DNA of 64,000 nucleotides from Gemmatimonadaceae bacterium (GTDB lineage: Bacteria > Gemmatimonadota > Gemmatimonadetes > Gemmatimonadales > Gemmatimonadaceae), in assembly GCA_040901985.1 (NCBI GenBank), contig JBBDYC010000014.1:3769-67768 (forward strand), in the 5' to 3' direction. Of the stretch, positions 1 through 64,000 are shown one piece after another. How positions within the stretch are numbered: position 1 is the first letter of the stretch; each line of letters begins with the position of its first letter. The notes beneath the pieces are model-generated. The model was not told the DNA's origin. It searched no databases and saw only the letters and a program-made list of their open reading frames with translations. A program made the position numbers and the translations under genes.

Positions 1-114
1 GTGGGCGTGAGCCCACGGCCGATGGTGCGCGGACTCCGCGCGACCGCTCGCAACGAAGTCCAATATTGGCCATTCGGCCGCCGTGCACAACACCAGGGTG
101 CGGGTGGTGGGGTC

Positions 115-149
115 CGGGATAGGAAATTCAATCGGGGTCGGTCGAGTAT
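115..149. repeat. 35-bp non-coding motif, copy 1
   Basis: cgggataggaaattcaatcggggtcggtcgagtat matches 23446-23480 at 34/35 nt. Confidence 0.9.
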
Positions 150-512
150 CCGTCGAACCTCCAGCGCAATCGCCGACCACGCGAGGGCCGGCGATCGCGC
201 GGCGGCGTGCCCTCCGCCCCGCGGCCGCGCCTCGTCGGCCGTCCGCACGGCGGTTGCCGGGGGCGCCCAGTACCTCGGGGGCCGATCGGACGCTCCGGTG
301 GGACGGACGCGCACGCCGAACGTCCCCGTGCGTCGGCGGGGCGTTAGGGGGAGACTCAGTGGGCCCCGTGGGCCGCGGCGGGTCGTCGCGTGGCATCCGG
401 TGCGGACGGTCCCCGCATTAAGGGAGGACTCCGCGCGGCGGCGTGGGCCACCGTCGTTGCGCAGGTGCGGAGGTGGGAGAGGACTGATCGATCACGAACC
501 GCTCCGTAATGT

Positions 513-1689
513 GATGTTCACCCGGCGGTTTCAAGCGGTCATCGCAACACGTTCAGCGAAGGTTGATCTTCTGCTGCTCTTCGTGAGGTGACCTATGGGA
601 CAGGGAACTGGGGCGGCACGCCGACTGTCGGATGCCGAGCGACTGGAACTTCAACAGCGCGTTCGCGCGGGCGCGACACATGCGGCGGCCGCCATCGCGC
701 TCGGGTGTTCGGCCAAGTCGGTGCAACGCCTCCTTCGACGAACAGGTGGACTCAAGCCGCACGCCCCGTTGCGGTCGACGTTGCGCCTGACGTTGGTCGA
801 GCGGGAAGAAATCTCGCGGCGGCTCCTCGTCGGCGACTCCTGCCGCTCGATTGCGGCGCGCCTCGGCCGGGCGCCGTCGGCGCCCAAAGGTGGCGAAGCT
901 GCGGCACTGTCGTCGCCTGCGACGCGCCGTCGAGCGTGGGCTGGCCCGCCGCTGGTCACCGCAGCAGATCGCCGCCCGGCTGATTGCGGACTATCCTCAC
1001 GACATGCATATGCGCGTCTCGCACGAGACGATCTATCAATCCATCTTCGTGCAGGGGCGCGGGGCGCTGCGGCGAAAGCTGGCCCGCTGCCTGCGGACCG
1101 GTCGCGCGCGCCGTCGCGCGCACGGCCGCGTTCCGGGGGCCGGTCGCCTCAAGCAAATGGTGATGATCAGCGAGTGTCCCGCCGAAGTCGCGGATCGCGC
1201 GGTCCCCGGCCACTGGGAGGGCGACCTGCTCTACGGACGGCTGGGCCGTTCCGCGATTGCGACGCTCGTCGAACGTACCACTCGGTACGTGCTGTTGGTG
1301 GATTGCCCCATGGACGTCGGGCCGAGGAGGTCAAGACCGCGCTGATCTTGCCGATCCGACGGCCGCCCGTCGGCCTGCGTCGTTCCCTGACGTGGGATCA
1401 AGGCAAAGAGATGGGCGAGCACGTGCCTTTTACCGTCGCCACGGGCGTGCAGATATACTTCTGTGACCCGCGTAGCCCCTGGCAGCGAGGCACGAACGAA
1501 AACACCAACGGCCTGCTGCGACAGTACTTTCCGTCGGGGATGGATCTCGCGGGCTACACGCAGGCGCAGCTCAATCGCGTCGCCGCAGAACTCAACGCAC
1601 GCCCTCGGGAAACGCTCGGATGGCATTCGCCGGCTGAAGCATTTGCTCAAGTCGTTGCGATGACCGCTTGAAACCGCCGGGTGAACATC
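513..1689 (+). mobile_element. IS30-family insertion sequence (degenerate)
   Basis: Perfect 36-bp inverted repeat at 513-548 / 1654-1689 around an IS30-type transposase. The element proper may be 524-1678 (GGCGG...CCGCC ends). Confidence 0.9.
595..1671 (+). pseudogene. IS30-family transposase, frameshifted and internally deleted
   Basis: HTH 'LTLVEREEI...[11 protein letters not shown]' lies in the 595 frame. 'WSPQQI...VSHETIYQ...PGHWEGDL' lies in the 851 frame. 'TWDQGKEM...PWQRGTNENTNGLLRQYFP...LNARPR' is back in the 595 frame. Breaks fall near 880 and 1300. Confidence 0.9.
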
Positions 1690-1933
1690 GCACGGTGTGG
1701 TGGACCGTTCCAGGTGGACTTGCTGGATCTCTGGCGGTGGTCGGGCTGATGAACCTACGCCACGATACCTGCGACGACCTCCTGCTCGCGGCGTTCTCGG
1801 GGCTGTTCATAGGCTTGGGCGTGGGGCTCCTTGCCGATGGGTCCAAGGCAAAGCCAGTCAGAGGGTCCACGCCACCAGCGGAGCCGTAGCGGACCTGGTC
1901 GCCGGGTTTGTGCGCGAGATGTAGCTTCGAGGC

Positions 1934-4273
1934 GTGAACGACTCAGCGTTGACGGCGCTCCAGCTGGTCACGGCCGGACGGTATACGATCGAGCGCACGC
2001 TCGGCCGAGGCGGTATGGCGACCGTCTATCTCGCCCGCGACCTGCGTCATGACCGCCTGGTCGCGCTCAAGCATATGGACGCAGAGCTCGCGGCCTCGGT
2101 CGGTGCCGAGCGCTTCCTTCGCGAGATCAACGTCGCCGCGCGCCTTCAGCATCCCCATATCGTGCCCGTTTTCGATTCGGGCGGCGAGGGGTCGCAACTG
2201 TACTACACCATGCCGTACATCGCGGGCGAGTCGCTGCGCGATCTTCTGGATCGAGAGCCGCGCGTGCCGGTGCGCCTCGCCGTCAATCTCGCCCGGCAGG
2301 TAGCCTCGGCGCTCTCCGCCGCGCACGCGGAGGGTGTCGTGCACCGGGATATAAAGCCCGAGAACATCCTCGTCCGCGATGGCCAGGCGCTGGTCACCGA
2401 CTTCGGCATTGCGCGCGCCGTTGGCGATCGCACGACGCTCACCGGCACCGGAGTCTCGCTTGGTACCCCGACCTACATGAGTCCCGAACAGGTCGTCGGC
2501 GATCCCGTCGATGGTCGGAGCGACGTCTTCAGTCTGGGGTGCGTGCTCTTCGAGATGTTGACCGGCGCTCCGCCGTTCGTCGGGCCGACGCTCCAGGCCA
2601 CGCTGACGAATCGACTGATTGAGCCTGCCGCGCCGCTACGGACGGCACGTCCGGACGCGCCGGAACGGCTCGAGGCGGCCCTGGTGACTGCGCTGGCGGT
2701 CAATCCCGACCAGCGTTTCGAGACCGCGGCAGCGTTCGGCGCCGCTCTGGACCTCGCGCACGACACCACACCGTTCCGAGCTCGGGCGCCCGCCCCCGCG
2801 CCGCTGAGGGCGCGGTCGATCACGACGAGGCCGCTGGTTCTCGCCGCGGTGCTCGTCGTCGGCGGGGCGGCGGCCGTCACGCTAGCGGTCATGCGACCAT
2901 CAGCCTCTTCCGTGGGCAATGAGCGAAGCATCGCCGTGATGGACTTCCTTAACCGTTCGTCCGACAGCGCCGATGCGTACCTGGCGAGCGGCCTGACCGA
3001 CGAGGTGACGTCCCGTCTTGGTGACCTCGACCGCCTGCGGGTCAAGGGACGACGTGCCGTCGCGGCAGCGGCCGCGACCCTGCCCGGGGATTACCGTGCC
3101 CTGGGACGGGCGTTGGACGTACGCTATCTCGTCGAGGGCAGCGTTCGACGTGACGGGGCCCGGATACGGATTTCGGTCACTCTCGTGACGAGCGGCGACG
3201 GGTTCCGGATTTGGAGCCAGGATTACGACGGAACCGCAAGCGACCTGATGCTGCTCCAGGAGGAGATCGCTCGCAGTGTCGCACGGCGTGTCGCCGGCGA
3301 GTTGCTGCCGGGCGAGCGTGCGAGCCTGGCCGGACGCAGGACGCACGACGCCGTCGCGTACGACCATCTGCTCCGCGGAAACTTCCTTCTCGCCCAGCGC
3401 AATGCGGATGCGACCGCACGAGCCATCGGCCAATACGACGCGGCCATTGCCCGCGACCCGGGGTTTGTCCTGGCGCTGGCCCGCGCGGCCTACGCCCACG
3501 CGTTGGTGCTTGACTGGGGCTGGACCCTCCCCGGTGTGCCGAGGGACACGGTGCTGACGCGCGGGCTTCTGGCGGCAACACGGGCCCTCGCTCTGGACTC
3601 GACGACGGCGGAGGCGTGGCTCGCGCGCGGCTATCTGCTCACGTTCGCCAATCCCACGACGTTCGCCGGCGTCCAAGATGCGTTCGCGCGTGCCGTCGCA
3701 CACGACTCACTCAACGCCGAGATCCATCACCAGTACGGCTGGGTGTTGCACGAGATGGGTCGCGACTCCCTCGCGCTCGTACAGTACCACCGGGCCCTCG
3801 CATCCGAACCCGAACGAGCGAGCACGCTCCGACAGATCGCGATGGTGCACCTCTTCGCCCAGCGCGACGGAGATGCCGAGCGGTGGCTCGACAGCACGCT
3901 GCGGGTCGATCCCGGCTTCTATTCCGCGTACGGCCTGCGGGGGCTGTTGCGCCTTCGGCGCGGTGACATCGCCGGCGCGCGGGAGGATGGGGAGATGTCC
4001 CTTCGCCTCAGGGCCAGCGATCCATTGCGCGGCGAGTTCGTGTTGGCGCTCGCGGACGTTGCCAGCGGCAACCCGACCGACGCAAGGCGCCGGCTCGCGC
4101 GTATGCACGCCCACATTGGCGGCGGACCGGTGAACGTGTGGGACGCGTGGTACGTGGCGCTCGTACATTTGAGCCTGGACGACCGGAAGGCTACAACCGA
4201 CTTGCTCGAGCGTGTGCCGGAGAAGGGCTTGCTCGTGCGGCTCGGATTCTCGGACCTCGGCATTCGCGAATGA
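1934..4273 (+). CDS. Ser/Thr protein kinase with TM helix, TolB-N-like domain and TPRs
   Basis: GRGGMATV, VALK, HRDIKPEN, DFG and GTPTYMSPEQ motifs; TM at ~aa 300-320; 'SIAVMDF...YLASGLTDEV'; helical repeats. The C-terminus may be clipped. Confidence 0.93.
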   Translation: MNDSALTALQLVTAGRYTIERTLGRGGMATVYLARDLRHDRLVALKHMDAELAASVGAERFLREINVAARLQHPHIVPVFDSGGEGSQLYYTMPYIAGESLRDLLDREPRVPVRLAVNLARQVASALSAAHAEGVVHRDIKPENILVRDGQALVTDFGIARAVGDRTTLTGTGVSLGTPTYMSPEQVVGDPVDGRSDVFSLGCVLFEMLTGAPPFVGPTLQATLTNRLIEPAAPLRTARPDAPERLEAALVTALAVNPDQRFETAAAFGAALDLAHDTTPFRARAPAPAPLRARSITTRPLVLAAVLVVGGAAAVTLAVMRPSASSVGNERSIAVMDFLNRSSDSADAYLASGLTDEVTSRLGDLDRLRVKGRRAVAAAAATLPGDYRALGRALDVRYLVEGSVRRDGARIRISVTLVTSGDGFRIWSQDYDGTASDLMLLQEEIARSVARRVAGELLPGERASLAGRRTHDAVAYDHLLRGNFLLAQRNADATARAIGQYDAAIARDPGFVLALARAAYAHALVLDWGWTLPGVPRDTVLTRGLLAATRALALDSTTAEAWLARGYLLTFANPTTFAGVQDAFARAVAHDSLNAEIHHQYGWVLHEMGRDSLALVQYHRALASEPERASTLRQIAMVHLFAQRDGDAERWLDSTLRVDPGFYSAYGLRGLLRLRRGDIAGAREDGEMSLRLRASDPLRGEFVLALADVASGNPTDARRRLARMHAHIGGGPVNVWDAWYVALVHLSLDDRKATTDLLERVPEKGLLVRLGFSDLGIRE

Positions 4274-4290
4274 TTCGCTGATGCACTCCA

Positions 4291-4401
4291 GTGCTTGAGA
4301 TCGGCCGCGAGGTACACCGTGGCCATCCCGCCCGCGCCGAGTTCACGCTCGATGCGGTAGCGGTCAGCGAGGGCGGCCGTCAGACGATCTGGGAGTGACA
4401 T
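4291..4401 (-). pseudogene. N-terminal 37-codon remnant of a Ser/Thr kinase
   Basis: MSLPDRLTAALADRYRIERELGAGGMATVYLAADLKH, after which similarity to the 7935-10586 kinase stops abruptly. Confidence 0.88.
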
Positions 4402-4465
4402 TGGAGCGGAAGATGTTAGCCGGACAGGGGTGCCGCTACCTCAGAGGACTGTGATAGAATTGTGG

Positions 4466-6793
4466 ATGCTCAAAAGAACACGCCGCGCGCTTTTTGTCCG
4501 CACCGCCATCATCCCGGCCACGCTCTTGGCCCTGCCGGTCTCCGCTTCGCGCGCCCAGACCCCCGTCGTCATCGACGGTCCGCCGCGACCGGTCGCCCCC
4601 GCCGTCATCACCCGCGACACCGCGGGCAAGGCGACCGTGCGGGCGATCAAGCTCTCGGCGCCGCTCACGCTGGACGGAATGCTCGATGAGGCGGTGTACG
4701 CAGCCGTGGCGCCCTTCGACGGGATGATCCAGGTCGCGCCCGACTACGGCCAGCCGGCCAGCGAGCGCAGTGATATCTGGATCACGTACGACGACCAGAA
4801 CATCTACCTCTCCTGCCGGTGCTGGGATGCCTCGCCGCCTGAGGAGTGGGTTGTAAACGAACTCCGGCGCGACACCGGCGGCCTCCGCAACAACGAGCAC
4901 ATCGGCGTGCTCTTCGACACCTTTTACGATCGCCGCAGTGGGTTCGCCTTCTACACCAACCCACTCGGCGCGCGCGCCGACTACTCGGTGGTGGACGAAG
5001 GCGGTGCAAACTCCGACTGGAATCCCGTGTGGACGTCCCGGACCGGTCGCTTTGATGGCGGGTGGACGGTGGAGATGGCCATTCCGTTCAAGTCGTTGCG
5101 ATATCGCGCCGGGCCGGACCAAGTGTGGGGCATCCAGATCCGCCGCTCCATCCGCCATAAGAACGAGTGGGCCTATCTCACACTGGTGCCGCGGATCCTC
5201 GCTGGTCCGCAGGCCCTGAACCGCGTTTCGGCGGGCGCAACACTCGTGGGACTCGACCTCCCGACAGCCGGCAAGAACATCGAACTCAAGCCGTACGGCG
5301 TCGCGCGCGTCACATCCGATCGCCTGAGTACGCCACCGGTGCGCGACGAGTTCGGCGGCGACATCGGCGGCGACATCAAGTACGCCGTCACACCGAACGT
5401 CACTGCGGACCTCACGATCAACACCGACTTCGCGCAGGTCGAGGTTGACGAACAGCAGGTCAACCTGACGCGGTTCAGCCTCTTTTTCCCCGAGAAACGC
5501 GAGTTCTTCCTCGAGGGCCGCGGGATCTTCGATTTCGGGCGCGGCGGGAGTGGCTTGCTCGGCGGCGGCTCCGACACGCCGTACCTCTTTTACACCCGGC
5601 GGATCGGACTCAACAACGACGCCGTGATCCCGATCGACGTGGGCGGCCGTCTCACCGGGAAGCTCGGGCCGTACGCGCTCGGGCTGATGAACATCGGAAC
5701 GTCGAGCCATGCGGCGTCGAGTACCGAGGCCACGAACTTCACGGTACTGCGGCTCAAGCGCGACGTGCTGCGCCGCAGCTCGGTCGGCGTGATGGCGACC
5801 AACCGCTCAGTCGCGACGTCGGGGACGGGCTCGAATGTCGCGTACGGCGTGGATGGTGCGTTCCTCCTCTCCCAGACGTTGACCGCGAGCACCTACTGGG
5901 CGCGGACGGCCACCACCGGTGTGACCGACGACGACCAGAGTTATCAGGCCCGCGCGGATTACAGCGCGGACCGCTACGGCGCGCAGGCTGAGTATCTCGC
6001 GGTCGGCGCGAACTTCGACCCGCAGGTGGGATTCAAGCGGCGATCCGACTTCAGGAAGGCGTTCGGCCAGCTGCGGTTCAGCCCGCGTCCCGTGCGCTTC
6101 ACGAGCGTGCGGAAGTTCACGTGGACCGCGTCGGGCGAGTACGTCGAGACCGGTGCTGGCGCCGTGGACGCCCGGGGCTTTGCCGGTCGCTTCAACACGG
6201 AGTTCGCGAACAGCGACCGGTTCGCGGTGGACGTCTTCCACAACTTCGAGTTCCTCGTCGCGCCGTTCACGCCGTCGGGATCACCGGCCGCGATCGCGCC
6301 GGGCGGCTACACCTTCTCGAGTGCCTCGATCGCCTACGAGTTCGGCGCGCAACGGCGCGCCTCGGGAACGGTCAGGATCCAGGCTGGGGAGTACTACGAC
6401 GGCACCATCCGCAGCTTGACCGTCGGGCCCGGTAGCCCATTCTCGACCGCCCGCATCGCGATCCTGCAGCGGCTCGCGGTGGAACCGTCGTTCTCGATCA
6501 GCCGAATCGAGCGGTCGGCCGGGTCATTCACGACACGGCTCGCCCGGGCGCGCGTGGACTACGGCTTCTCGCCGTTGATGTTCGCGAGCGCGCTGCTCCA
6601 GTACAGCTCCGCCGACCGCGGTTTCAGCACGAATCTCCGATATCGCTGGGAGTACGCGCCGGGGAGCGAGCTCTTTCTCGTCTACACGGACGAGCGCGAC
6701 CTGACGCCCGACGGGTTCACGCCGCCACCGGCGGTGCGGGGGCTCAAGAATCGCGCGTTTGTCGTGAAGATCAATCGGTTGTTCAGGTACTAG
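4466..6793 (+). CDS. Exported CBM9-like / DUF5916 outer-membrane protein
   Basis: Signal peptide; 'LDGMLDEAVY', 'WTVEMAIPFKSLRY', 'NTDFAQVEVDEQQVNLTRFSLFFPEKREFFLEG'; aromatic C-terminal beta strand. Confidence 0.85.
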   Translation: MLKRTRRALFVRTAIIPATLLALPVSASRAQTPVVIDGPPRPVAPAVITRDTAGKATVRAIKLSAPLTLDGMLDEAVYAAVAPFDGMIQVAPDYGQPASERSDIWITYDDQNIYLSCRCWDASPPEEWVVNELRRDTGGLRNNEHIGVLFDTFYDRRSGFAFYTNPLGARADYSVVDEGGANSDWNPVWTSRTGRFDGGWTVEMAIPFKSLRYRAGPDQVWGIQIRRSIRHKNEWAYLTLVPRILAGPQALNRVSAGATLVGLDLPTAGKNIELKPYGVARVTSDRLSTPPVRDEFGGDIGGDIKYAVTPNVTADLTINTDFAQVEVDEQQVNLTRFSLFFPEKREFFLEGRGIFDFGRGGSGLLGGGSDTPYLFYTRRIGLNNDAVIPIDVGGRLTGKLGPYALGLMNIGTSSHAASSTEATNFTVLRLKRDVLRRSSVGVMATNRSVATSGTGSNVAYGVDGAFLLSQTLTASTYWARTATTGVTDDDQSYQARADYSADRYGAQAEYLAVGANFDPQVGFKRRSDFRKAFGQLRFSPRPVRFTSVRKFTWTASGEYVETGAGAVDARGFAGRFNTEFANSDRFAVDVFHNFEFLVAPFTPSGSPAAIAPGGYTFSSASIAYEFGAQRRASGTVRIQAGEYYDGTIRSLTVGPGSPFSTARIAILQRLAVEPSFSISRIERSAGSFTTRLARARVDYGFSPLMFASALLQYSSADRGFSTNLRYRWEYAPGSELFLVYTDERDLTPDGFTPPPAVRGLKNRAFVVKINRLFRY

Positions 6794-6869
6794 CGCCGGC
6801 GGAACAATTCCAGCGCCAAACGCCCATTGTCGCGAGCGCCGCCGCCGGAAGGCGACTAAATTGCACGGT

Positions 6870-7079
6870 ATGCGGACAGACAAGAGTCAAATGACCGCTC
6901 GGATCGTGCCGCTCGCCAGCGACGAGGCGTCCGACGCACGTGTCGGCGGCACCGCGGACGAGCGGCTCGCGTTGGTTCGTGAGCTCACGCAGCGCATGTG
7001 GGCGCTCACGCGACGCCCGATCCCAGCGTACAGCCGGTCCACGATGCCTGTTAAGCTCACGACGCTCGCCGAACAGTAG
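6870..7079 (+). CDS. Small protein paired with a nucleotidyltransferase (possible antitoxin-like partner)
   Basis: 69 aa; TAAATT hexamer 7 nt before the ATG; directly upstream of the NTase; paralog remnant at 32305. Confidence 0.7.
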   Translation: MRTDKSQMTARIVPLASDEASDARVGGTADERLALVRELTQRMWALTRRPIPAYSRSTMPVKLTTLAEQ

Positions 7080-7092
7080 GCGAGTGGGCCCA

Positions 7093-7542
7093 GTGAACGA
7101 GGACTACCGGGATGTACTGGCCGCACTCGTCGCCGGTGGCGCGCGCTTTTTGATCGTCGGCGCGCACGCACTGGCTGTCCACGGCTACCCGCGTGCCACG
7201 GTGGACATTGATATCTGGATCGACCCATCGCCGGAGAACGCGGTGCGCGTCTGGAACGCGCTGGCGGAGTTCGGTGCTCCACTAGTCGCACTCGGGATCA
7301 GTGTGCAGGATCTCACCCGCAGGGACGTCGTCGCGCAGTTCGGGCTACCGCCGAACCGCATCGATGTTCTGACGGGCGTATCCGGTCTGACGTTCGAGGA
7401 AGCCTGGACCACGCGTATTGAGATGGCGGTTGAGGGAGTTCCAGTGCCGGTGCTTGGCTACGAAGAACTCCTGAAGAACAAGCGAGCAACGGGTCGCGAC
7501 AAGGATCGCGCCGACGTCAAGGGGTTGGAGGGCAGGGGCTAG
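7093..7542 (+). CDS. Pol-beta-superfamily nucleotidyltransferase (DUF6036-like)
   Basis: 'IVGAHALAVHGYPRATVDIDIW' (G-A/G...DxD) and C-terminal 'NKRATGRDKDRADV'. Confidence 0.85.
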   Translation: MNEDYRDVLAALVAGGARFLIVGAHALAVHGYPRATVDIDIWIDPSPENAVRVWNALAEFGAPLVALGISVQDLTRRDVVAQFGLPPNRIDVLTGVSGLTFEEAWTTRIEMAVEGVPVPVLGYEELLKNKRATGRDKDRADVKGLEGRG

Positions 7543-7561
7543 GCCGTCGTCCCCAGAGGTC

Positions 7562-7867
7562 TCACCGCTTGCCCCGCAACGCCCCCAACACGTTCTGGAT
7601 CAACACGAGATCCGTGTTGATCGAATCGGCCGACATGCGCGCCCAGAACCGCAGGAACCGCTCGTCACTGGGCGCCACCTCAAAAAATGGTTCGGTTGCC
7701 GAATGCAGCACCTGCCGGCGGCCGACCGACAGGGTAGGAGCAGTTCGGATCTCCGCTGCCACGATCGCGGCCGGGTACACAGTGGCCATTCCGCCCTGGC
7801 CGAGTTCGCGCTCGATGCGGTAGCGGTCGGCGAGTGCGGCGGTGAGCCGCTCGAGGGGGATGGGCAC
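7562..7867 (-). pseudogene. Internally deleted kinase-PD40 gene (in-frame N-terminus/C-terminus fusion)
   Basis: The first 31 aa are a kinase N-terminus. The last ~70 aa resemble the final propeller blade and tail of the 7935-10586 paralog. Confidence 0.75.
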
Positions 7868-7934
7868 TGGGTCGAAGGTACAGGCGGTGGACTCGGTTGG
7901 CGAGTGTCGCGCCAGCCAACTTTCGCCGCCGCAG

Positions 7935-10586
7935 TCAATCCCGCCGCATCACCGCCGCCGCCGTCGCCCGCGGCTGGTCGAACCAGTTCAGCATGAAGTT
8001 CACCCTCCGCTCGGCATTCGCGCCGGCGTCGCGCACGAATACGAACCTCCGCCCGCTGCGATCCACGTCCCACCCCGCGTGGTTTCCCGCCCCGCCCAGT
8101 CGGTACGCGTCCCGGAACAGCGCCCGCGTCCGTCCCGCGCGCACCTCGCCTTCCACGATCGTGATCGGCGTCGCGAACACCGAGTCGCGCGCGCGGAACA
8201 GCAACTCGCGGCCCGCCGCGCCCCATCGCGGTTCGCGCCCGCCGCTGGCCGAGATCTGCACCCGCCCCCCCGGCCCGGGCAGCGCCCGCACGTAGATCTC
8301 GTCGGCGCCCGTCTCGTTCGACACATACGCCAGCCAGCGCCCGTCGGGCGAGGGGGCGATGCCACGCTCTTCGAACGGCGTCACCAGCACCGGCACCGCC
8401 TCGCGCGCACCCGTCGGCAGCCACCACACGTCGCGTCGCGTCGTCGGATCGGTCACGCGGAACACGACGCCGCGCCCGTCGGCGCTCGGCACGCCCTCCC
8501 ACTGATCGTTGGGGCCGATCACCACTGGCTCCTCGACGCCGCTCCCGTCGGACCGCGACCGCCACAGGTCGTAGTCGCCGCTGCGGCTCGTGGCGAAATG
8601 CACCCACTTGCCGTCCGGACTCCACTCCGGGTACACGCTCGCCGAGTCGTACGTGACGCGGCCGAGGGTGTTTTGCGCCAAGTCGAGCGACCAAACGTCG
8701 GGCCGCCCGCCGAGCAGCTCGCCGACGCCGACGGCGACGCGTAGACCGTCGGGCGAGAACCGCGGACTCTCATAGAGGTCCGGCGGCGTGCCGGTTGATC
8801 GCTCGCGGCCCGTCGCATCGACCAGAACCAGTTCGCGGCTCGCTGCAGCGCCGCCCAGCCACGCCAACATTCCGTTGCGGCTGGTGCCAAGCTTCATCGC
8901 GCCGCCAGCGCCAGAGCGCACGTTGGTCGTCACTGGGATCGCCGCGCCGAGTACCCGGACGCGTTCGGGATCGAACGGCGCGGCGAAGAGCACACCGTCG
9001 TTCGTGCCGTACACCAGCCAGCCGCGACCCACGTAACGCGGATACGTGCCGGTGATGCCGAGGTCGGTCACGCGGCGCGAACGCAGCGACATCGCCTGGA
9101 TGCGCGAAGGCCCCGCGCCGGCCGTCATGAACAGCACCGTCTCTCCGTCCGGCAGGATCTCCGGCCACCGGTGCGACGCCGTCGAGTCGCGCAGCAGCGT
9201 GTCCACCGTGCCGCCGTCCGCACCGGTGCGGAGCAGCATGCCGTTCGTCGCGACGATGATGTCGCCGCGCGCGCTCCACGCCCCGCCCTGGAATCCCCCG
9301 CTGACCGGCATCAGCGTGAAGACGGTGCCGCCGGCGATGGACACCCTGCGCAACGCGCCGTTCGACCAGTACGCCACCCACGCCCCGTCGGGGGAGAAGA
9401 AGGGCTGGATGGTGTTCTCGGTGTTGGCTAGGACCATGTCGTTCGTGCCGTCGAGCGAGCGCAGGTAGAGCCGAACCTGCGGGTCTGCAATGGTCTGGGC
9501 TGCGACGACCAGGCGCGACCCGTCGGGCGACAACGCCAGTGGCGACCCCCCGAGGTCGGTGATCGGCACCGTCAGTTCGAGAGCGAACCCGATGACCGGC
9601 GGCGGGGCCTCGAGCGGGCGGGTAGCGAACCACAACGCCGCGAGTGACGCCGCGGCGGCCACCCCCGCGAGGCCCACCGTGAGGGGATCCCACCGAGCTC
9701 GGCCGCGAGAACGAACGCCGGCTCCCGTTGCTGCGGTGAGGCCCGGCAACGTGTACGCCGGATTGCCCAACGCCGCCGCGAACTCCGCCGCCGATGCGAA
9801 CCGATCCGCCGGCAGCTTCTCCAGCGCGTGGCTCACCGCGTCCACCACGTGCGGCGGCACGGCCTTTCGCCACTCGCTCACCGGCTTCACCGGCTCGGCG
9901 ATGATCTTCATGATGATCTGCTGCGCCGACTTTCCCGTGTGCGGCGGCTCGCCGCTCAGCATTTCGTAGAGCACGCTGGCCAGCGAGTACACGTCGGAGC
10001 GCCCGGTGATCTCTTTCTCGGCCGTGGCCTGTTCCGGGCTCATATAGTGCGGCGTGCCGAGGCTCAGCCCTGTCTCTGTCATCCGGCCGCCGGCGGCGGC
10101 GCTCAGCGCCAGCGCGATCCCGAAGTCGGCGACCATCGGACGCCCATCGTGCAGCAGGATGTTCTCGGGCTTGATGTCGCGGTGGATCACGCCGTGGCGA
10201 TGCGCATAGTCGAGTGCGTCGGCCACCTCGCGGGTGATCCGCAGCGCCTCGTCCACGCCGAACTGGTGCTCGCGGTTGAGCTTGTCGCGGAGGGTTTCGC
10301 CTTCGATGAACGGCATCACATAGAAGAGGAAGCCGTCGGCGGTACCGCTGTCGAACAGCGGGAGGATGTGCGGATGCTGGAGCGCCGCGGTCGTCTTGAT
10401 CTCGACCACGAAGCGTTCGGCCCCGAGGACGGCGGCGAGCTCGGGCTTGAGCACCTTGAGCGCGACCTTGCGGTCGTGCTTGAGGTCCTGGGCGAGGTAG
10501 ACGGTAGCCATTCCGCCCTGGCCGAGTTCGCGGTCGATGCGATAGCGGCCGGCGAGGGCGGCGGTGAGGCGGTCGGGGAGGGGCAT
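7935..10586 (-). CDS. Ser/Thr protein kinase with TM helix and TolB-like (PD40) beta-propeller
   Basis: Complete Hanks motifs (HRDIKPEN, DFG, GTPHYMSPEQ); TM; repeated (W/F/L)SPDG motifs. Confidence 0.95.
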   Translation of the reverse strand: MPLPDRLTAALAGRYRIDRELGQGGMATVYLAQDLKHDRKVALKVLKPELAAVLGAERFVVEIKTTAALQHPHILPLFDSGTADGFLFYVMPFIEGETLRDKLNREHQFGVDEALRITREVADALDYAHRHGVIHRDIKPENILLHDGRPMVADFGIALALSAAAGGRMTETGLSLGTPHYMSPEQATAEKEITGRSDVYSLASVLYEMLSGEPPHTGKSAQQIIMKIIAEPVKPVSEWRKAVPPHVVDAVSHALEKLPADRFASAAEFAAALGNPAYTLPGLTAATGAGVRSRGRARWDPLTVGLAGVAAAASLAALWFATRPLEAPPPVIGFALELTVPITDLGGSPLALSPDGSRLVVAAQTIADPQVRLYLRSLDGTNDMVLANTENTIQPFFSPDGAWVAYWSNGALRRVSIAGGTVFTLMPVSGGFQGGAWSARGDIIVATNGMLLRTGADGGTVDTLLRDSTASHRWPEILPDGETVLFMTAGAGPSRIQAMSLRSRRVTDLGITGTYPRYVGRGWLVYGTNDGVLFAAPFDPERVRVLGAAIPVTTNVRSGAGGAMKLGTSRNGMLAWLGGAAASRELVLVDATGRERSTGTPPDLYESPRFSPDGLRVAVGVGELLGGRPDVWSLDLAQNTLGRVTYDSASVYPEWSPDGKWVHFATSRSGDYDLWRSRSDGSGVEEPVVIGPNDQWEGVPSADGRGVVFRVTDPTTRRDVWWLPTGAREAVPVLVTPFEERGIAPSPDGRWLAYVSNETGADEIYVRALPGPGGRVQISASGGREPRWGAAGRELLFRARDSVFATPITIVEGEVRAGRTRALFRDAYRLGGAGNHAGWDVDRSGRRFVFVRDAGANAERRVNFMLNWFDQPRATAAAVMRRD

Positions 10587-10731
10587 TGGGGCAGAAGATG
10601 CCCTACGGACGGGTGGGGCGCTACCGCTGGCCGCACGTAATGCCGGTCTTCGTCCACGCACCCGAGATTTGCCGACTGCTCGGGCCGGCGATGCGCTTGC
10701 GGCGGCGCGCAGCGGGAGTGACTTTCAGGAT

Positions 10732-12189
10732 ATGCCAGCCAAACGTCCTGCTTTCCTTCGTCCCGGACACGTTTGGCCGGTCGTGACCAGGCTGTCCTGC
10801 CTCCGTGCACTCGCCGCTGCGTTGCTGCTCCCTGCCGAGGCGGCTGCGCAGGAGACCGTCGCGATCACCGACGTCACGGTCATCTCAATGACTGACACGC
10901 TCGCGACGCCCGGCCGCACGGTGATTGTCGCCGACGGCCGCATCGCGCGCATCGGGCCGGCCGGCTCCACGGCCGTTCCACACGGCGCCCGCGTCGTGGA
11001 CGGACGCGGGAAATGGCTCATTCCGGGCCTGTTCGAGATGCACACCCACGCCTCGAAGTCCCGTGCATCTGCGCTGGGGCTCTTTGTGGCGCACGGTGTG
11101 ACCACGGTGCGTGACCAAGGCAGCGAGCACGCCGAGGTGCTGCGGTGGCGCGGCGAGATCCGTGCGGGAACGCGCGTGGGCCCGCGTCTCCTTCTCGCCG
11201 GGCCGTATCTCGAATCGCTGCGTAACATCGAGCGCATGCGGCGCGATCCGCCCGAGTCGCGAGTAGAGCCGTTCGAGCGTGCGCGCATCCCCGTTGGTAC
11301 GCCGACGGACGCCTACCGTATCGTGGACTCGCTCGCGGCGCTCGGAGTGGACCATCTCAAGGTCCGCACGGTCCAGGATCGGGCGACCTACCTGGCGCTT
11401 GGCGCCGCCGCCAACGCCCGCGGCATCAGACTGACGGGCCACGTGGTCACCAATTCGCCTGGCGACTTCCTCGCTGCAGGGCAGGATGGCGTGGACCACC
11501 CGTTCCTGTTGCCGCCGGACTCGCTGGCCGGCGAGCGCGGCACGGTGTTGTGGCGCGAGCTGGCCCGGCGCGACGTTGGCGTCGTGCCCACGCTTGTGGT
11601 GCTCCGCGAGTCGGTGCTCCGATCGCAGGCGTACTTCGACTCACTCGTCGCCGACTACCCGGACGACGCCGCGGCGGCCGTGGTCCATCCGTTGCGCCCA
11701 TATCTCTCGCGCTTTTCGGTCCTCGACTGGCGCGAGCAGGCCAGTGAGCAGACGCCGGATCGCCGCGCGGCGTTCGAGCGGTTTTGGCCCAGGGTGGTGG
11801 ACCAGCTGAAGCAGATGCGGGAGGCCGGCGTCCGCATCATGGCTGGCACCGATGTCGCCGTCATCAATATGTGGCCGGGCCTGTCGCTGCACGACGAGCT
11901 GCGCATCTTTGTGGATTCCATCGGGATGAGCCCGGTCGAAGCGCTGGCGAGCGCGACGCGGGTCCCCGCCGAATGGCTCGGCCTCGCCGATTCGCTTGGC
12001 ACGGTCACGGAAGGCAAGGTGGCCGACCTGGTGCTGCTGGATGCCAACCCACTCGTGGATATTTGTACTACGCGCCGGATTGCGGCCGTGGTGTTGCGCG
12101 GCCGTCTTCTGGACCGCGATGCGCTGGCGCGCCTCATGGCCGACATCCGGGCGATGCCTGACATCCGTGAGAACGACTGGCGGCGCTGA
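10732..12189 (+). CDS. Secreted amidohydrolase-family metalloenzyme
   Basis: 'VDGRGKWLIPGLFEMHTH', 'AGTD', 'GKVADLVLLDANPL'; signal peptide. Start may instead be the GTG at 10783. Confidence 0.9.
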   Translation: MPAKRPAFLRPGHVWPVVTRLSCLRALAAALLLPAEAAAQETVAITDVTVISMTDTLATPGRTVIVADGRIARIGPAGSTAVPHGARVVDGRGKWLIPGLFEMHTHASKSRASALGLFVAHGVTTVRDQGSEHAEVLRWRGEIRAGTRVGPRLLLAGPYLESLRNIERMRRDPPESRVEPFERARIPVGTPTDAYRIVDSLAALGVDHLKVRTVQDRATYLALGAAANARGIRLTGHVVTNSPGDFLAAGQDGVDHPFLLPPDSLAGERGTVLWRELARRDVGVVPTLVVLRESVLRSQAYFDSLVADYPDDAAAAVVHPLRPYLSRFSVLDWREQASEQTPDRRAAFERFWPRVVDQLKQMREAGVRIMAGTDVAVINMWPGLSLHDELRIFVDSIGMSPVEALASATRVPAEWLGLADSLGTVTEGKVADLVLLDANPLVDICTTRRIAAVVLRGRLLDRDALARLMADIRAMPDIRENDWRR

Positions 12190-12213
12190 CCGACGGCCCG
12201 TCGTGCGGGGACC

Positions 12214-12333
12214 TCAGGTCTTCATGATGCGCTTGCCGACCTTCCGGGACTTGACCGGGCCCTTGCCGCCCTTGGCCTTCGCTGCGCGCTTCTTCGCAGC
12301 GGTCATCCGACCGCCTCGGCTCTTCTTGGCCAT
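12214..12333 (-). CDS. 39-aa highly basic small protein (not in the ORF track)
   Basis: AGGAGG Shine-Dalgarno upstream of the ATG; MAKKSRGGRMTAAKKRAAKAKGGKGPVKSRKVGKRIMKT; every Lys codon is AAG, as expected of a high-GC genome. Confidence 0.75.
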   Translation of the reverse strand: MAKKSRGGRMTAAKKRAAKAKGGKGPVKSRKVGKRIMKT

Positions 12334-12553
12334 CTGAACCCTCCTGTGACTGGGTGAGTGTTGGTGGCGCTACGAATGCATTGTCGGTTGGCACCACGCT
12401 GCGCAATCCCTCGCGACGTCCGCGCGGCATTAGCTCTTTTGTGCGATGGGGGGAGATGGCCAGGCCGGCGTGCTCGCCCATTCGGGCGATGGCGGCTCAT
12501 CTTCCCCACGCGTCAGCTTACTGGGGTTAGGGCAATCCACCCCAGAGGTCACC

Positions 12554-13072
12554 GTGCAAGAGGATGAGTCCACGACCGCCGACGCCCGCGAAGCGGCGCG
12601 CTTGAGCGCGATGAAGGCAAAGGTCGGCAGCCACGTGAATGCCGAGATCGGGAGTCAGGCGTCGGTTGACGCCGCCGCTGGCCACGCGCGCCTCAACTCG
12701 GTGGCCGCCGGGATGCGCGAGCGGGCGATCGACGAGACGGAAGGCCGGGATCGCTCCCAGGGGCACGCGCGCACCGCGGCGCGCGGCTCGCAATTCCTGG
12801 ATTATGGGTTCTACCTGCTCTACACGCTCCTCGGCCTGCGGCTCGTGCTGGAGTTGATTGCCGCGCACTCCGGGAACGGGTTCGTGCGGTTCATCGGCGC
12901 CGTCACGAATCCCTTCTACGCCCCGTTCAAGGGGATCGTCGCCAGTCCGACGAGCGAGGCAGGGAATACCTTTGTGTTCCCGATTGTCATTGCGATCGTC
13001 GTGTACGCGTTGCTCCACCTGGCGATCAACGGCCTGCTGCGTATGGTCGGGAGTCGCAAGACGCAGATCTAG
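12554..13072 (+). CDS. YggT-family membrane protein with N-terminal extension
   Basis: 'LLGLRLVLEL..A..NGFVRFI..VTNPFYAPFKGI'; GAGG before the GTG. Confidence 0.75.
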   Translation: MQEDESTTADAREAARLSAMKAKVGSHVNAEIGSQASVDAAAGHARLNSVAAGMRERAIDETEGRDRSQGHARTAARGSQFLDYGFYLLYTLLGLRLVLELIAAHSGNGFVRFIGAVTNPFYAPFKGIVASPTSEAGNTFVFPIVIAIVVYALLHLAINGLLRMVGSRKTQI

Positions 13073-13158
13073 CGGTGCGGTCCCGTGGGACTATCGTCGC
13101 GGACTGGCCGCGCGGTCCGGGAAGTGCGATGTTCAACCCCCCTCTGCCGGAGTTGACA

Positions 13159-13554
13159 ATGTCCCGCCTGATGAAGCCGCTGGCGATCCTCACCCTGCTC
13201 CTTTTCACCGCCTGCGACGGCAGTACGGACCTTGCGTCCGTCTCCCTCACGGGCACGTGGACGGGCAAGTTCAGCAACGGCATCTCCATCTCGATGCCGC
13301 TCGTGCACACAGGCACCGACCTGGTCGGCACATTCGACACGGGGGACACGCAGGGCACCGTGAGTGGGACCTACGCCACGGGCACGCTGACACTGGTCCT
13401 CACCAAGACGAGCACCCTTGGAACGCAGCGGAATCTGACGAGCCCGGTCTTGAACGCCGAGCGCACGCGGATCACCGGGAGCTGGGACGACGGCGCTGGC
13501 GGACAGAGCGGTACCTTCTGCCTCGCCGCGCCAGACACGACGCCCTGTCCCTGA
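13159..13554 (+). CDS. Small beta-rich lipoprotein
   Basis: Lipobox 'LLFTA-C'; GGAG RBS; 'LTGTWTG' motif. Confidence 0.75.
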   Translation: MSRLMKPLAILTLLLFTACDGSTDLASVSLTGTWTGKFSNGISISMPLVHTGTDLVGTFDTGDTQGTVSGTYATGTLTLVLTKTSTLGTQRNLTSPVLNAERTRITGSWDDGAGGQSGTFCLAAPDTTPCP

Positions 13555-13631
13555 TCCGCGGCACGTCGCAGTACGTCAGCCGCTCCAGGGGCCCATCGTC
13601 TCGGTGCCGACGTCGGCCCCTCCGCCGCGGC

Positions 13632-14795
13632 TCAGCGGACGATGCCACCCCAACCTGGCAGTCCCTCCGCGCCGGGCAAGACCCGATCCACCTGAGCTGC
13701 CGTGAGATCAAAACTCGCCCCGATGACGCCCTTCAGCACGCTGCGCGTGTCCAGGGTCGGCGCGAGATCCCGACCCTCGTAGAGCGCGCGCGTCGAGAGC
13801 CCAGGCCAGTCAGACACCACCGCCGACCGCGCCACCTTCGGCCCGATCACGAATCCGGCGCCCGCGGTCCCGTGATCCGTCCCGCGCGTCCCGTTCGGGC
13901 TCGCCGTCCGACCGAACTCGGTCATCACCACCACCGTCGTCTCCGCCCAATCGTCCCCCATTGCCGTCCGGAAGGCGCCAAGACCACCAGCCAACTGACC
14001 GAGTAGCCGGTCGAGGGCGCCCCCGACGAGCCCTTGATTGGCGTGTGTGTCCCAGCCGCTGAACTCGACGGCCGCCACGTTCGGCCCGTTCGGAGCCCGC
14101 ATCAGCCGCGCCGCAGCCTCGAGCAGCGGCGTCACCGCTCCCCTGCCTGCCGCACCGCGCGCCATCGGCTCCTCGCCAACATCGGCTTGCTGTTGCACCG
14201 CCGCCTCCCACCGACCCGCGAGCGCTCGGTCCCGCCGGTAGAGCGTCGCCAGCCGCTCGAGATACGCGTCGTCCACCACACCGAGTTGCGCGGGCGACCA
14301 GGTGCGCACTTCGAATGGGCCGCTCATCGAACGCGGCATTCCTGAGGCGACCGCGAGCCCACTCCGCTCGCCCGGCATCACCTGCAACAGTCGGTTCAGC
14401 CATCCATCTGAACTTCCGATGGGACGGTCGAGTCCAGTTTCGAGCACGGCCTGACCGTCGAAGTGCGACCGCGTCCGGTAGGGAATCGCCATCGCCTGCA
14501 ACACCACCAGTTCATCGCGTTGCCAGAACTCGCCAAGGGAGGCGAGTCCGGGCGCGAGCCCGAACAGGTCGTTGAGCGGAGTAAGCTGACTCGCGTCGAA
14601 CGCCAACTCCCCGCGAAGCGCGCGGTACGCGGGATCGCCATACGGCACCACCGCGGCCAGTCCGTCGAACCCACCGCGGAGCAGCACGAAGACGAGCCGT
14701 CCACCCTGGCGGACCCGCGCAAACCGCACCACAGGCATCCCGAAAGTGGCCAGGCCGCCCGCACACATTGACCCGACGAAGTCACGACGGTCCAT
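13632..14795 (-). CDS. DUF1501-family Tat-exported protein
   Basis: 'MDRRDFV' Tat motif; 'LRGGFDGL', 'RSHFDGQ', 'GWDTH', 'TEFGRT..NG..GTDHG'. Confidence 0.92.
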   Translation of the reverse strand: MDRRDFVGSMCAGGLATFGMPVVRFARVRQGGRLVFVLLRGGFDGLAAVVPYGDPAYRALRGELAFDASQLTPLNDLFGLAPGLASLGEFWQRDELVVLQAMAIPYRTRSHFDGQAVLETGLDRPIGSSDGWLNRLLQVMPGERSGLAVASGMPRSMSGPFEVRTWSPAQLGVVDDAYLERLATLYRRDRALAGRWEAAVQQQADVGEEPMARGAAGRGAVTPLLEAAARLMRAPNGPNVAAVEFSGWDTHANQGLVGGALDRLLGQLAGGLGAFRTAMGDDWAETTVVVMTEFGRTASPNGTRGTDHGTAGAGFVIGPKVARSAVVSDWPGLSTRALYEGRDLAPTLDTRSVLKGVIGASFDLTAAQVDRVLPGAEGLPGWGGIVR

Positions 14796-14798
14796 TGG

Positions 14799-16181
14799 TC
14801 ACCTCCACTGAAATGCGGGCGACGCAAACGCGATGGCCGCCCGTTCGGCTGCCGGGATCTCGTCATCCGCGAGGAGCGCAGCGAGCGCGGCATCGTCGGG
14901 AACGACCGTCGCGAGCGCCCGAGGGGCGGCAGCGCTGATTCCCACTCCGCGCGCGGCCATCCCGCGCGCCGCACCGGGCGCTGCGTTTCCCGCCCGTCGC
15001 GCGATGGTGCGCGCCAGTTCCGCGCGGTTGAGGAGCGAGTCGGGGTCCGCCCATTCCCGCTGCAGGTCGCCGAACCCCTTGGGGGACTGTGGCGACCACA
15101 TCGGCTGCCGCAACTGCCGGAGGACGTTCAACAGATTCTCCCCGGCTTGACGCGCCCCGGCGGCACGCATCACCGCGACGAGCCAGTCCTGGGGCGCACG
15201 AAACTTCACATTGCGCTCATCCCAGCACTCGGGCAGCGCGACGAGTGCTCGCGCCAGCTCGCGCAGGTCGCCCCCGCTCTCGCGAAAGACCTGCTCCAGC
15301 CGCGCCACGGCACTCGCCGGCGGCGTATCGGCGACGAAGTGGGTCGCGAGCTTCGTGGCGATGTGTTTTGCGGTGGCGGGATGCCTGCAGAAGGCACGAA
15401 TCGCGCGCTCCCCCTCGCGCTCACCCTCGCCATAGCGCTCGCCGAGGATCGTCTTTCTCCCGGGCTCGTTGCGGATGGCGACGAACCGAAAGGCAGGGAC
15501 CCCCCTTGCCGCGATGCCATCGGTGGTCCAGCCCGTGAGCAGTCGCGCGAGCTCGGTGACGTCGGCTTGGGTATAGCCGCCTCCGACGCCGAGCGTGTGC
15601 AGCTCCAACAGCTCTCGCGCATAGTTCTCGTTGAGTCCGAGCTCACGCCTGCCGGACGCGCGCTGGGCCGCTTGCGACCGCGGACCCACGCTCTGCGCAT
15701 TGTCGAGGTACACGAGCATCGCGGGGTGGCGCGCGCTCGCGAGGACCATTGCCTCGAACGTCCCAAGTGCATTCGCGCGAATCACGTCGCGCTCATAGCT
15801 GCCCGCGAGCGGACCGACGAGCAACCGACTGCCGACCGAGACGCACAGATGGTCGCCCCAGAACGCAATCAGCCGCTCCGCGAATGGGCGCTCGCTGGTC
15901 GCGCGCATCTCGAGCGTGCTCGCGCTCTCCGCCACCGCGATGAGCACCAGACGTCGCCGCGCCGCGGCGCGCGCGGCGCGGTCCTCGGAGCGCTGCAGTC
16001 GGCGAAACGCGGAGAGCGAGGCTTCAATTTCGGCGCTGGCGGCCCCCGCAGGCACCGAGCGCGCCGGAGGCGCACCGGCCAGCTGCCCAAGCAGCCATCC
16101 GCGGGGGTCGCCAAGTCGGTCCGCCTCGCCTGGGCGTGCGCCAAGACCAAACCGATTGAGCGCGCGAAGTGAACTGCTCAT
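14799..16181 (-). CDS. DUF1800-family protein
   Basis: 'LNRFGLG', 'HPAMLVYLDN', 'NENYARELLELHTLGV'; usual partner of DUF1501. Confidence 0.92.
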   Translation of the reverse strand: MSSSLRALNRFGLGARPGEADRLGDPRGWLLGQLAGAPPARSVPAGAASAEIEASLSAFRRLQRSEDRAARAAARRRLVLIAVAESASTLEMRATSERPFAERLIAFWGDHLCVSVGSRLLVGPLAGSYERDVIRANALGTFEAMVLASARHPAMLVYLDNAQSVGPRSQAAQRASGRRELGLNENYARELLELHTLGVGGGYTQADVTELARLLTGWTTDGIAARGVPAFRFVAIRNEPGRKTILGERYGEGEREGERAIRAFCRHPATAKHIATKLATHFVADTPPASAVARLEQVFRESGGDLRELARALVALPECWDERNVKFRAPQDWLVAVMRAAGARQAGENLLNVLRQLRQPMWSPQSPKGFGDLQREWADPDSLLNRAELARTIARRAGNAAPGAARGMAARGVGISAAAPRALATVVPDDAALAALLADDEIPAAERAAIAFASPAFQWR

Positions 16182-16240
16182 GCCTGCCAGACGATCCAGG
16201 ATCGCAATTGTTAGTGTGCAGCGCGGCAGGGCCGGGCCGC

Positions 16241-16942
16241 TCACGAATGCCAGAGCGCCTGCAGGCCGAACGAAGCTCGTTTCCCGTAGGTCGCCGCGGG
16301 CGGGCGGTCCGTCACGTCAATGCAGTTCGGAGTCGCCCCGCACGCGCCGCCGCCCTGGTCCTCGCGATACCAGCGCAGCTCAGCCGTGAGGACGAAGTAG
16401 CACAGGAAGCCAAGCTTCGCGCCGACCGCCGTGTTGAAGCTGTAGTCGTACGAGTCGAGCGCCTCGTACTGATACGAGTCGTCGGTGAGATCGAACTCCT
16501 CGAACTCGCCCTGCGTGTACCAGCCGGGCGCGACGGTCAAGAACGGAACGAGCGCGACAGCGCCGGGAAGCGCGTAGCCGACCGTGAAATCGACCGAGTG
16601 GAAGGTGATCTGGCGCTCGGTGACGCGCCAATCGGTAAACAGTGCCGTCGCGCGATCGTATCCGACCTGCACGAGCCATTTATCGTCGCCCAGGAGCCAC
16701 GAGCCGCCGACGCCGAGTGCGATGCCGTCCGCCTCGCTTCGTACCGGCGGGCTGTCCACGCCCCCCGGATCGGTCGGGCGATAGCTCACCGGCACGTCGG
16801 AGAGCGTAGCGCGCTGGTACGAGAGGTAAATCCCCTTGTGAAAGACGGCACGTGCGACCGAAGCACGCTCCTGCGCCGTCGCCCTGCCGGCAGCCACGAC
16901 GTGCACAAGCAGTAGCAGCGCAATTGCGTTGCGTCGGGACAT
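16241..16942 (-). CDS. Outer-membrane beta-barrel-like exported protein
   Basis: Signal peptide; amphipathic beta strands; acidic loop; Cys pair. Confidence 0.65.
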   Translation of the reverse strand: MSRRNAIALLLLVHVVAAGRATAQERASVARAVFHKGIYLSYQRATLSDVPVSYRPTDPGGVDSPPVRSEADGIALGVGGSWLLGDDKWLVQVGYDRATALFTDWRVTERQITFHSVDFTVGYALPGAVALVPFLTVAPGWYTQGEFEEFDLTDDSYQYEALDSYDYSFNTAVGAKLGFLCYFVLTAELRWYREDQGGGACGATPNCIDVTDRPPAATYGKRASFGLQALWHS

Positions 16943-17172
16943 CCGTGCCTCGCAGTCAATGCAAAGTCGGGGGTGCGCCTACCTGCTGGCCGAGAACGAC
17001 ACCATCAGGCGGCCCTTCAGACGGCCGGTGTCCGGATCAGACGCGCGGAGCGAACCTGGCTGCACTCCCCTCGCCCGGCGGCCACTGCGGGGATTCAGCG
17101 GTTGGGGGTGCGCAGCGAAGAACACCGCCACGCACCCCCGAATCACAGGCCCAACGGCAACCGCTGTTCGCG

Positions 17173-18210
17173 TTACGTCTTCACCGCCGTCCAGGTCAGA
17201 TTCACGGTGCTACTACACCCCGAGAGGCTCCAGTTGAACGTCAGGTTGCCGCTGGCGCTCGTGCCTCCAATGAACGTGCCAGTGATGGTCCATCCAAGCG
17301 GTGAACCGCTCACGGTCCGATTGATCGTCCCCGACGCAATGCTGAACGGCGTGTTGAAGGTGGTCGTGGTGTTGCCCGTGACTCCGCACGCCGGAATGCG
17401 GAATCCCAGGTAGATCTGCGTCACCGCGTTGTCGACGACGGTGATCCGGACAGTGCTGTCTTGCGATGAGGTCCCGACCCACGTGCCGCTCAGATCGGGG
17501 GTCACATTCAGCGTGACGGTGACGGTGCGCGGCGTGTTGGTTGCGCCCGGGGCGGCTATGGTGATGGTTCCAGTGTAGGTGCCGGCCGCGAGGCCCGTGG
17601 TGTTTGCGGTGACCGTCACGTTCGACGGTGCGCTGCCGCTCCCGGCCGAGAGCGAAAGCCAGGCCTGATCGTCGCCCGCCGTCCAGTTGAGCGTTCCCCC
17701 GCCGGTGTTCGAAATCGCGAGTTCCTGCGCGGCGGGTGACGCCGCGCCGACCATCCCCGAAAACGTCATCGCTGTCGTCGAAACGCCAATCGTCGATGGA
17801 GGCTCAACGGTCAGGGTGACGTTCACCACCTGCGGCGAGTTGGTCGCGGTAGAGGAGGAGATTGCGACAGCGGCGTTGTACGTGCCCGCCGTCAATCCGG
17901 TGGTATTCGCGCTGACGGTGAGCGAAGTACCGGAGCCGCTCGCCGGCGCTAGGCCGACCCAAGCTTGGTTGGCCGTCGCGACCCACTCGAGCGTCGAGCC
18001 GCCAGTATTGGTAATGGTGACGACCTGCGAAGCCGGGCTGACTCCGTCGGCAACACCGGTGAAGACGAGCGCTGCCACCGAAAGCGAGATCGTCGGCGGA
18101 GGACCCGAGGTGCCGGTGGGTTGATCACACGCGACCGCAAACGCGAGCGGCAGGATCCGACCGGCGCCGAGCAGGGCGCGGATCCTCCGCCAAGTGACCG
18201 GGCGGGTCAT
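17173..18210 (-). CDS. Lipoprotein with two BACON/Ig-like domains
   Basis: Lipobox 'AVA-C'; two repeats of 'NTGG.TL.W....QAW......SG...G(L/T).AGTY'; TGATG overlap with the upstream gene. Confidence 0.85.
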   Translation of the reverse strand: MTRPVTWRRIRALLGAGRILPLAFAVACDQPTGTSGPPPTISLSVAALVFTGVADGVSPASQVVTITNTGGSTLEWVATANQAWVGLAPASGSGTSLTVSANTTGLTAGTYNAAVAISSSTATNSPQVVNVTLTVEPPSTIGVSTTAMTFSGMVGAASPAAQELAISNTGGGTLNWTAGDDQAWLSLSAGSGSAPSNVTVTANTTGLAAGTYTGTITIAAPGATNTPRTVTVTLNVTPDLSGTWVGTSSQDSTVRITVVDNAVTQIYLGFRIPACGVTGNTTTTFNTPFSIASGTINRTVSGSPLGWTITGTFIGGTSASGNLTFNWSLSGCSSTVNLTWTAVKT

Positions 18211-18770
18211 CACCAGGACCTCCCGAGCGACAGGTTGAGCATCCAGACGAGATAGCGCTCGCTGCCGGCACTTCCCGAGCCGTCCTTCCACGTGTCGTCC
18301 GAGCCGAAGGTGCCGAGCAACCCGCCGAGGACAATCGAGAATCCATTTGGCTTGATCCACCGGTGGCCGAACGTTCCGCCGTACCCCACGATCTGCGAGT
18401 AGAACGTCTGGTTATCGGTCCTCCCGACCTCCACGTGGGGGCCGACGTACCATCGCCGGAGCCGGCTGGCCCCAGGGTAGTAGCGCCACGTGCCGTAGAC
18501 GGTCCAGCCCGACTCGATTCCGTCGTTGATCAGGTGGGAGACCAGGCCAAACGCCGGCAGTCGTACGCCTCCGCCGAGGGAGGCCGCGTCGCTGATCGCG
18601 CGCTCGTACTCAATGTTCGGTCCGAGCTGCAGCGGGCCCAGGATGTTCGTGGACAGTGCGGACGAAACCGGCGTATGCCCGGCCGACTGCGCAGCGATCT
18701 TGGCAAACGGACATCCGAGACAAACAGCGATGGCTAAAGCGGTCGCGAGCGGTCGGGACGATCGTGACAA
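18210..18770 (-). CDS. Small outer-membrane beta-barrel protein (DUF3575-like)
   Basis: GGAG then TTG start; signal peptide; 'STN......PNIEYER', 'WRYYP....WYVGP'; C-terminal W. Confidence 0.7.
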   Translation of the reverse strand: MSRSSRPLATALAIAVCLGCPFAKIAAQSAGHTPVSSALSTNILGPLQLGPNIEYERAISDAASLGGGVRLPAFGLVSHLINDGIESGWTVYGTWRYYPGASRLRRWYVGPHVEVGRTDNQTFYSQIVGYGGTFGHRWIKPNGFSIVLGGLLGTFGSDDTWKDGSGSAGSERYLVWMLNLSLGRSW

Positions 18771-18798
18771 GGCGCTCTCCGGATGAGGGGTCCCTCCC

Positions 18799-21700
18799 TC
18801 ATCGCGGAACCGCCGCAATTGTGACCGGGGCAGCCCCGTTCGCGAACAGGACATAGGGTGCCCAGTCGATAGCAGAGACCCCGGCGGCCCGGAGCGCCAG
18901 TTTGGCGCCGCGAACGGCTGCGGCGGGCGATTCGCCCGCCACGAGGCGCGGGTAGAACTCGGCCGCAAAGTCGGCGGAATGCTCGCCGACCGACCAAAGC
19001 GTGGCGACCGTCGCGGCCGCGCCGGCGGCGAGGAAGCTCCGGCTCAGGCTGAGCACCCCCTCGCCCTCCAGCGTGCGTCCGGCCGCCGTCTCGCACGCGC
19101 TGAGAACGACGAGGGCGCCGGCGGAGTTCAACCGCGCGATCTCGGTCGGCGCAAGGTCTCCGTCGTGGCCCGCGTCGGCTGCGAGGAGCACGCGCGCGTG
19201 TTCAGGCCGCGCGGCACTCGCCTCGGCGTGTGTGGCAAAGTGAAGGACCGAAGCGCTCGGGGCGACGGCTCGCAGCGCAGCAACGGTCGCTCGAGCGCCC
19301 TCGAACACGTGCAGCCGTCCTTCGGGAACCGCCCGCCGCATTATCGCCAACTCGCGCGCTGCGCCGGGGGCATCTCGTGCTGTTCCCGGAGCGAGGGTGA
19401 GGATCACCCCAGGTCGCAGTTGCGGGCGCGTTGCTCCGAGCGGCGTCATGGCTTGGGTGATTTCGAATCGGTCCAGAAGCGCGAGCGTCGCCTCGGTCCT
19501 CGGCGCGGCGCGCGTCGGATCGCTGAACGGAAGCGCGTCGAAAGGGACGAGGAAGAGCGCACCGTCCGGCACGATCATAACCCGCTCGATTCCCGTGAGC
19601 AGCGGGATGACCGGCGTGATGATTGCCTCCGAGAGCGCGCGCGCGGCCTCCACGTCGAATCGCGTCCGAGAGCGGTCAAGCATGGTACCGACCCGCGCGC
19701 GCATCCCGCGTGCAAGGCGCCCGATCGCGGCCCGGATCGAGTCCGCGGGCGTATCGAGTCGCGTAACAGACGCTCCCTGAGGTCCGATGACCAACACCGC
19801 CGCCACTGTGTCGAGCAGGACGAAGTCGAGGATCGCCTCTTCCGCCGAGGGACGCGGCAGGTGCACCCCGGTGGGTCTTCCCAGCTTCGAGTCGCCGGAC
19901 TCGCTGGAGCGCAGTGCACGCGCCTTTCGCCGTTCGGACCAACGCAGGAAATGCGCCGCAGCGCCTGGCCGGTCACGTTCCGCGATAATTGCCGCAAGTG
20001 CGCCATCGTAGACGCGACGCTGAGCCGACCGGAAGCCCGCGCGATCGGGGTCGAGGGCAATCCCCTCGGCGACAGAATCGGAGAGATCGGCCGCGCGAGC
20101 GAACATATCGAGTGCAGCGTCAATTTCCCCGGCGCTTGCGTGGAGTTCCGCGGCGAGTCGTCGGGCCGAGATGCGGAGCCGCGCGTCGCCGCCGCGCTCG
20201 ATTTCCGCGTGCACGACCGCCGCGCGCCGCCGCGCGCTCGACCCGCTGCGGCCGCTGCCGCCGCGCGCCTGAGCCAACGCGCTGAACAGCTCCGCACGTT
20301 GCGCCGTCCCAATCTCCCCCACGCTCTGCGCAGCCACACGCGCGCTGTCGGCCAGGCGGTGACCCGCACTCGAATGACCGAGCGCGAGCTCGACCTCCGC
20401 CAGATCCAACGTCAGTTGCGCCCACGCGGCTGTTTGCCCCCGCGCCGTCGTCTCCCGCCGCGCCGCGTCGAAGGCGTCGCGCGCCTCACCGAACTGGCGG
20501 GCCTCGAGAAGCACCGTCGGGAGCAACGCCGCCGATTCCGGGCGCCCGATGGTGCCCCGGCGCTGGTCGTGTCTCCGCGCGAGCCGCGTCGCTTCGGCGA
20601 AGTCGCCCTCGGCAAGCGCCAGCCGCGTCAGCCCCTCAAGCACTCTCGCCGTCTCCTCCTCGACGCCAATGCTGCGGAGGTAATACGCGTGCGCGCGGTC
20701 GAGGTCGCCGCGCGACTCGTAGTACTCGGCGGCGTAGTTAAACTGCGTGCCGAGCGAGTCGATATCGGCAAGCATCCGCCCGAAGTGGACCGCCGCCGAG
20801 TCCGATTCGCCCCTCGCCTGCAGGAATCGACCGTAGTCGCGCGCGCTCATCATCCTCACCTGATCGAGCCCCCCCATCGCCGCGTAGTGGACGAAGCGTC
20901 CTCCCGCGTCGCGTGCATCGGCGTGCCGCCCCAGGGCCTCGAAGAGGTGCAGAAGATTGTGTTCGACCTCCTTGGCGATCTTCGGGGAGTCGGCGCGCGC
21001 AACGGCGACGCGTGCGCGGACGAGCGAGGACTCCGCGGCCGCCGTCGCGCCGCGCTTGACTTGCACGCGCCCCAGGCGCATCTGCGCTTCCGCCACGAGC
21101 GCGTCGTCGCCCAGCAGCCCCGCGAGGCCGGCAACGCGCTTCCAGACCGCCTCGGCGCGGCCGAGATTCCCCGTATTCAACTCGTGGAGGCCCACGTCAA
21201 CCAACACCAAAGCCGCGCCGAGACGGTCGCCTTCGTCGGCCGCGGCGCGGCGCGCGGCATTTGCACTGTCAATCATCGCCGCCGAATGGCGTAGTTCGTC
21301 TGGTGTAGCGCCCCGCGCGTGGCGGTCGAACGCGAGTCCGTGGACCCCAATGGCGAGCCAATAGCGCGCCCGGAAGCCGGGCCTCGACCACGCTGGGTCG
21401 GTGCGCGCGCGCGCCTCGGCCTCAACCGCGCGCCCGTGGTCGCCCAGGGCGTGCCAGGCCCCGGCCTCGAGTGCGTAGGAGGCGGCGCGATGCAACGGGT
21501 GATGTCGGAGGTCCTGATGCTCACGTGCCCACCGTTGCTCGGCGCGCCACTGCTCGAGCGAGGTCGTGGGCGCCACGCAGTGCAGCGCGATGCGCGGTGC
21601 GTCCGCCAGCCGTACGCGGAAGCGGATCATCGCGTCATTCACAGGCGGACACCCCGACAGGGTCGAACGGATCACGAGGGAGAACATCAACGCGCAGTCG

Positions 21701-22098
21701 TTGGCGGCCGACGTTGCGTCGCCCACAGACACCGGCTCCGGCGCATATCCGCGCGCGGTTCGCGCGATCTGACCGAGACAATGGCGAAGCTTCGGTGAAG
21801 TGGCGCGCGCGGCGATCGAGTCGAATTGCGCGAGCGCGCGACTTGAGATATCCGTCCGCAACGCTGCGTAGTACTCGAAGAGAGGAGGCAGCCAGGTCGG
21901 ATCGCTGCGAAGGGCGGCCTCGTATTCGTCCCGTGCGACCGCCAACTGCAGATCGAGTTCGGCCTCGAGCGCGCGCACAAAGTGCGCCCGGGCTTCGGGG
22001 CTCCCGGCTGAGGCGTCACGGCGAAGCAACTGGGCCGTGACCGCGCCCAACACGAACACCACTGCCGCACCTGCGGCGATAACCCCGCTCCTCGTCAC
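18799..22098 (-). CDS. Membrane-anchored TPR + CHAT-domain (caspase-like) protease
   Basis: 'IVPDGALFLVPFDAL', 'VLHFATHA', 'LVVLSACET', 'SFLAAGA..TVATLWSV', 'WAPYVL'; N-terminal hydrophobic helix; GTGA overlap with the anti-sigma gene. Confidence 0.92.
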   Translation of the reverse strand: MTRSGVIAAGAAVVFVLGAVTAQLLRRDASAGSPEARAHFVRALEAELDLQLAVARDEYEAALRSDPTWLPPLFEYYAALRTDISSRALAQFDSIAARATSPKLRHCLGQIARTARGYAPEPVSVGDATSAANDCALMFSLVIRSTLSGCPPVNDAMIRFRVRLADAPRIALHCVAPTTSLEQWRAEQRWAREHQDLRHHPLHRAASYALEAGAWHALGDHGRAVEAEARARTDPAWSRPGFRARYWLAIGVHGLAFDRHARGATPDELRHSAAMIDSANAARRAAADEGDRLGAALVLVDVGLHELNTGNLGRAEAVWKRVAGLAGLLGDDALVAEAQMRLGRVQVKRGATAAAESSLVRARVAVARADSPKIAKEVEHNLLHLFEALGRHADARDAGGRFVHYAAMGGLDQVRMMSARDYGRFLQARGESDSAAVHFGRMLADIDSLGTQFNYAAEYYESRGDLDRAHAYYLRSIGVEEETARVLEGLTRLALAEGDFAEATRLARRHDQRRGTIGRPESAALLPTVLLEARQFGEARDAFDAARRETTARGQTAAWAQLTLDLAEVELALGHSSAGHRLADSARVAAQSVGEIGTAQRAELFSALAQARGGSGRSGSSARRRAAVVHAEIERGGDARLRISARRLAAELHASAGEIDAALDMFARAADLSDSVAEGIALDPDRAGFRSAQRRVYDGALAAIIAERDRPGAAAHFLRWSERRKARALRSSESGDSKLGRPTGVHLPRPSAEEAILDFVLLDTVAAVLVIGPQGASVTRLDTPADSIRAAIGRLARGMRARVGTMLDRSRTRFDVEAARALSEAIITPVIPLLTGIERVMIVPDGALFLVPFDALPFSDPTRAAPRTEATLALLDRFEITQAMTPLGATRPQLRPGVILTLAPGTARDAPGAARELAIMRRAVPEGRLHVFEGARATVAALRAVAPSASVLHFATHAEASAARPEHARVLLAADAGHDGDLAPTEIARLNSAGALVVLSACETAAGRTLEGEGVLSLSRSFLAAGAAATVATLWSVGEHSADFAAEFYPRLVAGESPAAAVRGAKLALRAAGVSAIDWAPYVLFANGAAPVTIAAVPR

Positions 22099-22844
22099 CG
22101 CGCCCCCCGAATGCTGTCCGCCAGCGCACGAAGAGGGACGAACGCCGCGCTCGATCCGCGCCGAGGTGGCTCGAGAACCGCCAACGCCGAGTCCGCGCGC
22201 CCGAGTCGGAGCCACGCCTTCGCTCCGAGCCGCCGCGCGTCCACCTCGAACGGGCCGCCGATTTCCGACCACGCGATCTCCAAGGCAGGCAGGGCCCGAG
22301 CGGGGTCGCCGGTCAGCAGCCGAGAGGCTCCGAGGAAGAAGCTCACTCCGGGCGTCGAGTCTTCGACGGCGGCCTCCGTCAACCTGGCCGCCGCGCGAGC
22401 GTAGTCCCCGCGCAGGTATGCCTCCATCCCGCGGTCAATCAGCGCGGCGGTCGCAGACGCCGGGCGGCCACCGCGCACCGGCTGCGGGTCGAACAACGGC
22501 GCCGTCACCACGTGCAGGGGATCATAGGACGGCCGGAGCGTCCACGGGAGCGACCGCGGGTAGAGCATCAGGGCGACGCTCGCGGCCACAAGCGTTACGG
22601 CGCCAACGACAAGTCCACGTCGCAAGCGCCGAGGTCCTGGCGCCCGTCCAGCAATAAGCGCCCGCTCGAGCGAGGGGCGCGTCGGAATGGTCCGGAGCGC
22701 GGCGCGCACCCCGGCGCCGAGCCGCACCCGCGCGCGGCACTCGGCGCAACCGAGCAGATGGATCTCGAACGAGTCGAGTTGATCGGAAGTCAGGGAACCC
22801 GCCACATAGGCGGGGGCCTCATCATCAGCGCGCAGGCAGTTCAC
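22095..22844 (-). CDS. zf-HC2 anti-sigma factor with TM helix and C-terminal TPR
   Basis: 'FEIHLLGCAEC' (HxxxCxxC); TM 'GLVVGAVTLVAASVALMLY'; GTGA overlap with the sigma gene. Confidence 0.88.
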   Translation of the reverse strand: MNCLRADDEAPAYVAGSLTSDQLDSFEIHLLGCAECRARVRLGAGVRAALRTIPTRPSLERALIAGRAPGPRRLRRGLVVGAVTLVAASVALMLYPRSLPWTLRPSYDPLHVVTAPLFDPQPVRGGRPASATAALIDRGMEAYLRGDYARAAARLTEAAVEDSTPGVSFFLGASRLLTGDPARALPALEIAWSEIGGPFEVDARRLGAKAWLRLGRADSALAVLEPPRRGSSAAFVPLRALADSIRGAR

Positions 22845-23389
22845 GAGGCTTTCATCGCGTTACGTGCGGGAACGTGACCATCGGGGGCGGCCACGGACAG
22901 GGCTTCGCGAAGGCGGCCAAGCGCGCGCGACTTGCGCTTGCGGAGGCGCGCGGCCGGCTCGCCGAGCGCGCGCGCGATGCTGCCGATCCGTTCGCCATCC
23001 ACGAAGCAGCGGTGGAGGAGTTCGCGATCAGCGGGCTCAAGTGTCCTGAGCGCGTCGGCGAGTTTCGCGCGCTCTTCTTGGCTCACGAGCAATTCGAGCG
23101 CATTTGCCCCAGGTTCTGGCGCGTCCACACCGAGTGCGACGACGCGCTGCCGGGCGCGGAGCACGTCCACAATGACGTGCCTGACAATTCCGTGCGCCAC
23201 TGGAGCGATCTCGTGATCCGGCAACGGAGGGCCACGACGCAGGCGATCGAGGAGCCGCGCCACGCACTCCTGCGCCGCGTCGCGCGCGTCCTCGAGCTCC
23301 CCGAGTCGCCGCAGCGCGATGAGCTCCAACCCTTCGCGGAGCTCCGCAAGTCTACTGTCTGGGAACGTCTCTGGCAGCAGGCGCGGCAA
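22841..23389 (-). CDS. ECF RNA polymerase sigma factor
   Basis: Region 2 'EDARDAAQE'; region 4 'L...DRELL....DG..I..IA..LG......R.RKSRAL.RLR'; GAGGAG RBS. Confidence 0.88.
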   Translation of the reverse strand: MPRLLPETFPDSRLAELREGLELIALRRLGELEDARDAAQECVARLLDRLRRGPPLPDHEIAPVAHGIVRHVIVDVLRARQRVVALGVDAPEPGANALELLVSQEERAKLADALRTLEPADRELLHRCFVDGERIGSIARALGEPAARLRKRKSRALGRLREALSVAAPDGHVPARNAMKAS

Positions 23390-23415
23390 CCCAAGCTCCT
23401 CGACCGGATGCCCAT

Positions 23416-23450
23416 AGCTTAACGCTCCCGAGCGTGCCCCGCGCTCGGGA
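23416..23450. promoter_or_regulatory. -10-like TAAGCT (minus strand) for the sigma gene, plus a 9-bp inverted repeat
   Basis: agctta at 23416-23421; tcccgagcg (23426-23434) / cgctcggga (23442-23450). Confidence 0.5.
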
Positions 23451-23480
23451 CAGGAAATTCAATCGGGGTCGGTCGAGTAT
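23446..23480. repeat. 35-bp non-coding motif, copy 2 (candidate ECF promoter/operator)
   Basis: 34/35 identical to 115-149; lies between the divergent sigma and lipoprotein genes. Confidence 0.9.
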
Positions 23481-23608
23481 ACGGTGTGATGCCCCGCCGC
23501 GCGAGCACCGGCGGGCGGGCGACGGGGCGACGGCGGAGGGGCCGTTCGGGCGGGTGCCACAGAGCGAGTGAAACTGGCGTTCCTGCCGCACCCAGGGCAC
23601 GTTTCGCC

Positions 23609-24391
23609 ATGGGACTCCGTTCGTTCTTCCCGCTCGCGGCGAGCCTGCTCGTCGCATCTTGCGGACCAGCCGGGACCGGACCCGGCGGGTCCGGCCCGTC
23701 AGTTCCAACTCTCGCGAGCGTCACGCCCGCGTCGGGGAACACCGGCGCAACGGTCAACGTGACAGTGGGGGGCACCGGGTTCGACGCCGGCGCCATCGTC
23801 ACGATCAGCGGCAGCCACGTCGCGGTCTCCGCGGTCACCGTGCCCTCTGCCACCCAGGCCACCGCCACGTTCACCATTGATGCGGTGGCGGCCACCGGCG
23901 CCCGCAACGTGTCGGTCACCACCGCCGAGGGGACCAGCAATACGGCGACCTTCACCATCAACGCCGCGGCGTTCGCCGTGGACATTGATCTGAACCGCGG
24001 CACCGTCCGATTCCCCAACTCCTACCAGAACTGGCAGATCGGCGGGGGCTCAGCCACCAACTTCGTCGCCTACCCGCAGGGTTGGACCGTGGGCGGGGGC
24101 TCGGCCAGCAACTTCGTGCCGGTGCCGCCGGGTTGGTCCGTGGGAGGAGGCTCGGCGACCAACTTCGTCGCGTACCCCGGCAACGGGGTCACGACCCTCG
24201 AACTCAAGTTCGACGACCCGGGGTGGCTCGCGTTCTTCCAGGCACTCCAGGCGGGTGGCTCGATGACCGAACTTCAGCTCGCCGATGTCGTCACGTACGT
24301 GTATTTCACGTACCGGCCCGAGCACATCAATGGCAGCGGCAACACCGCGACGACCCACTCGCAGGGAGACGCGGCGACCGGCGTGTGGTGA
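23609..24391 (+). CDS. Lipoprotein with an IPT/TIG-like domain and three 17-aa tandem repeats
   Basis: Lipobox 'LVAS-C'; 'PTLASVTP.SG..G..V.V.G.GF...VTT.EGTSN'; WxxGGGSAxNFVxxP repeats. Confidence 0.85.
   Translation: MGLRSFFPLAASLLVASCGPAGTGPGGSGPSVPTLASVTPASGNTGATVNVTVGGTGFDAGAIVTISGSHVAVSAVTVPSATQATATFTIDAVAATGARNVSVTTAEGTSNTATFTINAAAFAVDIDLNRGTVRFPNSYQNWQIGGGSATNFVAYPQGWTVGGGSASNFVPVPPGWSVGGGSATNFVAYPGNGVTTLELKFDDPGWLAFFQALQAGGSMTELQLADVVTYVYFTYRPEHINGSGNTATTHSQGDAATGVW
24032..24184 (+). repeat. 3 x 51-bp intragenic tandem repeat
   Basis: WQIGGGSATNFVAYPQG / WTVGGGSASNFVPVPPG / WSVGGGSATNFVAYPGN. Confidence 0.95.
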
Positions 24392-24448
24392 GGTCCTCGA
24401 CCGCCGGAAGCCCCTTGTTCCCGCCGGGGCCGCCAGTGAGTTTGCAGG

Positions 24449-25495
24449 ATGGCGCTCACGGCCAAGGGGCTCGCGGAAGAGCAAGCGTGGCTGATCACGG
24501 TCTCCCTGATCATCCTGGCGGCCGTGGCCACCGCGCTCGCGCTGTCGTGGACCCGCCCGGTGATGGTCCCGCTCGTCCTCGCGACGTTCGTCTACTATCT
24601 GGTCTCGCCAATCGCCGAGCTCCTCGAGAGCCGCCTGCGCTTCCCGCGCTGGGCCTCCACGCTGGTCACGCTCCTCCTGGTCGCCGGCGGACTCGTTCTG
24701 CTGGGATTGCTGGTCACCACCGGCGCCCGCGGCCTCGCGGCGTCGGCCGACATCTATCGCGAGAAGCTGCTGGCCTGGGGGGTGCGTCTCGCACAGTTCC
24801 TCGACGGGCGCGGCATTGACATCAGCCAGGACGCGTTGGTCCAGAGCGTGCAGGACCTGCCGATGCGCGGGATGCTCCAGGCCACCGCCGGCACCGCGCT
24901 CACGCTCGTCACGAACGGCACGCTGGTCTTGATCTTCGTGGTGTTCCTGCTGCTCGGCCGGAACCGCGAGCTCGTCAGGAGCCGGGTCTTCCGGCAGATT
25001 GACCGCGAGATCCGACGGTATCTGGTGGTGAAGTTTGCGCTCTCGGCGGTCACCGGCGCATTGGTGGGCATCATCCTGTCCCTCTTCGGGCTCGAACTCG
25101 CCCTCGTGTTCGGCGTGCTGGCGTTCTTCCTCAACTTCATCCCGAGTGTGGGCTCGATCGTCGCCACCATCCTGCCGTTGCCGCTGGCGCTGGTGCAGTT
25201 CGATACCGCCGGGCCGGTGATCGCAATCTTCGTCCTGACGCTGCTCGTGCAGTTCGCGATCGGCAACGTCATTGACCCCAAGCTGATGGGGAAGCGGCTG
25301 GACCTGAGTCCGGTGACGATCCTCGCGGCGCTTGTGTTCTGGGGCCTCCTCTGGGGCATCGTCGGGATGCTCCTCGCCGCGCCGCTGACGGCGATCCTGC
25401 GGATCGTGCTCTCGGAGTTTCAGACGACGCGTGTGGTGGCAGACCTGCTCGCGGGGCGGCTGCCGCCGGCCGGGCAAACACCGGAGTTCTCGTGA
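24449..25495 (+). CDS. AI-2E family transporter
   Basis: 'AFFLNFIPSVGS', 'GNVIDPKLMGKRLDLSP', 'WG.LWG..GMLLA.PL'. Confidence 0.92.
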   Translation: MALTAKGLAEEQAWLITVSLIILAAVATALALSWTRPVMVPLVLATFVYYLVSPIAELLESRLRFPRWASTLVTLLLVAGGLVLLGLLVTTGARGLAASADIYREKLLAWGVRLAQFLDGRGIDISQDALVQSVQDLPMRGMLQATAGTALTLVTNGTLVLIFVVFLLLGRNRELVRSRVFRQIDREIRRYLVVKFALSAVTGALVGIILSLFGLELALVFGVLAFFLNFIPSVGSIVATILPLPLALVQFDTAGPVIAIFVLTLLVQFAIGNVIDPKLMGKRLDLSPVTILAALVFWGLLWGIVGMLLAAPLTAILRIVLSEFQTTRVVADLLAGRLPPAGQTPEFS

Positions 25496-25706
25496 CGGCT
25501 CCAGCATCATCGTGACGGCGAATCCGGCGCCACACCGGCGAACGTGCTTGTCCGCGTGCGCTGACCGGCGCGCCGACGCATCCGGTTGCGCTCCCCCGAG
25601 CCCGGTGCGACCTTGGCATCGTGCACCAGCGGCGCGAGCGTCGCTCGCGCCTGCGGGCGCGTTCCACGTAGCGGGCGCGGTCCGCGCCGGAGGGAGTGAG
25701 AGGAGC

Positions 25707-26198
25707 ATGACGCCGTCGGAGCCCCACGCTTCCAGTCCGCCGAAAGTCGTCGCTGTCCTGCCGACGAGTGATGCTGCGCGCGGCTGGGCGGACGCGACGC
25801 CCACCGCGGGGTTGCACGTCCATCAGGTTGAGACGGTACACGGCGGCCTTGCGTTCGTCATCCCGCTCGGGATTCCGCCCCGCCGGGTGGGTGCGTCGAG
25901 CACCGCCCCGACGGCGCTCGAGGTGGCCCTCGACGCGGTCTTCGCGATCCGGGCCGTCCTCGAACCCTGTGGCACCTCGACCGAGGACGTCACGGCGCTG
26001 ACGCTTGCTGCGGGGAATGCACAGGATCTCGCAATCGCGGTGGGGTGCCTCCGAATGAGCTTCCGGGCCCCGCGTCCGGTGCTGCAGTCGTGCGTGACCG
26101 CGCTCCCCGCCGGCTGCATCGTCGCAGTCGGCGCCGTCGCGGTCCCGAGGCGCCACGCGGCGGTGCGCCCCGACTATTCCTCCGCGACCCTCCTGTGA
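25707..26198 (+). CDS. Divergent RidA/YjgF-fold-like protein
   Basis: AGGAG RBS; 'I.AVL...G....DV' and 'VTALPAG..V.V.AVA' resemble the RidA C-terminus; GTGA coupling to the next gene. Confidence 0.45.
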   Translation: MTPSEPHASSPPKVVAVLPTSDAARGWADATPTAGLHVHQVETVHGGLAFVIPLGIPPRRVGASSTAPTALEVALDAVFAIRAVLEPCGTSTEDVTALTLAAGNAQDLAIAVGCLRMSFRAPRPVLQSCVTALPAGCIVAVGAVAVPRRHAAVRPDYSSATLL

Positions 26199-26941
26199 CG
26201 GCTGCGCTGGACGCGCTGGGCGCGGCGGGAGGGGTCCTGCGGGCGGTCGCTCGCCCCGACCGGATCGCCAGGCCGTTGCAGTGGCAGCTCGCCTCGGTGC
26301 GCTTCGTCCGGCAAGTGACGGAGAGCGCCCTCCCCCTCATCGGCGCGGCCATCGCCACCGCCGCGCTCATTTCGTTCGTGCTCCACGACCAACTGGAGCG
26401 GTTCGGGCTCGTGACCCTCGTCGGGCCCCAGCTTTCCCTCGTGCTGGTCCGCGAGATGGCGCCGGTCGTTGCCTCCTTTGTGCTCCTGACGCGCACGGCG
26501 GCGAGCCTCACCGCCGAGCTGGCGACCGAGCGCGTGGAAGGCGAACTCGACGCGCTCGATGCGATGGGACTCAGCAGCGTCGAGCTCCGCCTCGCCCCAC
26601 GCGTCATCGCGATGACCGCGACCGGTGCCGTGGCGATGCTCGTCGTTACGCTGCTCGCGGTGCAGACCGACCTGCTGCTCACTCGATTCCGCGGCGACGG
26701 GGACTCGGGCTCGCTCACCGACGTCGTACGGATGACCTTCTCCCCGTTCGAACCGCTCTGGACGGTCCTCCTCGGCGCCGTCGTCGGCGCGCTGCTCGCC
26801 GTCGTCGCGATCCACGTCAGTGCCGACGCGCGGGCGCAACACGACGTAGCGGTCGCCGTACGCCGGTGCGCGCTTCTCGGCCTCGTCCTCCTCCTCGTCG
26901 TGCACGGCCTCGACACGGCGTTCCGCCTCGGGTTGCAATGA
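26195..26941 (+). CDS. MlaE-like ABC permease (divergent)
   Basis: 'LVREMAPVV........AASLTAELAT.RV.GELDALDAMG......L.PRV.A'. Confidence 0.85.
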   Translation: MTAALDALGAAGGVLRAVARPDRIARPLQWQLASVRFVRQVTESALPLIGAAIATAALISFVLHDQLERFGLVTLVGPQLSLVLVREMAPVVASFVLLTRTAASLTAELATERVEGELDALDAMGLSSVELRLAPRVIAMTATGAVAMLVVTLLAVQTDLLLTRFRGDGDSGSLTDVVRMTFSPFEPLWTVLLGAVVGALLAVVAIHVSADARAQHDVAVAVRRCALLGLVLLLVVHGLDTAFRLGLQ

Positions 26942-27612
26942 CCGATGCCCCGTTCCTCGTCGAGGGACTCGCCGACCCGGAGGATGCCGGCGGCGTGCCA
27001 CTCACGCTCGCCGTGCGCGCCGAGGAGTGGGTCGTCGTCCGCACGTCACCGACACGCGCCCGGCGCCTGCAGTTCGCACTCCTCGACCTGGAGCGCGCCG
27101 GGACGACGGCGGCGCCAACCGCGGCACGGGTGCTCGGCGAGCCGATTCCGTTCCCGTCGCGGCGCGTCGGCGACGGCGTGCGCGCCCGACTCGGCACGCT
27201 GCTCAATCCCGACGGGCTGATCTCGGCGTGGACGCTGTGGGAGAATCTCGCGCTCCCGCTGCTCGCACGGCGCCAGGCCACGACGACCAGCCGCGTTCGT
27301 GTCGAGCGGGCACTCGAGCGATTCGGCATTGGCGCCTGGCGCTTCGCCCGCCCACCCGGCGTCCCGAACGACGTGCGCCAGCGCGCGGCCCTCGCGCGCG
27401 CCACGATCACTGATCCCGAGGCCCTCCTGCTCGACGACCCGCTGGCGTCGGTGGCGAGCCGCCACGCCGATGCGCTCTACAGCGAGTTGCGGGTGCGCGT
27501 GCCGACGGCGCTGATCCTCGTGCACCGTCGCGCCGAGTCGCTGTATGCGCGCGCCGACCGGGTCGGCACGTGGGACGCGCGCGGCTGGCGCCAGATGGGG
27601 AGCGACCGATGA
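26938..27612 (+). CDS. MlaF-like ABC ATPase homolog with degenerate motifs
   Basis: 'LIS..TLWENLALPL' and 'RQRAALARA...DPE.LLLDDP'; no Walker A or LSGGQ; ATGA overlaps on both sides. Confidence 0.75.
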   Translation: MTDAPFLVEGLADPEDAGGVPLTLAVRAEEWVVVRTSPTRARRLQFALLDLERAGTTAAPTAARVLGEPIPFPSRRVGDGVRARLGTLLNPDGLISAWTLWENLALPLLARRQATTTSRVRVERALERFGIGAWRFARPPGVPNDVRQRAALARATITDPEALLLDDPLASVASRHADALYSELRVRVPTALILVHRRAESLYARADRVGTWDARGWRQMGSDR

Positions 27613-28526
27613 GTGGACAATGGGGGGCGGCCGACCGTCGCGCGGGGATCATCCTCGCCATCGTGGCGGTGTTGCTGGTGGGCACACTCGGGTGGCTCGC
27701 GCTCGACGTCACGGGGCCCGAAGAGCGCTGGTACGCGGACTTCGACCGCGTGGAGGGACTCGCGCTGCAGGCGCCGGTGCGGGTCGAGGGGTTCACGGTC
27801 GGACGCGTCACCGCGGTGCAGCCGCTCATCGGCGCGGATGGCCACGTGCGCTTCCGCGTCAGCCTGCGCATCCCCGTCACGCGCGATCCAATTCCGCTTC
27901 CCGAGGGGACCGTGGCCCGCATCTCACCGCCCCTGCTCGCGGGGCAGGGGGCGCTCGAGCTCGTGCGTCCAATCGGGATGGCGGCGACGCTCTCGGCGGG
28001 GAGTGTCCTTCCCGGCGAGCTCGCGCCGGGCCTCGTGGGCGAACTCGCGCTCACCGTGGAGCGGCTGCGACGGACGGCGGAGAGCATCACCCGGCTGAGC
28101 GACACGATGACGACGCTCTCAGCGGGGGTGCGCGGCGACATCACGGGTGTCGCGCGCAGTGCGTCGGCGATGCTCGTGCGCGCCGAGTCGACGATTGCCG
28201 CGCTGCAGTCCGAGATTGCGGGGCTCGGCGAGGTCGTGGACGCGGGGCGCCAGGTGCCCGAACGCATCGTGGCGCTCGTGGACTCCCTCGACCGGCTCGC
28301 CGGCGAGACGCGCGCGGCGATCGTGCGCGCCGATGGGATGCTCGCCGCGGAGGGGCCGCAAATCCGGCGGATCGTCGCGCAACTCGACACGGCGACGGCG
28401 GCGATGAATCACGTCATCAAGCGATTCGCCCGCCGGCCGCTTCGGATCTTCACCGGCCTCGACACGACCAACTTCCCACCACCGGCGCCGCTCGATACGA
28501 CGAGGCGAGACGAGGGGCGCCCGTGA
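27609..28526 (+). CDS. MlaD/MCE-domain protein with helical extension
   Basis: N-terminal TM; 'F..VEGL...APV...GF.VGRV..V'; long coiled region. Confidence 0.88.
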   Translation: MSGQWGAADRRAGIILAIVAVLLVGTLGWLALDVTGPEERWYADFDRVEGLALQAPVRVEGFTVGRVTAVQPLIGADGHVRFRVSLRIPVTRDPIPLPEGTVARISPPLLAGQGALELVRPIGMAATLSAGSVLPGELAPGLVGELALTVERLRRTAESITRLSDTMTTLSAGVRGDITGVARSASAMLVRAESTIAALQSEIAGLGEVVDAGRQVPERIVALVDSLDRLAGETRAAIVRADGMLAAEGPQIRRIVAQLDTATAAMNHVIKRFARRPLRIFTGLDTTNFPPPAPLDTTRRDEGRP

Positions 28527-28560
28527 ATGGTCGTGCCGAATAGTGTGAAGTAATACCTAA

Positions 28561-28770
28561 TACCCGGGACCGATCCTCGTCGCGCACGGAGCGAACGATC
28601 CGATATGGTCGGTGGAGGATGGTCCGGATCACCTGCGCGGTACGTTTGCGCGCCACGGTGTCACGTCGCGCCGCATCTTCGACGACGAGCAGCACGGCCT
28701 TTCGGATTGGGGGGCGATTGCCCGTCGGATGCTCTTCCTGAAGTTCCTGGAGCATACCCTCGCGCCGTGA
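28561..28770 (+). pseudogene. C-terminal remnant of an S9 prolyl-oligopeptidase-family peptidase
   Basis: Frame reads YPGPILVAHGANDP...RIFDDEQHGL...FLEHTLAP*; preceded by an in-frame TAA and no start codon. Confidence 0.7.
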
Positions 28771-28790
28771 TCATCCCCACGCATCGGCAG

Positions 28791-29711
28791 TCAGCGCCCT
28801 CGGAAAAACTCCCACATCACCCGCGTGGCGTCCAGCGCTCGACTGTCCGTCCCCGAGAGCCACGCGGGGCCCGCGCCCCCGCCGGGCCACACGTGCCCGT
28901 CCCCGTGCAGCGTGTACAGCACGACGTCGCCGCCTGTGCAGGCGGCATAGCTGCGCTGCGACGCGGCCTTCGAGAGGACGGAGTCTCGTGGAATCGGCGC
29001 GCAACCATTGCGCTCAGCCCACTGCGCCACCCAGTCGGTGACACTCGGGAATGCCCTCGCCGAGATCCAGGTCGTCCCTCCGCCATACGGGACCACGGGA
29101 TCCTCCGTACCGTGGAACACCACAACGGGCACGGGCGGCGCGCTGACGCACGCGCCCCACGGCTGCAGTTGGGCGCCCGCCACGATTCCCGCGGCCGCCA
29201 CCCGGTGCGGCTCGGCGCACGCGAACGCGAAGGTCATCGCGCCGCCATTTGACAGCCCGTTCACGTATACGCGTGCGGGGTCCACGCCGTACCGCGCCAC
29301 GAGCGTGTCAATGAGCGTCGCGAGAAACTCGACATCCCGCGTCACATTGGCCCCCGCGATGGCGCGCCACGCCCGCGGCGATGCGCGCCCGGCACCCGAC
29401 GGGTACGCGACAAGGAACCCCTCGACGTCGGCGAGGTCGTTCCAGCCGCTGATGTCGCGCTGGGCCGCACCCCAGAGATTCCCTCCGTGCAGGCTGATCA
29501 CGAGCGGCACCGGGCGCGAACGGTCAATGCTCCGCGGCACGTGCAGGAGGTAGCCGCGCTCCACTCCACTGATGGTGATGAATCCCGTGCTCCGGTTCCG
29601 CGCGTAGAACGGTGCGCCCTCCACCAGCGCCACCACGCCGGGCAGGTTGATGCAAAAGAGCAGTCCGGCGAGGACGCTGACGCGCCGCCGCGACGGTGCT
29701 GAGCCGTTCAT
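28791..29711 (-). CDS. LpqC/PHB-depolymerase-like alpha/beta hydrolase
   Basis: 'PLVISLHG', 'GLSNGG', 'FHGTEDPVVP', 'GHVWPG'; ATGA overlap. Confidence 0.9.
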   Translation of the reverse strand: MNGSAPSRRRVSVLAGLLFCINLPGVVALVEGAPFYARNRSTGFITISGVERGYLLHVPRSIDRSRPVPLVISLHGGNLWGAAQRDISGWNDLADVEGFLVAYPSGAGRASPRAWRAIAGANVTRDVEFLATLIDTLVARYGVDPARVYVNGLSNGGAMTFAFACAEPHRVAAAGIVAGAQLQPWGACVSAPPVPVVVFHGTEDPVVPYGGGTTWISARAFPSVTDWVAQWAERNGCAPIPRDSVLSKAASQRSYAACTGGDVVLYTLHGDGHVWPGGGAGPAWLSGTDSRALDATRVMWEFFRGR

Positions 29712-31342
29712 CGGTGCCGGTTCCACGCCAGGGCGAGCGGCGCCGCCGACACGCGGACGAGCGGCACACTGACCGTCGCGAGCATCAACAGGAGAAAGCG
29801 TGGCGCATACGGCGTCGCGAAGAGCCAGAGCAGCGTTCCGTACACGGCTGCCACGCCGCCCAGCCAGGTCGCGGCACCAATGACGAGCGAGCGCTCCGTC
29901 ATCTGATTCGCACGATGGAGCCGCACCGCGATCCACGACCCAAGCGCCATCCGCGCGGCGATGATGACGCCAAGCGTCCAATAGAGGGCCACCCAGAACC
30001 AGGCGCGGGCGCCGCTCTCCCACGCCCAGTCGAGCACCGGGACGATCACGGCAATGAGGCAGAGCATCGCGATGGCGCTTCCCTTCACGAGCGCCGCACG
30101 CCCCGTGAGGCCCAGGTAGAGGCTCTGCACGATCTGGCGCCACGTGGTGAGCATCAGCATCGCGAGTACCAGCGCCGCGAACACAATCGCGCGTGGCGTC
30201 CCGGTCACGGCTGCAATGCTGCCCGCTCGTGTGGCGACGACCCCCCACGTGTCCGACAGCACCAATGCCGCCGGCACCGCGAGAAGCACCAGCGTCCACG
30301 CGGCGGCGGTGCTCCACACGGCCACACGGATCAGCGCGGCCACCAGCGCGGGGCTCGACAGCGGTCGTGTGGCGGTGAACGGGCTCACGCCGTAATCGTC
30401 CCCCGCGCCAGCGTGCCGCGCCGCCACCGCGGTGAACGACGCGAGGAACGGGGGCGTGAGCGCGACGATCACGAGTACGGCGAACACCATCGCCGGGGCG
30501 CCTCGCGCCGCCCACAGGATGAGCAGTTCCACCGGGAGCACGATTGCCACCATCACGGGGAGCGAGCGCCCGAAACGCAGCCACTCGAGCCAGCGCTGCG
30601 CAGCAGCCGCGCTCGTGAACGGCGGGCGGGTGCCGCGTTGACGTCGGACGAGTCGGCCGAGCGCCGAAGTCGTGCCGCTCCAGTCCGCCACATCGCCACG
30701 CCGCGCCCTCGCGACGGCGCGCCAGGCCACGAGGTATGCGAGTGGGAGCTGCGGCGCGAGCAACGCGATCATCCGCGCTTCGCTCACCCCGTACTCGATC
30801 GCGAGCACCTCTGCCACCTGGATCGCGGACATCACGACGACCGCGACAGCGACGCGGAGCCCCGGGAGCGGGTATGAAGTCCACACGATTGCCTGCAACC
30901 ACGCCAACAGCACCATCAGCACCAGCCCGATCCACAGATACGGCACTGTGTCGGCGAGTGCGGCGGGCAGCGGCGCCAGCATCCGCGCGGCGAGCCAGAG
31001 CAGGCCGACCGCCGCGCCTCCATAAAGCATCGGGCACGCCGCCAGTGCTGCGTTCGTCACCGGCAACGCGAGCAGGCGTGGTGGAAAGATCGATCGCCGT
31101 CCCGCGAGGTCACCAGAGTATCCGAACGTGAACACGACGACGAGCCAATAGAACACCGCTGACCCGGGCACCAGTATCGCAAAGGCGTACGCCCCGCCGA
31201 ACGTGGCAAACATCGGCTCTCCCACGGCACGTTCGACCAGCCGCAGCCCGACCAGCACCACCATCCACGCCGCGAGCGCGACCCAACCCCAGCGGTGCTG
31301 GCGGAGGAACTGCCAGCCCAATGTTGCGGCGTGCGTGCGCAC
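29708..31342 (-). CDS. ABC exporter permease (two-module membrane protein)
   Basis: About 12 hydrophobic helices; two similar 'LPV(T/S)...L' / 'RPLS...L' motifs; follows the ATPase. Confidence 0.7.
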   Translation of the reverse strand: MRTHAATLGWQFLRQHRWGWVALAAWMVVLVGLRLVERAVGEPMFATFGGAYAFAILVPGSAVFYWLVVVFTFGYSGDLAGRRSIFPPRLLALPVTNAALAACPMLYGGAAVGLLWLAARMLAPLPAALADTVPYLWIGLVLMVLLAWLQAIVWTSYPLPGLRVAVAVVVMSAIQVAEVLAIEYGVSEARMIALLAPQLPLAYLVAWRAVARARRGDVADWSGTTSALGRLVRRQRGTRPPFTSAAAAQRWLEWLRFGRSLPVMVAIVLPVELLILWAARGAPAMVFAVLVIVALTPPFLASFTAVAARHAGAGDDYGVSPFTATRPLSSPALVAALIRVAVWSTAAAWTLVLLAVPAALVLSDTWGVVATRAGSIAAVTGTPRAIVFAALVLAMLMLTTWRQIVQSLYLGLTGRAALVKGSAIAMLCLIAVIVPVLDWAWESGARAWFWVALYWTLGVIIAARMALGSWIAVRLHRANQMTERSLVIGAATWLGGVAAVYGTLLWLFATPYAPRFLLLMLATVSVPLVRVSAAPLALAWNRHR

Positions 31343-31343
31343 C

Positions 31344-32126
31344 CTAGGCCAGCGGCAGCGGGGCCGCCGGCGTGCCGACGCGCGCGTGGAACACCTCGCT
31401 CAGCGTGGGCGCACGCCCGTCCAACCGGTGCGACTCCCGAATCTCCGCGAGTGGCGCACTCAGGATGATCCGGCCCTCACTGATCATGATGACGTGATCC
31501 GCCACCTCCTCCACCTCGTCGAGCAAATGCGACGAGAAGAGCACCGTGCGCCCTTCCTGCGCGACGGTCCGCAGCACCGCGCCGAGGATGTCGCGGCGGA
31601 CAATCGGGTCGAGGCCGGACGACGGCTCGTCGAGCACCAGCAGCTCCGGGCGATGTGCCAGCGCCGCCAGCAGTCCGGCACGCGCCTTCTGCCCTTTCGA
31701 AAGTGTCTGGAGCCGCGCCGAGGGATCGAGGCCGAACGCACGACGCAAATCGTCGGCGTACGCGTCATCCCAACCTTCGTAAAAGGCACGTGTGTAGCGC
31801 AGCAGCTCCTCGACCCGCATCCACCCTGGCAGGTCGTTCTCCTCCGACAGGTAGCCGATGCGCGACAGCACCGCGACCGGCTCGGCCACGGGGTCCAGAC
31901 CGAACACGCGCACCGTGCCGCTTTCCGCGCGGAGGAGGCCGAGGATGTGTCGGATGAGAGTGGTCTTGCCGGCGCCGTTGGCGCCGACAAGGCCGTAGAC
32001 GACGCCGCGCGGCAGCGAGAGCGTGATGTCGTCCAACGCTGGCCGCTGCGCGAAGCGGCGCGAGAGCTGTGTGAGCTGAATGACCGGTGCGGCCACGCGA
32101 TGGCCGACGTCGGGCTGACTGTCCAT
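31344..32126 (-). CDS. ABC transporter ATP-binding protein
   Basis: GANGAGKT, LSKGQ, LVLDEP, SSH. Confidence 0.95.
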   Translation of the reverse strand: MDSQPDVGHRVAAPVIQLTQLSRRFAQRPALDDITLSLPRGVVYGLVGANGAGKTTLIRHILGLLRAESGTVRVFGLDPVAEPVAVLSRIGYLSEENDLPGWMRVEELLRYTRAFYEGWDDAYADDLRRAFGLDPSARLQTLSKGQKARAGLLAALAHRPELLVLDEPSSGLDPIVRRDILGAVLRTVAQEGRTVLFSSHLLDEVEEVADHVIMISEGRIILSAPLAEIRESHRLDGRAPTLSEVFHARVGTPAAPLPLA

Positions 32127-32304
32127 CAGCGGCAATCTCCACTTTGCCGGCTCCGGCGGCCAGTGCCCGGGCCTTGGATTCACGGTTCGACTGAACCTCA
32201 CCCGCTACATTGGACACTGGAGTCAAGTTCTCGAAGCAGGGGAAGATCTGTGTGAATCCGTCCGTGACCTTCCCGTGTGCATCCGCCACCGCCAAATTTC
32301 AGGG

Positions 32305-32436
32305 ATGGGCAGCGACCGTCGTGCGATGACCGTCCGCATCGTTCCGGTAGCCAGTCGCGAGGCGGCGCAGCCGCCCGCCGGGACCTCGGCTGCCAAGCCA
32401 ACCTTGAAACGCAACACTGAGCCTCACGGGACGTAG
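32305..32436 (+). pseudogene. Truncated paralog of the 6870-7079 small protein
   Basis: MGSDRRAMTVRIVPVASREA vs MRTDKSQMTARIVPLASDEA; similarity is lost after ~25 codons. Confidence 0.7.
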
Positions 32437-32518
32437 ACCTCCTCCGGGATTCTGAAGCCTAGTCGCTCCCTCACCTCGCTACCCCGCAACCGACTACGGG
32501 CGTTAACTTTAGCGCCCG

Positions 32519-33820
32519 ATGCCATCCGCCTCCCCCCGCATCTCCGAGCTCGGCCCCAAGGTCGGCGCCACCGTCACCGTCCAGGGCTGGGTCACCACGA
32601 CCCGCTCCTCCGGCAAGGTCGCCTTCGTCACCGTGCGAGATGGCTCCGGCCTCCTGCAGTGCGTCGTCGTCAAGCCGCAGGTCACGCCCGAGGTCTGGGA
32701 CGCCTTCCAGTCCCTCACGCTGGAGACCTCGCTCGCGGTGACCGGCGAGGTCAAGGCCGACGCCCGCGCCCCCGGCGGCGTCGAACTCGGCATCACCGAC
32801 CTCAAGGTCCTCGGTCCCAGCGCCCTCGACTACCCGATCCAACCCAAGGAACACGGGATTGATTTCCTGCTCGACAACCGCCACTTCTGGCTCCGCACGC
32901 CGCGGCAGGTGGCGATCGCGCGAATCCGCAACGAGATCGAGCAGGCGATCCACGACTTCTATTATGAGCGCGGCTTCCTGCGCGTGGACACACCGATCCT
33001 CACCGCCGCCATCGGCGAACGGAGCGGGCTGTTTTCCACCGAGTACTTCGACGAAGGAACCGCCTACCTCGCGCAGACGGGCCAGCTCTATGGCGAGGCG
33101 GCCGCAGCGGCATTCGGGAAGATCTACACCTTCGGCCCGACCTTTCGCGCCGAGAAGTCCAAGACGCGCCGGCACCTCACGGAGTTCTGGATGATCGAAC
33201 CCGAGGTGGCGTTCAACGACACGCACGCCAATATGGACCTGCAGGAGGAGTTCGTCATCTACCTCGTGCAGCGCGTACTGGAGCGCCGGCAGGCGGAGCT
33301 CAAGGAGCTCGAGCGCGACGTCTCCAAGCTGGAGAAGGTGAAGGCGCCGTTTCCGCGCATTGACTACACGGACGCCGTCGCGACACTCAAGAAGAAGGGA
33401 AGCAAGACGGTCTGGGGCGAGGACCTCGGCGCCGAGGACGAGACGCTGCTGGTAGAGGATTACGAGACGCCGATCTTCATCTGCAACTATCCGAAGGAAG
33501 CCAAGGCCTTCTATATGAAGGAGAACCCGGCCGACCCGCGGACGGTGCTTTGCGACGACCTGCTCGCCCCCGAGGGATTTGGCGAGATCATCGGCGGGTC
33601 GCAGCGCGAGGACGACCACGACCGGCTGCTCGCACGGATCCACGAGGAGAAGCTCCCGGTCGAGGCCTACTCCTGGTACCTCGACCTCCGGAAGTACGGG
33701 ACCTTCGTGCACTCGGGCTTCGGCCTCGGGCTGGAGCGGACGGTGGCCTGGATTTGCGGCACGCCGCACATCCGCGAGTGCATTGCCTTCCCGCGAATGA
33801 TGCACCGCCTGCACCCGTGA
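32519..33820 (+). CDS. asnS: Asparagine--tRNA ligase
   Basis: OB fold; 'FGPTFRAEKSKTRRHLTEFWMIEPE', 'GEIIGGSQRE', 'HSGFGLGLER'. Confidence 0.95.
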   Translation: MPSASPRISELGPKVGATVTVQGWVTTTRSSGKVAFVTVRDGSGLLQCVVVKPQVTPEVWDAFQSLTLETSLAVTGEVKADARAPGGVELGITDLKVLGPSALDYPIQPKEHGIDFLLDNRHFWLRTPRQVAIARIRNEIEQAIHDFYYERGFLRVDTPILTAAIGERSGLFSTEYFDEGTAYLAQTGQLYGEAAAAAFGKIYTFGPTFRAEKSKTRRHLTEFWMIEPEVAFNDTHANMDLQEEFVIYLVQRVLERRQAELKELERDVSKLEKVKAPFPRIDYTDAVATLKKKGSKTVWGEDLGAEDETLLVEDYETPIFICNYPKEAKAFYMKENPADPRTVLCDDLLAPEGFGEIIGGSQREDDHDRLLARIHEEKLPVEAYSWYLDLRKYGTFVHSGFGLGLERTVAWICGTPHIRECIAFPRMMHRLHP

Positions 33821-34776
33821 GCCAGCCCCTGGCGCGCAACGCCGGCCAGCCGCTCGACCTCGACGTCGTGCGGGCGATTCGCGTGAACCGGAGCGCGGCC
33901 GAGCGGCGCGCGGCGACGATCCCTACGCGCCGCACGGTGAAGAAGGAGTGGCAGGCGGCGTGGCTGCTGAAGGCGATCACGCTGATGGACCTGACGACAC
34001 TCTCCGGCGACGACACGCCGGGGAACGTGAAGCGGCTCTGCGCCAAGGCGCGCCGCCCGTTGCGCGAGGATATCGTCGCCGCGCTCAAGGCCGAGTCGCT
34101 GGGCATCACCGTCGGCGCGGTCTGCGTCTATCACCAGCTGGTGGCGGTGGCGGTCGAGGCGCTCGACGGGAGCGGCATTCCCGTCGCGGCGGTCTCGACG
34201 GGATTTCCCGCCGGGCTCTCGCCCTTTGAGCAGCGCCTGGCGGAGATCCACGCTTCGGTGCAGGCGGGCGCGCGCGAGATTGACATCGTCATCACGCGCG
34301 CGCACGTCCTCACGGGGGACTGGCCGGCGCTCTACAACGAAGTCAAGGCGTTCCGCTCCGCCTGCGGTGATGCGCACCTGAAGGCGATCCTCGCCACCGG
34401 CGAACTGGCGACGCTCACGAACGTTGCGCGCGCAAGCTGGGTGGCCATGCAGGCGGGCGCCGACTTCATCAAGACGAGCACGGGGAAGGAAGGCGTGAAC
34501 GCGACGCTCGCCGTGTCCCTGGCGATGGTGCGGCAGATCCGCGAGTATGAGGCGGCCACGGGATTCAAGGTCGGGTACAAGCCGGCCGGTGGGATCCGCA
34601 CGGCAAGGCAGGCGCTGGATTATCTCCTGCTGATGAAGGAGGAGTTGGGTGATCGCTGGCTCCAGTCAGACCTTTTCCGCTTTGGCGCCTCGAGCCTGCT
34701 GACCGATATCGAGCGCCAGCTCGAACACTTCGTGACGGGTCGCTATGCGGCGGCCCATCGCCACCCGATGCCCTGA
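33817..34776 (+). CDS. deoC: Deoxyribose-phosphate aldolase
   Basis: 'DLTTL', 'GAREIDIV', 'ADFIKTSTGK', 'KPAGGIR', 'RFGASSLL'. Confidence 0.96.
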   Translation: MSQPLARNAGQPLDLDVVRAIRVNRSAAERRAATIPTRRTVKKEWQAAWLLKAITLMDLTTLSGDDTPGNVKRLCAKARRPLREDIVAALKAESLGITVGAVCVYHQLVAVAVEALDGSGIPVAAVSTGFPAGLSPFEQRLAEIHASVQAGAREIDIVITRAHVLTGDWPALYNEVKAFRSACGDAHLKAILATGELATLTNVARASWVAMQAGADFIKTSTGKEGVNATLAVSLAMVRQIREYEAATGFKVGYKPAGGIRTARQALDYLLLMKEELGDRWLQSDLFRFGASSLLTDIERQLEHFVTGRYAAAHRHPMP

Positions 34777-34796
34777 GCCCCGAGACAGGACGAGCG

Positions 34797-37187
34797 ATGC
34801 CAACCGTTGCCGAGATCTTCCAGACGATGGACTACGGGCCGGCGCCGGAGAGCGACGCCGAGGCGCGCGCCTGGCTCGCCCGTCACGGGAGCCGCTTCGG
34901 GCACTTCATCAACGGCGGCTTCACCAAGACCGGCACGACCTTCGACGTGATGGACCCGAGCACCGGCGACACGCTGGCGAAGGTCACGCAGGGGAGCGCG
35001 AAGGACGTGGACACGGCCGTGGTGGCGGCGCGCAAGGCGTTCGGCAAGTGGTCCAGGCTCAGCGCGCACGCGCGCGCGCGGCACCTTTACGCGCTGGCGC
35101 GGATGGTGCAGAAGCACTCGCGGCTCCTCGCGGTGGTCGAGTCAATGGACAACGGCAAGTCCATCCGCGAGACGCGCGACCTCGACATCCCGCTCGTGGC
35201 GCGGCACTTCTACCATCACGCGGGCTGGGCGCAGCTCTTCCCGACGGAGTTCGCCGGTTACACGGCCGTGGGCGTCGTCGGGCAGATCATCCCGTGGAAC
35301 TTCCCGCTCCTGATGCTCGCGTGGAAGATCGCGCCGGCGCTCGCGGCGGGGAACACGGTGGTGCTCAAGCCGGCGGAGTTCACGCCGCTCTCGGCGCTGC
35401 TCTTTGCCGAGCTCGCGCACGAGGCGGGTGTGCCGCCGGGCGTGATCAACATCATCACCGGCGATGGTCGCACCGGCGCTGCGTTGGTGGAGCACAAGGA
35501 CGTGGACAAGATTGCCTTCACCGGCTCGACCGAAGTGGGCCGGATCATCCGCAAGGCGACGGCGGGCAGCGGCAAGAAGCTCTCGCTCGAACTCGGTGGC
35601 AAGTCGCCCTTCATTGTGTATGAAGACGCTGATCTCGATGGTGTCGTCGAAGGCGTGGTGGACGCGATCTGGTTCAACCAGGGCCAGGTCTGCTGCGCCG
35701 GCTCCCGCCTGCTGGTGCAGGAGGGGATTCACGACCGGCTGATCGCCAAGCTGCGCGCGCGGATGGAGAAGCTCCGCGTCGGCAAGCCGCTCGACAAGGC
35801 GGTGGATATGGGCGCGATTGTCGCACCGGAGCAGCTCGAGCGGATCACGGCCCTCGTGAAGCAGGGACAGGAGGAAGGCGCCACGATGTGGCAGCCGAGC
35901 TGGAGCGTGCCGAAGAACGGCTGCTTCTATCCGCCGACGCTCTTCACGAATGTCGAGCCGGCGAGCACGATCGCCCAGGTGGAGATTTTCGGCCCGGTGC
36001 TCGTCACGATGACCTTCCGCACGCCGGAAGAGTCGGTGGCGCTGGCGAACAACACGCCATTCGGCCTCGCGGCGAGCGTCTGGAGCGAGAACATCAACCT
36101 CGCGCTCGACATCGCGCCGAAGCTCAAGGCCGGCGTGGTCTGGGTGAACGCGACGAACCTGTTTGATGCGGCGGCGGGATTTGGCGGCTACCGCGAGTCC
36201 GGATTCGGACGTGAAGGTGGACGCGAGGGAATGTTCGAGTACTGCCGGAGGGAGGTGGGAGGTGGGAGGGGTAAGGGAACGACCGCGCGACTCGGAGTCG
36301 CGGTTACCTCACGCCTCACCCCTCACACCTCACCCCTGCCGTTAATGGACCGCACCCCCAAGCTCTTCGTCGGCGGCAGGCAGGTGCGTCCCGATGGCGG
36401 CTACTCGCGCGTGATTGTCGGGCCCAAGGGTGTGCGCGTGGGCGAGGTGGGGGAAGGGAATCGCAAGGACGTGCGCAACGCGGTCGAGGCGGCGCACGCG
36501 GCGGCCACGGGATGGGCCCGGAGCACGGGGCACCTGCGGGCGCAGATTCTCTACTACATCGGTGAGAATCTTGCTGCGCGCGGCGATGAGTTCGCGGCGC
36601 GGCTGCGGGCGATGACGGGGGCGAACGCCAAGGACGCGCGGCGCGAGGTGGACGCCACCGTGGCGCGGCTCTTCAGCTATGGCGCCTGGGCCGACAAGTG
36701 GGATGGCGCGGTGCACAGCGTGCCGATCCGCGGCATTGCGTTAGCGATGCACGAGCCGATCGGCGTCGTTGCGGTCGCGGCGCCGGATGATGCGCCACTG
36801 CTCGGGTTCATCTCGGCAGTCGCGCCGCTGATCGCGACCGGGAACGCGGTGGTCGCGCTCCCGAGTGAGCCGCATCCGCTCAGCGCCACCGACCTCTACA
36901 CCGTCCTCGAGAGCTCCGACCTGCCGGGAGGCGTGGTCAACATCGTCACCGGCGCCAAGGACGTGCTCGCCAAGTCGCTGGCCGAGCACGATGCCGTCGA
37001 GGGGATGTGGTACTGGGGCTCGCGCGACGGGGTGAAGCTCGTTGAGTTCGCCTCGGCGTCGAATATGAAGCGGACGTGGTGCCACGCGGCGTCGCCGGAC
37101 TGGCACGACGCGGAGGACGGCGAGGGGCGGCACTTCCTGCGCGAGGCGACGCAGGTCAAGAACATCTGGGTGCCGTACGGGGAGTGA
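34797..37187 (+). CDS. Two-module aldehyde dehydrogenase (ALDH16-like)
   Basis: 'PWNFP', 'FTGSTEVG', 'LELGGK', 'QVCCAG'; the second, truncated ALDH module lacks these motifs. Confidence 0.93.
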   Translation: MPTVAEIFQTMDYGPAPESDAEARAWLARHGSRFGHFINGGFTKTGTTFDVMDPSTGDTLAKVTQGSAKDVDTAVVAARKAFGKWSRLSAHARARHLYALARMVQKHSRLLAVVESMDNGKSIRETRDLDIPLVARHFYHHAGWAQLFPTEFAGYTAVGVVGQIIPWNFPLLMLAWKIAPALAAGNTVVLKPAEFTPLSALLFAELAHEAGVPPGVINIITGDGRTGAALVEHKDVDKIAFTGSTEVGRIIRKATAGSGKKLSLELGGKSPFIVYEDADLDGVVEGVVDAIWFNQGQVCCAGSRLLVQEGIHDRLIAKLRARMEKLRVGKPLDKAVDMGAIVAPEQLERITALVKQGQEEGATMWQPSWSVPKNGCFYPPTLFTNVEPASTIAQVEIFGPVLVTMTFRTPEESVALANNTPFGLAASVWSENINLALDIAPKLKAGVVWVNATNLFDAAAGFGGYRESGFGREGGREGMFEYCRREVGGGRGKGTTARLGVAVTSRLTPHTSPLPLMDRTPKLFVGGRQVRPDGGYSRVIVGPKGVRVGEVGEGNRKDVRNAVEAAHAAATGWARSTGHLRAQILYYIGENLAARGDEFAARLRAMTGANAKDARREVDATVARLFSYGAWADKWDGAVHSVPIRGIALAMHEPIGVVAVAAPDDAPLLGFISAVAPLIATGNAVVALPSEPHPLSATDLYTVLESSDLPGGVVNIVTGAKDVLAKSLAEHDAVEGMWYWGSRDGVKLVEFASASNMKRTWCHAASPDWHDAEDGEGRHFLREATQVKNIWVPYGE
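36250..36337. repeat. Palindromic heptamer-repeat element inside the ALDH linker
   Basis: (gggaggt)n - cgcgactc-g-gagtcgcg - (ncctcac)n. Confidence 0.8.
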
Positions 37188-39196
<2,009 letters not shown>

Positions 39197-39230
39197 CGTT
39201 CTGAGGGCTCCGGTACACTTCGGGCTTCTG

Positions 39231-40322
39231 ATGCCGACGCAATCTACTCTTGAGGCGAAGCCGCGCGCTTGGGTGGAGGTGCACCTCGGCGCGCTCATAA
39301 GGAATGCGCGGGCGCTCGAACGCCAGTCGCGCACGCGGCTCCTGCCGATGGTCAAGGCCGATGCGTATGGGCTCGGGGCGTTGCCGGTGGCGCGTGCGCT
39401 CGAGGCGCTCGACCCGATCGCGTTTGGCGTGTCGTCCATCGTCGAAGGCGTCGAACTGCGGCGCGGGGGGATCTCCCGCCCGGTCATCGTCTTCACGCCC
39501 ACCCTCGCGCACGACCTGGACCGTCTGCGCGCCGACGAGCTCACGCCAACGCTCGCTGCGGCAGATGGGATTGCCCAGTGGGCGGCGCTCGGCGGCGGGG
39601 CGTGGCACCTCGCGATTGAGACGGGGATGCATCGCGCCGGGATTGCGTGGGATGCAGTCGCTTCACTCGGCGATGCGATTCGCGCCTGTCCCCCCGCCGG
39701 CGCCTTTACACACTTTCACTCGGCCGAGTTGGACGACGGCTCGCTGGAGCGTCAGGAGGCCCGGTTCCGGCAGGCCGTCGAGGCGCTGCCGATGCGGCCC
39801 CCGCTCCTGCACACGGAGAACAGCGCGGCAATGGCGCGGCGGAGTCCGTCGCCCTGGGACTGCGCGCGGCCTGGCGTGTTTCTCTACGGAGTGGGAAGTG
39901 GGGCAAAGGCGGCGATCCAACCGGAGCCGGTGGTGCATCTCCGCGCCCAGGTGCTGGAGGTGCGCGACGTGGCATCCGGCGAGACGGTGAGCTACGACGC
40001 CACCTGGCGCGCCGACGGGACGCGGCGAATCGCCACAATCGCGTGCGGTTACGCCGACGGCTATCGGCGCCAACTCGGGAACGTCGGCCGCGCCGTCGTC
40101 GGCGATGCGATTGTCCCCGTGGCGGGAACCGTCACGATGGATATGACGATGCTCGATGTCACGGGCTTGCCGTGTGCGCCCGGCGACGTGGTCACGCTCA
40201 TCGGAGGTGCGGGAGAGCGCCTCCTCACCGCCGAGGACGTCGCGAACTTGGCCGGGCTCTCGCCGTACGAGCTCCTGACCGGACTGCGGCAACGGTTGGT
40301 GCGCCGGTACGAGACCACCTGA
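39231..40322 (+). CDS. alr: Alanine racemase
   Basis: 'MVKADAYG', 'GYADG', 'G.V.MDM'. Confidence 0.95.
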   Translation: MPTQSTLEAKPRAWVEVHLGALIRNARALERQSRTRLLPMVKADAYGLGALPVARALEALDPIAFGVSSIVEGVELRRGGISRPVIVFTPTLAHDLDRLRADELTPTLAAADGIAQWAALGGGAWHLAIETGMHRAGIAWDAVASLGDAIRACPPAGAFTHFHSAELDDGSLERQEARFRQAVEALPMRPPLLHTENSAAMARRSPSPWDCARPGVFLYGVGSGAKAAIQPEPVVHLRAQVLEVRDVASGETVSYDATWRADGTRRIATIACGYADGYRRQLGNVGRAVVGDAIVPVAGTVTMDMTMLDVTGLPCAPGDVVTLIGGAGERLLTAEDVANLAGLSPYELLTGLRQRLVRRYETT

Positions 40323-41488
40323 TGGCCAATCGCGCGATCATCCTGGTGCTCGACGGCGTCGGCATCGGTGCGGCGCGCGACGCCGCCGAGTATGGGGACG
40401 TCGGGTCGCACACGCTCGGCAATCTCGCGCGCGCAGTCGGCGGCCTCGCCGTGCCGAACCTCGCCCGCCTCGGACTTGGCAACATCGCGCCGCTCGACGG
40501 CGTCTTTCCTGCCGCCGCGCCAGCCGCGGCCTGGGGGCTCCTCCAGCCACAGAGTGCCGGCAAGGACAGCACCACCGGCCACTGGGAGATCGCCGGGGTG
40601 CACATCGAGCGGGCCTTCCCAACCTATCCGAATGGGTTCCCCGAGGACGTGATCGGCGAGTTTGCCCGACGCACCGGGCGCGGCGTGATCGGCAACGTGG
40701 TCGCGAGCGGGACCGCGGTGCTCGACCAGTTCGGCGCGGAACATCGGCGCACGGGGAAGTGGATTGTGTACACCTCGGCCGACTCGGTCTTTCAGGTGGC
40801 GGCGCACGAGGAGACCGTGCCGCTGGACGAACTCTATTTGGCGTGTGCGACGGCGCGCCGGATGCTGGTCCCGCCGCACGACCCCTCGCGGGTGATTGCG
40901 CGCCCGTTTGTCGGTGCGCCGGGCGCCTGGAAGCGAACGCCGAACCGGCGCGACTACTCGATCGTGCCCCCGGAGGAGACGTTGCTCGACGCGCTCGAGG
41001 CGGCGGGGATCCTGCGCACCGGGGTGGGGAAGGTGGACGACCTCTTCGCCCGGCGGGGCCTCGACGGGGGGCACACGTCCGGGAACGCCGAGGGGATCAC
41101 CCGCATCCGTGACTGGATAATAAAGGGCCCCAATGGGTTGTTGTTCGCCAACCTAGTAGATTTCGACCAATTGTTCGGGCACCGGAACGATGTTCCGGGG
41201 TTCCATCAGGCGCTGCGCGACTTCGATGACGCGCTTCCCGAACTCATCGCTGCGCTCCGCGAGGACGACCTGCTCTTCATCACCGCCGACCACGGCAACG
41301 ATCCCACGACGCCGTCCACCGACCACGCCCGGGAGAATGTTCCGCTGCTGGTGGCGGGACCGCGCGTGCGCCCGCACGACCTCGGCCACCGCGAGACCTT
41401 CTCCGACCTCGGCGCCACCGTGGCCGAGTGGCTCGGCGTGGCATTCCGGGGCCGCGGCACGTCGTTCGCCGCTGCGCTGACCCGATGA
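40322..41488 (+). CDS. deoB: Phosphopentomutase
   Basis: 'LVLDGVGIG', 'GKDSTTGHWE', 'NLVDFD..FGHR', 'TADHGNDP'. Confidence 0.96.
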   Translation: MANRAIILVLDGVGIGAARDAAEYGDVGSHTLGNLARAVGGLAVPNLARLGLGNIAPLDGVFPAAAPAAAWGLLQPQSAGKDSTTGHWEIAGVHIERAFPTYPNGFPEDVIGEFARRTGRGVIGNVVASGTAVLDQFGAEHRRTGKWIVYTSADSVFQVAAHEETVPLDELYLACATARRMLVPPHDPSRVIARPFVGAPGAWKRTPNRRDYSIVPPEETLLDALEAAGILRTGVGKVDDLFARRGLDGGHTSGNAEGITRIRDWIIKGPNGLLFANLVDFDQLFGHRNDVPGFHQALRDFDDALPELIAALREDDLLFITADHGNDPTTPSTDHARENVPLLVAGPRVRPHDLGHRETFSDLGATVAEWLGVAFRGRGTSFAAALTR

Positions 41489-41904
41489 CCGGGAGTCCAG
41501 TGACGCCCCGCCTCGCCGAGCTCACGGCGCGCGCGCGGTTGGCCCAGGCCAACGCCTACGCCCCGTACTCGAACTTCCGGGTCGGGGCGGCGCTGCTCTG
41601 CGCCGACGGGACGATCGTGGACGGCTGCAACGTCGAGAACGCCTCGTACCCGGCTGGCACCTGCGCGGAACGCGTGGCGCTCGGCACCGCAGTCGCCGCC
41701 GGCCATCGGCGCTTCTCGGCAATCGTCATCGTCTCGGACGCCACCTCGGCCACGCCCCCCTGCGGGATCTGCCGACAGGCGCTGGTGGAATTCGGCCTCG
41801 ACGTAGAGGTCATCGCGGTGACGCCCGAGGGCGCGGCAACCCGCTGGACGCTCGACGCCCTCCTGCCGGACCCCTTCACGCCCTCTTCGCTCCCGACCCG
41901 ATGA
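41485..41904 (+). CDS. cdd: Cytidine deaminase
   Basis: 'AYAPYSNFRVGAA', 'NVENASY', 'CAER', 'PCGICRQ'. Confidence 0.96.
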   Translation: MTGSPVTPRLAELTARARLAQANAYAPYSNFRVGAALLCADGTIVDGCNVENASYPAGTCAERVALGTAVAAGHRRFSAIVIVSDATSATPPCGICRQALVEFGLDVEVIAVTPEGAATRWTLDALLPDPFTPSSLPTR

Positions 41905-43196
41905 TCCGGCGCCTGTCCCGCGTCCCGCTCCTGCTCGCGCTCCCGGTTGCCGTCGCCATCGGCGGTTGCGGCGAGGACCTCGAGACCGGCAATACCTGCC
42001 CGCTCCTCTGTCCGGGCCAGGAGATCGTCATCCGCGACACGGTGATCGAGCCGGCGTATGTCTTTGACTCGACACTGACCGGGTTTCCGCTCCAGGGGCT
42101 CGAGAATACGCTGCTCCTCTCGGCGCGCGGCGACACGGCCGACGTCCGGGCGGTGATCCGGTTCGACTCGCTGCCGCGCCTGTTCCTGCCGGTCGGCGGC
42201 GACACGCTGGAGCGGATCAACTACGTGGACTCGGCGTACCTCTCGATCCGTGTGCAGGCGAGCGAGGTCCCGCTGCCGGCGTCGTTCTTCATCGAGGCAT
42301 TCGACGTCTACGATCCGACGCTCGCCGACACCGCGATCGTCGAGCTCGCCGCGCATTTCAATGAGGACCGTCTGCTGGGCGGCGTACGCATTGACACCGT
42401 GAACTTCTCGGACTCGGTCCGGGTGCGGATCCCGCTCAACCGCGACCGGCTGCTGGCGATCATCGCCGACGACAGCGCCCGCCTGCGGGTCGGCCTCAGG
42501 CTGCGCGCCCCGACGTCGGTGCAGGTCCTCGTCGCCTCGTACTTGCCCGGGGGCGAGGGCGCGTTCATTGACTTCAACACCTCGCCGGACACGCTGGCGC
42601 AACAGGTTCGGTTCCTGCAGCCGGTATCGTTGACGCCGCCGAAGCCGGGACTGGTCACCGGGGACTACGTGGACTTCAACGTCGTGGTGAACGCACCCGG
42701 CATCTTCGCGCCAGGGACCTTCAGCGTCGGGGGGATGCCGGCGGCGCGGCCGTATCTGCGGTTCGACCTCCCGCTCTGGCTCACTGACTCGGTCAGCGTC
42801 CTGAAGGCGGAACTCGAACTCACACAGGACCCGCTCCCCGGGCCGAACGATGCCGACACCGTGGCGGTGCTGGTCCACCTGGTGCTTGCGGGAGAGACGG
42901 TGACGGACATCTACCGTGCGGCCACGCTCCTCTCGCCGGGCGGCGTGCTCACCAACTCCATCGTGACGCTCCCGAGCGACTCCGGACTCCAGGTCATCAA
43001 GCTGAACACCCTCGTGCAGCAGTGGCGCACACGCGATGGCGTGCGCAGCATCCCGAGCGCCCTCGTCCTGCGGACCAATAACGAGGGGTCCTCACTGTTG
43101 GCCGCCCGCTTCTTTGGGATCGACGCCGCGGACCCAGCGGTCCGGCCCCGCCTGCGCGTGAGTTACGTGCCGGCGTTCCTCTTCGGGAGCCCGTGA
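41901..43196 (+). CDS. Uncharacterised lipoprotein
   Basis: Lipobox 'IGG-C'; beta-rich; coupled to both neighbours. Confidence 0.75.
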   Translation: MIRRLSRVPLLLALPVAVAIGGCGEDLETGNTCPLLCPGQEIVIRDTVIEPAYVFDSTLTGFPLQGLENTLLLSARGDTADVRAVIRFDSLPRLFLPVGGDTLERINYVDSAYLSIRVQASEVPLPASFFIEAFDVYDPTLADTAIVELAAHFNEDRLLGGVRIDTVNFSDSVRVRIPLNRDRLLAIIADDSARLRVGLRLRAPTSVQVLVASYLPGGEGAFIDFNTSPDTLAQQVRFLQPVSLTPPKPGLVTGDYVDFNVVVNAPGIFAPGTFSVGGMPAARPYLRFDLPLWLTDSVSVLKAELELTQDPLPGPNDADTVAVLVHLVLAGETVTDIYRAATLLSPGGVLTNSIVTLPSDSGLQVIKLNTLVQQWRTRDGVRSIPSALVLRTNNEGSSLLAARFFGIDAADPAVRPRLRVSYVPAFLFGSP

Positions 43197-44329
43197 TGCG
43201 CGCCCTGACTGCGGCCGTCGCCCTGGCGCTGCTTACGCCCCTGGTCCCGGTTGCGGCGGCGCAGGGCGCGCTCAGCAACCAGGGGTTCGGCTACCCGACC
43301 GGCCAGTTGAGTGGCGCCGCGCGCGGCGCCGGCGGTGCGACCGTCGAGACCGATCCCAACTCCCCGATCAACCCGGCGGCGGTCACGCAGTCGAGCCGCT
43401 ATTCGGTGCTGATGCAGTTCGAGCCGGAGTTCCGGCGGACCGCAATCGGCGGGAGCGCCGCGACGGCGAAGATCCCGCGATTCCCGCAATTCTCGGCGAG
43501 CGGGGCATTCCGCCGCTTCGCCTACGCGGCGAGCGTCTCCACGTTCCTCGATCGCTCGTGGGAGAACGCGTACGCCGACAGCGTGCTCGTGGATGGCCAG
43601 TGGACCGAGTCCACCGTGCACACGAGGAGCAATGGCGCGATCGGCGACGCGCGGCTGGCACTTGGCTATGTCGTGCATCGGCGGCTGCAGGTGGGCGTGG
43701 GGCTGCACGCCTTCTCCGGCGAGAATCGCGTGTCGTTCCTCCGCACCTTCCCCGACACGTCGGGAATCACCGGCGTGGCGCAGGCATCGTCGGTGACCTA
43801 CGTGGGGCGAGCCCTCTCGCTGGGGCTCGTCGCGCGCCCGCTGGACGGGGTCGTCGTCGGCGTCTCGACGCGCGTCGGCGGCCGGCTGGGCGCCGACCAG
43901 GCCGGGGGGTCGGTGGGCGGTGACGCCAGCGTGCCATCGCGGACGGGGATCGGGATCTCCTGGCTCGCGCTCCCCGGCGCCTCGCTGAACGCGCGGTTCG
44001 ACCGCACGAAGTGGACGGAGATGGATGCGCTCGGCTCCGCTGATGTCGTGACGTTCGATGCCGACGAGATCGGCCTCGGGGTGGACGTGCTCGGTCCGGC
44101 GTTCGGCGGCGTGAACTCGATCGTGCGACTGGGGGCGAAGAGCCGCACGTTGCCCTTCGGCGTCAACGGGGACCAGGTCTCGGAGCTGGCGTTCAGCACC
44201 GGGCTGGGCGTGCCGGTCGCGCGCGGGCGCGCCCAGCTCGACTTCGCTCTCGAGCGCGCCGGCCGGCGGGCCGCCGGCGGGACCGAACGCGGCTGGTTCA
44301 TCAGTGTCGGGCTCGGCATCCGGCCTTGA
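43193..44329 (+). CDS. Outer-membrane beta-barrel (FadL/TodX-like)
   Basis: Signal peptide; 'ARGAGGA......NPA' plug-like motif; beta strands. Confidence 0.7.
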   Translation: MMRALTAAVALALLTPLVPVAAAQGALSNQGFGYPTGQLSGAARGAGGATVETDPNSPINPAAVTQSSRYSVLMQFEPEFRRTAIGGSAATAKIPRFPQFSASGAFRRFAYAASVSTFLDRSWENAYADSVLVDGQWTESTVHTRSNGAIGDARLALGYVVHRRLQVGVGLHAFSGENRVSFLRTFPDTSGITGVAQASSVTYVGRALSLGLVARPLDGVVVGVSTRVGGRLGADQAGGSVGGDASVPSRTGIGISWLALPGASLNARFDRTKWTEMDALGSADVVTFDADEIGLGVDVLGPAFGGVNSIVRLGAKSRTLPFGVNGDQVSELAFSTGLGVPVARGRAQLDFALERAGRRAAGGTERGWFISVGLGIRP

Positions 44330-45657
44330 CCGTGCCGACCGTCTACATCGAGACCTACGGCTGTCAGATGAACGTCAGCGACTCCGAGCTGATGTACGGC
44401 AAGCTCGAGGCCGAAGGGTATGTGGCGGTGGACGCGCCCGGCGGCGCCGACGTGGTCCTCGTCAACACCTGCGCGATCCGCGAGAACGCCGAGCAGCGGG
44501 TGATCGGACGCCTTGGCGAGTTGCGCCGCGACCTCAAGCCGGGCGCCGTGCTCGGCGTGACCGGGTGCATGGCGCAGCGCCTCGGGCCGCGGCTCCTCGC
44601 GACCGACACTCGCGTGCAGCTGGTGGTCGGTCCCGACGGGTATCGCGCACTGCCGTCGCTGATCGAGGGCGCGCGGAACGGTGAACGCTTTTCGGCCACC
44701 GACTTCGACCTCGAGGAGCACTACGAGGACTTCACCGCGCGCCGGTTCGAAGGGGTGAAGGCGTGGATCCCCGTGCAGCGCGGCTGCGACTACCGCTGCA
44801 CCTATTGCATCGTCCCGACGACGCGCGGCCCCGAGCGGAGCCGTCGGATGGCCGACGTCGTGCGGGAAACCGCCGAGGTGGCCGCACAGGGGATCACGGA
44901 GGTCGTGCTCCTCGGCCAGACGGTGAACTCGTACCACGACGGCGCGCACGACTTTGCCGACCTCCTCCGCGCGGTGGGCCGCGTGGACGGGATCCGCCGG
45001 GTGCGCTACACGAGCCCGCACCCGAACGACTTCTCCGACCGCGTGATTGCGGCGATGGCCGAGACGCCGACGGTCTGCGAGCACGTCCACCTGCCGATGC
45101 AGAGCGGCTCGACGTCGGTCCTCAAGCGGATGCTGCGACGGTATTCGCGCGAGGAATACCTCGCGAGCGTGGAGCGGCTGCGCGGTGCGATTCCCGGTCT
45201 CGGCCTGACGACGGACATCATCGTCGGCTTCCCGGGGGAGACCGACGCGGAGTTTGCCGAGACGCTCTCGCTCTGCCGCGAGGTGCGGTTCGACGACGCG
45301 TTCACCTTCAAGTTCTCGGCGCGCGAGGGGACGCCGGCGACGCGGATGCCGGCGGAGTGGACCGTGCCGACGGCCGTCGTGGACGCGCGCTACGAGGCGC
45401 TGGTGGCGACGGTGCGGGGAATCTCGCGCGAAAAGAATCTCGGCCGGCTTGGCGAGCGGATGGAAGTCTTGGTAGAGAAGGAGGCGCGCAAGGGCGACCT
45501 CCTGCAGGCGCGGTCGCGTGACTTCAAGACGGTGTTGGTCCCGGGCACGCCGGAGCTGATCGGCACGTACCTGACGGTGGAACTCACCGGGACGACCGGC
45601 GCGACCTTCACCGGGACCCCGGTCGCCGAGCGTCAGGCGCTGCCGCTGGCGGGGTAG
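44326..45657 (+). CDS. miaB: tRNA-2-methylthio-N6-dimethylallyladenosine synthase
   Basis: 'TYGCQMN', 'NTCAIRENAE', CxxxCxxC, TRAM domain. Start may be the GTG at 44332. Confidence 0.96.
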   Translation: MTVPTVYIETYGCQMNVSDSELMYGKLEAEGYVAVDAPGGADVVLVNTCAIRENAEQRVIGRLGELRRDLKPGAVLGVTGCMAQRLGPRLLATDTRVQLVVGPDGYRALPSLIEGARNGERFSATDFDLEEHYEDFTARRFEGVKAWIPVQRGCDYRCTYCIVPTTRGPERSRRMADVVRETAEVAAQGITEVVLLGQTVNSYHDGAHDFADLLRAVGRVDGIRRVRYTSPHPNDFSDRVIAAMAETPTVCEHVHLPMQSGSTSVLKRMLRRYSREEYLASVERLRGAIPGLGLTTDIIVGFPGETDAEFAETLSLCREVRFDDAFTFKFSAREGTPATRMPAEWTVPTAVVDARYEALVATVRGISREKNLGRLGERMEVLVEKEARKGDLLQARSRDFKTVLVPGTPELIGTYLTVELTGTTGATFTGTPVAERQALPLAG

Positions 45658-45768
45658 CGGTCCGGGGGCGGCGCGAGGCCGCCTCGAGCGGCGCGCCGCA
45701 CGGTTCCGCGCCGCGTTGCATTGATAGGGTGAACCGGCCGAGGCGGCTGCCGTGAGTGTTCGGCGGCG

Positions 45769-48006
45769 ATGCCTCTCATCCTGCGCGCGGCGATCGTCTG
45801 GGCAGCTGGCACCGCGGCGGGGCTGAGCGGTCTCGGCGGCCCGGCGGTGATCATTGCCCTCTGTGCCGGGACAATTGTTGCCATCGCCGTGGCCGACGAC
45901 CGCGGCCTCGCCGTCGCCGCGCTGGCGCTCCTCGGCGGGACCGCGCTGCTCCTTGGTGCCGACGTGCGCGCCGCCGATGCGCGGTGCCTGATGGACGCGC
46001 AGCGCGCCACGAACTGGAGCGTCCGGCTCCTTGACCACGCCGCGCCGGGCAGCTTCGTGCGCGCGACGATCCGCGGCGACGGATGCAGGGTGAGCGTGGC
46101 GCTGGCCGTCGCAAGCGGCGAGGCGCCGGCCGGGAGCACGGTGCGGGTCACGCGCGCCGAGCCGAGCAGCGGCGACCGCGGGCTCCTGCTGCGCGGTGCG
46201 CGGCTGGCCGTCGAGCGCGCACCGGGGCCGCTCGACCGGTGGCGCAACGGTGTAGGCGTGAAGCTCGATGCACTCTTCGGCGACGATGCGGCAATCGTAC
46301 GCGCGCTCTTGATTGCCGACACCAAGGGGCTCTCGCCGGCGATCCGCGAGCGCTACGCCGATGCGGGCCTAGTGCATATCCTGTCCATCTCGGGGTTGCA
46401 CGTGGCGATCGTCGGGGGCGCGCTGCTCCTGCTCTTCGAGGCGCTGCGGCTGTCGCCGGTGGCCGCGCGCGCCGCCGCGGTCGGCGTGACGGCGCTCTAC
46501 GTACTGGCAATCGGCGCGCCGCCGCCGGCGGCGCGCAGTGCCACGCTCTTTGCGGTGCTCGCCATCTCGCGCGCCGCCCAGCGCCCGGTCTCGCCGTGGG
46601 GGAGCTACGCCCTCGGTGCGCTGATCCCCCTCGTGGACCCTCGCACGGTCCTCAACCTCGGCTGGCAGCTCTCGCTGGCCGGGTACGCGGCGATCATCGT
46701 CTCCGGGCGGCTCTCGCGCCGCGTGGTGCCGGAGCGGTGGCGTGGGTGGCGACGCACCGTGGCGCGGGACCTGATGGCCGGGCTCCTGACGACGCTCGCC
46801 ACGGCCCCCCTCGTCGCCTGGCACTTCGGGCGGTTGAGTCTCGTATCACCGCTGTCGAACATTGCCGCCGGTCCAGTCGTCGCGCTGCTGCAGCCGACGC
46901 TCTTCCTGGCGATGGCGATGCCGTTCCGCGGCGTGGCGGCCTTTGTGGCGGACGCGGCCGCGCCGATGCTCGTCGCGCTCGACGGCATCGCCGCGATGGC
47001 GGCGGCCCTCCCCGGTGCCGCGATGGTCGTCGCCCCGAGTGCCGTGGCCGCCGTGCTGAGCGGGATCGCGGCCAGCTCACTCCTGGCCGCCGGGTGGGCG
47101 CGGCAGTGGCGCCCGCCGCTCACGGTCGCCGTTGCGGCGGTGGCGCTGATCGCGTGGATGCCGGCCACGCCGCTGGCGGCCGACCGCGGCGCCGAAGTGC
47201 ATCTCCTCGACGTCGGACAGGGGGATGCGATTGCCATCCGGTCGCCTGCAGGGCGGTGGGTCCTCGTGGACGCCGGCCGGAGCTGGTCGTCGGGCGACGC
47301 CGGCCGAAGCACGGTCATCCCGCATCTTCGTCGCCGCGGCGGACCCCTGGCGATGCTCGTCCTCACCCACCCGCACGCCGACCACATCGGGGGCGCGGCG
47401 AGCGTGTTGCGCGCGCTCCGCCCCGCCGAGGTGCGCGACGCCGCGTTCGTCGAACGGAGTGCCGGATACCTCGCACTCCTGCGCACCGCGCACGAGGTCG
47501 GCACGCGATGGCAGCGGGTGCGCCCCGGGGAGGTCGTGGAACTCGACGGGATGAGTCTGGAGTTCCTCGCGCCCGACTCCGCGTGGACGACTTCGCTCAG
47601 CGATCCCAACGAGGCGAGCACGGTGGTACGCGTCCAGTTCGGCGCGGTGAGCTTCCTCCTCACGGGGGACGCCGAGGCGCGGGAGGAGGCGTGGCTGCTC
47701 GACCACGCCGCCGAGCGGCTCGCCAGCGACGTGCTCAAGGTGGCCCATCACGGGTCGGCCACCAGCACCACGCCGGCGTTTCTCTCGGCGGTGGCGCCGC
47801 GGCTGGCGGTGGTCTCGGTGGGCGCCGGCAACACCTATGGGCACCCGTCGAGCGAGGTGATGCGACGTCTCGCCGCTGCGGGCGCGACGGTGCTCCGCAC
47901 CGACCAGCTGGGGACGGTGGTCCTGCGCACGGACGGAGCGCGGATCGAAGTGGTCGCGGCCGGCCACCGGTGGACCGCCGCGCAGCCATTGCCCGAAGCG
48001 CCGTGA
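45769..48006 (+). CDS. comEC: ComEC/Rec2 DNA-uptake protein
   Basis: 'HILSISGLH', 'DVGQGDA', 'THPHADH', 'KVAHHGS', 'N.YGHP'. Confidence 0.95.
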   Translation: MPLILRAAIVWAAGTAAGLSGLGGPAVIIALCAGTIVAIAVADDRGLAVAALALLGGTALLLGADVRAADARCLMDAQRATNWSVRLLDHAAPGSFVRATIRGDGCRVSVALAVASGEAPAGSTVRVTRAEPSSGDRGLLLRGARLAVERAPGPLDRWRNGVGVKLDALFGDDAAIVRALLIADTKGLSPAIRERYADAGLVHILSISGLHVAIVGGALLLLFEALRLSPVAARAAAVGVTALYVLAIGAPPPAARSATLFAVLAISRAAQRPVSPWGSYALGALIPLVDPRTVLNLGWQLSLAGYAAIIVSGRLSRRVVPERWRGWRRTVARDLMAGLLTTLATAPLVAWHFGRLSLVSPLSNIAAGPVVALLQPTLFLAMAMPFRGVAAFVADAAAPMLVALDGIAAMAAALPGAAMVVAPSAVAAVLSGIAASSLLAAGWARQWRPPLTVAVAAVALIAWMPATPLAADRGAEVHLLDVGQGDAIAIRSPAGRWVLVDAGRSWSSGDAGRSTVIPHLRRRGGPLAMLVLTHPHADHIGGAASVLRALRPAEVRDAAFVERSAGYLALLRTAHEVGTRWQRVRPGEVVELDGMSLEFLAPDSAWTTSLSDPNEASTVVRVQFGAVSFLLTGDAEAREEAWLLDHAAERLASDVLKVAHHGSATSTTPAFLSAVAPRLAVVSVGAGNTYGHPSSEVMRRLAAAGATVLRTDQLGTVVLRTDGARIEVVAAGHRWTAAQPLPEAP

Positions 48007-48060
48007 CCCGGCCACCTTTCCCCGGTCGCTGGGCCCTCGTTCACCCGCACCCCGCACGCC

Positions 48061-49070
48061 GTGGTCAAGCACACCGAATCCTCGGTCGTCACGATCGAGC
48101 GCTTCATCATCGAGCAGGAGCGCCTCCTTCCGCACGCCACCGGGGAGCTCTCCGGCGTCCTCGCCGACCTCGCCATCGCCAGCAAGATGATCGCCAACAA
48201 GGTGCGGCTCGCCGGACTGGCGGACGTGCTCGGCGAGCACGGGACGCAGAACGTGCAGGGGGAGGCGCAGCAGAAGCTCGATGTCCTCGCCAACACGATC
48301 ATGGTCAAGGCACTCGACCACGGCGGCCGCCTCTGCGCAATGGCGTCGGAGGAGGAGGAGGGGATCATCCAGATTCCCGAGCGCTTTCGGCGCGGGAAAT
48401 ATGTCCTGCTGTTCGACCCGCTCGACGGCTCGTCCAACATTGACGTCAATGTGCCGGTGGGGACGATCTTCTCGATTCTCCGGAAGGTCACCGACGGCCC
48501 GGACGGCACGCTCGAGGATATGCTGCAGGCCGGCACGGAGCAGGTCGCGGCGGGCTATGTCATCTACGGGGCGAGCACGATGCTCGTCTATACCGCCGGG
48601 CGGGGCGTGCACGGCTTCACGCTCGACCCGTCCATCGGTGAGTTCCTCCTCTCGCACCCGGACCTGCGGATTCCCGAGCACGGCCGCTACCTGAGCGTGA
48701 ACGACGCCTACGAGCGGGACTGGGCCGAGGACGTGCGGGCGCTGATGCGCCGCTATCGCGGGATGGATGGAGAGCGCACGGCGATGAACGTCCGCTACGT
48801 GGGCTCGCTGGTTGCCGATTTCCACCGCAACCTCCTCGGCGGCGGGCTCTTCGCGTATCCGGCCAACGCCAGGTATCCGCAGGGCAAGTTGCGCCTCCTC
48901 TACGAGTGCAACCCGCTCGCGTTCGTGGTCGAGCAGGCCGGCGGGTCGGCGATTGACGGCCGGCAGCGGATCCTCGACGTGAGGCCGACGGCGCTGCATC
49001 AGCGCTCGCCGTACTACGTGGGGTCGAAGGCCGACGTGGCGATCGCCGCCGAGATGCTCGGGGCGCGCTG

Positions 49071-49071
<1 letters not shown>
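48061..49071 (+). CDS. fbp: Class 1 fructose-1,6-bisphosphatase
   Basis: '[11 protein letters not shown]', '[12 protein letters not shown]', 'GKLRLLYE'. Confidence 0.97.
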
Positions 49072-50678
<1,607 letters not shown>

Positions 50679-50747
50679 CGCCGCTTGAACGCCCTGCGGA
50701 CGCCGGCTAACTTTATCTGGCTCCGCACGTTACGCCCACTCCGCCCA

Positions 50748-51134
50748 ATGCCCACTTACGAGTATCGTTGCCCCGAGGGGCATGAGTTCGAGCGGTTCGT
50801 CCAGAAGATGAGCGACGCCGTGTCGGCGCTCGCCTGTCCGACGTGTGGCGTGATGGCCGAACGCCGGATGTCGGCAGGCGGTGGCTTGGTGTTCAAGGGC
50901 TCGGGGTTCTACATCACCGACTACGGGAAGGACGGGAAGAAGGATCAGGCCGCGGCGGCGAAGGCGGCAAAGGATGCCAGCGCGCCGGCGGCGGTGCCGG
51001 CGACAGCGGCGGCCCCCAAGGAAGGCGCGCCCACCGCGGCTGCCGTGCCCGCGACCTCGGCGACCTCGGCGACCCCGGCGACTCCGGCGACTCCAGCGAC
51101 ACCGCCGACCCCAAAGTCCGGCCCCGAGAAGTGA
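50748..51134 (+). CDS. FmdB-family zinc-ribbon protein with Ala/Thr/Pro tail
   Basis: '[12 protein letters not shown]', 'CPTCG', '[11 protein letters not shown]'. Confidence 0.92.
51051..51113 (+). repeat. 7 x 9-bp tandem repeat (ATS/ATP)n
   Basis: gcgacctcg gcgacctcg gcgaccccg gcgactccg gcgactcca gcgacaccg ccgacccca. Confidence 0.9.
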
Positions 51135-52774
51135 GCGGCGTCGAGGGATTGCGCGCCGCCCTGGTCCGCGCGGCGGTCGCCATCGGTGCGCCCGCCGACG
51201 TGCAGGTGACCCTCGAGCGCCCGCGCGATCCCGCGCACGGCGATTGGGCCACCAACGTCGCGATGACGCTCGCGCGCCCGCTGGCAAGGAAGCCGCGCGA
51301 GATTGCCGACGCACTCGTCGCCGCGCTCGACACCAAGGCCGCCGGGGTCGTCGAGGCCTCGGTGGCCGGCCCGGGGTTCATCAACCTGCGCCTGGCGACG
51401 GCCGACCTCGCGTCGGGGATCGCGCGGATCCTGCAGCAGGAGCGCGCCTGGGGCAGCGGCACCGGCGGGATCGGAAAGACGGCGATCGTCGAGTTCGTCT
51501 CGGCGAATCCCACCGGGCCGCTCCACGTCGGCCACGGTCGCCAGGCCGCCCTCGGCGACGCAATCGCCTCGCTCCTCGCGTCGCAGGGGTGGGCGGTGAC
51601 GCGGGAGTTCTACTACAACGACGGCGGCGTCCAGATCCAGAACCTCGCCCTTTCCGTGCAGGCGCGGCTGCGCGAGCGCGCCGGCGAACCGCTGACGCTT
51701 CCCGAGGGCGGCTACCACGGCGAGTACATCAAGGACATCGCCGCGCGCTACGCCGAGGAGTTCCCAGGGGATACGCGTGGCGACGACCTCGAGCAGGTGC
51801 GTCAGGTGGCCGTGCGCGAACTGCGCAAGGAGCAAGATCTCGACCTCCGCGCCTTTGGCGTGACCTTCGACGTCCATTTCCTCGAGTCGTCGCTGTACAC
51901 CGATGGGTTGGTCGAGAAGACCGTCGTGGGCCTGCAGCGCGCCGGACACACCTTCGAGGACGAAGGCGCGCTCTACCTCCGCACCACGGACTACGGCGAC
52001 GACAAGGACCGCGTGATGCGGAAGAGCGACGGCACCTACACGTACTTCGTGCCCGACGTCGCGTACCACGTCACCAAGTTCGAGCGCGGCTTCACGCGGG
52101 CGATCAACGTGCAGGGCGCCGACCACCACGGCACCACGGCACGCGTGCGCGCCGGACTGCAGGCGTTGGAAATGGGCATCCCGGCGGGCTACCCGGAGTA
52201 CGTCCTCCACCAGATGGTGACGGTGATGAAGGGCGGCGCGGAGGTGAAGATCTCCAAGCGCGCCGGCAGCTACGTCACCGTGCGCGACCTCATTGACGAG
52301 GTCGGGCGCGACGCCGTCCGGTACTTCTTCCTGATGCGCAAGGGCGACTCGCAGCTCGTTTTCGACGTGGACCTCGCGCGGTCGCAGTCGGAGGAGAATC
52401 CGGTCTACTACATCCAGATGGCGCACGCGCGCCTCTGCGGGATCTTCCGCGTCGGCGCGGTGGACCCGGGGAGCGTCACCGGCCGCGACGTGGACTGGAG
52501 CGCGCTCGACACCGTCGAGGAGCGCGAGCTCGTGAAGACGATGCTCGACTGGCCGGACTTCGTGGCGAGCGCCGCCGACGCCCTCGAGCCGCACCGCGTG
52601 GCCAACTGGCTCCTCGAGACGGCGCGACTTGTGCACACCTGGTACCACAAGCATCACGTGCTGGGCGAGGAGCCGCGCGTGATGCAGGCGCGGCTCGCGC
52701 TCGCCAAGGCGGCGCGGATCACGCTCGCCGACGGCCTCGGGCTGCTCGGCATCGGCGCCCCGGAACGGATGTAG
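51131..52774 (+). CDS. argS: Arginine--tRNA ligase
   Basis: '[17 protein letters not shown]', 'GADHHG', 'ISKRAG', 'YYIQMAHAR', 'PERM'. Confidence 0.97.
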
Positions 52775-52817
52775 TTTTGGCAAGGGAACGCGGCCACCTC
52801 TTCGCCTGGAACCCGGA

Positions 52818-53735
52818 ATGAGCGTACTCGTCGTTGGATCGGTGGCCCTCGATTCGGTCGAGACCCCGTTCGGCAAGGCCGACGAGGTGCTCGGCGGGTC
52901 GGCCATTTACTTCGCGGCCGCGGCGTCGCACCAGACGCCGGTCCAGTTCGTCGGTGTGGTCGGCCACGACTACCCGATGGACAGGCTCGAGCCGCTCAAG
53001 GCACGCGGCGTGGACCTCGCCGGCCTCGAAAGCGCCGAGGGCGAGTCGTTCCGCTGGCGCGGGCGGTACCGCCACGACCTGAACTCCGCCGAGACGCTCG
53101 AGACGCGCCTCGGCGTCTTTTCGCGCTTCAAGCCGAAGATCCCGGCGCAGTTCCGGTCGGCGGAGTACGTGTTCCTCGCGAACATTGACCCGCGACTGCA
53201 GCTCGACGTGCTGAGCCAGGTCACGAAGCCGAAGCTCGTCGCGTGCGACACGATGAACTTCTGGATCGAGTCGCGGCGTGCCGACCTGCTGGACTTGATC
53301 AAGCGGGTGGACCTGATCACGCTCAACGACGCCGAGGCGCGCCAGCTCACCGAGCAGGCAAACCTTGTGCAGGCGGCGCGCTGGATCCTCGAGCGGGGGC
53401 CGCGCACCGTGCTGATCAAGAAGGGCGAGCACGGCGCCTTTATGTTCACGCGCGACACCGTGTTCTTCGCGCCCGCCTTTCCGCTCGAGTCGGTGTTCGA
53501 CCCGACCGGGGCGGGCGATTCGTTCGCCGGCGGCTTTATGGGCTGGTTGGCGCGGACGCGGGACGTCAGCGAGGCGAATATGCGCCGCGCGGTGGTGATT
53601 GGGTCGGCGATGGGGTCGTTCGTGGTCGAGCAGTTCTCGATTGGCCGGCTCCTGGAGATCACGCGCGAGGACATTGATGCGCGGGTGGGCGAGTTCCACC
53701 GGCTCGTCGCCTTCGACCAGGCACTGCACGCGTGA
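52818..53735 (+). CDS. PfkB-family carbohydrate/nucleoside kinase
   Basis: 'LGGSA', 'DPTGAGDSFAGG'. Confidence 0.93.
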   Translation: MSVLVVGSVALDSVETPFGKADEVLGGSAIYFAAAASHQTPVQFVGVVGHDYPMDRLEPLKARGVDLAGLESAEGESFRWRGRYRHDLNSAETLETRLGVFSRFKPKIPAQFRSAEYVFLANIDPRLQLDVLSQVTKPKLVACDTMNFWIESRRADLLDLIKRVDLITLNDAEARQLTEQANLVQAARWILERGPRTVLIKKGEHGAFMFTRDTVFFAPAFPLESVFDPTGAGDSFAGGFMGWLARTRDVSEANMRRAVVIGSAMGSFVVEQFSIGRLLEITREDIDARVGEFHRLVAFDQALHA

Positions 53736-54778
53736 GCCGCGCCAAGGGCCGCGCCAAGCCGCTCACCTACGCGAGCGCCGGCGTTGACATTGACGCGGCG
53801 GAGGACTCCAAGCAGCGGATCAGGCGGCTGGTGGAGTCCACGTTCACCGCGGGGGCGCGCGGCGCCTTTGGCGGGTTCGGCGGGATGTTCCGCGTCCCCG
53901 AGGGCGCGCGGAAACCGCTTCTCGTGGCGAGCGCCGACGGCGTCGGGACCAAGATCAAGGTCGCGATCGAGGCCAACCGACACGACACGATCGGCCACTG
54001 TCTCGTGAACCACTGCGTCAACGACATTCTCGTGCAGGGCGCCAAGCCGCTCTTCTTTCTCGACTACGTCGCGTTCGGGAAACTCATCCCGTCGGTTGTC
54101 GAGGGAATCGTCGCCGGCGTGGCGGCCGGATGCCGCGAGAACGGCGCCTCGCTGATCGGTGGGGAGACGGCGGAGATGCCCGGCGTTTATACGCCGCCCG
54201 ACTACGACCTTGCCGGATTCATCGTCGGCTGGGTCGAGGAGGACGAGGTCATCACGCCGGCGGGGGTGCGCGACGGCGACGTGCTGGTCGGACTCGGCAG
54301 CACAGGACTCCACACCAACGGCTATTCGCTGGCCAGGCGGATCGTCACCGAGCGGCTGCAGCTGGGCCCCGAGGACCCGTTCCCCGACGCCGGGGGTAGG
54401 AGCGTTGCCGATGTCCTCTTGGCCGTGCACCGGTCGTATCTTTCGCTCCTCGGCGGCTCCCTCCGGCGGGTTCACGCGATGGCACACATCACCGGGGGCG
54501 GGATTCCGGGGAACCTCGACCGGGCGCTCCCCCCCAACCTCGACGCGGTGGTCGAGACCGCGGCGTGGAAGATACCCCCTACCTTCCGGGTGCTGGAGGC
54601 GGCGGGTGGAGTGGCGCGGTCCGAGATGTACCGCGCGTTCAATATGGGCGTAGGAATGGTTGTGATTACGGACACATCGGGTGCCGTGCATATTCGTGAC
54701 ATTGCGTCGCAGGCCGGCGTCGCCAATTGGGTCATCGGCCACACCCGCCCTGGATCGGGTCGGGTTCACCTCGTCTAA
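53732..54778 (+). CDS. purM: Phosphoribosylformylglycinamidine cyclo-ligase
   Basis: 'YASAGVDI', 'DGVGTK', 'GGETAEMPG', 'HITGGG', 'FNMGVG'. Confidence 0.97.
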   Translation: MSRAKGRAKPLTYASAGVDIDAAEDSKQRIRRLVESTFTAGARGAFGGFGGMFRVPEGARKPLLVASADGVGTKIKVAIEANRHDTIGHCLVNHCVNDILVQGAKPLFFLDYVAFGKLIPSVVEGIVAGVAAGCRENGASLIGGETAEMPGVYTPPDYDLAGFIVGWVEEDEVITPAGVRDGDVLVGLGSTGLHTNGYSLARRIVTERLQLGPEDPFPDAGGRSVADVLLAVHRSYLSLLGGSLRRVHAMAHITGGGIPGNLDRALPPNLDAVVETAAWKIPPTFRVLEAAGGVARSEMYRAFNMGVGMVVITDTSGAVHIRDIASQAGVANWVIGHTRPGSGRVHLV

Positions 54779-54796
54779 CCTGGGAGTTCACTCAGT

Positions 54797-55735
54797 ATGC
54801 GTCGTCTCCTTGTTGCCTCACTCGCGCTGGCGGTGTTGGCCATTCCCGCCCGGGCGCAGAATTGCGCTGCCGATGGCATCACCGAGGATGCGTGCGTCAA
54901 GGCGCGCGACCTCTTCCTGTATATGGCCCCGCAGTTGGGCACGGCCATCAGCGGTGGCAGCCACACACTCGGCGTCGGCACCACGCTCGGCGGCTTTCCG
55001 CACTTTGCGATTGCCCTCCGGGCGAACGCGGTGATGGGCGACCTGCCGACCATCGACAATGTCACCGTCGGCGCGGCGACCGTCTCGACGATCGAGAGCG
55101 AGGCGAACCCCGTCCCGATGGTCACCGCCGACTTTGCACTCGGCGTCTTCAAGGGCGTCTCGCTCGGTGTCACGCGCGTCGGTGGGGTGGACCTGATCGG
55201 CGGCGTCACCTTCGTGCCCAAAGTGGAAGACGACAACACGTCGCTCGTGCCGCAGAGCAGCACGTCAATCGGCCTTGGGGCGCGGATCGGCCTGCTCGAG
55301 CAGTCGGCGGTCGTTCCGGGCGTCTCGTTCTCGTTCATGAAGCGGAACCTTCCGGTGCTCGATTTCGGCTTTGCGACCGATGGCGGCGACCAGTTCAACA
55401 TTGACGATTTCACGGTGAACACGACGTCGTGGCGGCTCTCGGCGCAGAAGAACCTGTTGCTCTTCCAACTCGGCGCCGGCATCGGCGGCGACAAGTATGA
55501 TTTTTCGACGACCGCCACCGGCGACGTGGACGGGGCCACCTTCGGCTTCGGCGCCAAGGAGTCAATGAGCCGCACGACGATGTACGGCACGCTGGGCCTC
55601 AACCTCTTCCTGTTCAAGGCGGTGGCCGAGGTCGGGCAAGTGAGCGGTGGCGACCTGGTGACATACAACGACTTCACCGAGCCGGCGGACAAGAATCGGC
55701 TGTACGCCACGGTCGGTCTTCGCATCAGCTTCTGA
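54797..55735 (+). CDS. Outer-membrane beta-barrel protein
   Basis: Signal peptide; Cys pair; C-terminal 'VGLRISF'. Confidence 0.75.
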   Translation: MRRLLVASLALAVLAIPARAQNCAADGITEDACVKARDLFLYMAPQLGTAISGGSHTLGVGTTLGGFPHFAIALRANAVMGDLPTIDNVTVGAATVSTIESEANPVPMVTADFALGVFKGVSLGVTRVGGVDLIGGVTFVPKVEDDNTSLVPQSSTSIGLGARIGLLEQSAVVPGVSFSFMKRNLPVLDFGFATDGGDQFNIDDFTVNTTSWRLSAQKNLLLFQLGAGIGGDKYDFSTTATGDVDGATFGFGAKESMSRTTMYGTLGLNLFLFKAVAEVGQVSGGDLVTYNDFTEPADKNRLYATVGLRISF

Positions 55736-55752
55736 GTGACCCGCAGGGATCG

Positions 55753-56841
55753 ATGACCCCACCGAGGGCCCCGCAGGACGGGGCGTTTATGCGCCGCGCG
55801 CTCGTCCTGGCGCGGCGCGGGTGGGGGCAGACGGCGCCAAACCCAATGGTTGGCGCCGTCGTCGTTCGTGGCGGCCAGACGGTCGGCGAGGGATGGCACG
55901 CCGAGTTCGGCGGGCCGCACGCCGAGGTGTTGGCGCTCGCCGCGGCAGGCGACGCGGCGAAGGGGGCGGACGTCTATGTGACGCTCGAGCCCTGCGCCCA
56001 CCACGGCAAGACGCCCCCCTGCGCGTTGGCGCTGATCGCGGCCGGGGTGCGCCGCGTGGTCATCGCCCATCCGGATCCGAGTCCGGTGGCCAAAGGCGGC
56101 GCGGCCGCGCTGCACGCGGCGGGGATCGAGGTCGTCGAGGGCGTCGAGCGGGATCGTGCGGCGGACCTCAACGCGCCGTTTCTCTTTCAGCACGCGGTAT
56201 CCGACCGCCCCTTCGTCACGCTCAAGCTGGCCCTCTCGAGCGAGGGCGCGCTGGCGCGCGCCGACGGACGACAAATCTGGCTCACTGGCACGTCCGCCAG
56301 ACGGCAAGTGCACCGCTGGCGCGCCGGTGCGGATGCCATCGCCGTGGGTGTCGGCACCGCGATCGCCGACGACCCCGCGCTCACCGTGCGCCACGGACAC
56401 CGGCCCCGGATTGCCCCAAAACGGGTGGTCTTCGACCGCACGGCCCGGCTTCCGCCCACCGGCAAGCTCGTGGAGACCGCCAGGCGAGTCCCTACCTGGG
56501 TGATCGCTGAGCGGCCGGACCCCGCACGGGCCGCGGCGTTGGAGGCGGCCGGCGTCGTCGTCCACCGGGCCGCGGGGCTCGGCGCCCAACTCGCCCTCCT
56601 GCGCGCCGAGGGCGTCGGGCACCTGTTCGTGGAAGGCGGGGCCGGACTGGCCGACGCCCTCCTGGGCGCCGGCTGGGTGGACCGGTTGATTATCTTTCGG
56701 GCGCCGGTCCCCTTGGGGGCCGGGGCCTTGGCCGGACTCGGGACTGCGGTCCCGCCGGTCGAAGGGACGGAGCGGTGGCAGGTCCTGGAGCGCCGGACCT
56801 ACGGCGACGACCAGATGACCCGCTACCGCGCCGTCCGCTGA
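55753..56841 (+). CDS. ribD: Riboflavin biosynthesis deaminase/reductase
   Basis: 'PNPMVG', 'HAE', 'TLEPC.H.GKTPPC', 'VEGG'. Confidence 0.96.
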   Translation: MTPPRAPQDGAFMRRALVLARRGWGQTAPNPMVGAVVVRGGQTVGEGWHAEFGGPHAEVLALAAAGDAAKGADVYVTLEPCAHHGKTPPCALALIAAGVRRVVIAHPDPSPVAKGGAAALHAAGIEVVEGVERDRAADLNAPFLFQHAVSDRPFVTLKLALSSEGALARADGRQIWLTGTSARRQVHRWRAGADAIAVGVGTAIADDPALTVRHGHRPRIAPKRVVFDRTARLPPTGKLVETARRVPTWVIAERPDPARAAALEAAGVVVHRAAGLGAQLALLRAEGVGHLFVEGGAGLADALLGAGWVDRLIIFRAPVPLGAGALAGLGTAVPPVEGTERWQVLERRTYGDDQMTRYRAVR

Positions 56842-56866
56842 TTCCACTCACGAACGCACGCCGCGC

Positions 56867-57463
56867 ATGTTCACTGGCTTGATCACTGCGGTCGGAGAGG
56901 TCGTGGCGGTGTCCGACACGGACGCCGGGCGCGAGCTCGTCATCGCCGCTCCGTACGAGGGCGTCACGGTCGGCGAGAGCATCGCCTGCAACGGCGCCTG
57001 CCTGACCGTGCGCGAGTGCTCGCCGGGACGCATCACCGTGGCGGCCGTCGTGGCCACGCGCGAGCGCACGACGATCGCCGACTGGACGGCCGGGACGCGG
57101 CTCAACCTCGAGCGCGCGCTTGCGCTCGGCGAGCGGCTCGGTGGGCACATCGTCCAGGGGCACGTGGACGGCGTCGGCCGCGTGCTGCGCGCGGAGACCG
57201 ACGGCGACGCCTGGCTGGTGGACATCGAACTGCCGCCGGAGATTGATGACCTCGTGGTGCCGCAGGGGAGCATCGCGGTGGACGGGGTCAGTCTCACCGT
57301 GCAGGGCCTGCCAGGACCCGGCGTTGCGCGCGTCGCAGTGATTGACCACAGTCGGCGGCACACCACGCTGGGCGAGCTCCGGCCCGGCGACGCGCTGCAC
57401 GTCGAGGCGGACATCCTCGCCAAGCATCTCAAGCGCCTCGCGGCGCCCCTACTGCAGAGTTGA
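56867..57463 (+). CDS. ribE: Riboflavin synthase
   Basis: 'MFTGL', 'NLERAL', 'GGHIVQGHVD'. Confidence 0.96.
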   Translation: MFTGLITAVGEVVAVSDTDAGRELVIAAPYEGVTVGESIACNGACLTVRECSPGRITVAAVVATRERTTIADWTAGTRLNLERALALGERLGGHIVQGHVDGVGRVLRAETDGDAWLVDIELPPEIDDLVVPQGSIAVDGVSLTVQGLPGPGVARVAVIDHSRRHTTLGELRPGDALHVEADILAKHLKRLAAPLLQS

Positions 57464-57465
57464 CG

Positions 57466-58665
57466 ATGTTCGGGACCATCGAACAGGCAATCACTGACCT
57501 GAAGGCCGGCAAGTTCATCGTCGTCGCTGACGACGAGGACCGGGAGAACGAAGGCGATCTGATCTGCGCGGCGGAGTTCATCACGCCAGAGATGGTCAAC
57601 GTGCTGATGCGCGCGAAGGGGATGATCTGCGTGGCGCTCTCGCCGGACCGGGTCACCCAGCTCGGTCTGACGATGATGGGCGCCGAGAACACTGACGCGC
57701 TGCGCACAGCCTACACCGTGACCATTGACGGGGCGCCACACCACGGCGTGACGACCGGGATCAGCGCGCGCGACCAGGCGACGACGATCCGCCTCGCCGC
57801 GAGCCCGACCGCGCACCCGAGCGACCTCCGCCGGCCGGGGCACGTGCACCCGCTGCGGGCGCGGGAAGGCGGGGTCCTGCAGCGCGTCGGCCACACCGAG
57901 GCGGCGGTGGACCTGATGCGGCTCGCCGGGCTGCAGCCGGCCGGCGTGATTTGCGAGATCCTCACCGACGACGGATCCACCGCCAAGCGGCCGGAGCTCG
58001 AGCAGTTCGCCCTGACGCACGGCCTGACGTTCATCACGGTGGCGCAACTTGTCGCGCATCGGCTGCAGAACGAGCGGCTGGTGCACCGGGCCGCCGAGGC
58101 GCGGTTGCCGACCGAGTTTGGCGAGTTCCGGGTTGTCGGCTACCGCAACGACGTGGACACGCACGAGCACGTTGCGCTCGTGTTCGGCGAGGTGAGGGGT
58201 GCCGAGGAGGTGCTGGTGCGGATGCACTCCAAGTGCCTCACCGGCGACACCTTCCATTCGCTCCGCTGCGACTGCCGGTGGCAGTTGCACGAGGCGATGC
58301 GCCTGGTGGCCGAGGCGGGGCGGGGCGTGATCGTCTATCTCGACCAGGAGGGCCGCGGGATCGGGCTCCTCAACAAGCTCCGCGCCTACCAGCTGCAGGA
58401 CGAGGGCGCCGACACGGTCGAGGCCAACGAGCGCCTTGGCTTCGCGCCGGACCTCCGCAACTACGGCATCGGCGCGCAGATCCTGCTCGACCTCGGGCTT
58501 ACGTCCATCCGCCCGATCACCAACAACCCGAAGAAGCTCGTCGGACTCGAGGGCTACGGACTCCGGCTCGGGGAGCGGGTGGCGATCCAGTCGCCGTCCA
58601 CGACGGAGAACGCCAGCTACCTCGAGACCAAGCGCGCGAAGCTCGGTCACCTCCGGGCGATCTGA
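57466..58665 (+). CDS. ribBA: Bifunctional DHBP synthase / GTP cyclohydrolase II
   Basis: '[10 protein letters not shown]', 'GHTEA', '[10 protein letters not shown]....RCDC', 'TNNP.K'. Confidence 0.97.
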
Positions 58666-59165
58666 TGGCCGAGTTCATCGGCGTCCCCTCCGGCGCCGGG
58701 CGCCGGGTGGCCATCGTCGCCAGCCGGTTCAACGGCAGCATCACGCAGCGGCTCGCCGACGGCGCCACCGAGGCGTGCCTGAAGCACGGCGCACGCCTCG
58801 AGGACGTTGACGTGATCTGGGTGCCGGGCGCCTGGGAGCTGCCGGTGGCCGTGGCGCACGCACTGCAGACCGAACGCTACGACGCCTGCGTCGCGGTGGG
58901 TGCCGTGGTGCGGGGCGAGACGCCGCACTTCGACATCGTGGCCGGCGAGGCGGCGCGCGGCCTGGCGCTGCTGCAGGGGGAGTTCGGCGTGCCGATCGGG
59001 CTCGGCCTGCTGACCTGCGACACCATCGAACAGGCCGAGGCGCGCGCCGGCGGCGCCCACGGCAACAAGGGTTGGGACGCGGCGGTCGCCGCGCTCGAGA
59101 TGGCCGACCTCTTCTCGCGGCTCGACCAGATGCACGCGGAGGGGGACGATGCCGGCGCGGATTGA
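58665..59165 (+). CDS. ribH: Lumazine synthase
   Basis: 'SRFN', 'VPGAWELP', 'RGETPHF', 'NKG'. Confidence 0.96.
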   Translation: MAEFIGVPSGAGRRVAIVASRFNGSITQRLADGATEACLKHGARLEDVDVIWVPGAWELPVAVAHALQTERYDACVAVGAVVRGETPHFDIVAGEAARGLALLQGEFGVPIGLGLLTCDTIEQAEARAGGAHGNKGWDAAVAALEMADLFSRLDQMHAEGDDAGAD

Positions 59166-59571
59166 GACGCGTGCGCGCGCCCGGGCCCTGCAGGCACTCT
59201 ACGCGTGGGATGTGCGGAAGGATCCGGCCGGGATGGAACGGATCGCCGAGCTGGTCTGGGACGACCTCGCGGTGCCGGCGCCGGAGCGGGCGTTCGCGAG
59301 CGCGCTCGTGCGGTTGATCGCCGCCGAGCGGCCGGCGATGGACGCCGAGCTCGCCGAGGTGACGACCAACTGGCGTCTCGAGCGCCTGGGCAACGTCGAG
59401 CGCTGCGTCCTTCGGCTCGGCGCCGCCGAGCTGATGCAGGGGGCCACCCCGCCGCGCGTCGTGATCCAGGAGTACGTGCGGCTGGCCGAGCGATTCGGGT
59501 CGGGTCCGAGCGCCCGGTTCGTGAATGGCGTGCTCGACGCGCTCGCGCGACGAATGGGCCGCCTCGCGTGA
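59149..59571 (+). CDS. nusB: Transcription antitermination factor NusB
   Basis: 'RARALQALY', 'W.LERL..VER.VLR', 'FVNGVLD'. Confidence 0.95.
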   Translation: MPARIETRARARALQALYAWDVRKDPAGMERIAELVWDDLAVPAPERAFASALVRLIAAERPAMDAELAEVTTNWRLERLGNVERCVLRLGAAELMQGATPPRVVIQEYVRLAERFGSGPSARFVNGVLDALARRMGRLA

Positions 59572-60674
59572 GGATCGTCGCGATCAACTGGCAGGACCTC
59601 GACAACCCGCTGGGCGGCGGGGCCGAGATCCACCTGCAGGAGATCCTCGAGCGGCTGGTGGCCTTCGGCCACGAGATTGTGCTCCTCTGCGGCGGCTGGA
59701 CGGGGTGTCCGCCGCGCGGCGAGCGCCGCGGCGTCGAGATCCACCGCGTCGGCACCCGACAGACCTTTCCGTTCCACGTCCGCTCGTACTGGGAGCGGCA
59801 TCTCCGGCCGCGATCGCCCGATCTCCTCCTCGAGGACATCAACAAGGTGCCGCTCTACACCACGCGGTGGGGCGCACGGCGCGTGGTGGCGCTGGTACCA
59901 CATCTCTTTGGCGCCACCGCGTTCCAGGAGCTCAACCCACTCCTGGCGACCGCCGTCTGGCTCGCCGAGCGCCCGCTGGCGCGCCTCTACCGCGACGTGC
60001 CCTTCCAGGCGATCAGCGCGAGCACCGCCGCCGACCTCGTGGCGCGCGGCATCGCGCCCGAGCGCGTCGTGGTGATCCCGCCGGGCGTGGACGCGGCGTA
60101 TTACACGCCCGATCCGGCCCGCCGCACCGCCACACCGACGGTGGCCTATCTCGGCCGGCTCAAGAAGTACAAGGGCGTGGACCTGGTCATCAGGGCCTTT
60201 GCCCGGATGGGGCGCGCGGATGCCGTCCTGGAGATCGCCGGGGCGGGAGACCACCGGCCGGCACTCGAGGCGCTGGTGGCGTCGCTTGACCTTGGTTCGC
60301 GCGTGCGGTTTCTTGGCTTCGTGACCGAGCCGGAGAAGCTCGCGCTGCTCCGGCGGTCCTGGGCGGTGGCGCTGGCCTCGCCGAAGGAAGGATGGGGACT
60401 GACGAACGTCGAGGCGGAGGCGTGCGGCACCCCGGTGGTGGCGTCGGATTCTCCGGGAATCCGCGAGTCGGTCCGGCACGGGGAGACGGGGTTCCTGGTG
60501 CCGCACGGGGACGTGGCGGCAATGGCCGCCGCGTTCGAGCGGTTGGCCGCCTCGCCGGCGCTGGTGGCGGAGATGGGAGCGAAGGCCCGCGCCTTTGCCG
60601 AGTCGTTCACGTGGGACCGCTGCGCGCGCGCGACCGAAGCGCACCTACGGCAAGTGACCAGCCACGGAGGGTAG
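59568..60674 (+). CDS. GT4-family glycosyltransferase
   Basis: 'GGAE', 'GRLKKYKG', 'EGWGL...EA.ACGTPVV'. Confidence 0.93.
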   Translation: MRIVAINWQDLDNPLGGGAEIHLQEILERLVAFGHEIVLLCGGWTGCPPRGERRGVEIHRVGTRQTFPFHVRSYWERHLRPRSPDLLLEDINKVPLYTTRWGARRVVALVPHLFGATAFQELNPLLATAVWLAERPLARLYRDVPFQAISASTAADLVARGIAPERVVVIPPGVDAAYYTPDPARRTATPTVAYLGRLKKYKGVDLVIRAFARMGRADAVLEIAGAGDHRPALEALVASLDLGSRVRFLGFVTEPEKLALLRRSWAVALASPKEGWGLTNVEAEACGTPVVASDSPGIRESVRHGETGFLVPHGDVAAMAAAFERLAASPALVAEMGAKARAFAESFTWDRCARATEAHLRQVTSHGG

Positions 60675-60714
60675 CCCCGGTGGAGATTGTCTTTCGCGCG
60701 CCGCTGAGCCGACC

Positions 60715-61683
60715 ATGGCCGAACTGACGGTCGGCGCGCTCTACGAGCGGCTCAAGGACATCCTCCAGCTCGAGCTGCTGGGGAGTCCCGAGGGGCTCGC
60801 GCGCCCTGTCGAGACCGACGATGCATCGGGCCCTGGGCTGGTCCTCGCCGGCTACACCGGGCGCTTCGTCCACCAGCGCCTGCAAGTGTTGGGCGAGACC
60901 GAGATCAGCTATCTGCACTCCTTGCCCGCCGCCGAGCGTGACCGCAATCTCGGCGCGTTCTTCTCGTATCCGATTCCCTGCGTGATGGTGACGAAGGGGC
61001 TTGACCTGCCGAAGGGGATGGAGGCGATGGCGAAAAAGGCGGGGATCGCGATCCTCCGCTCGTCGCTCAAGACGCAGGAGTTCTACCAACGGCTCGGCCC
61101 CTTCCTCGAGGACGCCTTTGCGCCGACCACCAACCTGCACGGATCGCTCGCGGACGTCTACGGCGTCGGATTGCTCTTCACCGGCGTGAGCGGAATCGGG
61201 AAGTCGGAATGCGTGCTCGACCTCGTGGAACGGGGGCATCGGCTCGTCGCCGACGACGTGGTGATCGCGCGGCGGAAGAGCGCCGATGTGCTGATCGGTA
61301 TCGGGCACCCGCTGCAGCGGCACTTCATGGAGATCCGCGGTGTCGGTCTCATTGACGTCCGGGCGATCTTCGGCATCCGGGCGGTGCGCCAGCAGAAGCG
61401 GATCGAGGTCGTGGTGGTGCTCCAGGCGTGGAAGGAGGGGATGCCGGTGGAGCGGACCGGGCTCGAGCGCGACACGATCGAGATCCTTGGCGTGGAGATC
61501 CCGCGGCTGACGGTGCCGCTGAATCCGGGGAAGAACATCACCGTGGTGGCCGAGGTGATTGCGATGAACCACCTCCTCCTCTACAGCGGCGAGGACCCGG
61601 CGCACAGCTTCAACGAGCGCCTCAAGGGCCATCTGCGGGCGAAGGCGGACGTCCAACGGTACCTGCTCGATGACACCGAATAG
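60715..61683 (+). CDS. hprK: HPr kinase/phosphorylase
   Basis: 'HG...V.G.G....G.SGIGKSE..L.L..RGHRLVADD', 'EIRGVG'. Confidence 0.96.
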   Translation: MAELTVGALYERLKDILQLELLGSPEGLARPVETDDASGPGLVLAGYTGRFVHQRLQVLGETEISYLHSLPAAERDRNLGAFFSYPIPCVMVTKGLDLPKGMEAMAKKAGIAILRSSLKTQEFYQRLGPFLEDAFAPTTNLHGSLADVYGVGLLFTGVSGIGKSECVLDLVERGHRLVADDVVIARRKSADVLIGIGHPLQRHFMEIRGVGLIDVRAIFGIRAVRQQKRIEVVVVLQAWKEGMPVERTGLERDTIEILGVEIPRLTVPLNPGKNITVVAEVIAMNHLLLYSGEDPAHSFNERLKGHLRAKADVQRYLLDDTE

Positions 61684-62050
61684 CGCGCGGGCGCTGGTGA
61701 TGGGGCACGGGGAGTTTGCCGCCGGGATGATCTCGGCGGTGGAGCAGATTGCCGGCCGCGGCGACGCGTTCGTGACACTGGGGAACAGCGGCCTCTCGCC
61801 CGGCGGGATCGAGTCGCGGCTGCGCGAGGCGCTCGCCGCGTCGGGGGCGCGGGTGATCTTCACCGACCTTCCGGCGGGGAGCTGCACGATGGCGGCGCGG
61901 CGGATCGCCAAGGCGGAGGGCGACATCACCGTCGTCACCGGGGCGACGCTGCCCACGCTGCTCGCCTTCGCGCTCGGCGCCGACGCGCGCGAGGCGGCCG
62001 AGCGCGGCCGCGAGGCACTGCTCGTCGTGGAGGGCGGTGGTGGCACTTGA
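61670..62050 (+). CDS. PTS mannose-family EIIA
   Basis: 'MGHGEFA.G', 'FTDL..GS'. Confidence 0.9.
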   Translation: MTPNSARALVMGHGEFAAGMISAVEQIAGRGDAFVTLGNSGLSPGGIESRLREALAASGARVIFTDLPAGSCTMAARRIAKAEGDITVVTGATLPTLLAFALGADAREAAERGREALLVVEGGGGT

Positions 62051-62531
62051 CCGCTTCCGCATTGATGACCGGCTCATCCACGGGCAGGTCGTCGTGGGGT
62101 GGGGGCAGCCGTGCGGATTGCGATTCCTCGTCCTTGTGGACGACGCGGTGGTGGACTCCGACTGGGAGCGGGAGTTGTATCGGATGGGCGTCCCGCCGGA
62201 GATCGAGATCCGGTTCGATTCGGTCGAGAGTGCGGCACGCCACCTGGAGTCGTACCGCGCGGACCCCCGCACCGGGATGCTCCTCACCAGCGACATCGAG
62301 ACGATGCGGCGGCTCGTGGCGGCGGCGCCGGGAATCCGCGCCGTGACGATTGGCGGCATCCACCACCAGCAGGGACGCACGGAGCGGCTGCGTTACGTGT
62401 TCCTCTCGCCGGAAGACGAGGCGGCGCTGCGCGCGCTCGCGGCGGGCGGCGTGACGGTCATCGCCCAGGATGTGCCGGGCGCCACGCCGGTGGCGCTGGC
62501 GGACATTCTCGCCGGCGGCGGGACGCCCTGA
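62040..62531 (+). CDS. PTS mannose/sorbose-family EIIB
   Basis: 'RIDDRLIHGQV'. Start is at 62037 or 62040. Confidence 0.93.
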   Translation: MALDRFRIDDRLIHGQVVVGWGQPCGLRFLVLVDDAVVDSDWERELYRMGVPPEIEIRFDSVESAARHLESYRADPRTGMLLTSDIETMRRLVAAAPGIRAVTIGGIHHQQGRTERLRYVFLSPEDEAALRALAAGGVTVIAQDVPGATPVALADILAGGGTP

Positions 62532-63223
62532 TGGACGCCGAATGGCTCCAGCTCGTTCCGCTCGCCGTCCTCGGCGCCGTCCTCGGGCTCGACGTCGTGA
62601 GCTTCCCGCAGGCGATGCTCTCGCGGCCGATCGTGGCGGCCACCGCGGCAGGCGCGATGATCGGGCAGCCGGCGCGCGGGCTGGCGATCGGTGTAGCCCT
62701 CGAGTTCTTCGCCCTCGAATCGCTCCCGTTCGGGGCGTCCCGATATCCCGAGTGGGGGTCGGCAGCGGTCGTCGGCGGTGCGCTCTTCGCGATGACCCCC
62801 GACGGCACCGCGGCGGCGATGACGATCTCTGCGCTTGTCGCCCTCCTCACCGCGACGCTCGGCGGGACGTCAATGGTGGGGCTCCGGCGGTGGAACGCGC
62901 GCTGGACGCGGCACCAGCAGGCAGGGATCAACCGCGGCTCGGGGAACACCGTCGTCGGTCTGCAGTTGGCCGGGTTGACCGCCGACCTGCTCCGCGGCGG
63001 CGCACTCACCCTCGGGGCGCTGCTGATCTTCTCCCCATTGCATCGCGCGATGCTGGGGAGCTTCACTTACCCGGCGACCTTCTCCCGCGCGGTGGTGGTG
63101 GCGACTGCGTCGGCGGTCGGGCTTGCCGCGGTCTGGAAGGTTGTCCGGCTGACGGACGGCGCTCGCTGGTGGTTGCTTGCGGGCCTTGCCGTCGGGTTCG
63201 TCCTCGCCGGGGGGATTGCGTGA
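62531..63223 (+). CDS. PTS mannose-family EIIC
   Basis: 'LD....Q.MLSRPIV'; hydrophobic. Confidence 0.88.
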   Translation: MDAEWLQLVPLAVLGAVLGLDVVSFPQAMLSRPIVAATAAGAMIGQPARGLAIGVALEFFALESLPFGASRYPEWGSAAVVGGALFAMTPDGTAAAMTISALVALLTATLGGTSMVGLRRWNARWTRHQQAGINRGSGNTVVGLQLAGLTADLLRGGALTLGALLIFSPLHRAMLGSFTYPATFSRAVVVATASAVGLAAVWKVVRLTDGARWWLLAGLAVGFVLAGGIA

Positions 63224-63975
63224 CGCCGCCGTACCTGCCGTGGCACGCCCGCGCCGCGATCCTCCTCCGCCTGTTGGCGATCCAAGGCGTCTGGAATTAC
63301 GAGATGATGCTCGGCAACGGGATCGCGTTCAGTCTCGAGCCGGCGCTGCGGCGGCTCCCCGGTGGGCGGGGCGGGGCGCCGTACCGCGCCGCGATGGCGA
63401 GGAATAGCGGATACTTCAACGCGCATCCCTATCTGGCCTCGGTGGCGGTCGGCGCACTCGCCCGGGCGGAGCTGGAGGGAATCGGCGAGGAGCAGATCGA
63501 GCGATTCCGCCGCGCCGCGCCCGGCCCGCTCGGGTCGGTCGGCGACCGATTGATTTGGGCCGGCTGGCTGCCGTTCTGCTCGGCGCTCGGCCTCCTCGCG
63601 TTCGGGCTGGGGGTGTCGCCCGCTGGCGTGGTCCTGATCTTTCTCGGATGCTATAACGCGGGCCACCTGGCCCTGCGGATCTGGGGGTTGCACGCCGGGT
63701 GGCGCAATGGGCTTCGCGTGGCGACGGCACTCGGCAACCCGGTGCTGCGCCAGGGGCCGGCGCACCTGGCGCGCGCGACGGCGCTGGTCGCCGGGATGGC
63801 GTTGCCGGTGGCGGCGGCGGGCATCATCGGTCCGGGGCGGGTGCTCCTCGGCGGCGTCCTCGCCGCGGTCGCCGGCGGGGCGGTCGTGATCACGCTGCTC
63901 CACGGCCGGCTCGAGGGATGGCGCCTCGCAACCTTGACGTTGGCCGGATTCGTCCTCTACTCCATGGTGCGCTGA
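63220..63975 (+). CDS. PTS mannose-family EIID
   Basis: 'Q..WNYE.M...G', 'FNAHPY', 'GPLG..GD.L.W'. Confidence 0.92.
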   Translation: MTPPYLPWHARAAILLRLLAIQGVWNYEMMLGNGIAFSLEPALRRLPGGRGGAPYRAAMARNSGYFNAHPYLASVAVGALARAELEGIGEEQIERFRRAAPGPLGSVGDRLIWAGWLPFCSALGLLAFGLGVSPAGVVLIFLGCYNAGHLALRIWGLHAGWRNGLRVATALGNPVLRQGPAHLARATALVAGMALPVAAAGIIGPGRVLLGGVLAAVAGGAVVITLLHGRLEGWRLATLTLAGFVLYSMVR

Positions 63976-64000
63976 TGCCGGAACGGGACGTCGAGGTGGT
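63975..64000 (+). CDS. Probable HPr, 5' end only
   Basis: TGATG overlap; MPERDVEV; position after EIID. Confidence 0.5.

What the first reader, a model, noticed from the sequence alone, without database searches (positions are those of the whole stretch)
16241..24391. ECF sigma / zf-HC2 anti-sigma / membrane-anchored CHAT protease module: candidate caspase-like-protease-gated envelope signalling system
Seen: sigma (22841-23389), anti-sigma (22095-22844) and a 1099-aa TPR-CHAT protein (18799-22098) are chained by two GTGA overlaps. The CHAT His/Cys dyad is retained (HFATH-A at ~19230, LSAC at ~19094), although the usual His-Gly is His-Ala. The protease has an N-terminal hydrophobic anchor, and the anti-sigma has a TM followed by a TPR domain. 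Directly downstream lie a beta-barrel, a 2xBACON lipoprotein and another barrel, and a repeat lipoprotein is divergent. Established: ZAS anti-sigmas are often removed by regulated proteolysis, and the TPR-CHAT protease Csx29 releases a sigma factor in type III-E CRISPR loci. Inference: this is a CRISPR-independent version in which an extracytoplasmic TPR-CHAT acts as a ligand-activated site-1 protease on the anti-sigma, inducing surface proteins. The gene trio probably occurs in other genomes; I know of no mechanistic description but cannot check.
Basis: partly seen in the sequence, partly recalled or inferred. Interest (0 to 1): 0.8.

Follow-up and report, generated by a model that had tools for sequence, protein, structure and literature searches.

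The report
Exported caspase-like protease gates sigma switch
Three overlapping genes encode an alternative sigma factor, its membrane-spanning inhibitor and a caspase-like protease that is likely exported; a structure model lays the inhibitor's invariant-arginine linker in the protease's active site, so the protease would cut the inhibitor and switch on predicted target genes for surface lipoproteins.

Summary
An ECF sigma, a zf-HC2/TM/TPR anti-sigma and a 1099-aa TPR-CHAT protein are chained by GTGA overlaps. The trio recurs in 9 of 10 orthologous loci; the tenth contig is truncated. It works like a two-protein form of Myxococcus DdvS/DdvA, whose CHAT autoproteolysis is only hypothesised.

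Evidence added here:
(1) A complex model scores 0.65 against 0.00 for the best control, and lays anti-sigma linker 117-124 against catalytic His957.
(2) Arg124 is invariant in 19 of 19 anti-sigmas.
(3) A GTCAC(G/A)-N15-CGA promoter-like motif sits in the sigma gene's tail and again before neighbouring lipoprotein or barrel genes.

Against: a sister subfamily keeps the trio and a linker Arg but has lost the catalytic His in 6 of 7 CHATs, so binding without cutting remains possible.

Corrections: His-Ala is common (39 of 110 CHATs). 'Exported' is better supported than 'anchored'. The divergent lipoprotein and the second barrel lack the motif.

The scan found this module, its promoter type and an Arg-Gly site before on other DNA. 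Verdict: new variant of a known kind; cleavage untested.

The parts
22841..23389 (-). ECF sigma factor (sigma2+sigma4 only), 182 aa, TTG start
22853..22879 (-). predicted sigma-dependent promoter P1 (GGTCACG-N15-CGATG) inside the sigma gene's 3' tail, facing anti-sigma + CHAT
   Evidence: motif in 9 of 10 orthologous sigma tails; function inferred
22095..22844 (-). anti-sigma: CHCC-type ZAS domain (C3, H29, C33, C36), TM 77-95, low-confidence linker 96-130, TPR domain 131-248
22473..22475 (-). codon of anti-sigma Arg124, predicted P1 residue (cut or docking site)
   Evidence: invariant in 19 of 19; in the modelled interface; coordinate
18799..22098 (-). TPR-CHAT protein, 1099 aa, N-terminal hydrophobic export signal or anchor, Cys107/Cys135 pair, CHAT domain 817-1085
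19660..19719 (-). CHAT residues 794-813, predicted exosite that binds the anti-sigma linker and TPR (Asp808 in 19 of 19)
19228..19230 (-). catalytic His957 (followed by Ala958)
   Evidence: His in 19 of 19 covering rows, Ala in 18 of 19
19093..19095 (-). catalytic Cys1002
   Evidence: 18 of 19 covering rows; the exception is frameshifted L095
18800..18826 (-). predicted sigma-dependent promoter P2 (GGTCACA-N15-CGATG) in the CHAT gene's tail, about 30 nt before the barrel gene
   Evidence: held-out score 15.5, empirical p 0.008; third-best site in the 64-kb window
18210..18770 (-). DUF3575-type outer-membrane barrel, predicted target
17173..18213 (-). lipoprotein with two BACON_2 domains, coupled to the barrel gene, predicted target
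17105..17140 (-). strong hairpin after the BACON gene, probable end of the target transcript (no U-tract)
   Evidence: z -4.27 for the 91-nt stretch, 0 of 200 shuffles as stable
16241..16942 (-). OMP beta-barrel; probably NOT part of the module: no motif, and its stop overlaps the start of the DUF1800-DUF1501 genes
23446..23483 (+). 38-nt repeated element, probable IS91-like end, at the module's upstream edge
23609..24391 (+). divergent TIG-domain repeat lipoprotein; membership unsupported (no promoter motif, best score 4.2, p 0.44)

Best explanation
This is a conserved sigma / anti-sigma / TPR-CHAT trio that likely works as a two-protein DdvA-like trans-envelope switch, in which the likely exported CHAT protein is predicted to bind the anti-sigma's periplasmic linker and TPR and would cut after Arg124 when signalled. 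Steps: (1) shown by sequence: gene order, domains, intact His/Cys, invariant Arg124. (2) Inferred: the ZAS domain holds the sigma at the membrane, as in DdvA. (3) Predicted by model: the CHAT hairpin 794-813 grips the anti-sigma TPR and linker 117-124, which lies against His957 and the strand 1036-1041. (4) Inferred: an unknown envelope signal sensed by the TPR superhelix aligns the dyad; the cut removes the TPR shield; RseP (present in the genome) and cytoplasmic proteases finish the job. (5) Predicted: the freed sigma reads GTCAC(G/A)-N15-CGA(C/T) promoters and makes varied surface lipoproteins and barrels, plus more anti-sigma and protease from P1 (negative feedback). No motif was found upstream of the sigma gene, so the sigma is probably not autoregulated.
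For: Trio in 9 of 10 loci found through the CHAT N-terminus and in a locus found through the anti-sigma (L122). Complex model ipSAE 0.65 against best control 0.00; runs agree in at least 73% of contacts; partner pLDDT at least 78; the mark was reached by 116 of 157 solved and 2 of 215 mismatched pairs, and these counts hold only roughly with my own alignments. The interface includes CHAT 957 and 1036-1039/1041 and anti-sigma 117-124. Arg124 and Pro116 are invariant in 19 of 19 while neighbouring columns vary; the linker is low-confidence coil. His957 is kept in 19 of 19 rows at 26-42% identity. Export: a hydrophobic N-terminus in all 19 rows with an N-terminus, lipobox-like Cys in 8 of them (read by eye), and Cys107/Cys135 in 20 of 20. 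The top Foldseek hits are DdvA 8RW5/8ROT; the model spans DdvA 295-991 (Z 24.2, rmsd 17.7, 602 aligned), and the anti-sigma profile matches DdvA 7-93 (E 1.2e-4). RseP: TIGR00054 over cut-off. Promoter motif held-out: at the CHAT stop in 5 of 9 loci (p 0.004-0.011 each) and divergent in 3 of 8; in 5 of 8 sister sigma tails. Arg is the P1 residue of separase, paracaspase and gingipain R (PMC4357240, passages).
Against: A sister subfamily with closely related sigmas and the same promoter motif keeps the trio but lacks the catalytic His in 6 of 7 CHATs examined, plus L039. Its anti-sigmas still carry a linker Arg in 8 of 8 (homology to Arg124 not established), so neither the trio nor an Arg requires catalysis, and the Cys is kept even without the His. 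Cys1002 is not among the confident interface residues. The Gly after the catalytic His, conserved in clan CD structures, is Ala here. The Asp of LWxVxD, present in 74 of 110 generic CHATs, is absent from most of this subfamily. My pre-set test for Arg in distant anti-sigmas gave 10 of 20 against a chance rate of 0.38: inconclusive. One anti-sigma with Arg (L124) has no CHAT found in its 72%-complete genome. VIA-align ranks Csx29 structures (Z up to 29.6) above DdvA (Z 24.2). In DdvA itself, CHAT cleavage has not been shown (PMC11506125).
Confidence: 0.55

Rival explanations
1. Clamp, not scissors: the CHAT protein binds the anti-sigma with Arg124 in its S1 pocket as a pseudo-substrate and shields the linker. 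A signal dissociates the pair, and a host site-1 protease or RseP then degrades the anti-sigma. Loss of CHAT would turn the sigma ON.
For: His-less sister CHATs in the same trio (6 of 7). His-Ala and the missing LWxVxD Asp. Cys1002 not in the confident interface. The gingipain prodomain places an Arg in S1 in an uncleavable pose (PMC4357240 passage). DdvA dyad mutants still repress, and the TPR-CHAT acts as a steric block to RseP (PMC11506125). Co-induction of CHAT with the anti-sigma from P1 fits a co-repressor.
Against: His957 is kept in 19 of 19 members of this subfamily although the sister group loses it freely.
Confidence: 0.25
2. Constitutive maturation: CHAT cuts the linker once, right after export, and the pieces stay bound; the signal then pulls the complex off rather than activating the protease.
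For: The docked model needs no ligand. Self-cleaved anti-sigmas whose fragments stay associated are known (PMC11506125 discussion).
Against: DdvA shows no constitutive cleavage, and its dyad is in a resting pose.
Confidence: 0.12
3. CHAT is only an output of the regulon, for example processing the lipoproteins or acting in defence, and does not control the anti-sigma.
For: It is predicted to be transcribed from the sigma-dependent P1. The module is patchy (6 of 401 class genomes by the CHAT N-terminal query; 0 of 93 same-family genomes), has lower GC3 (0.76-0.83 against 0.91-0.93) and an IS91-like end beside it, as accessory or defence islands do.
Against: Confident modelled interface with the anti-sigma; fixed adjacency while the lipoprotein genes vary; no PADLOC hit in 10 proteins; the two halves are fused in DdvA.
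Confidence: 0.08

Closest known systems
DdvS/DdvA of Myxococcus xanthus (PMC11506125, PMC6061681; PDB 8ROT, 8RW5, 8RLZ)
   Same: ECF sigma coupled to a CHCC-type ZAS single-pass anti-sigma; periplasmic TPR-CHAT with His/Cys dyad; flexible linker after the TM facing a CHAT active site; RseP available. Best Foldseek match (15-16% identity). Related promoter shape (GTAA-n16-CGT there, GTCA-n17-CGA here).
   Different: Here the anti-sigma (ZAS-TM-linker-TPR) and the TPR-CHAT are separate genes, and the protease has its own export signal or lipobox. Predicted targets are surface lipoproteins and barrels, not CBASS/CRISPR genes. DdvS drives its own gene; here the motif lies inside the sigma gene's tail and would drive only anti-sigma + CHAT. 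The paper's homologue survey covered fused proteins only (Myxococcota and one Comamonas).
Type III-E Craspase: Csx29 / Csx30 / CASP-sigma (PMC10028731)
   Same: TPR-CHAT fold (VIA Z up to 29.6); a CHAT protease cutting a sigma inhibitor.
   Different: Cytoplasmic, RNA-activated through Cas7-11, and Csx30 is not a ZAS membrane anti-sigma. NF041237 scores 14.4 bits against a cut-off of 300.
DegS/RseA/RseP and PrsW/RsiW regulated intramembrane proteolysis (partly recalled; cited in PMC10028731 passages)
   Same: Site-1 cut of a periplasmic anti-sigma domain followed by RseP.
   Different: The site-1 enzyme would be a dedicated clan CD cysteine protease with a TPR sensor, co-encoded with its substrate.
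ECF54 (PMC8999054 passage; PMC7826278 passages)
   Same: ECF sigma with CHAT proteins in its gene context.
   Different: ECF54 is actinobacterial and has no anti-sigma; here a membrane ZAS anti-sigma is always present.

Membership tests
DdvA-type anti-sigma | N-terminal CHCC zinc anti-sigma domain followed by one TM helix | tested here: met
   zf-HC2; H29/C33/C36 invariant; profile matches 8ROT 7-93; TM 77-95
DdvA-type anti-sigma | TPR-CHAT fused in the same polypeptide | tested here: not met
   stop codon and separate ORF in all 10 loci with both genes
DdvA-type anti-sigma | CHAT active site faces the anti-sigma TM-proximal linker in trans | tested here: inconclusive
   supported by a model only
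DdvS/DdvA system | controls a CBASS/CRISPR island from GTAA-n16-CGT promoters | tested here: not met
   different motif; no Cas1 found; 0 of 10 PADLOC hits
CHAT / clan CD cysteine peptidase | CHAT domain with His-Cys dyad | tested here: met
   PF12770 153.6 bits against a cut-off of 24; His957, Cys1002; folds like Csx29 and separase
CHAT / clan CD cysteine peptidase | Gly next to the catalytic His | tested here: not met
   Ala in 18 of 19; Ala also in 39 of 110 generic CHAT homologues
CHAT / clan CD cysteine peptidase | proteolytic activity | not testable with these tools
   needs an assay
Csx29 (type III-E Craspase) | Csx29 family membership and cas locus | tested here: not met
   NF041237 14.4 against 300; no cas-like gene seen among the window's called genes and no CRISPR array among the 20 largest repeat families; Cas7-11 was not searched genome-wide
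ECF sigma factor | sigma2 + sigma4 only | tested here: met
ECF sigma factor | assignment to a numbered ECF group | not testable with these tools
   no group models here; the supplement of PMC7826278 could not be read
ECF54 | no anti-sigma encoded | tested here: not met
   anti-sigma present in 9 of 10 loci
RIP cascade (site-1 + RseP) | RseP-type site-2 protease in the host | tested here: met
   TIGR00054 over cut-off at G000:C5
RIP cascade (site-1 + RseP) | signal-dependent site-1 cleavage | not testable with these tools
   needs an experiment

The most novel reading that the evidence does not exclude
A widespread, undescribed class of trans-envelope signalling in which an exported, Arg-specific caspase-like protease is the dedicated site-1 enzyme for its own anti-sigma. 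It docks through a beta-hairpin exosite, cuts a P-x-(F/Y)-x-G-x-x-(V/I)-R site, and switches on a cassette of interchangeable surface lipoproteins. Live and His-less versions co-exist, and DdvA is the rare fused member.
Probability: 0.45. Interest if true: 0.78.

Novelty: new variant of a known kind. Interest (0 to 1): 0.62.

Why it matters
Whether a periplasmic CHAT domain acts as the site-1 protease of an anti-sigma is the open question left by the DdvA structure; its authors say it can be tested only once the signal is found. The split form gives a separate enzyme and substrate, a single predicted scissile residue (Arg124), a predicted exosite (794-813), a promoter motif for a reporter, and natural His-less controls. 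If the model is right, caspase-like proteases gate envelope signalling in many bacteria outside CRISPR and defence: sigma plus anti-sigma-like genes flank 18 of 78 unrelated TPR-CHAT loci sampled.

Tried and rejected
2. Sequence searches of the PDB with the CHAT alignment or domain did not list DdvA; only the fold search did.
3. Foldseek with the anti-sigma model gave no match at E <= 0.001, only generic TPRs, so a match of its TPR to DdvA's stem was not shown.
4. The pre-set test for Arg in distant anti-sigma linkers gave 10 of 20 against a chance rate of 0.38. A wider window chosen afterwards gives 16 of 20 by eye; I treat this as a lead only.
5. Programmed frameshift into a DdvA-like fusion: the CHAT frame is always -1 to the anti-sigma, but that is the normal coupled overlap, the window has a GTG start, and I saw no slippery run. 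Rejected for this locus.
6. His-Ala as a sign of a dead enzyme: not supported, because it is common, but not excluded.
7. The divergent lipoprotein and the second barrel as targets: no motif.
8. The sigma-70 promoter scan found 0 sites.
9. No RNA holder was listed.
10. The supplement of the ECF reclassification paper was unreadable; group descriptions there could mention CHAT contexts.
11. Literature searches listed no description of the split module.
12. No SignalP or DeepTMHMM was available; topology rests on hydropathy and lipobox-like motifs read by eye.
Full report
OBSERVATION. The sigma has regions 2 and 4 only. The anti-sigma has a zf-HC2 domain, an Arg-rich stretch, one hydrophobic segment (77-95), a low-confidence linker and a TPR domain. 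The 1099-aa protein is helical to about residue 730 and ends in a CHAT domain with His957 and Cys1002 (mean pLDDT 83.5). Both barrels and both lipoproteins are real.

CONSERVATION. Nine full-length relatives at 34-43% identity were found. The CHAT N-terminal 740 aa matched 6 of 401 class genomes, own included, and 0 of 93 same-family genomes, so the module is patchy. I examined 10 loci (7 genomic, among them a second copy in this genome, and 3 metagenomic). Nine have sigma, anti-sigma and CHAT in this order; the tenth contig ends inside the CHAT gene. The flanking genes are not orthologous. Searching from the anti-sigma side matched 17 of 401 genomes. Of the three new near-full-length hits, L122 is a trio, L124 has a sigma but no CHAT found in a 72%-complete genome, and L123 is a remnant without the ZAS domain or an adjacent CHAT. 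Eight ZAS-only hits form a sister subfamily with a different, probably beta-sandwich periplasmic domain (read by eye); 7 of 8 have a CHAT directly downstream, and the eighth contig ends in a long ORF. In 78 generic CHAT loci from other phyla, my own profiles found a sigma in 26, an anti-sigma-like gene in 28 and both in 18; several loci are short, so these are lower bounds.

TOPOLOGY. The anti-sigma's basic residues precede the TM, which implies ZAS in and TPR out (inference). All 19 CHAT rows with an N-terminus begin with a hydrophobic stretch, and 8 end it in a lipobox-like Cys (read by eye). Cys107 and Cys135 are kept in 20 of 20 rows, as expected of a disulphide. The window's copy has no lipobox and could be cleaved at Ala-Ser-Ala or stay anchored. 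No signal-peptide predictor was available.

DO THEY INTERACT? CHAT 262-1089 with anti-sigma 97-249 scored 0.65 (three runs 0.63-0.66) against 0.00 for the best of three controls. The runs agree in at least 73% of contacts and the partner pLDDT is at least 78. The mark was reached by 116 of 157 solved and 2 of 215 mismatched pairs; these counts hold only roughly for my own alignments. A pass from memory of DdvA, separase or Craspase structures cannot be excluded, although identity to them is 10-16%. The interface is CHAT 794-813, 911, 913, His957, 1036-1039 and 1041 against anti-sigma 117-124, 126-129 and TPR helices. The strand after the catalytic Cys binds substrates in clan CD (loop L5, PMC4357240 passages); equating 1034-1039 with it is my inference. 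Cys1002 is not among the confident contacts. Arg124 and Pro116 are the only invariant linker residues, in 19 of 19. Arg is kept in held-out L122 and L124, and is Gly in the CHAT-less remnant L123 (one case). The Arg-Gly lead came from earlier finding e1-9922828; Arg124 had not been examined before I read it.

IS THE PROTEASE ALIVE? His957 is kept in 19 of 19 covering rows and Cys1002 in 18 of 19; the exception is frameshifted. Ala follows the His in 18 of 19, and in 39 of 110 generic homologues (Gly 62, other or none 9), so His-Ala is ordinary among CHATs but departs from the clan CD Gly. The main counter-evidence is the sister subfamily: 6 of 7 of its CHATs, and L039, have Arg, Ala, Val or Phe in place of the His, yet keep the Cys, the trio, the promoter motif and a linker Arg. 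The module can therefore persist without catalysis, and strict His retention in this subfamily is the best argument that this copy cuts.

REGULON. The sigma genes end in a DNA motif, GTCAC(G/A)-N15-CGA(C/T), in 9 of 10 loci. L082 lacks it, L097 has a 16-nt spacer and L083 has CGGT. In L092 it runs past the stop codon, so it is not a protein constraint. I trained a matrix on eight sigma-tail sites and tested other positions against 4000 random windows that still contain the true sites. It found a site at the CHAT stop in 5 of 9 loci (window 18826, p 0.008), on the divergent strand in 3 of 8, and upstream of the sigma itself in 0 of 8. A strict pattern matched 5 of 8 sister sigma tails, against 27 matches in 5.28 million strand-bases of the own genome. 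Of 11 second sites, 8 precede a lipobox-type N-terminus by my reading, the window's precedes the barrel-BACON pair, and 2 were not read far enough. The target domains vary: Big_2, PKD, LamG, Kelch, PEGA, BACON. Of 15 further top hits in the own genome, 10 lie inside genes and 5 between genes; 2 of the 5 sit about 100 nt before Kelch-domain lipoproteins. In the window the divergent TIG lipoprotein has no site (p 0.44). The second barrel has none either, follows a strong hairpin (z -4.27) and overlaps the DUF1800 start. No transcript data were available.

MECHANISM. Best reading (0.55): the exported CHAT holds the anti-sigma linker in a resting active site, cuts after Arg124 on a signal, RseP completes degradation, and the sigma makes surface lipoproteins plus more inhibitor and protease. 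Rivals: clamp without cutting (0.25), constitutive maturation (0.12), CHAT as a mere output (0.08). The signal is unknown. No defence link was found, but lower GC3, patchiness and an IS91-like end mark the module as an acquired island.

KNOWN SYSTEMS. [quoted passage not shown] They show RseP action on truncations and only propose CHAT autoproteolysis, and their survey covered fused proteins (PMC11506125: abstract, introduction, about half of the results, discussion and passages read; supplements not opened). The window's CHAT protein aligns to DdvA 295-991 and the anti-sigma profile to DdvA 7-93, which fits a split near the scaffold. The system works like DdvA but is not a member: fusion, promoter and targets differ (PMC6061681: passages and one results section). 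Csx29/Csx30 is the second precedent (PMC10028731: passages). ECF54 has CHAT neighbours but no anti-sigma (PMC8999054: one passage; PMC7826278: passages, supplement unreadable). PMC9825189 and bioRxiv 2023.06.23.546230 were seen as listings only. Nine searches listed no paper on the split module; the library lacks most subscription papers.

EARLIER SCAN NOTES. Forty-four findings hold the same key words. Split-DdvA trios, a shared promoter before lipoproteins, an Arg-Gly site and His-less copies were all noted on other DNA; none matched this anti-sigma by sequence. They are not counted as support.

VERDICT. A real, conserved and apparently unpublished variant of the DdvA kind, with a specific and cheap test. 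Interest 0.62.

Noticed in passing
window 23446-23483 and 115-152; G000 C1:31334, 33523, 36434; C19:3495, 5736; C9:113225: A 38-nt repeated element. On C1 it lies about 210 nt past the 3' end of an IS91-like (Y2_Tnp) remnant, and copies flank lipoprotein and kinase genes, including one of the predicted sigma targets; it may have mobilised these cassettes.
   Followed up: partly
L092:11662, L095:3477, L096:11434, L097:10998: Where other loci have ATG/GTG overlapping the anti-sigma stop, these four have CTA at the head of the CHAT signal peptide; L097 has no ATG/GTG/TTG in frame within 75 nt either side. Non-canonical reinitiation or rare fusion is possible.
   Followed up: partly
L112-L119 / L127-L134, L039: Sister subfamily: same sigma type and promoter, an anti-sigma with a different periplasmic domain and an H-R-(A/G/E) linker, and a CHAT lacking the catalytic His in 6 of 7.
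   Followed up: yes
G000:C2:139618-144181 (L098): Second trio in this genome. Its -10 element is CGAC(A/T) whereas both window sites have CGATG, which might insulate the two sigmas. Its divergent Big_2 lipoprotein gene is split by an IS30-like element at L098:14506-15459.
   Followed up: partly
G000:C19:3650 and C19:18879: Motif copies far from either trio, each before a Kelch-domain lipoprotein (637 and 803 aa).
   Followed up: partly
L095:388-3477: The CHAT gene changes frame just before the catalytic Cys; pseudogene or assembly error.
   Followed up: no
L124 (G134): Two anti-sigma-like genes and several sigma genes or fragments in tandem; the second anti-sigma lacks the TM and linker; no CHAT found in the genome (72% complete).
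   Followed up: partly
window 13632-16942: OMP barrel, DUF1800 and DUF1501 genes in a run, the barrel's stop overlapping the DUF1800 start; probably a separate operon.
   Followed up: no
window 595-1671; 1934-4270, 7565-7867, 7938-10586: An IS30-like remnant and three related Ser/Thr kinase genes, one a fragment.
   Followed up: no
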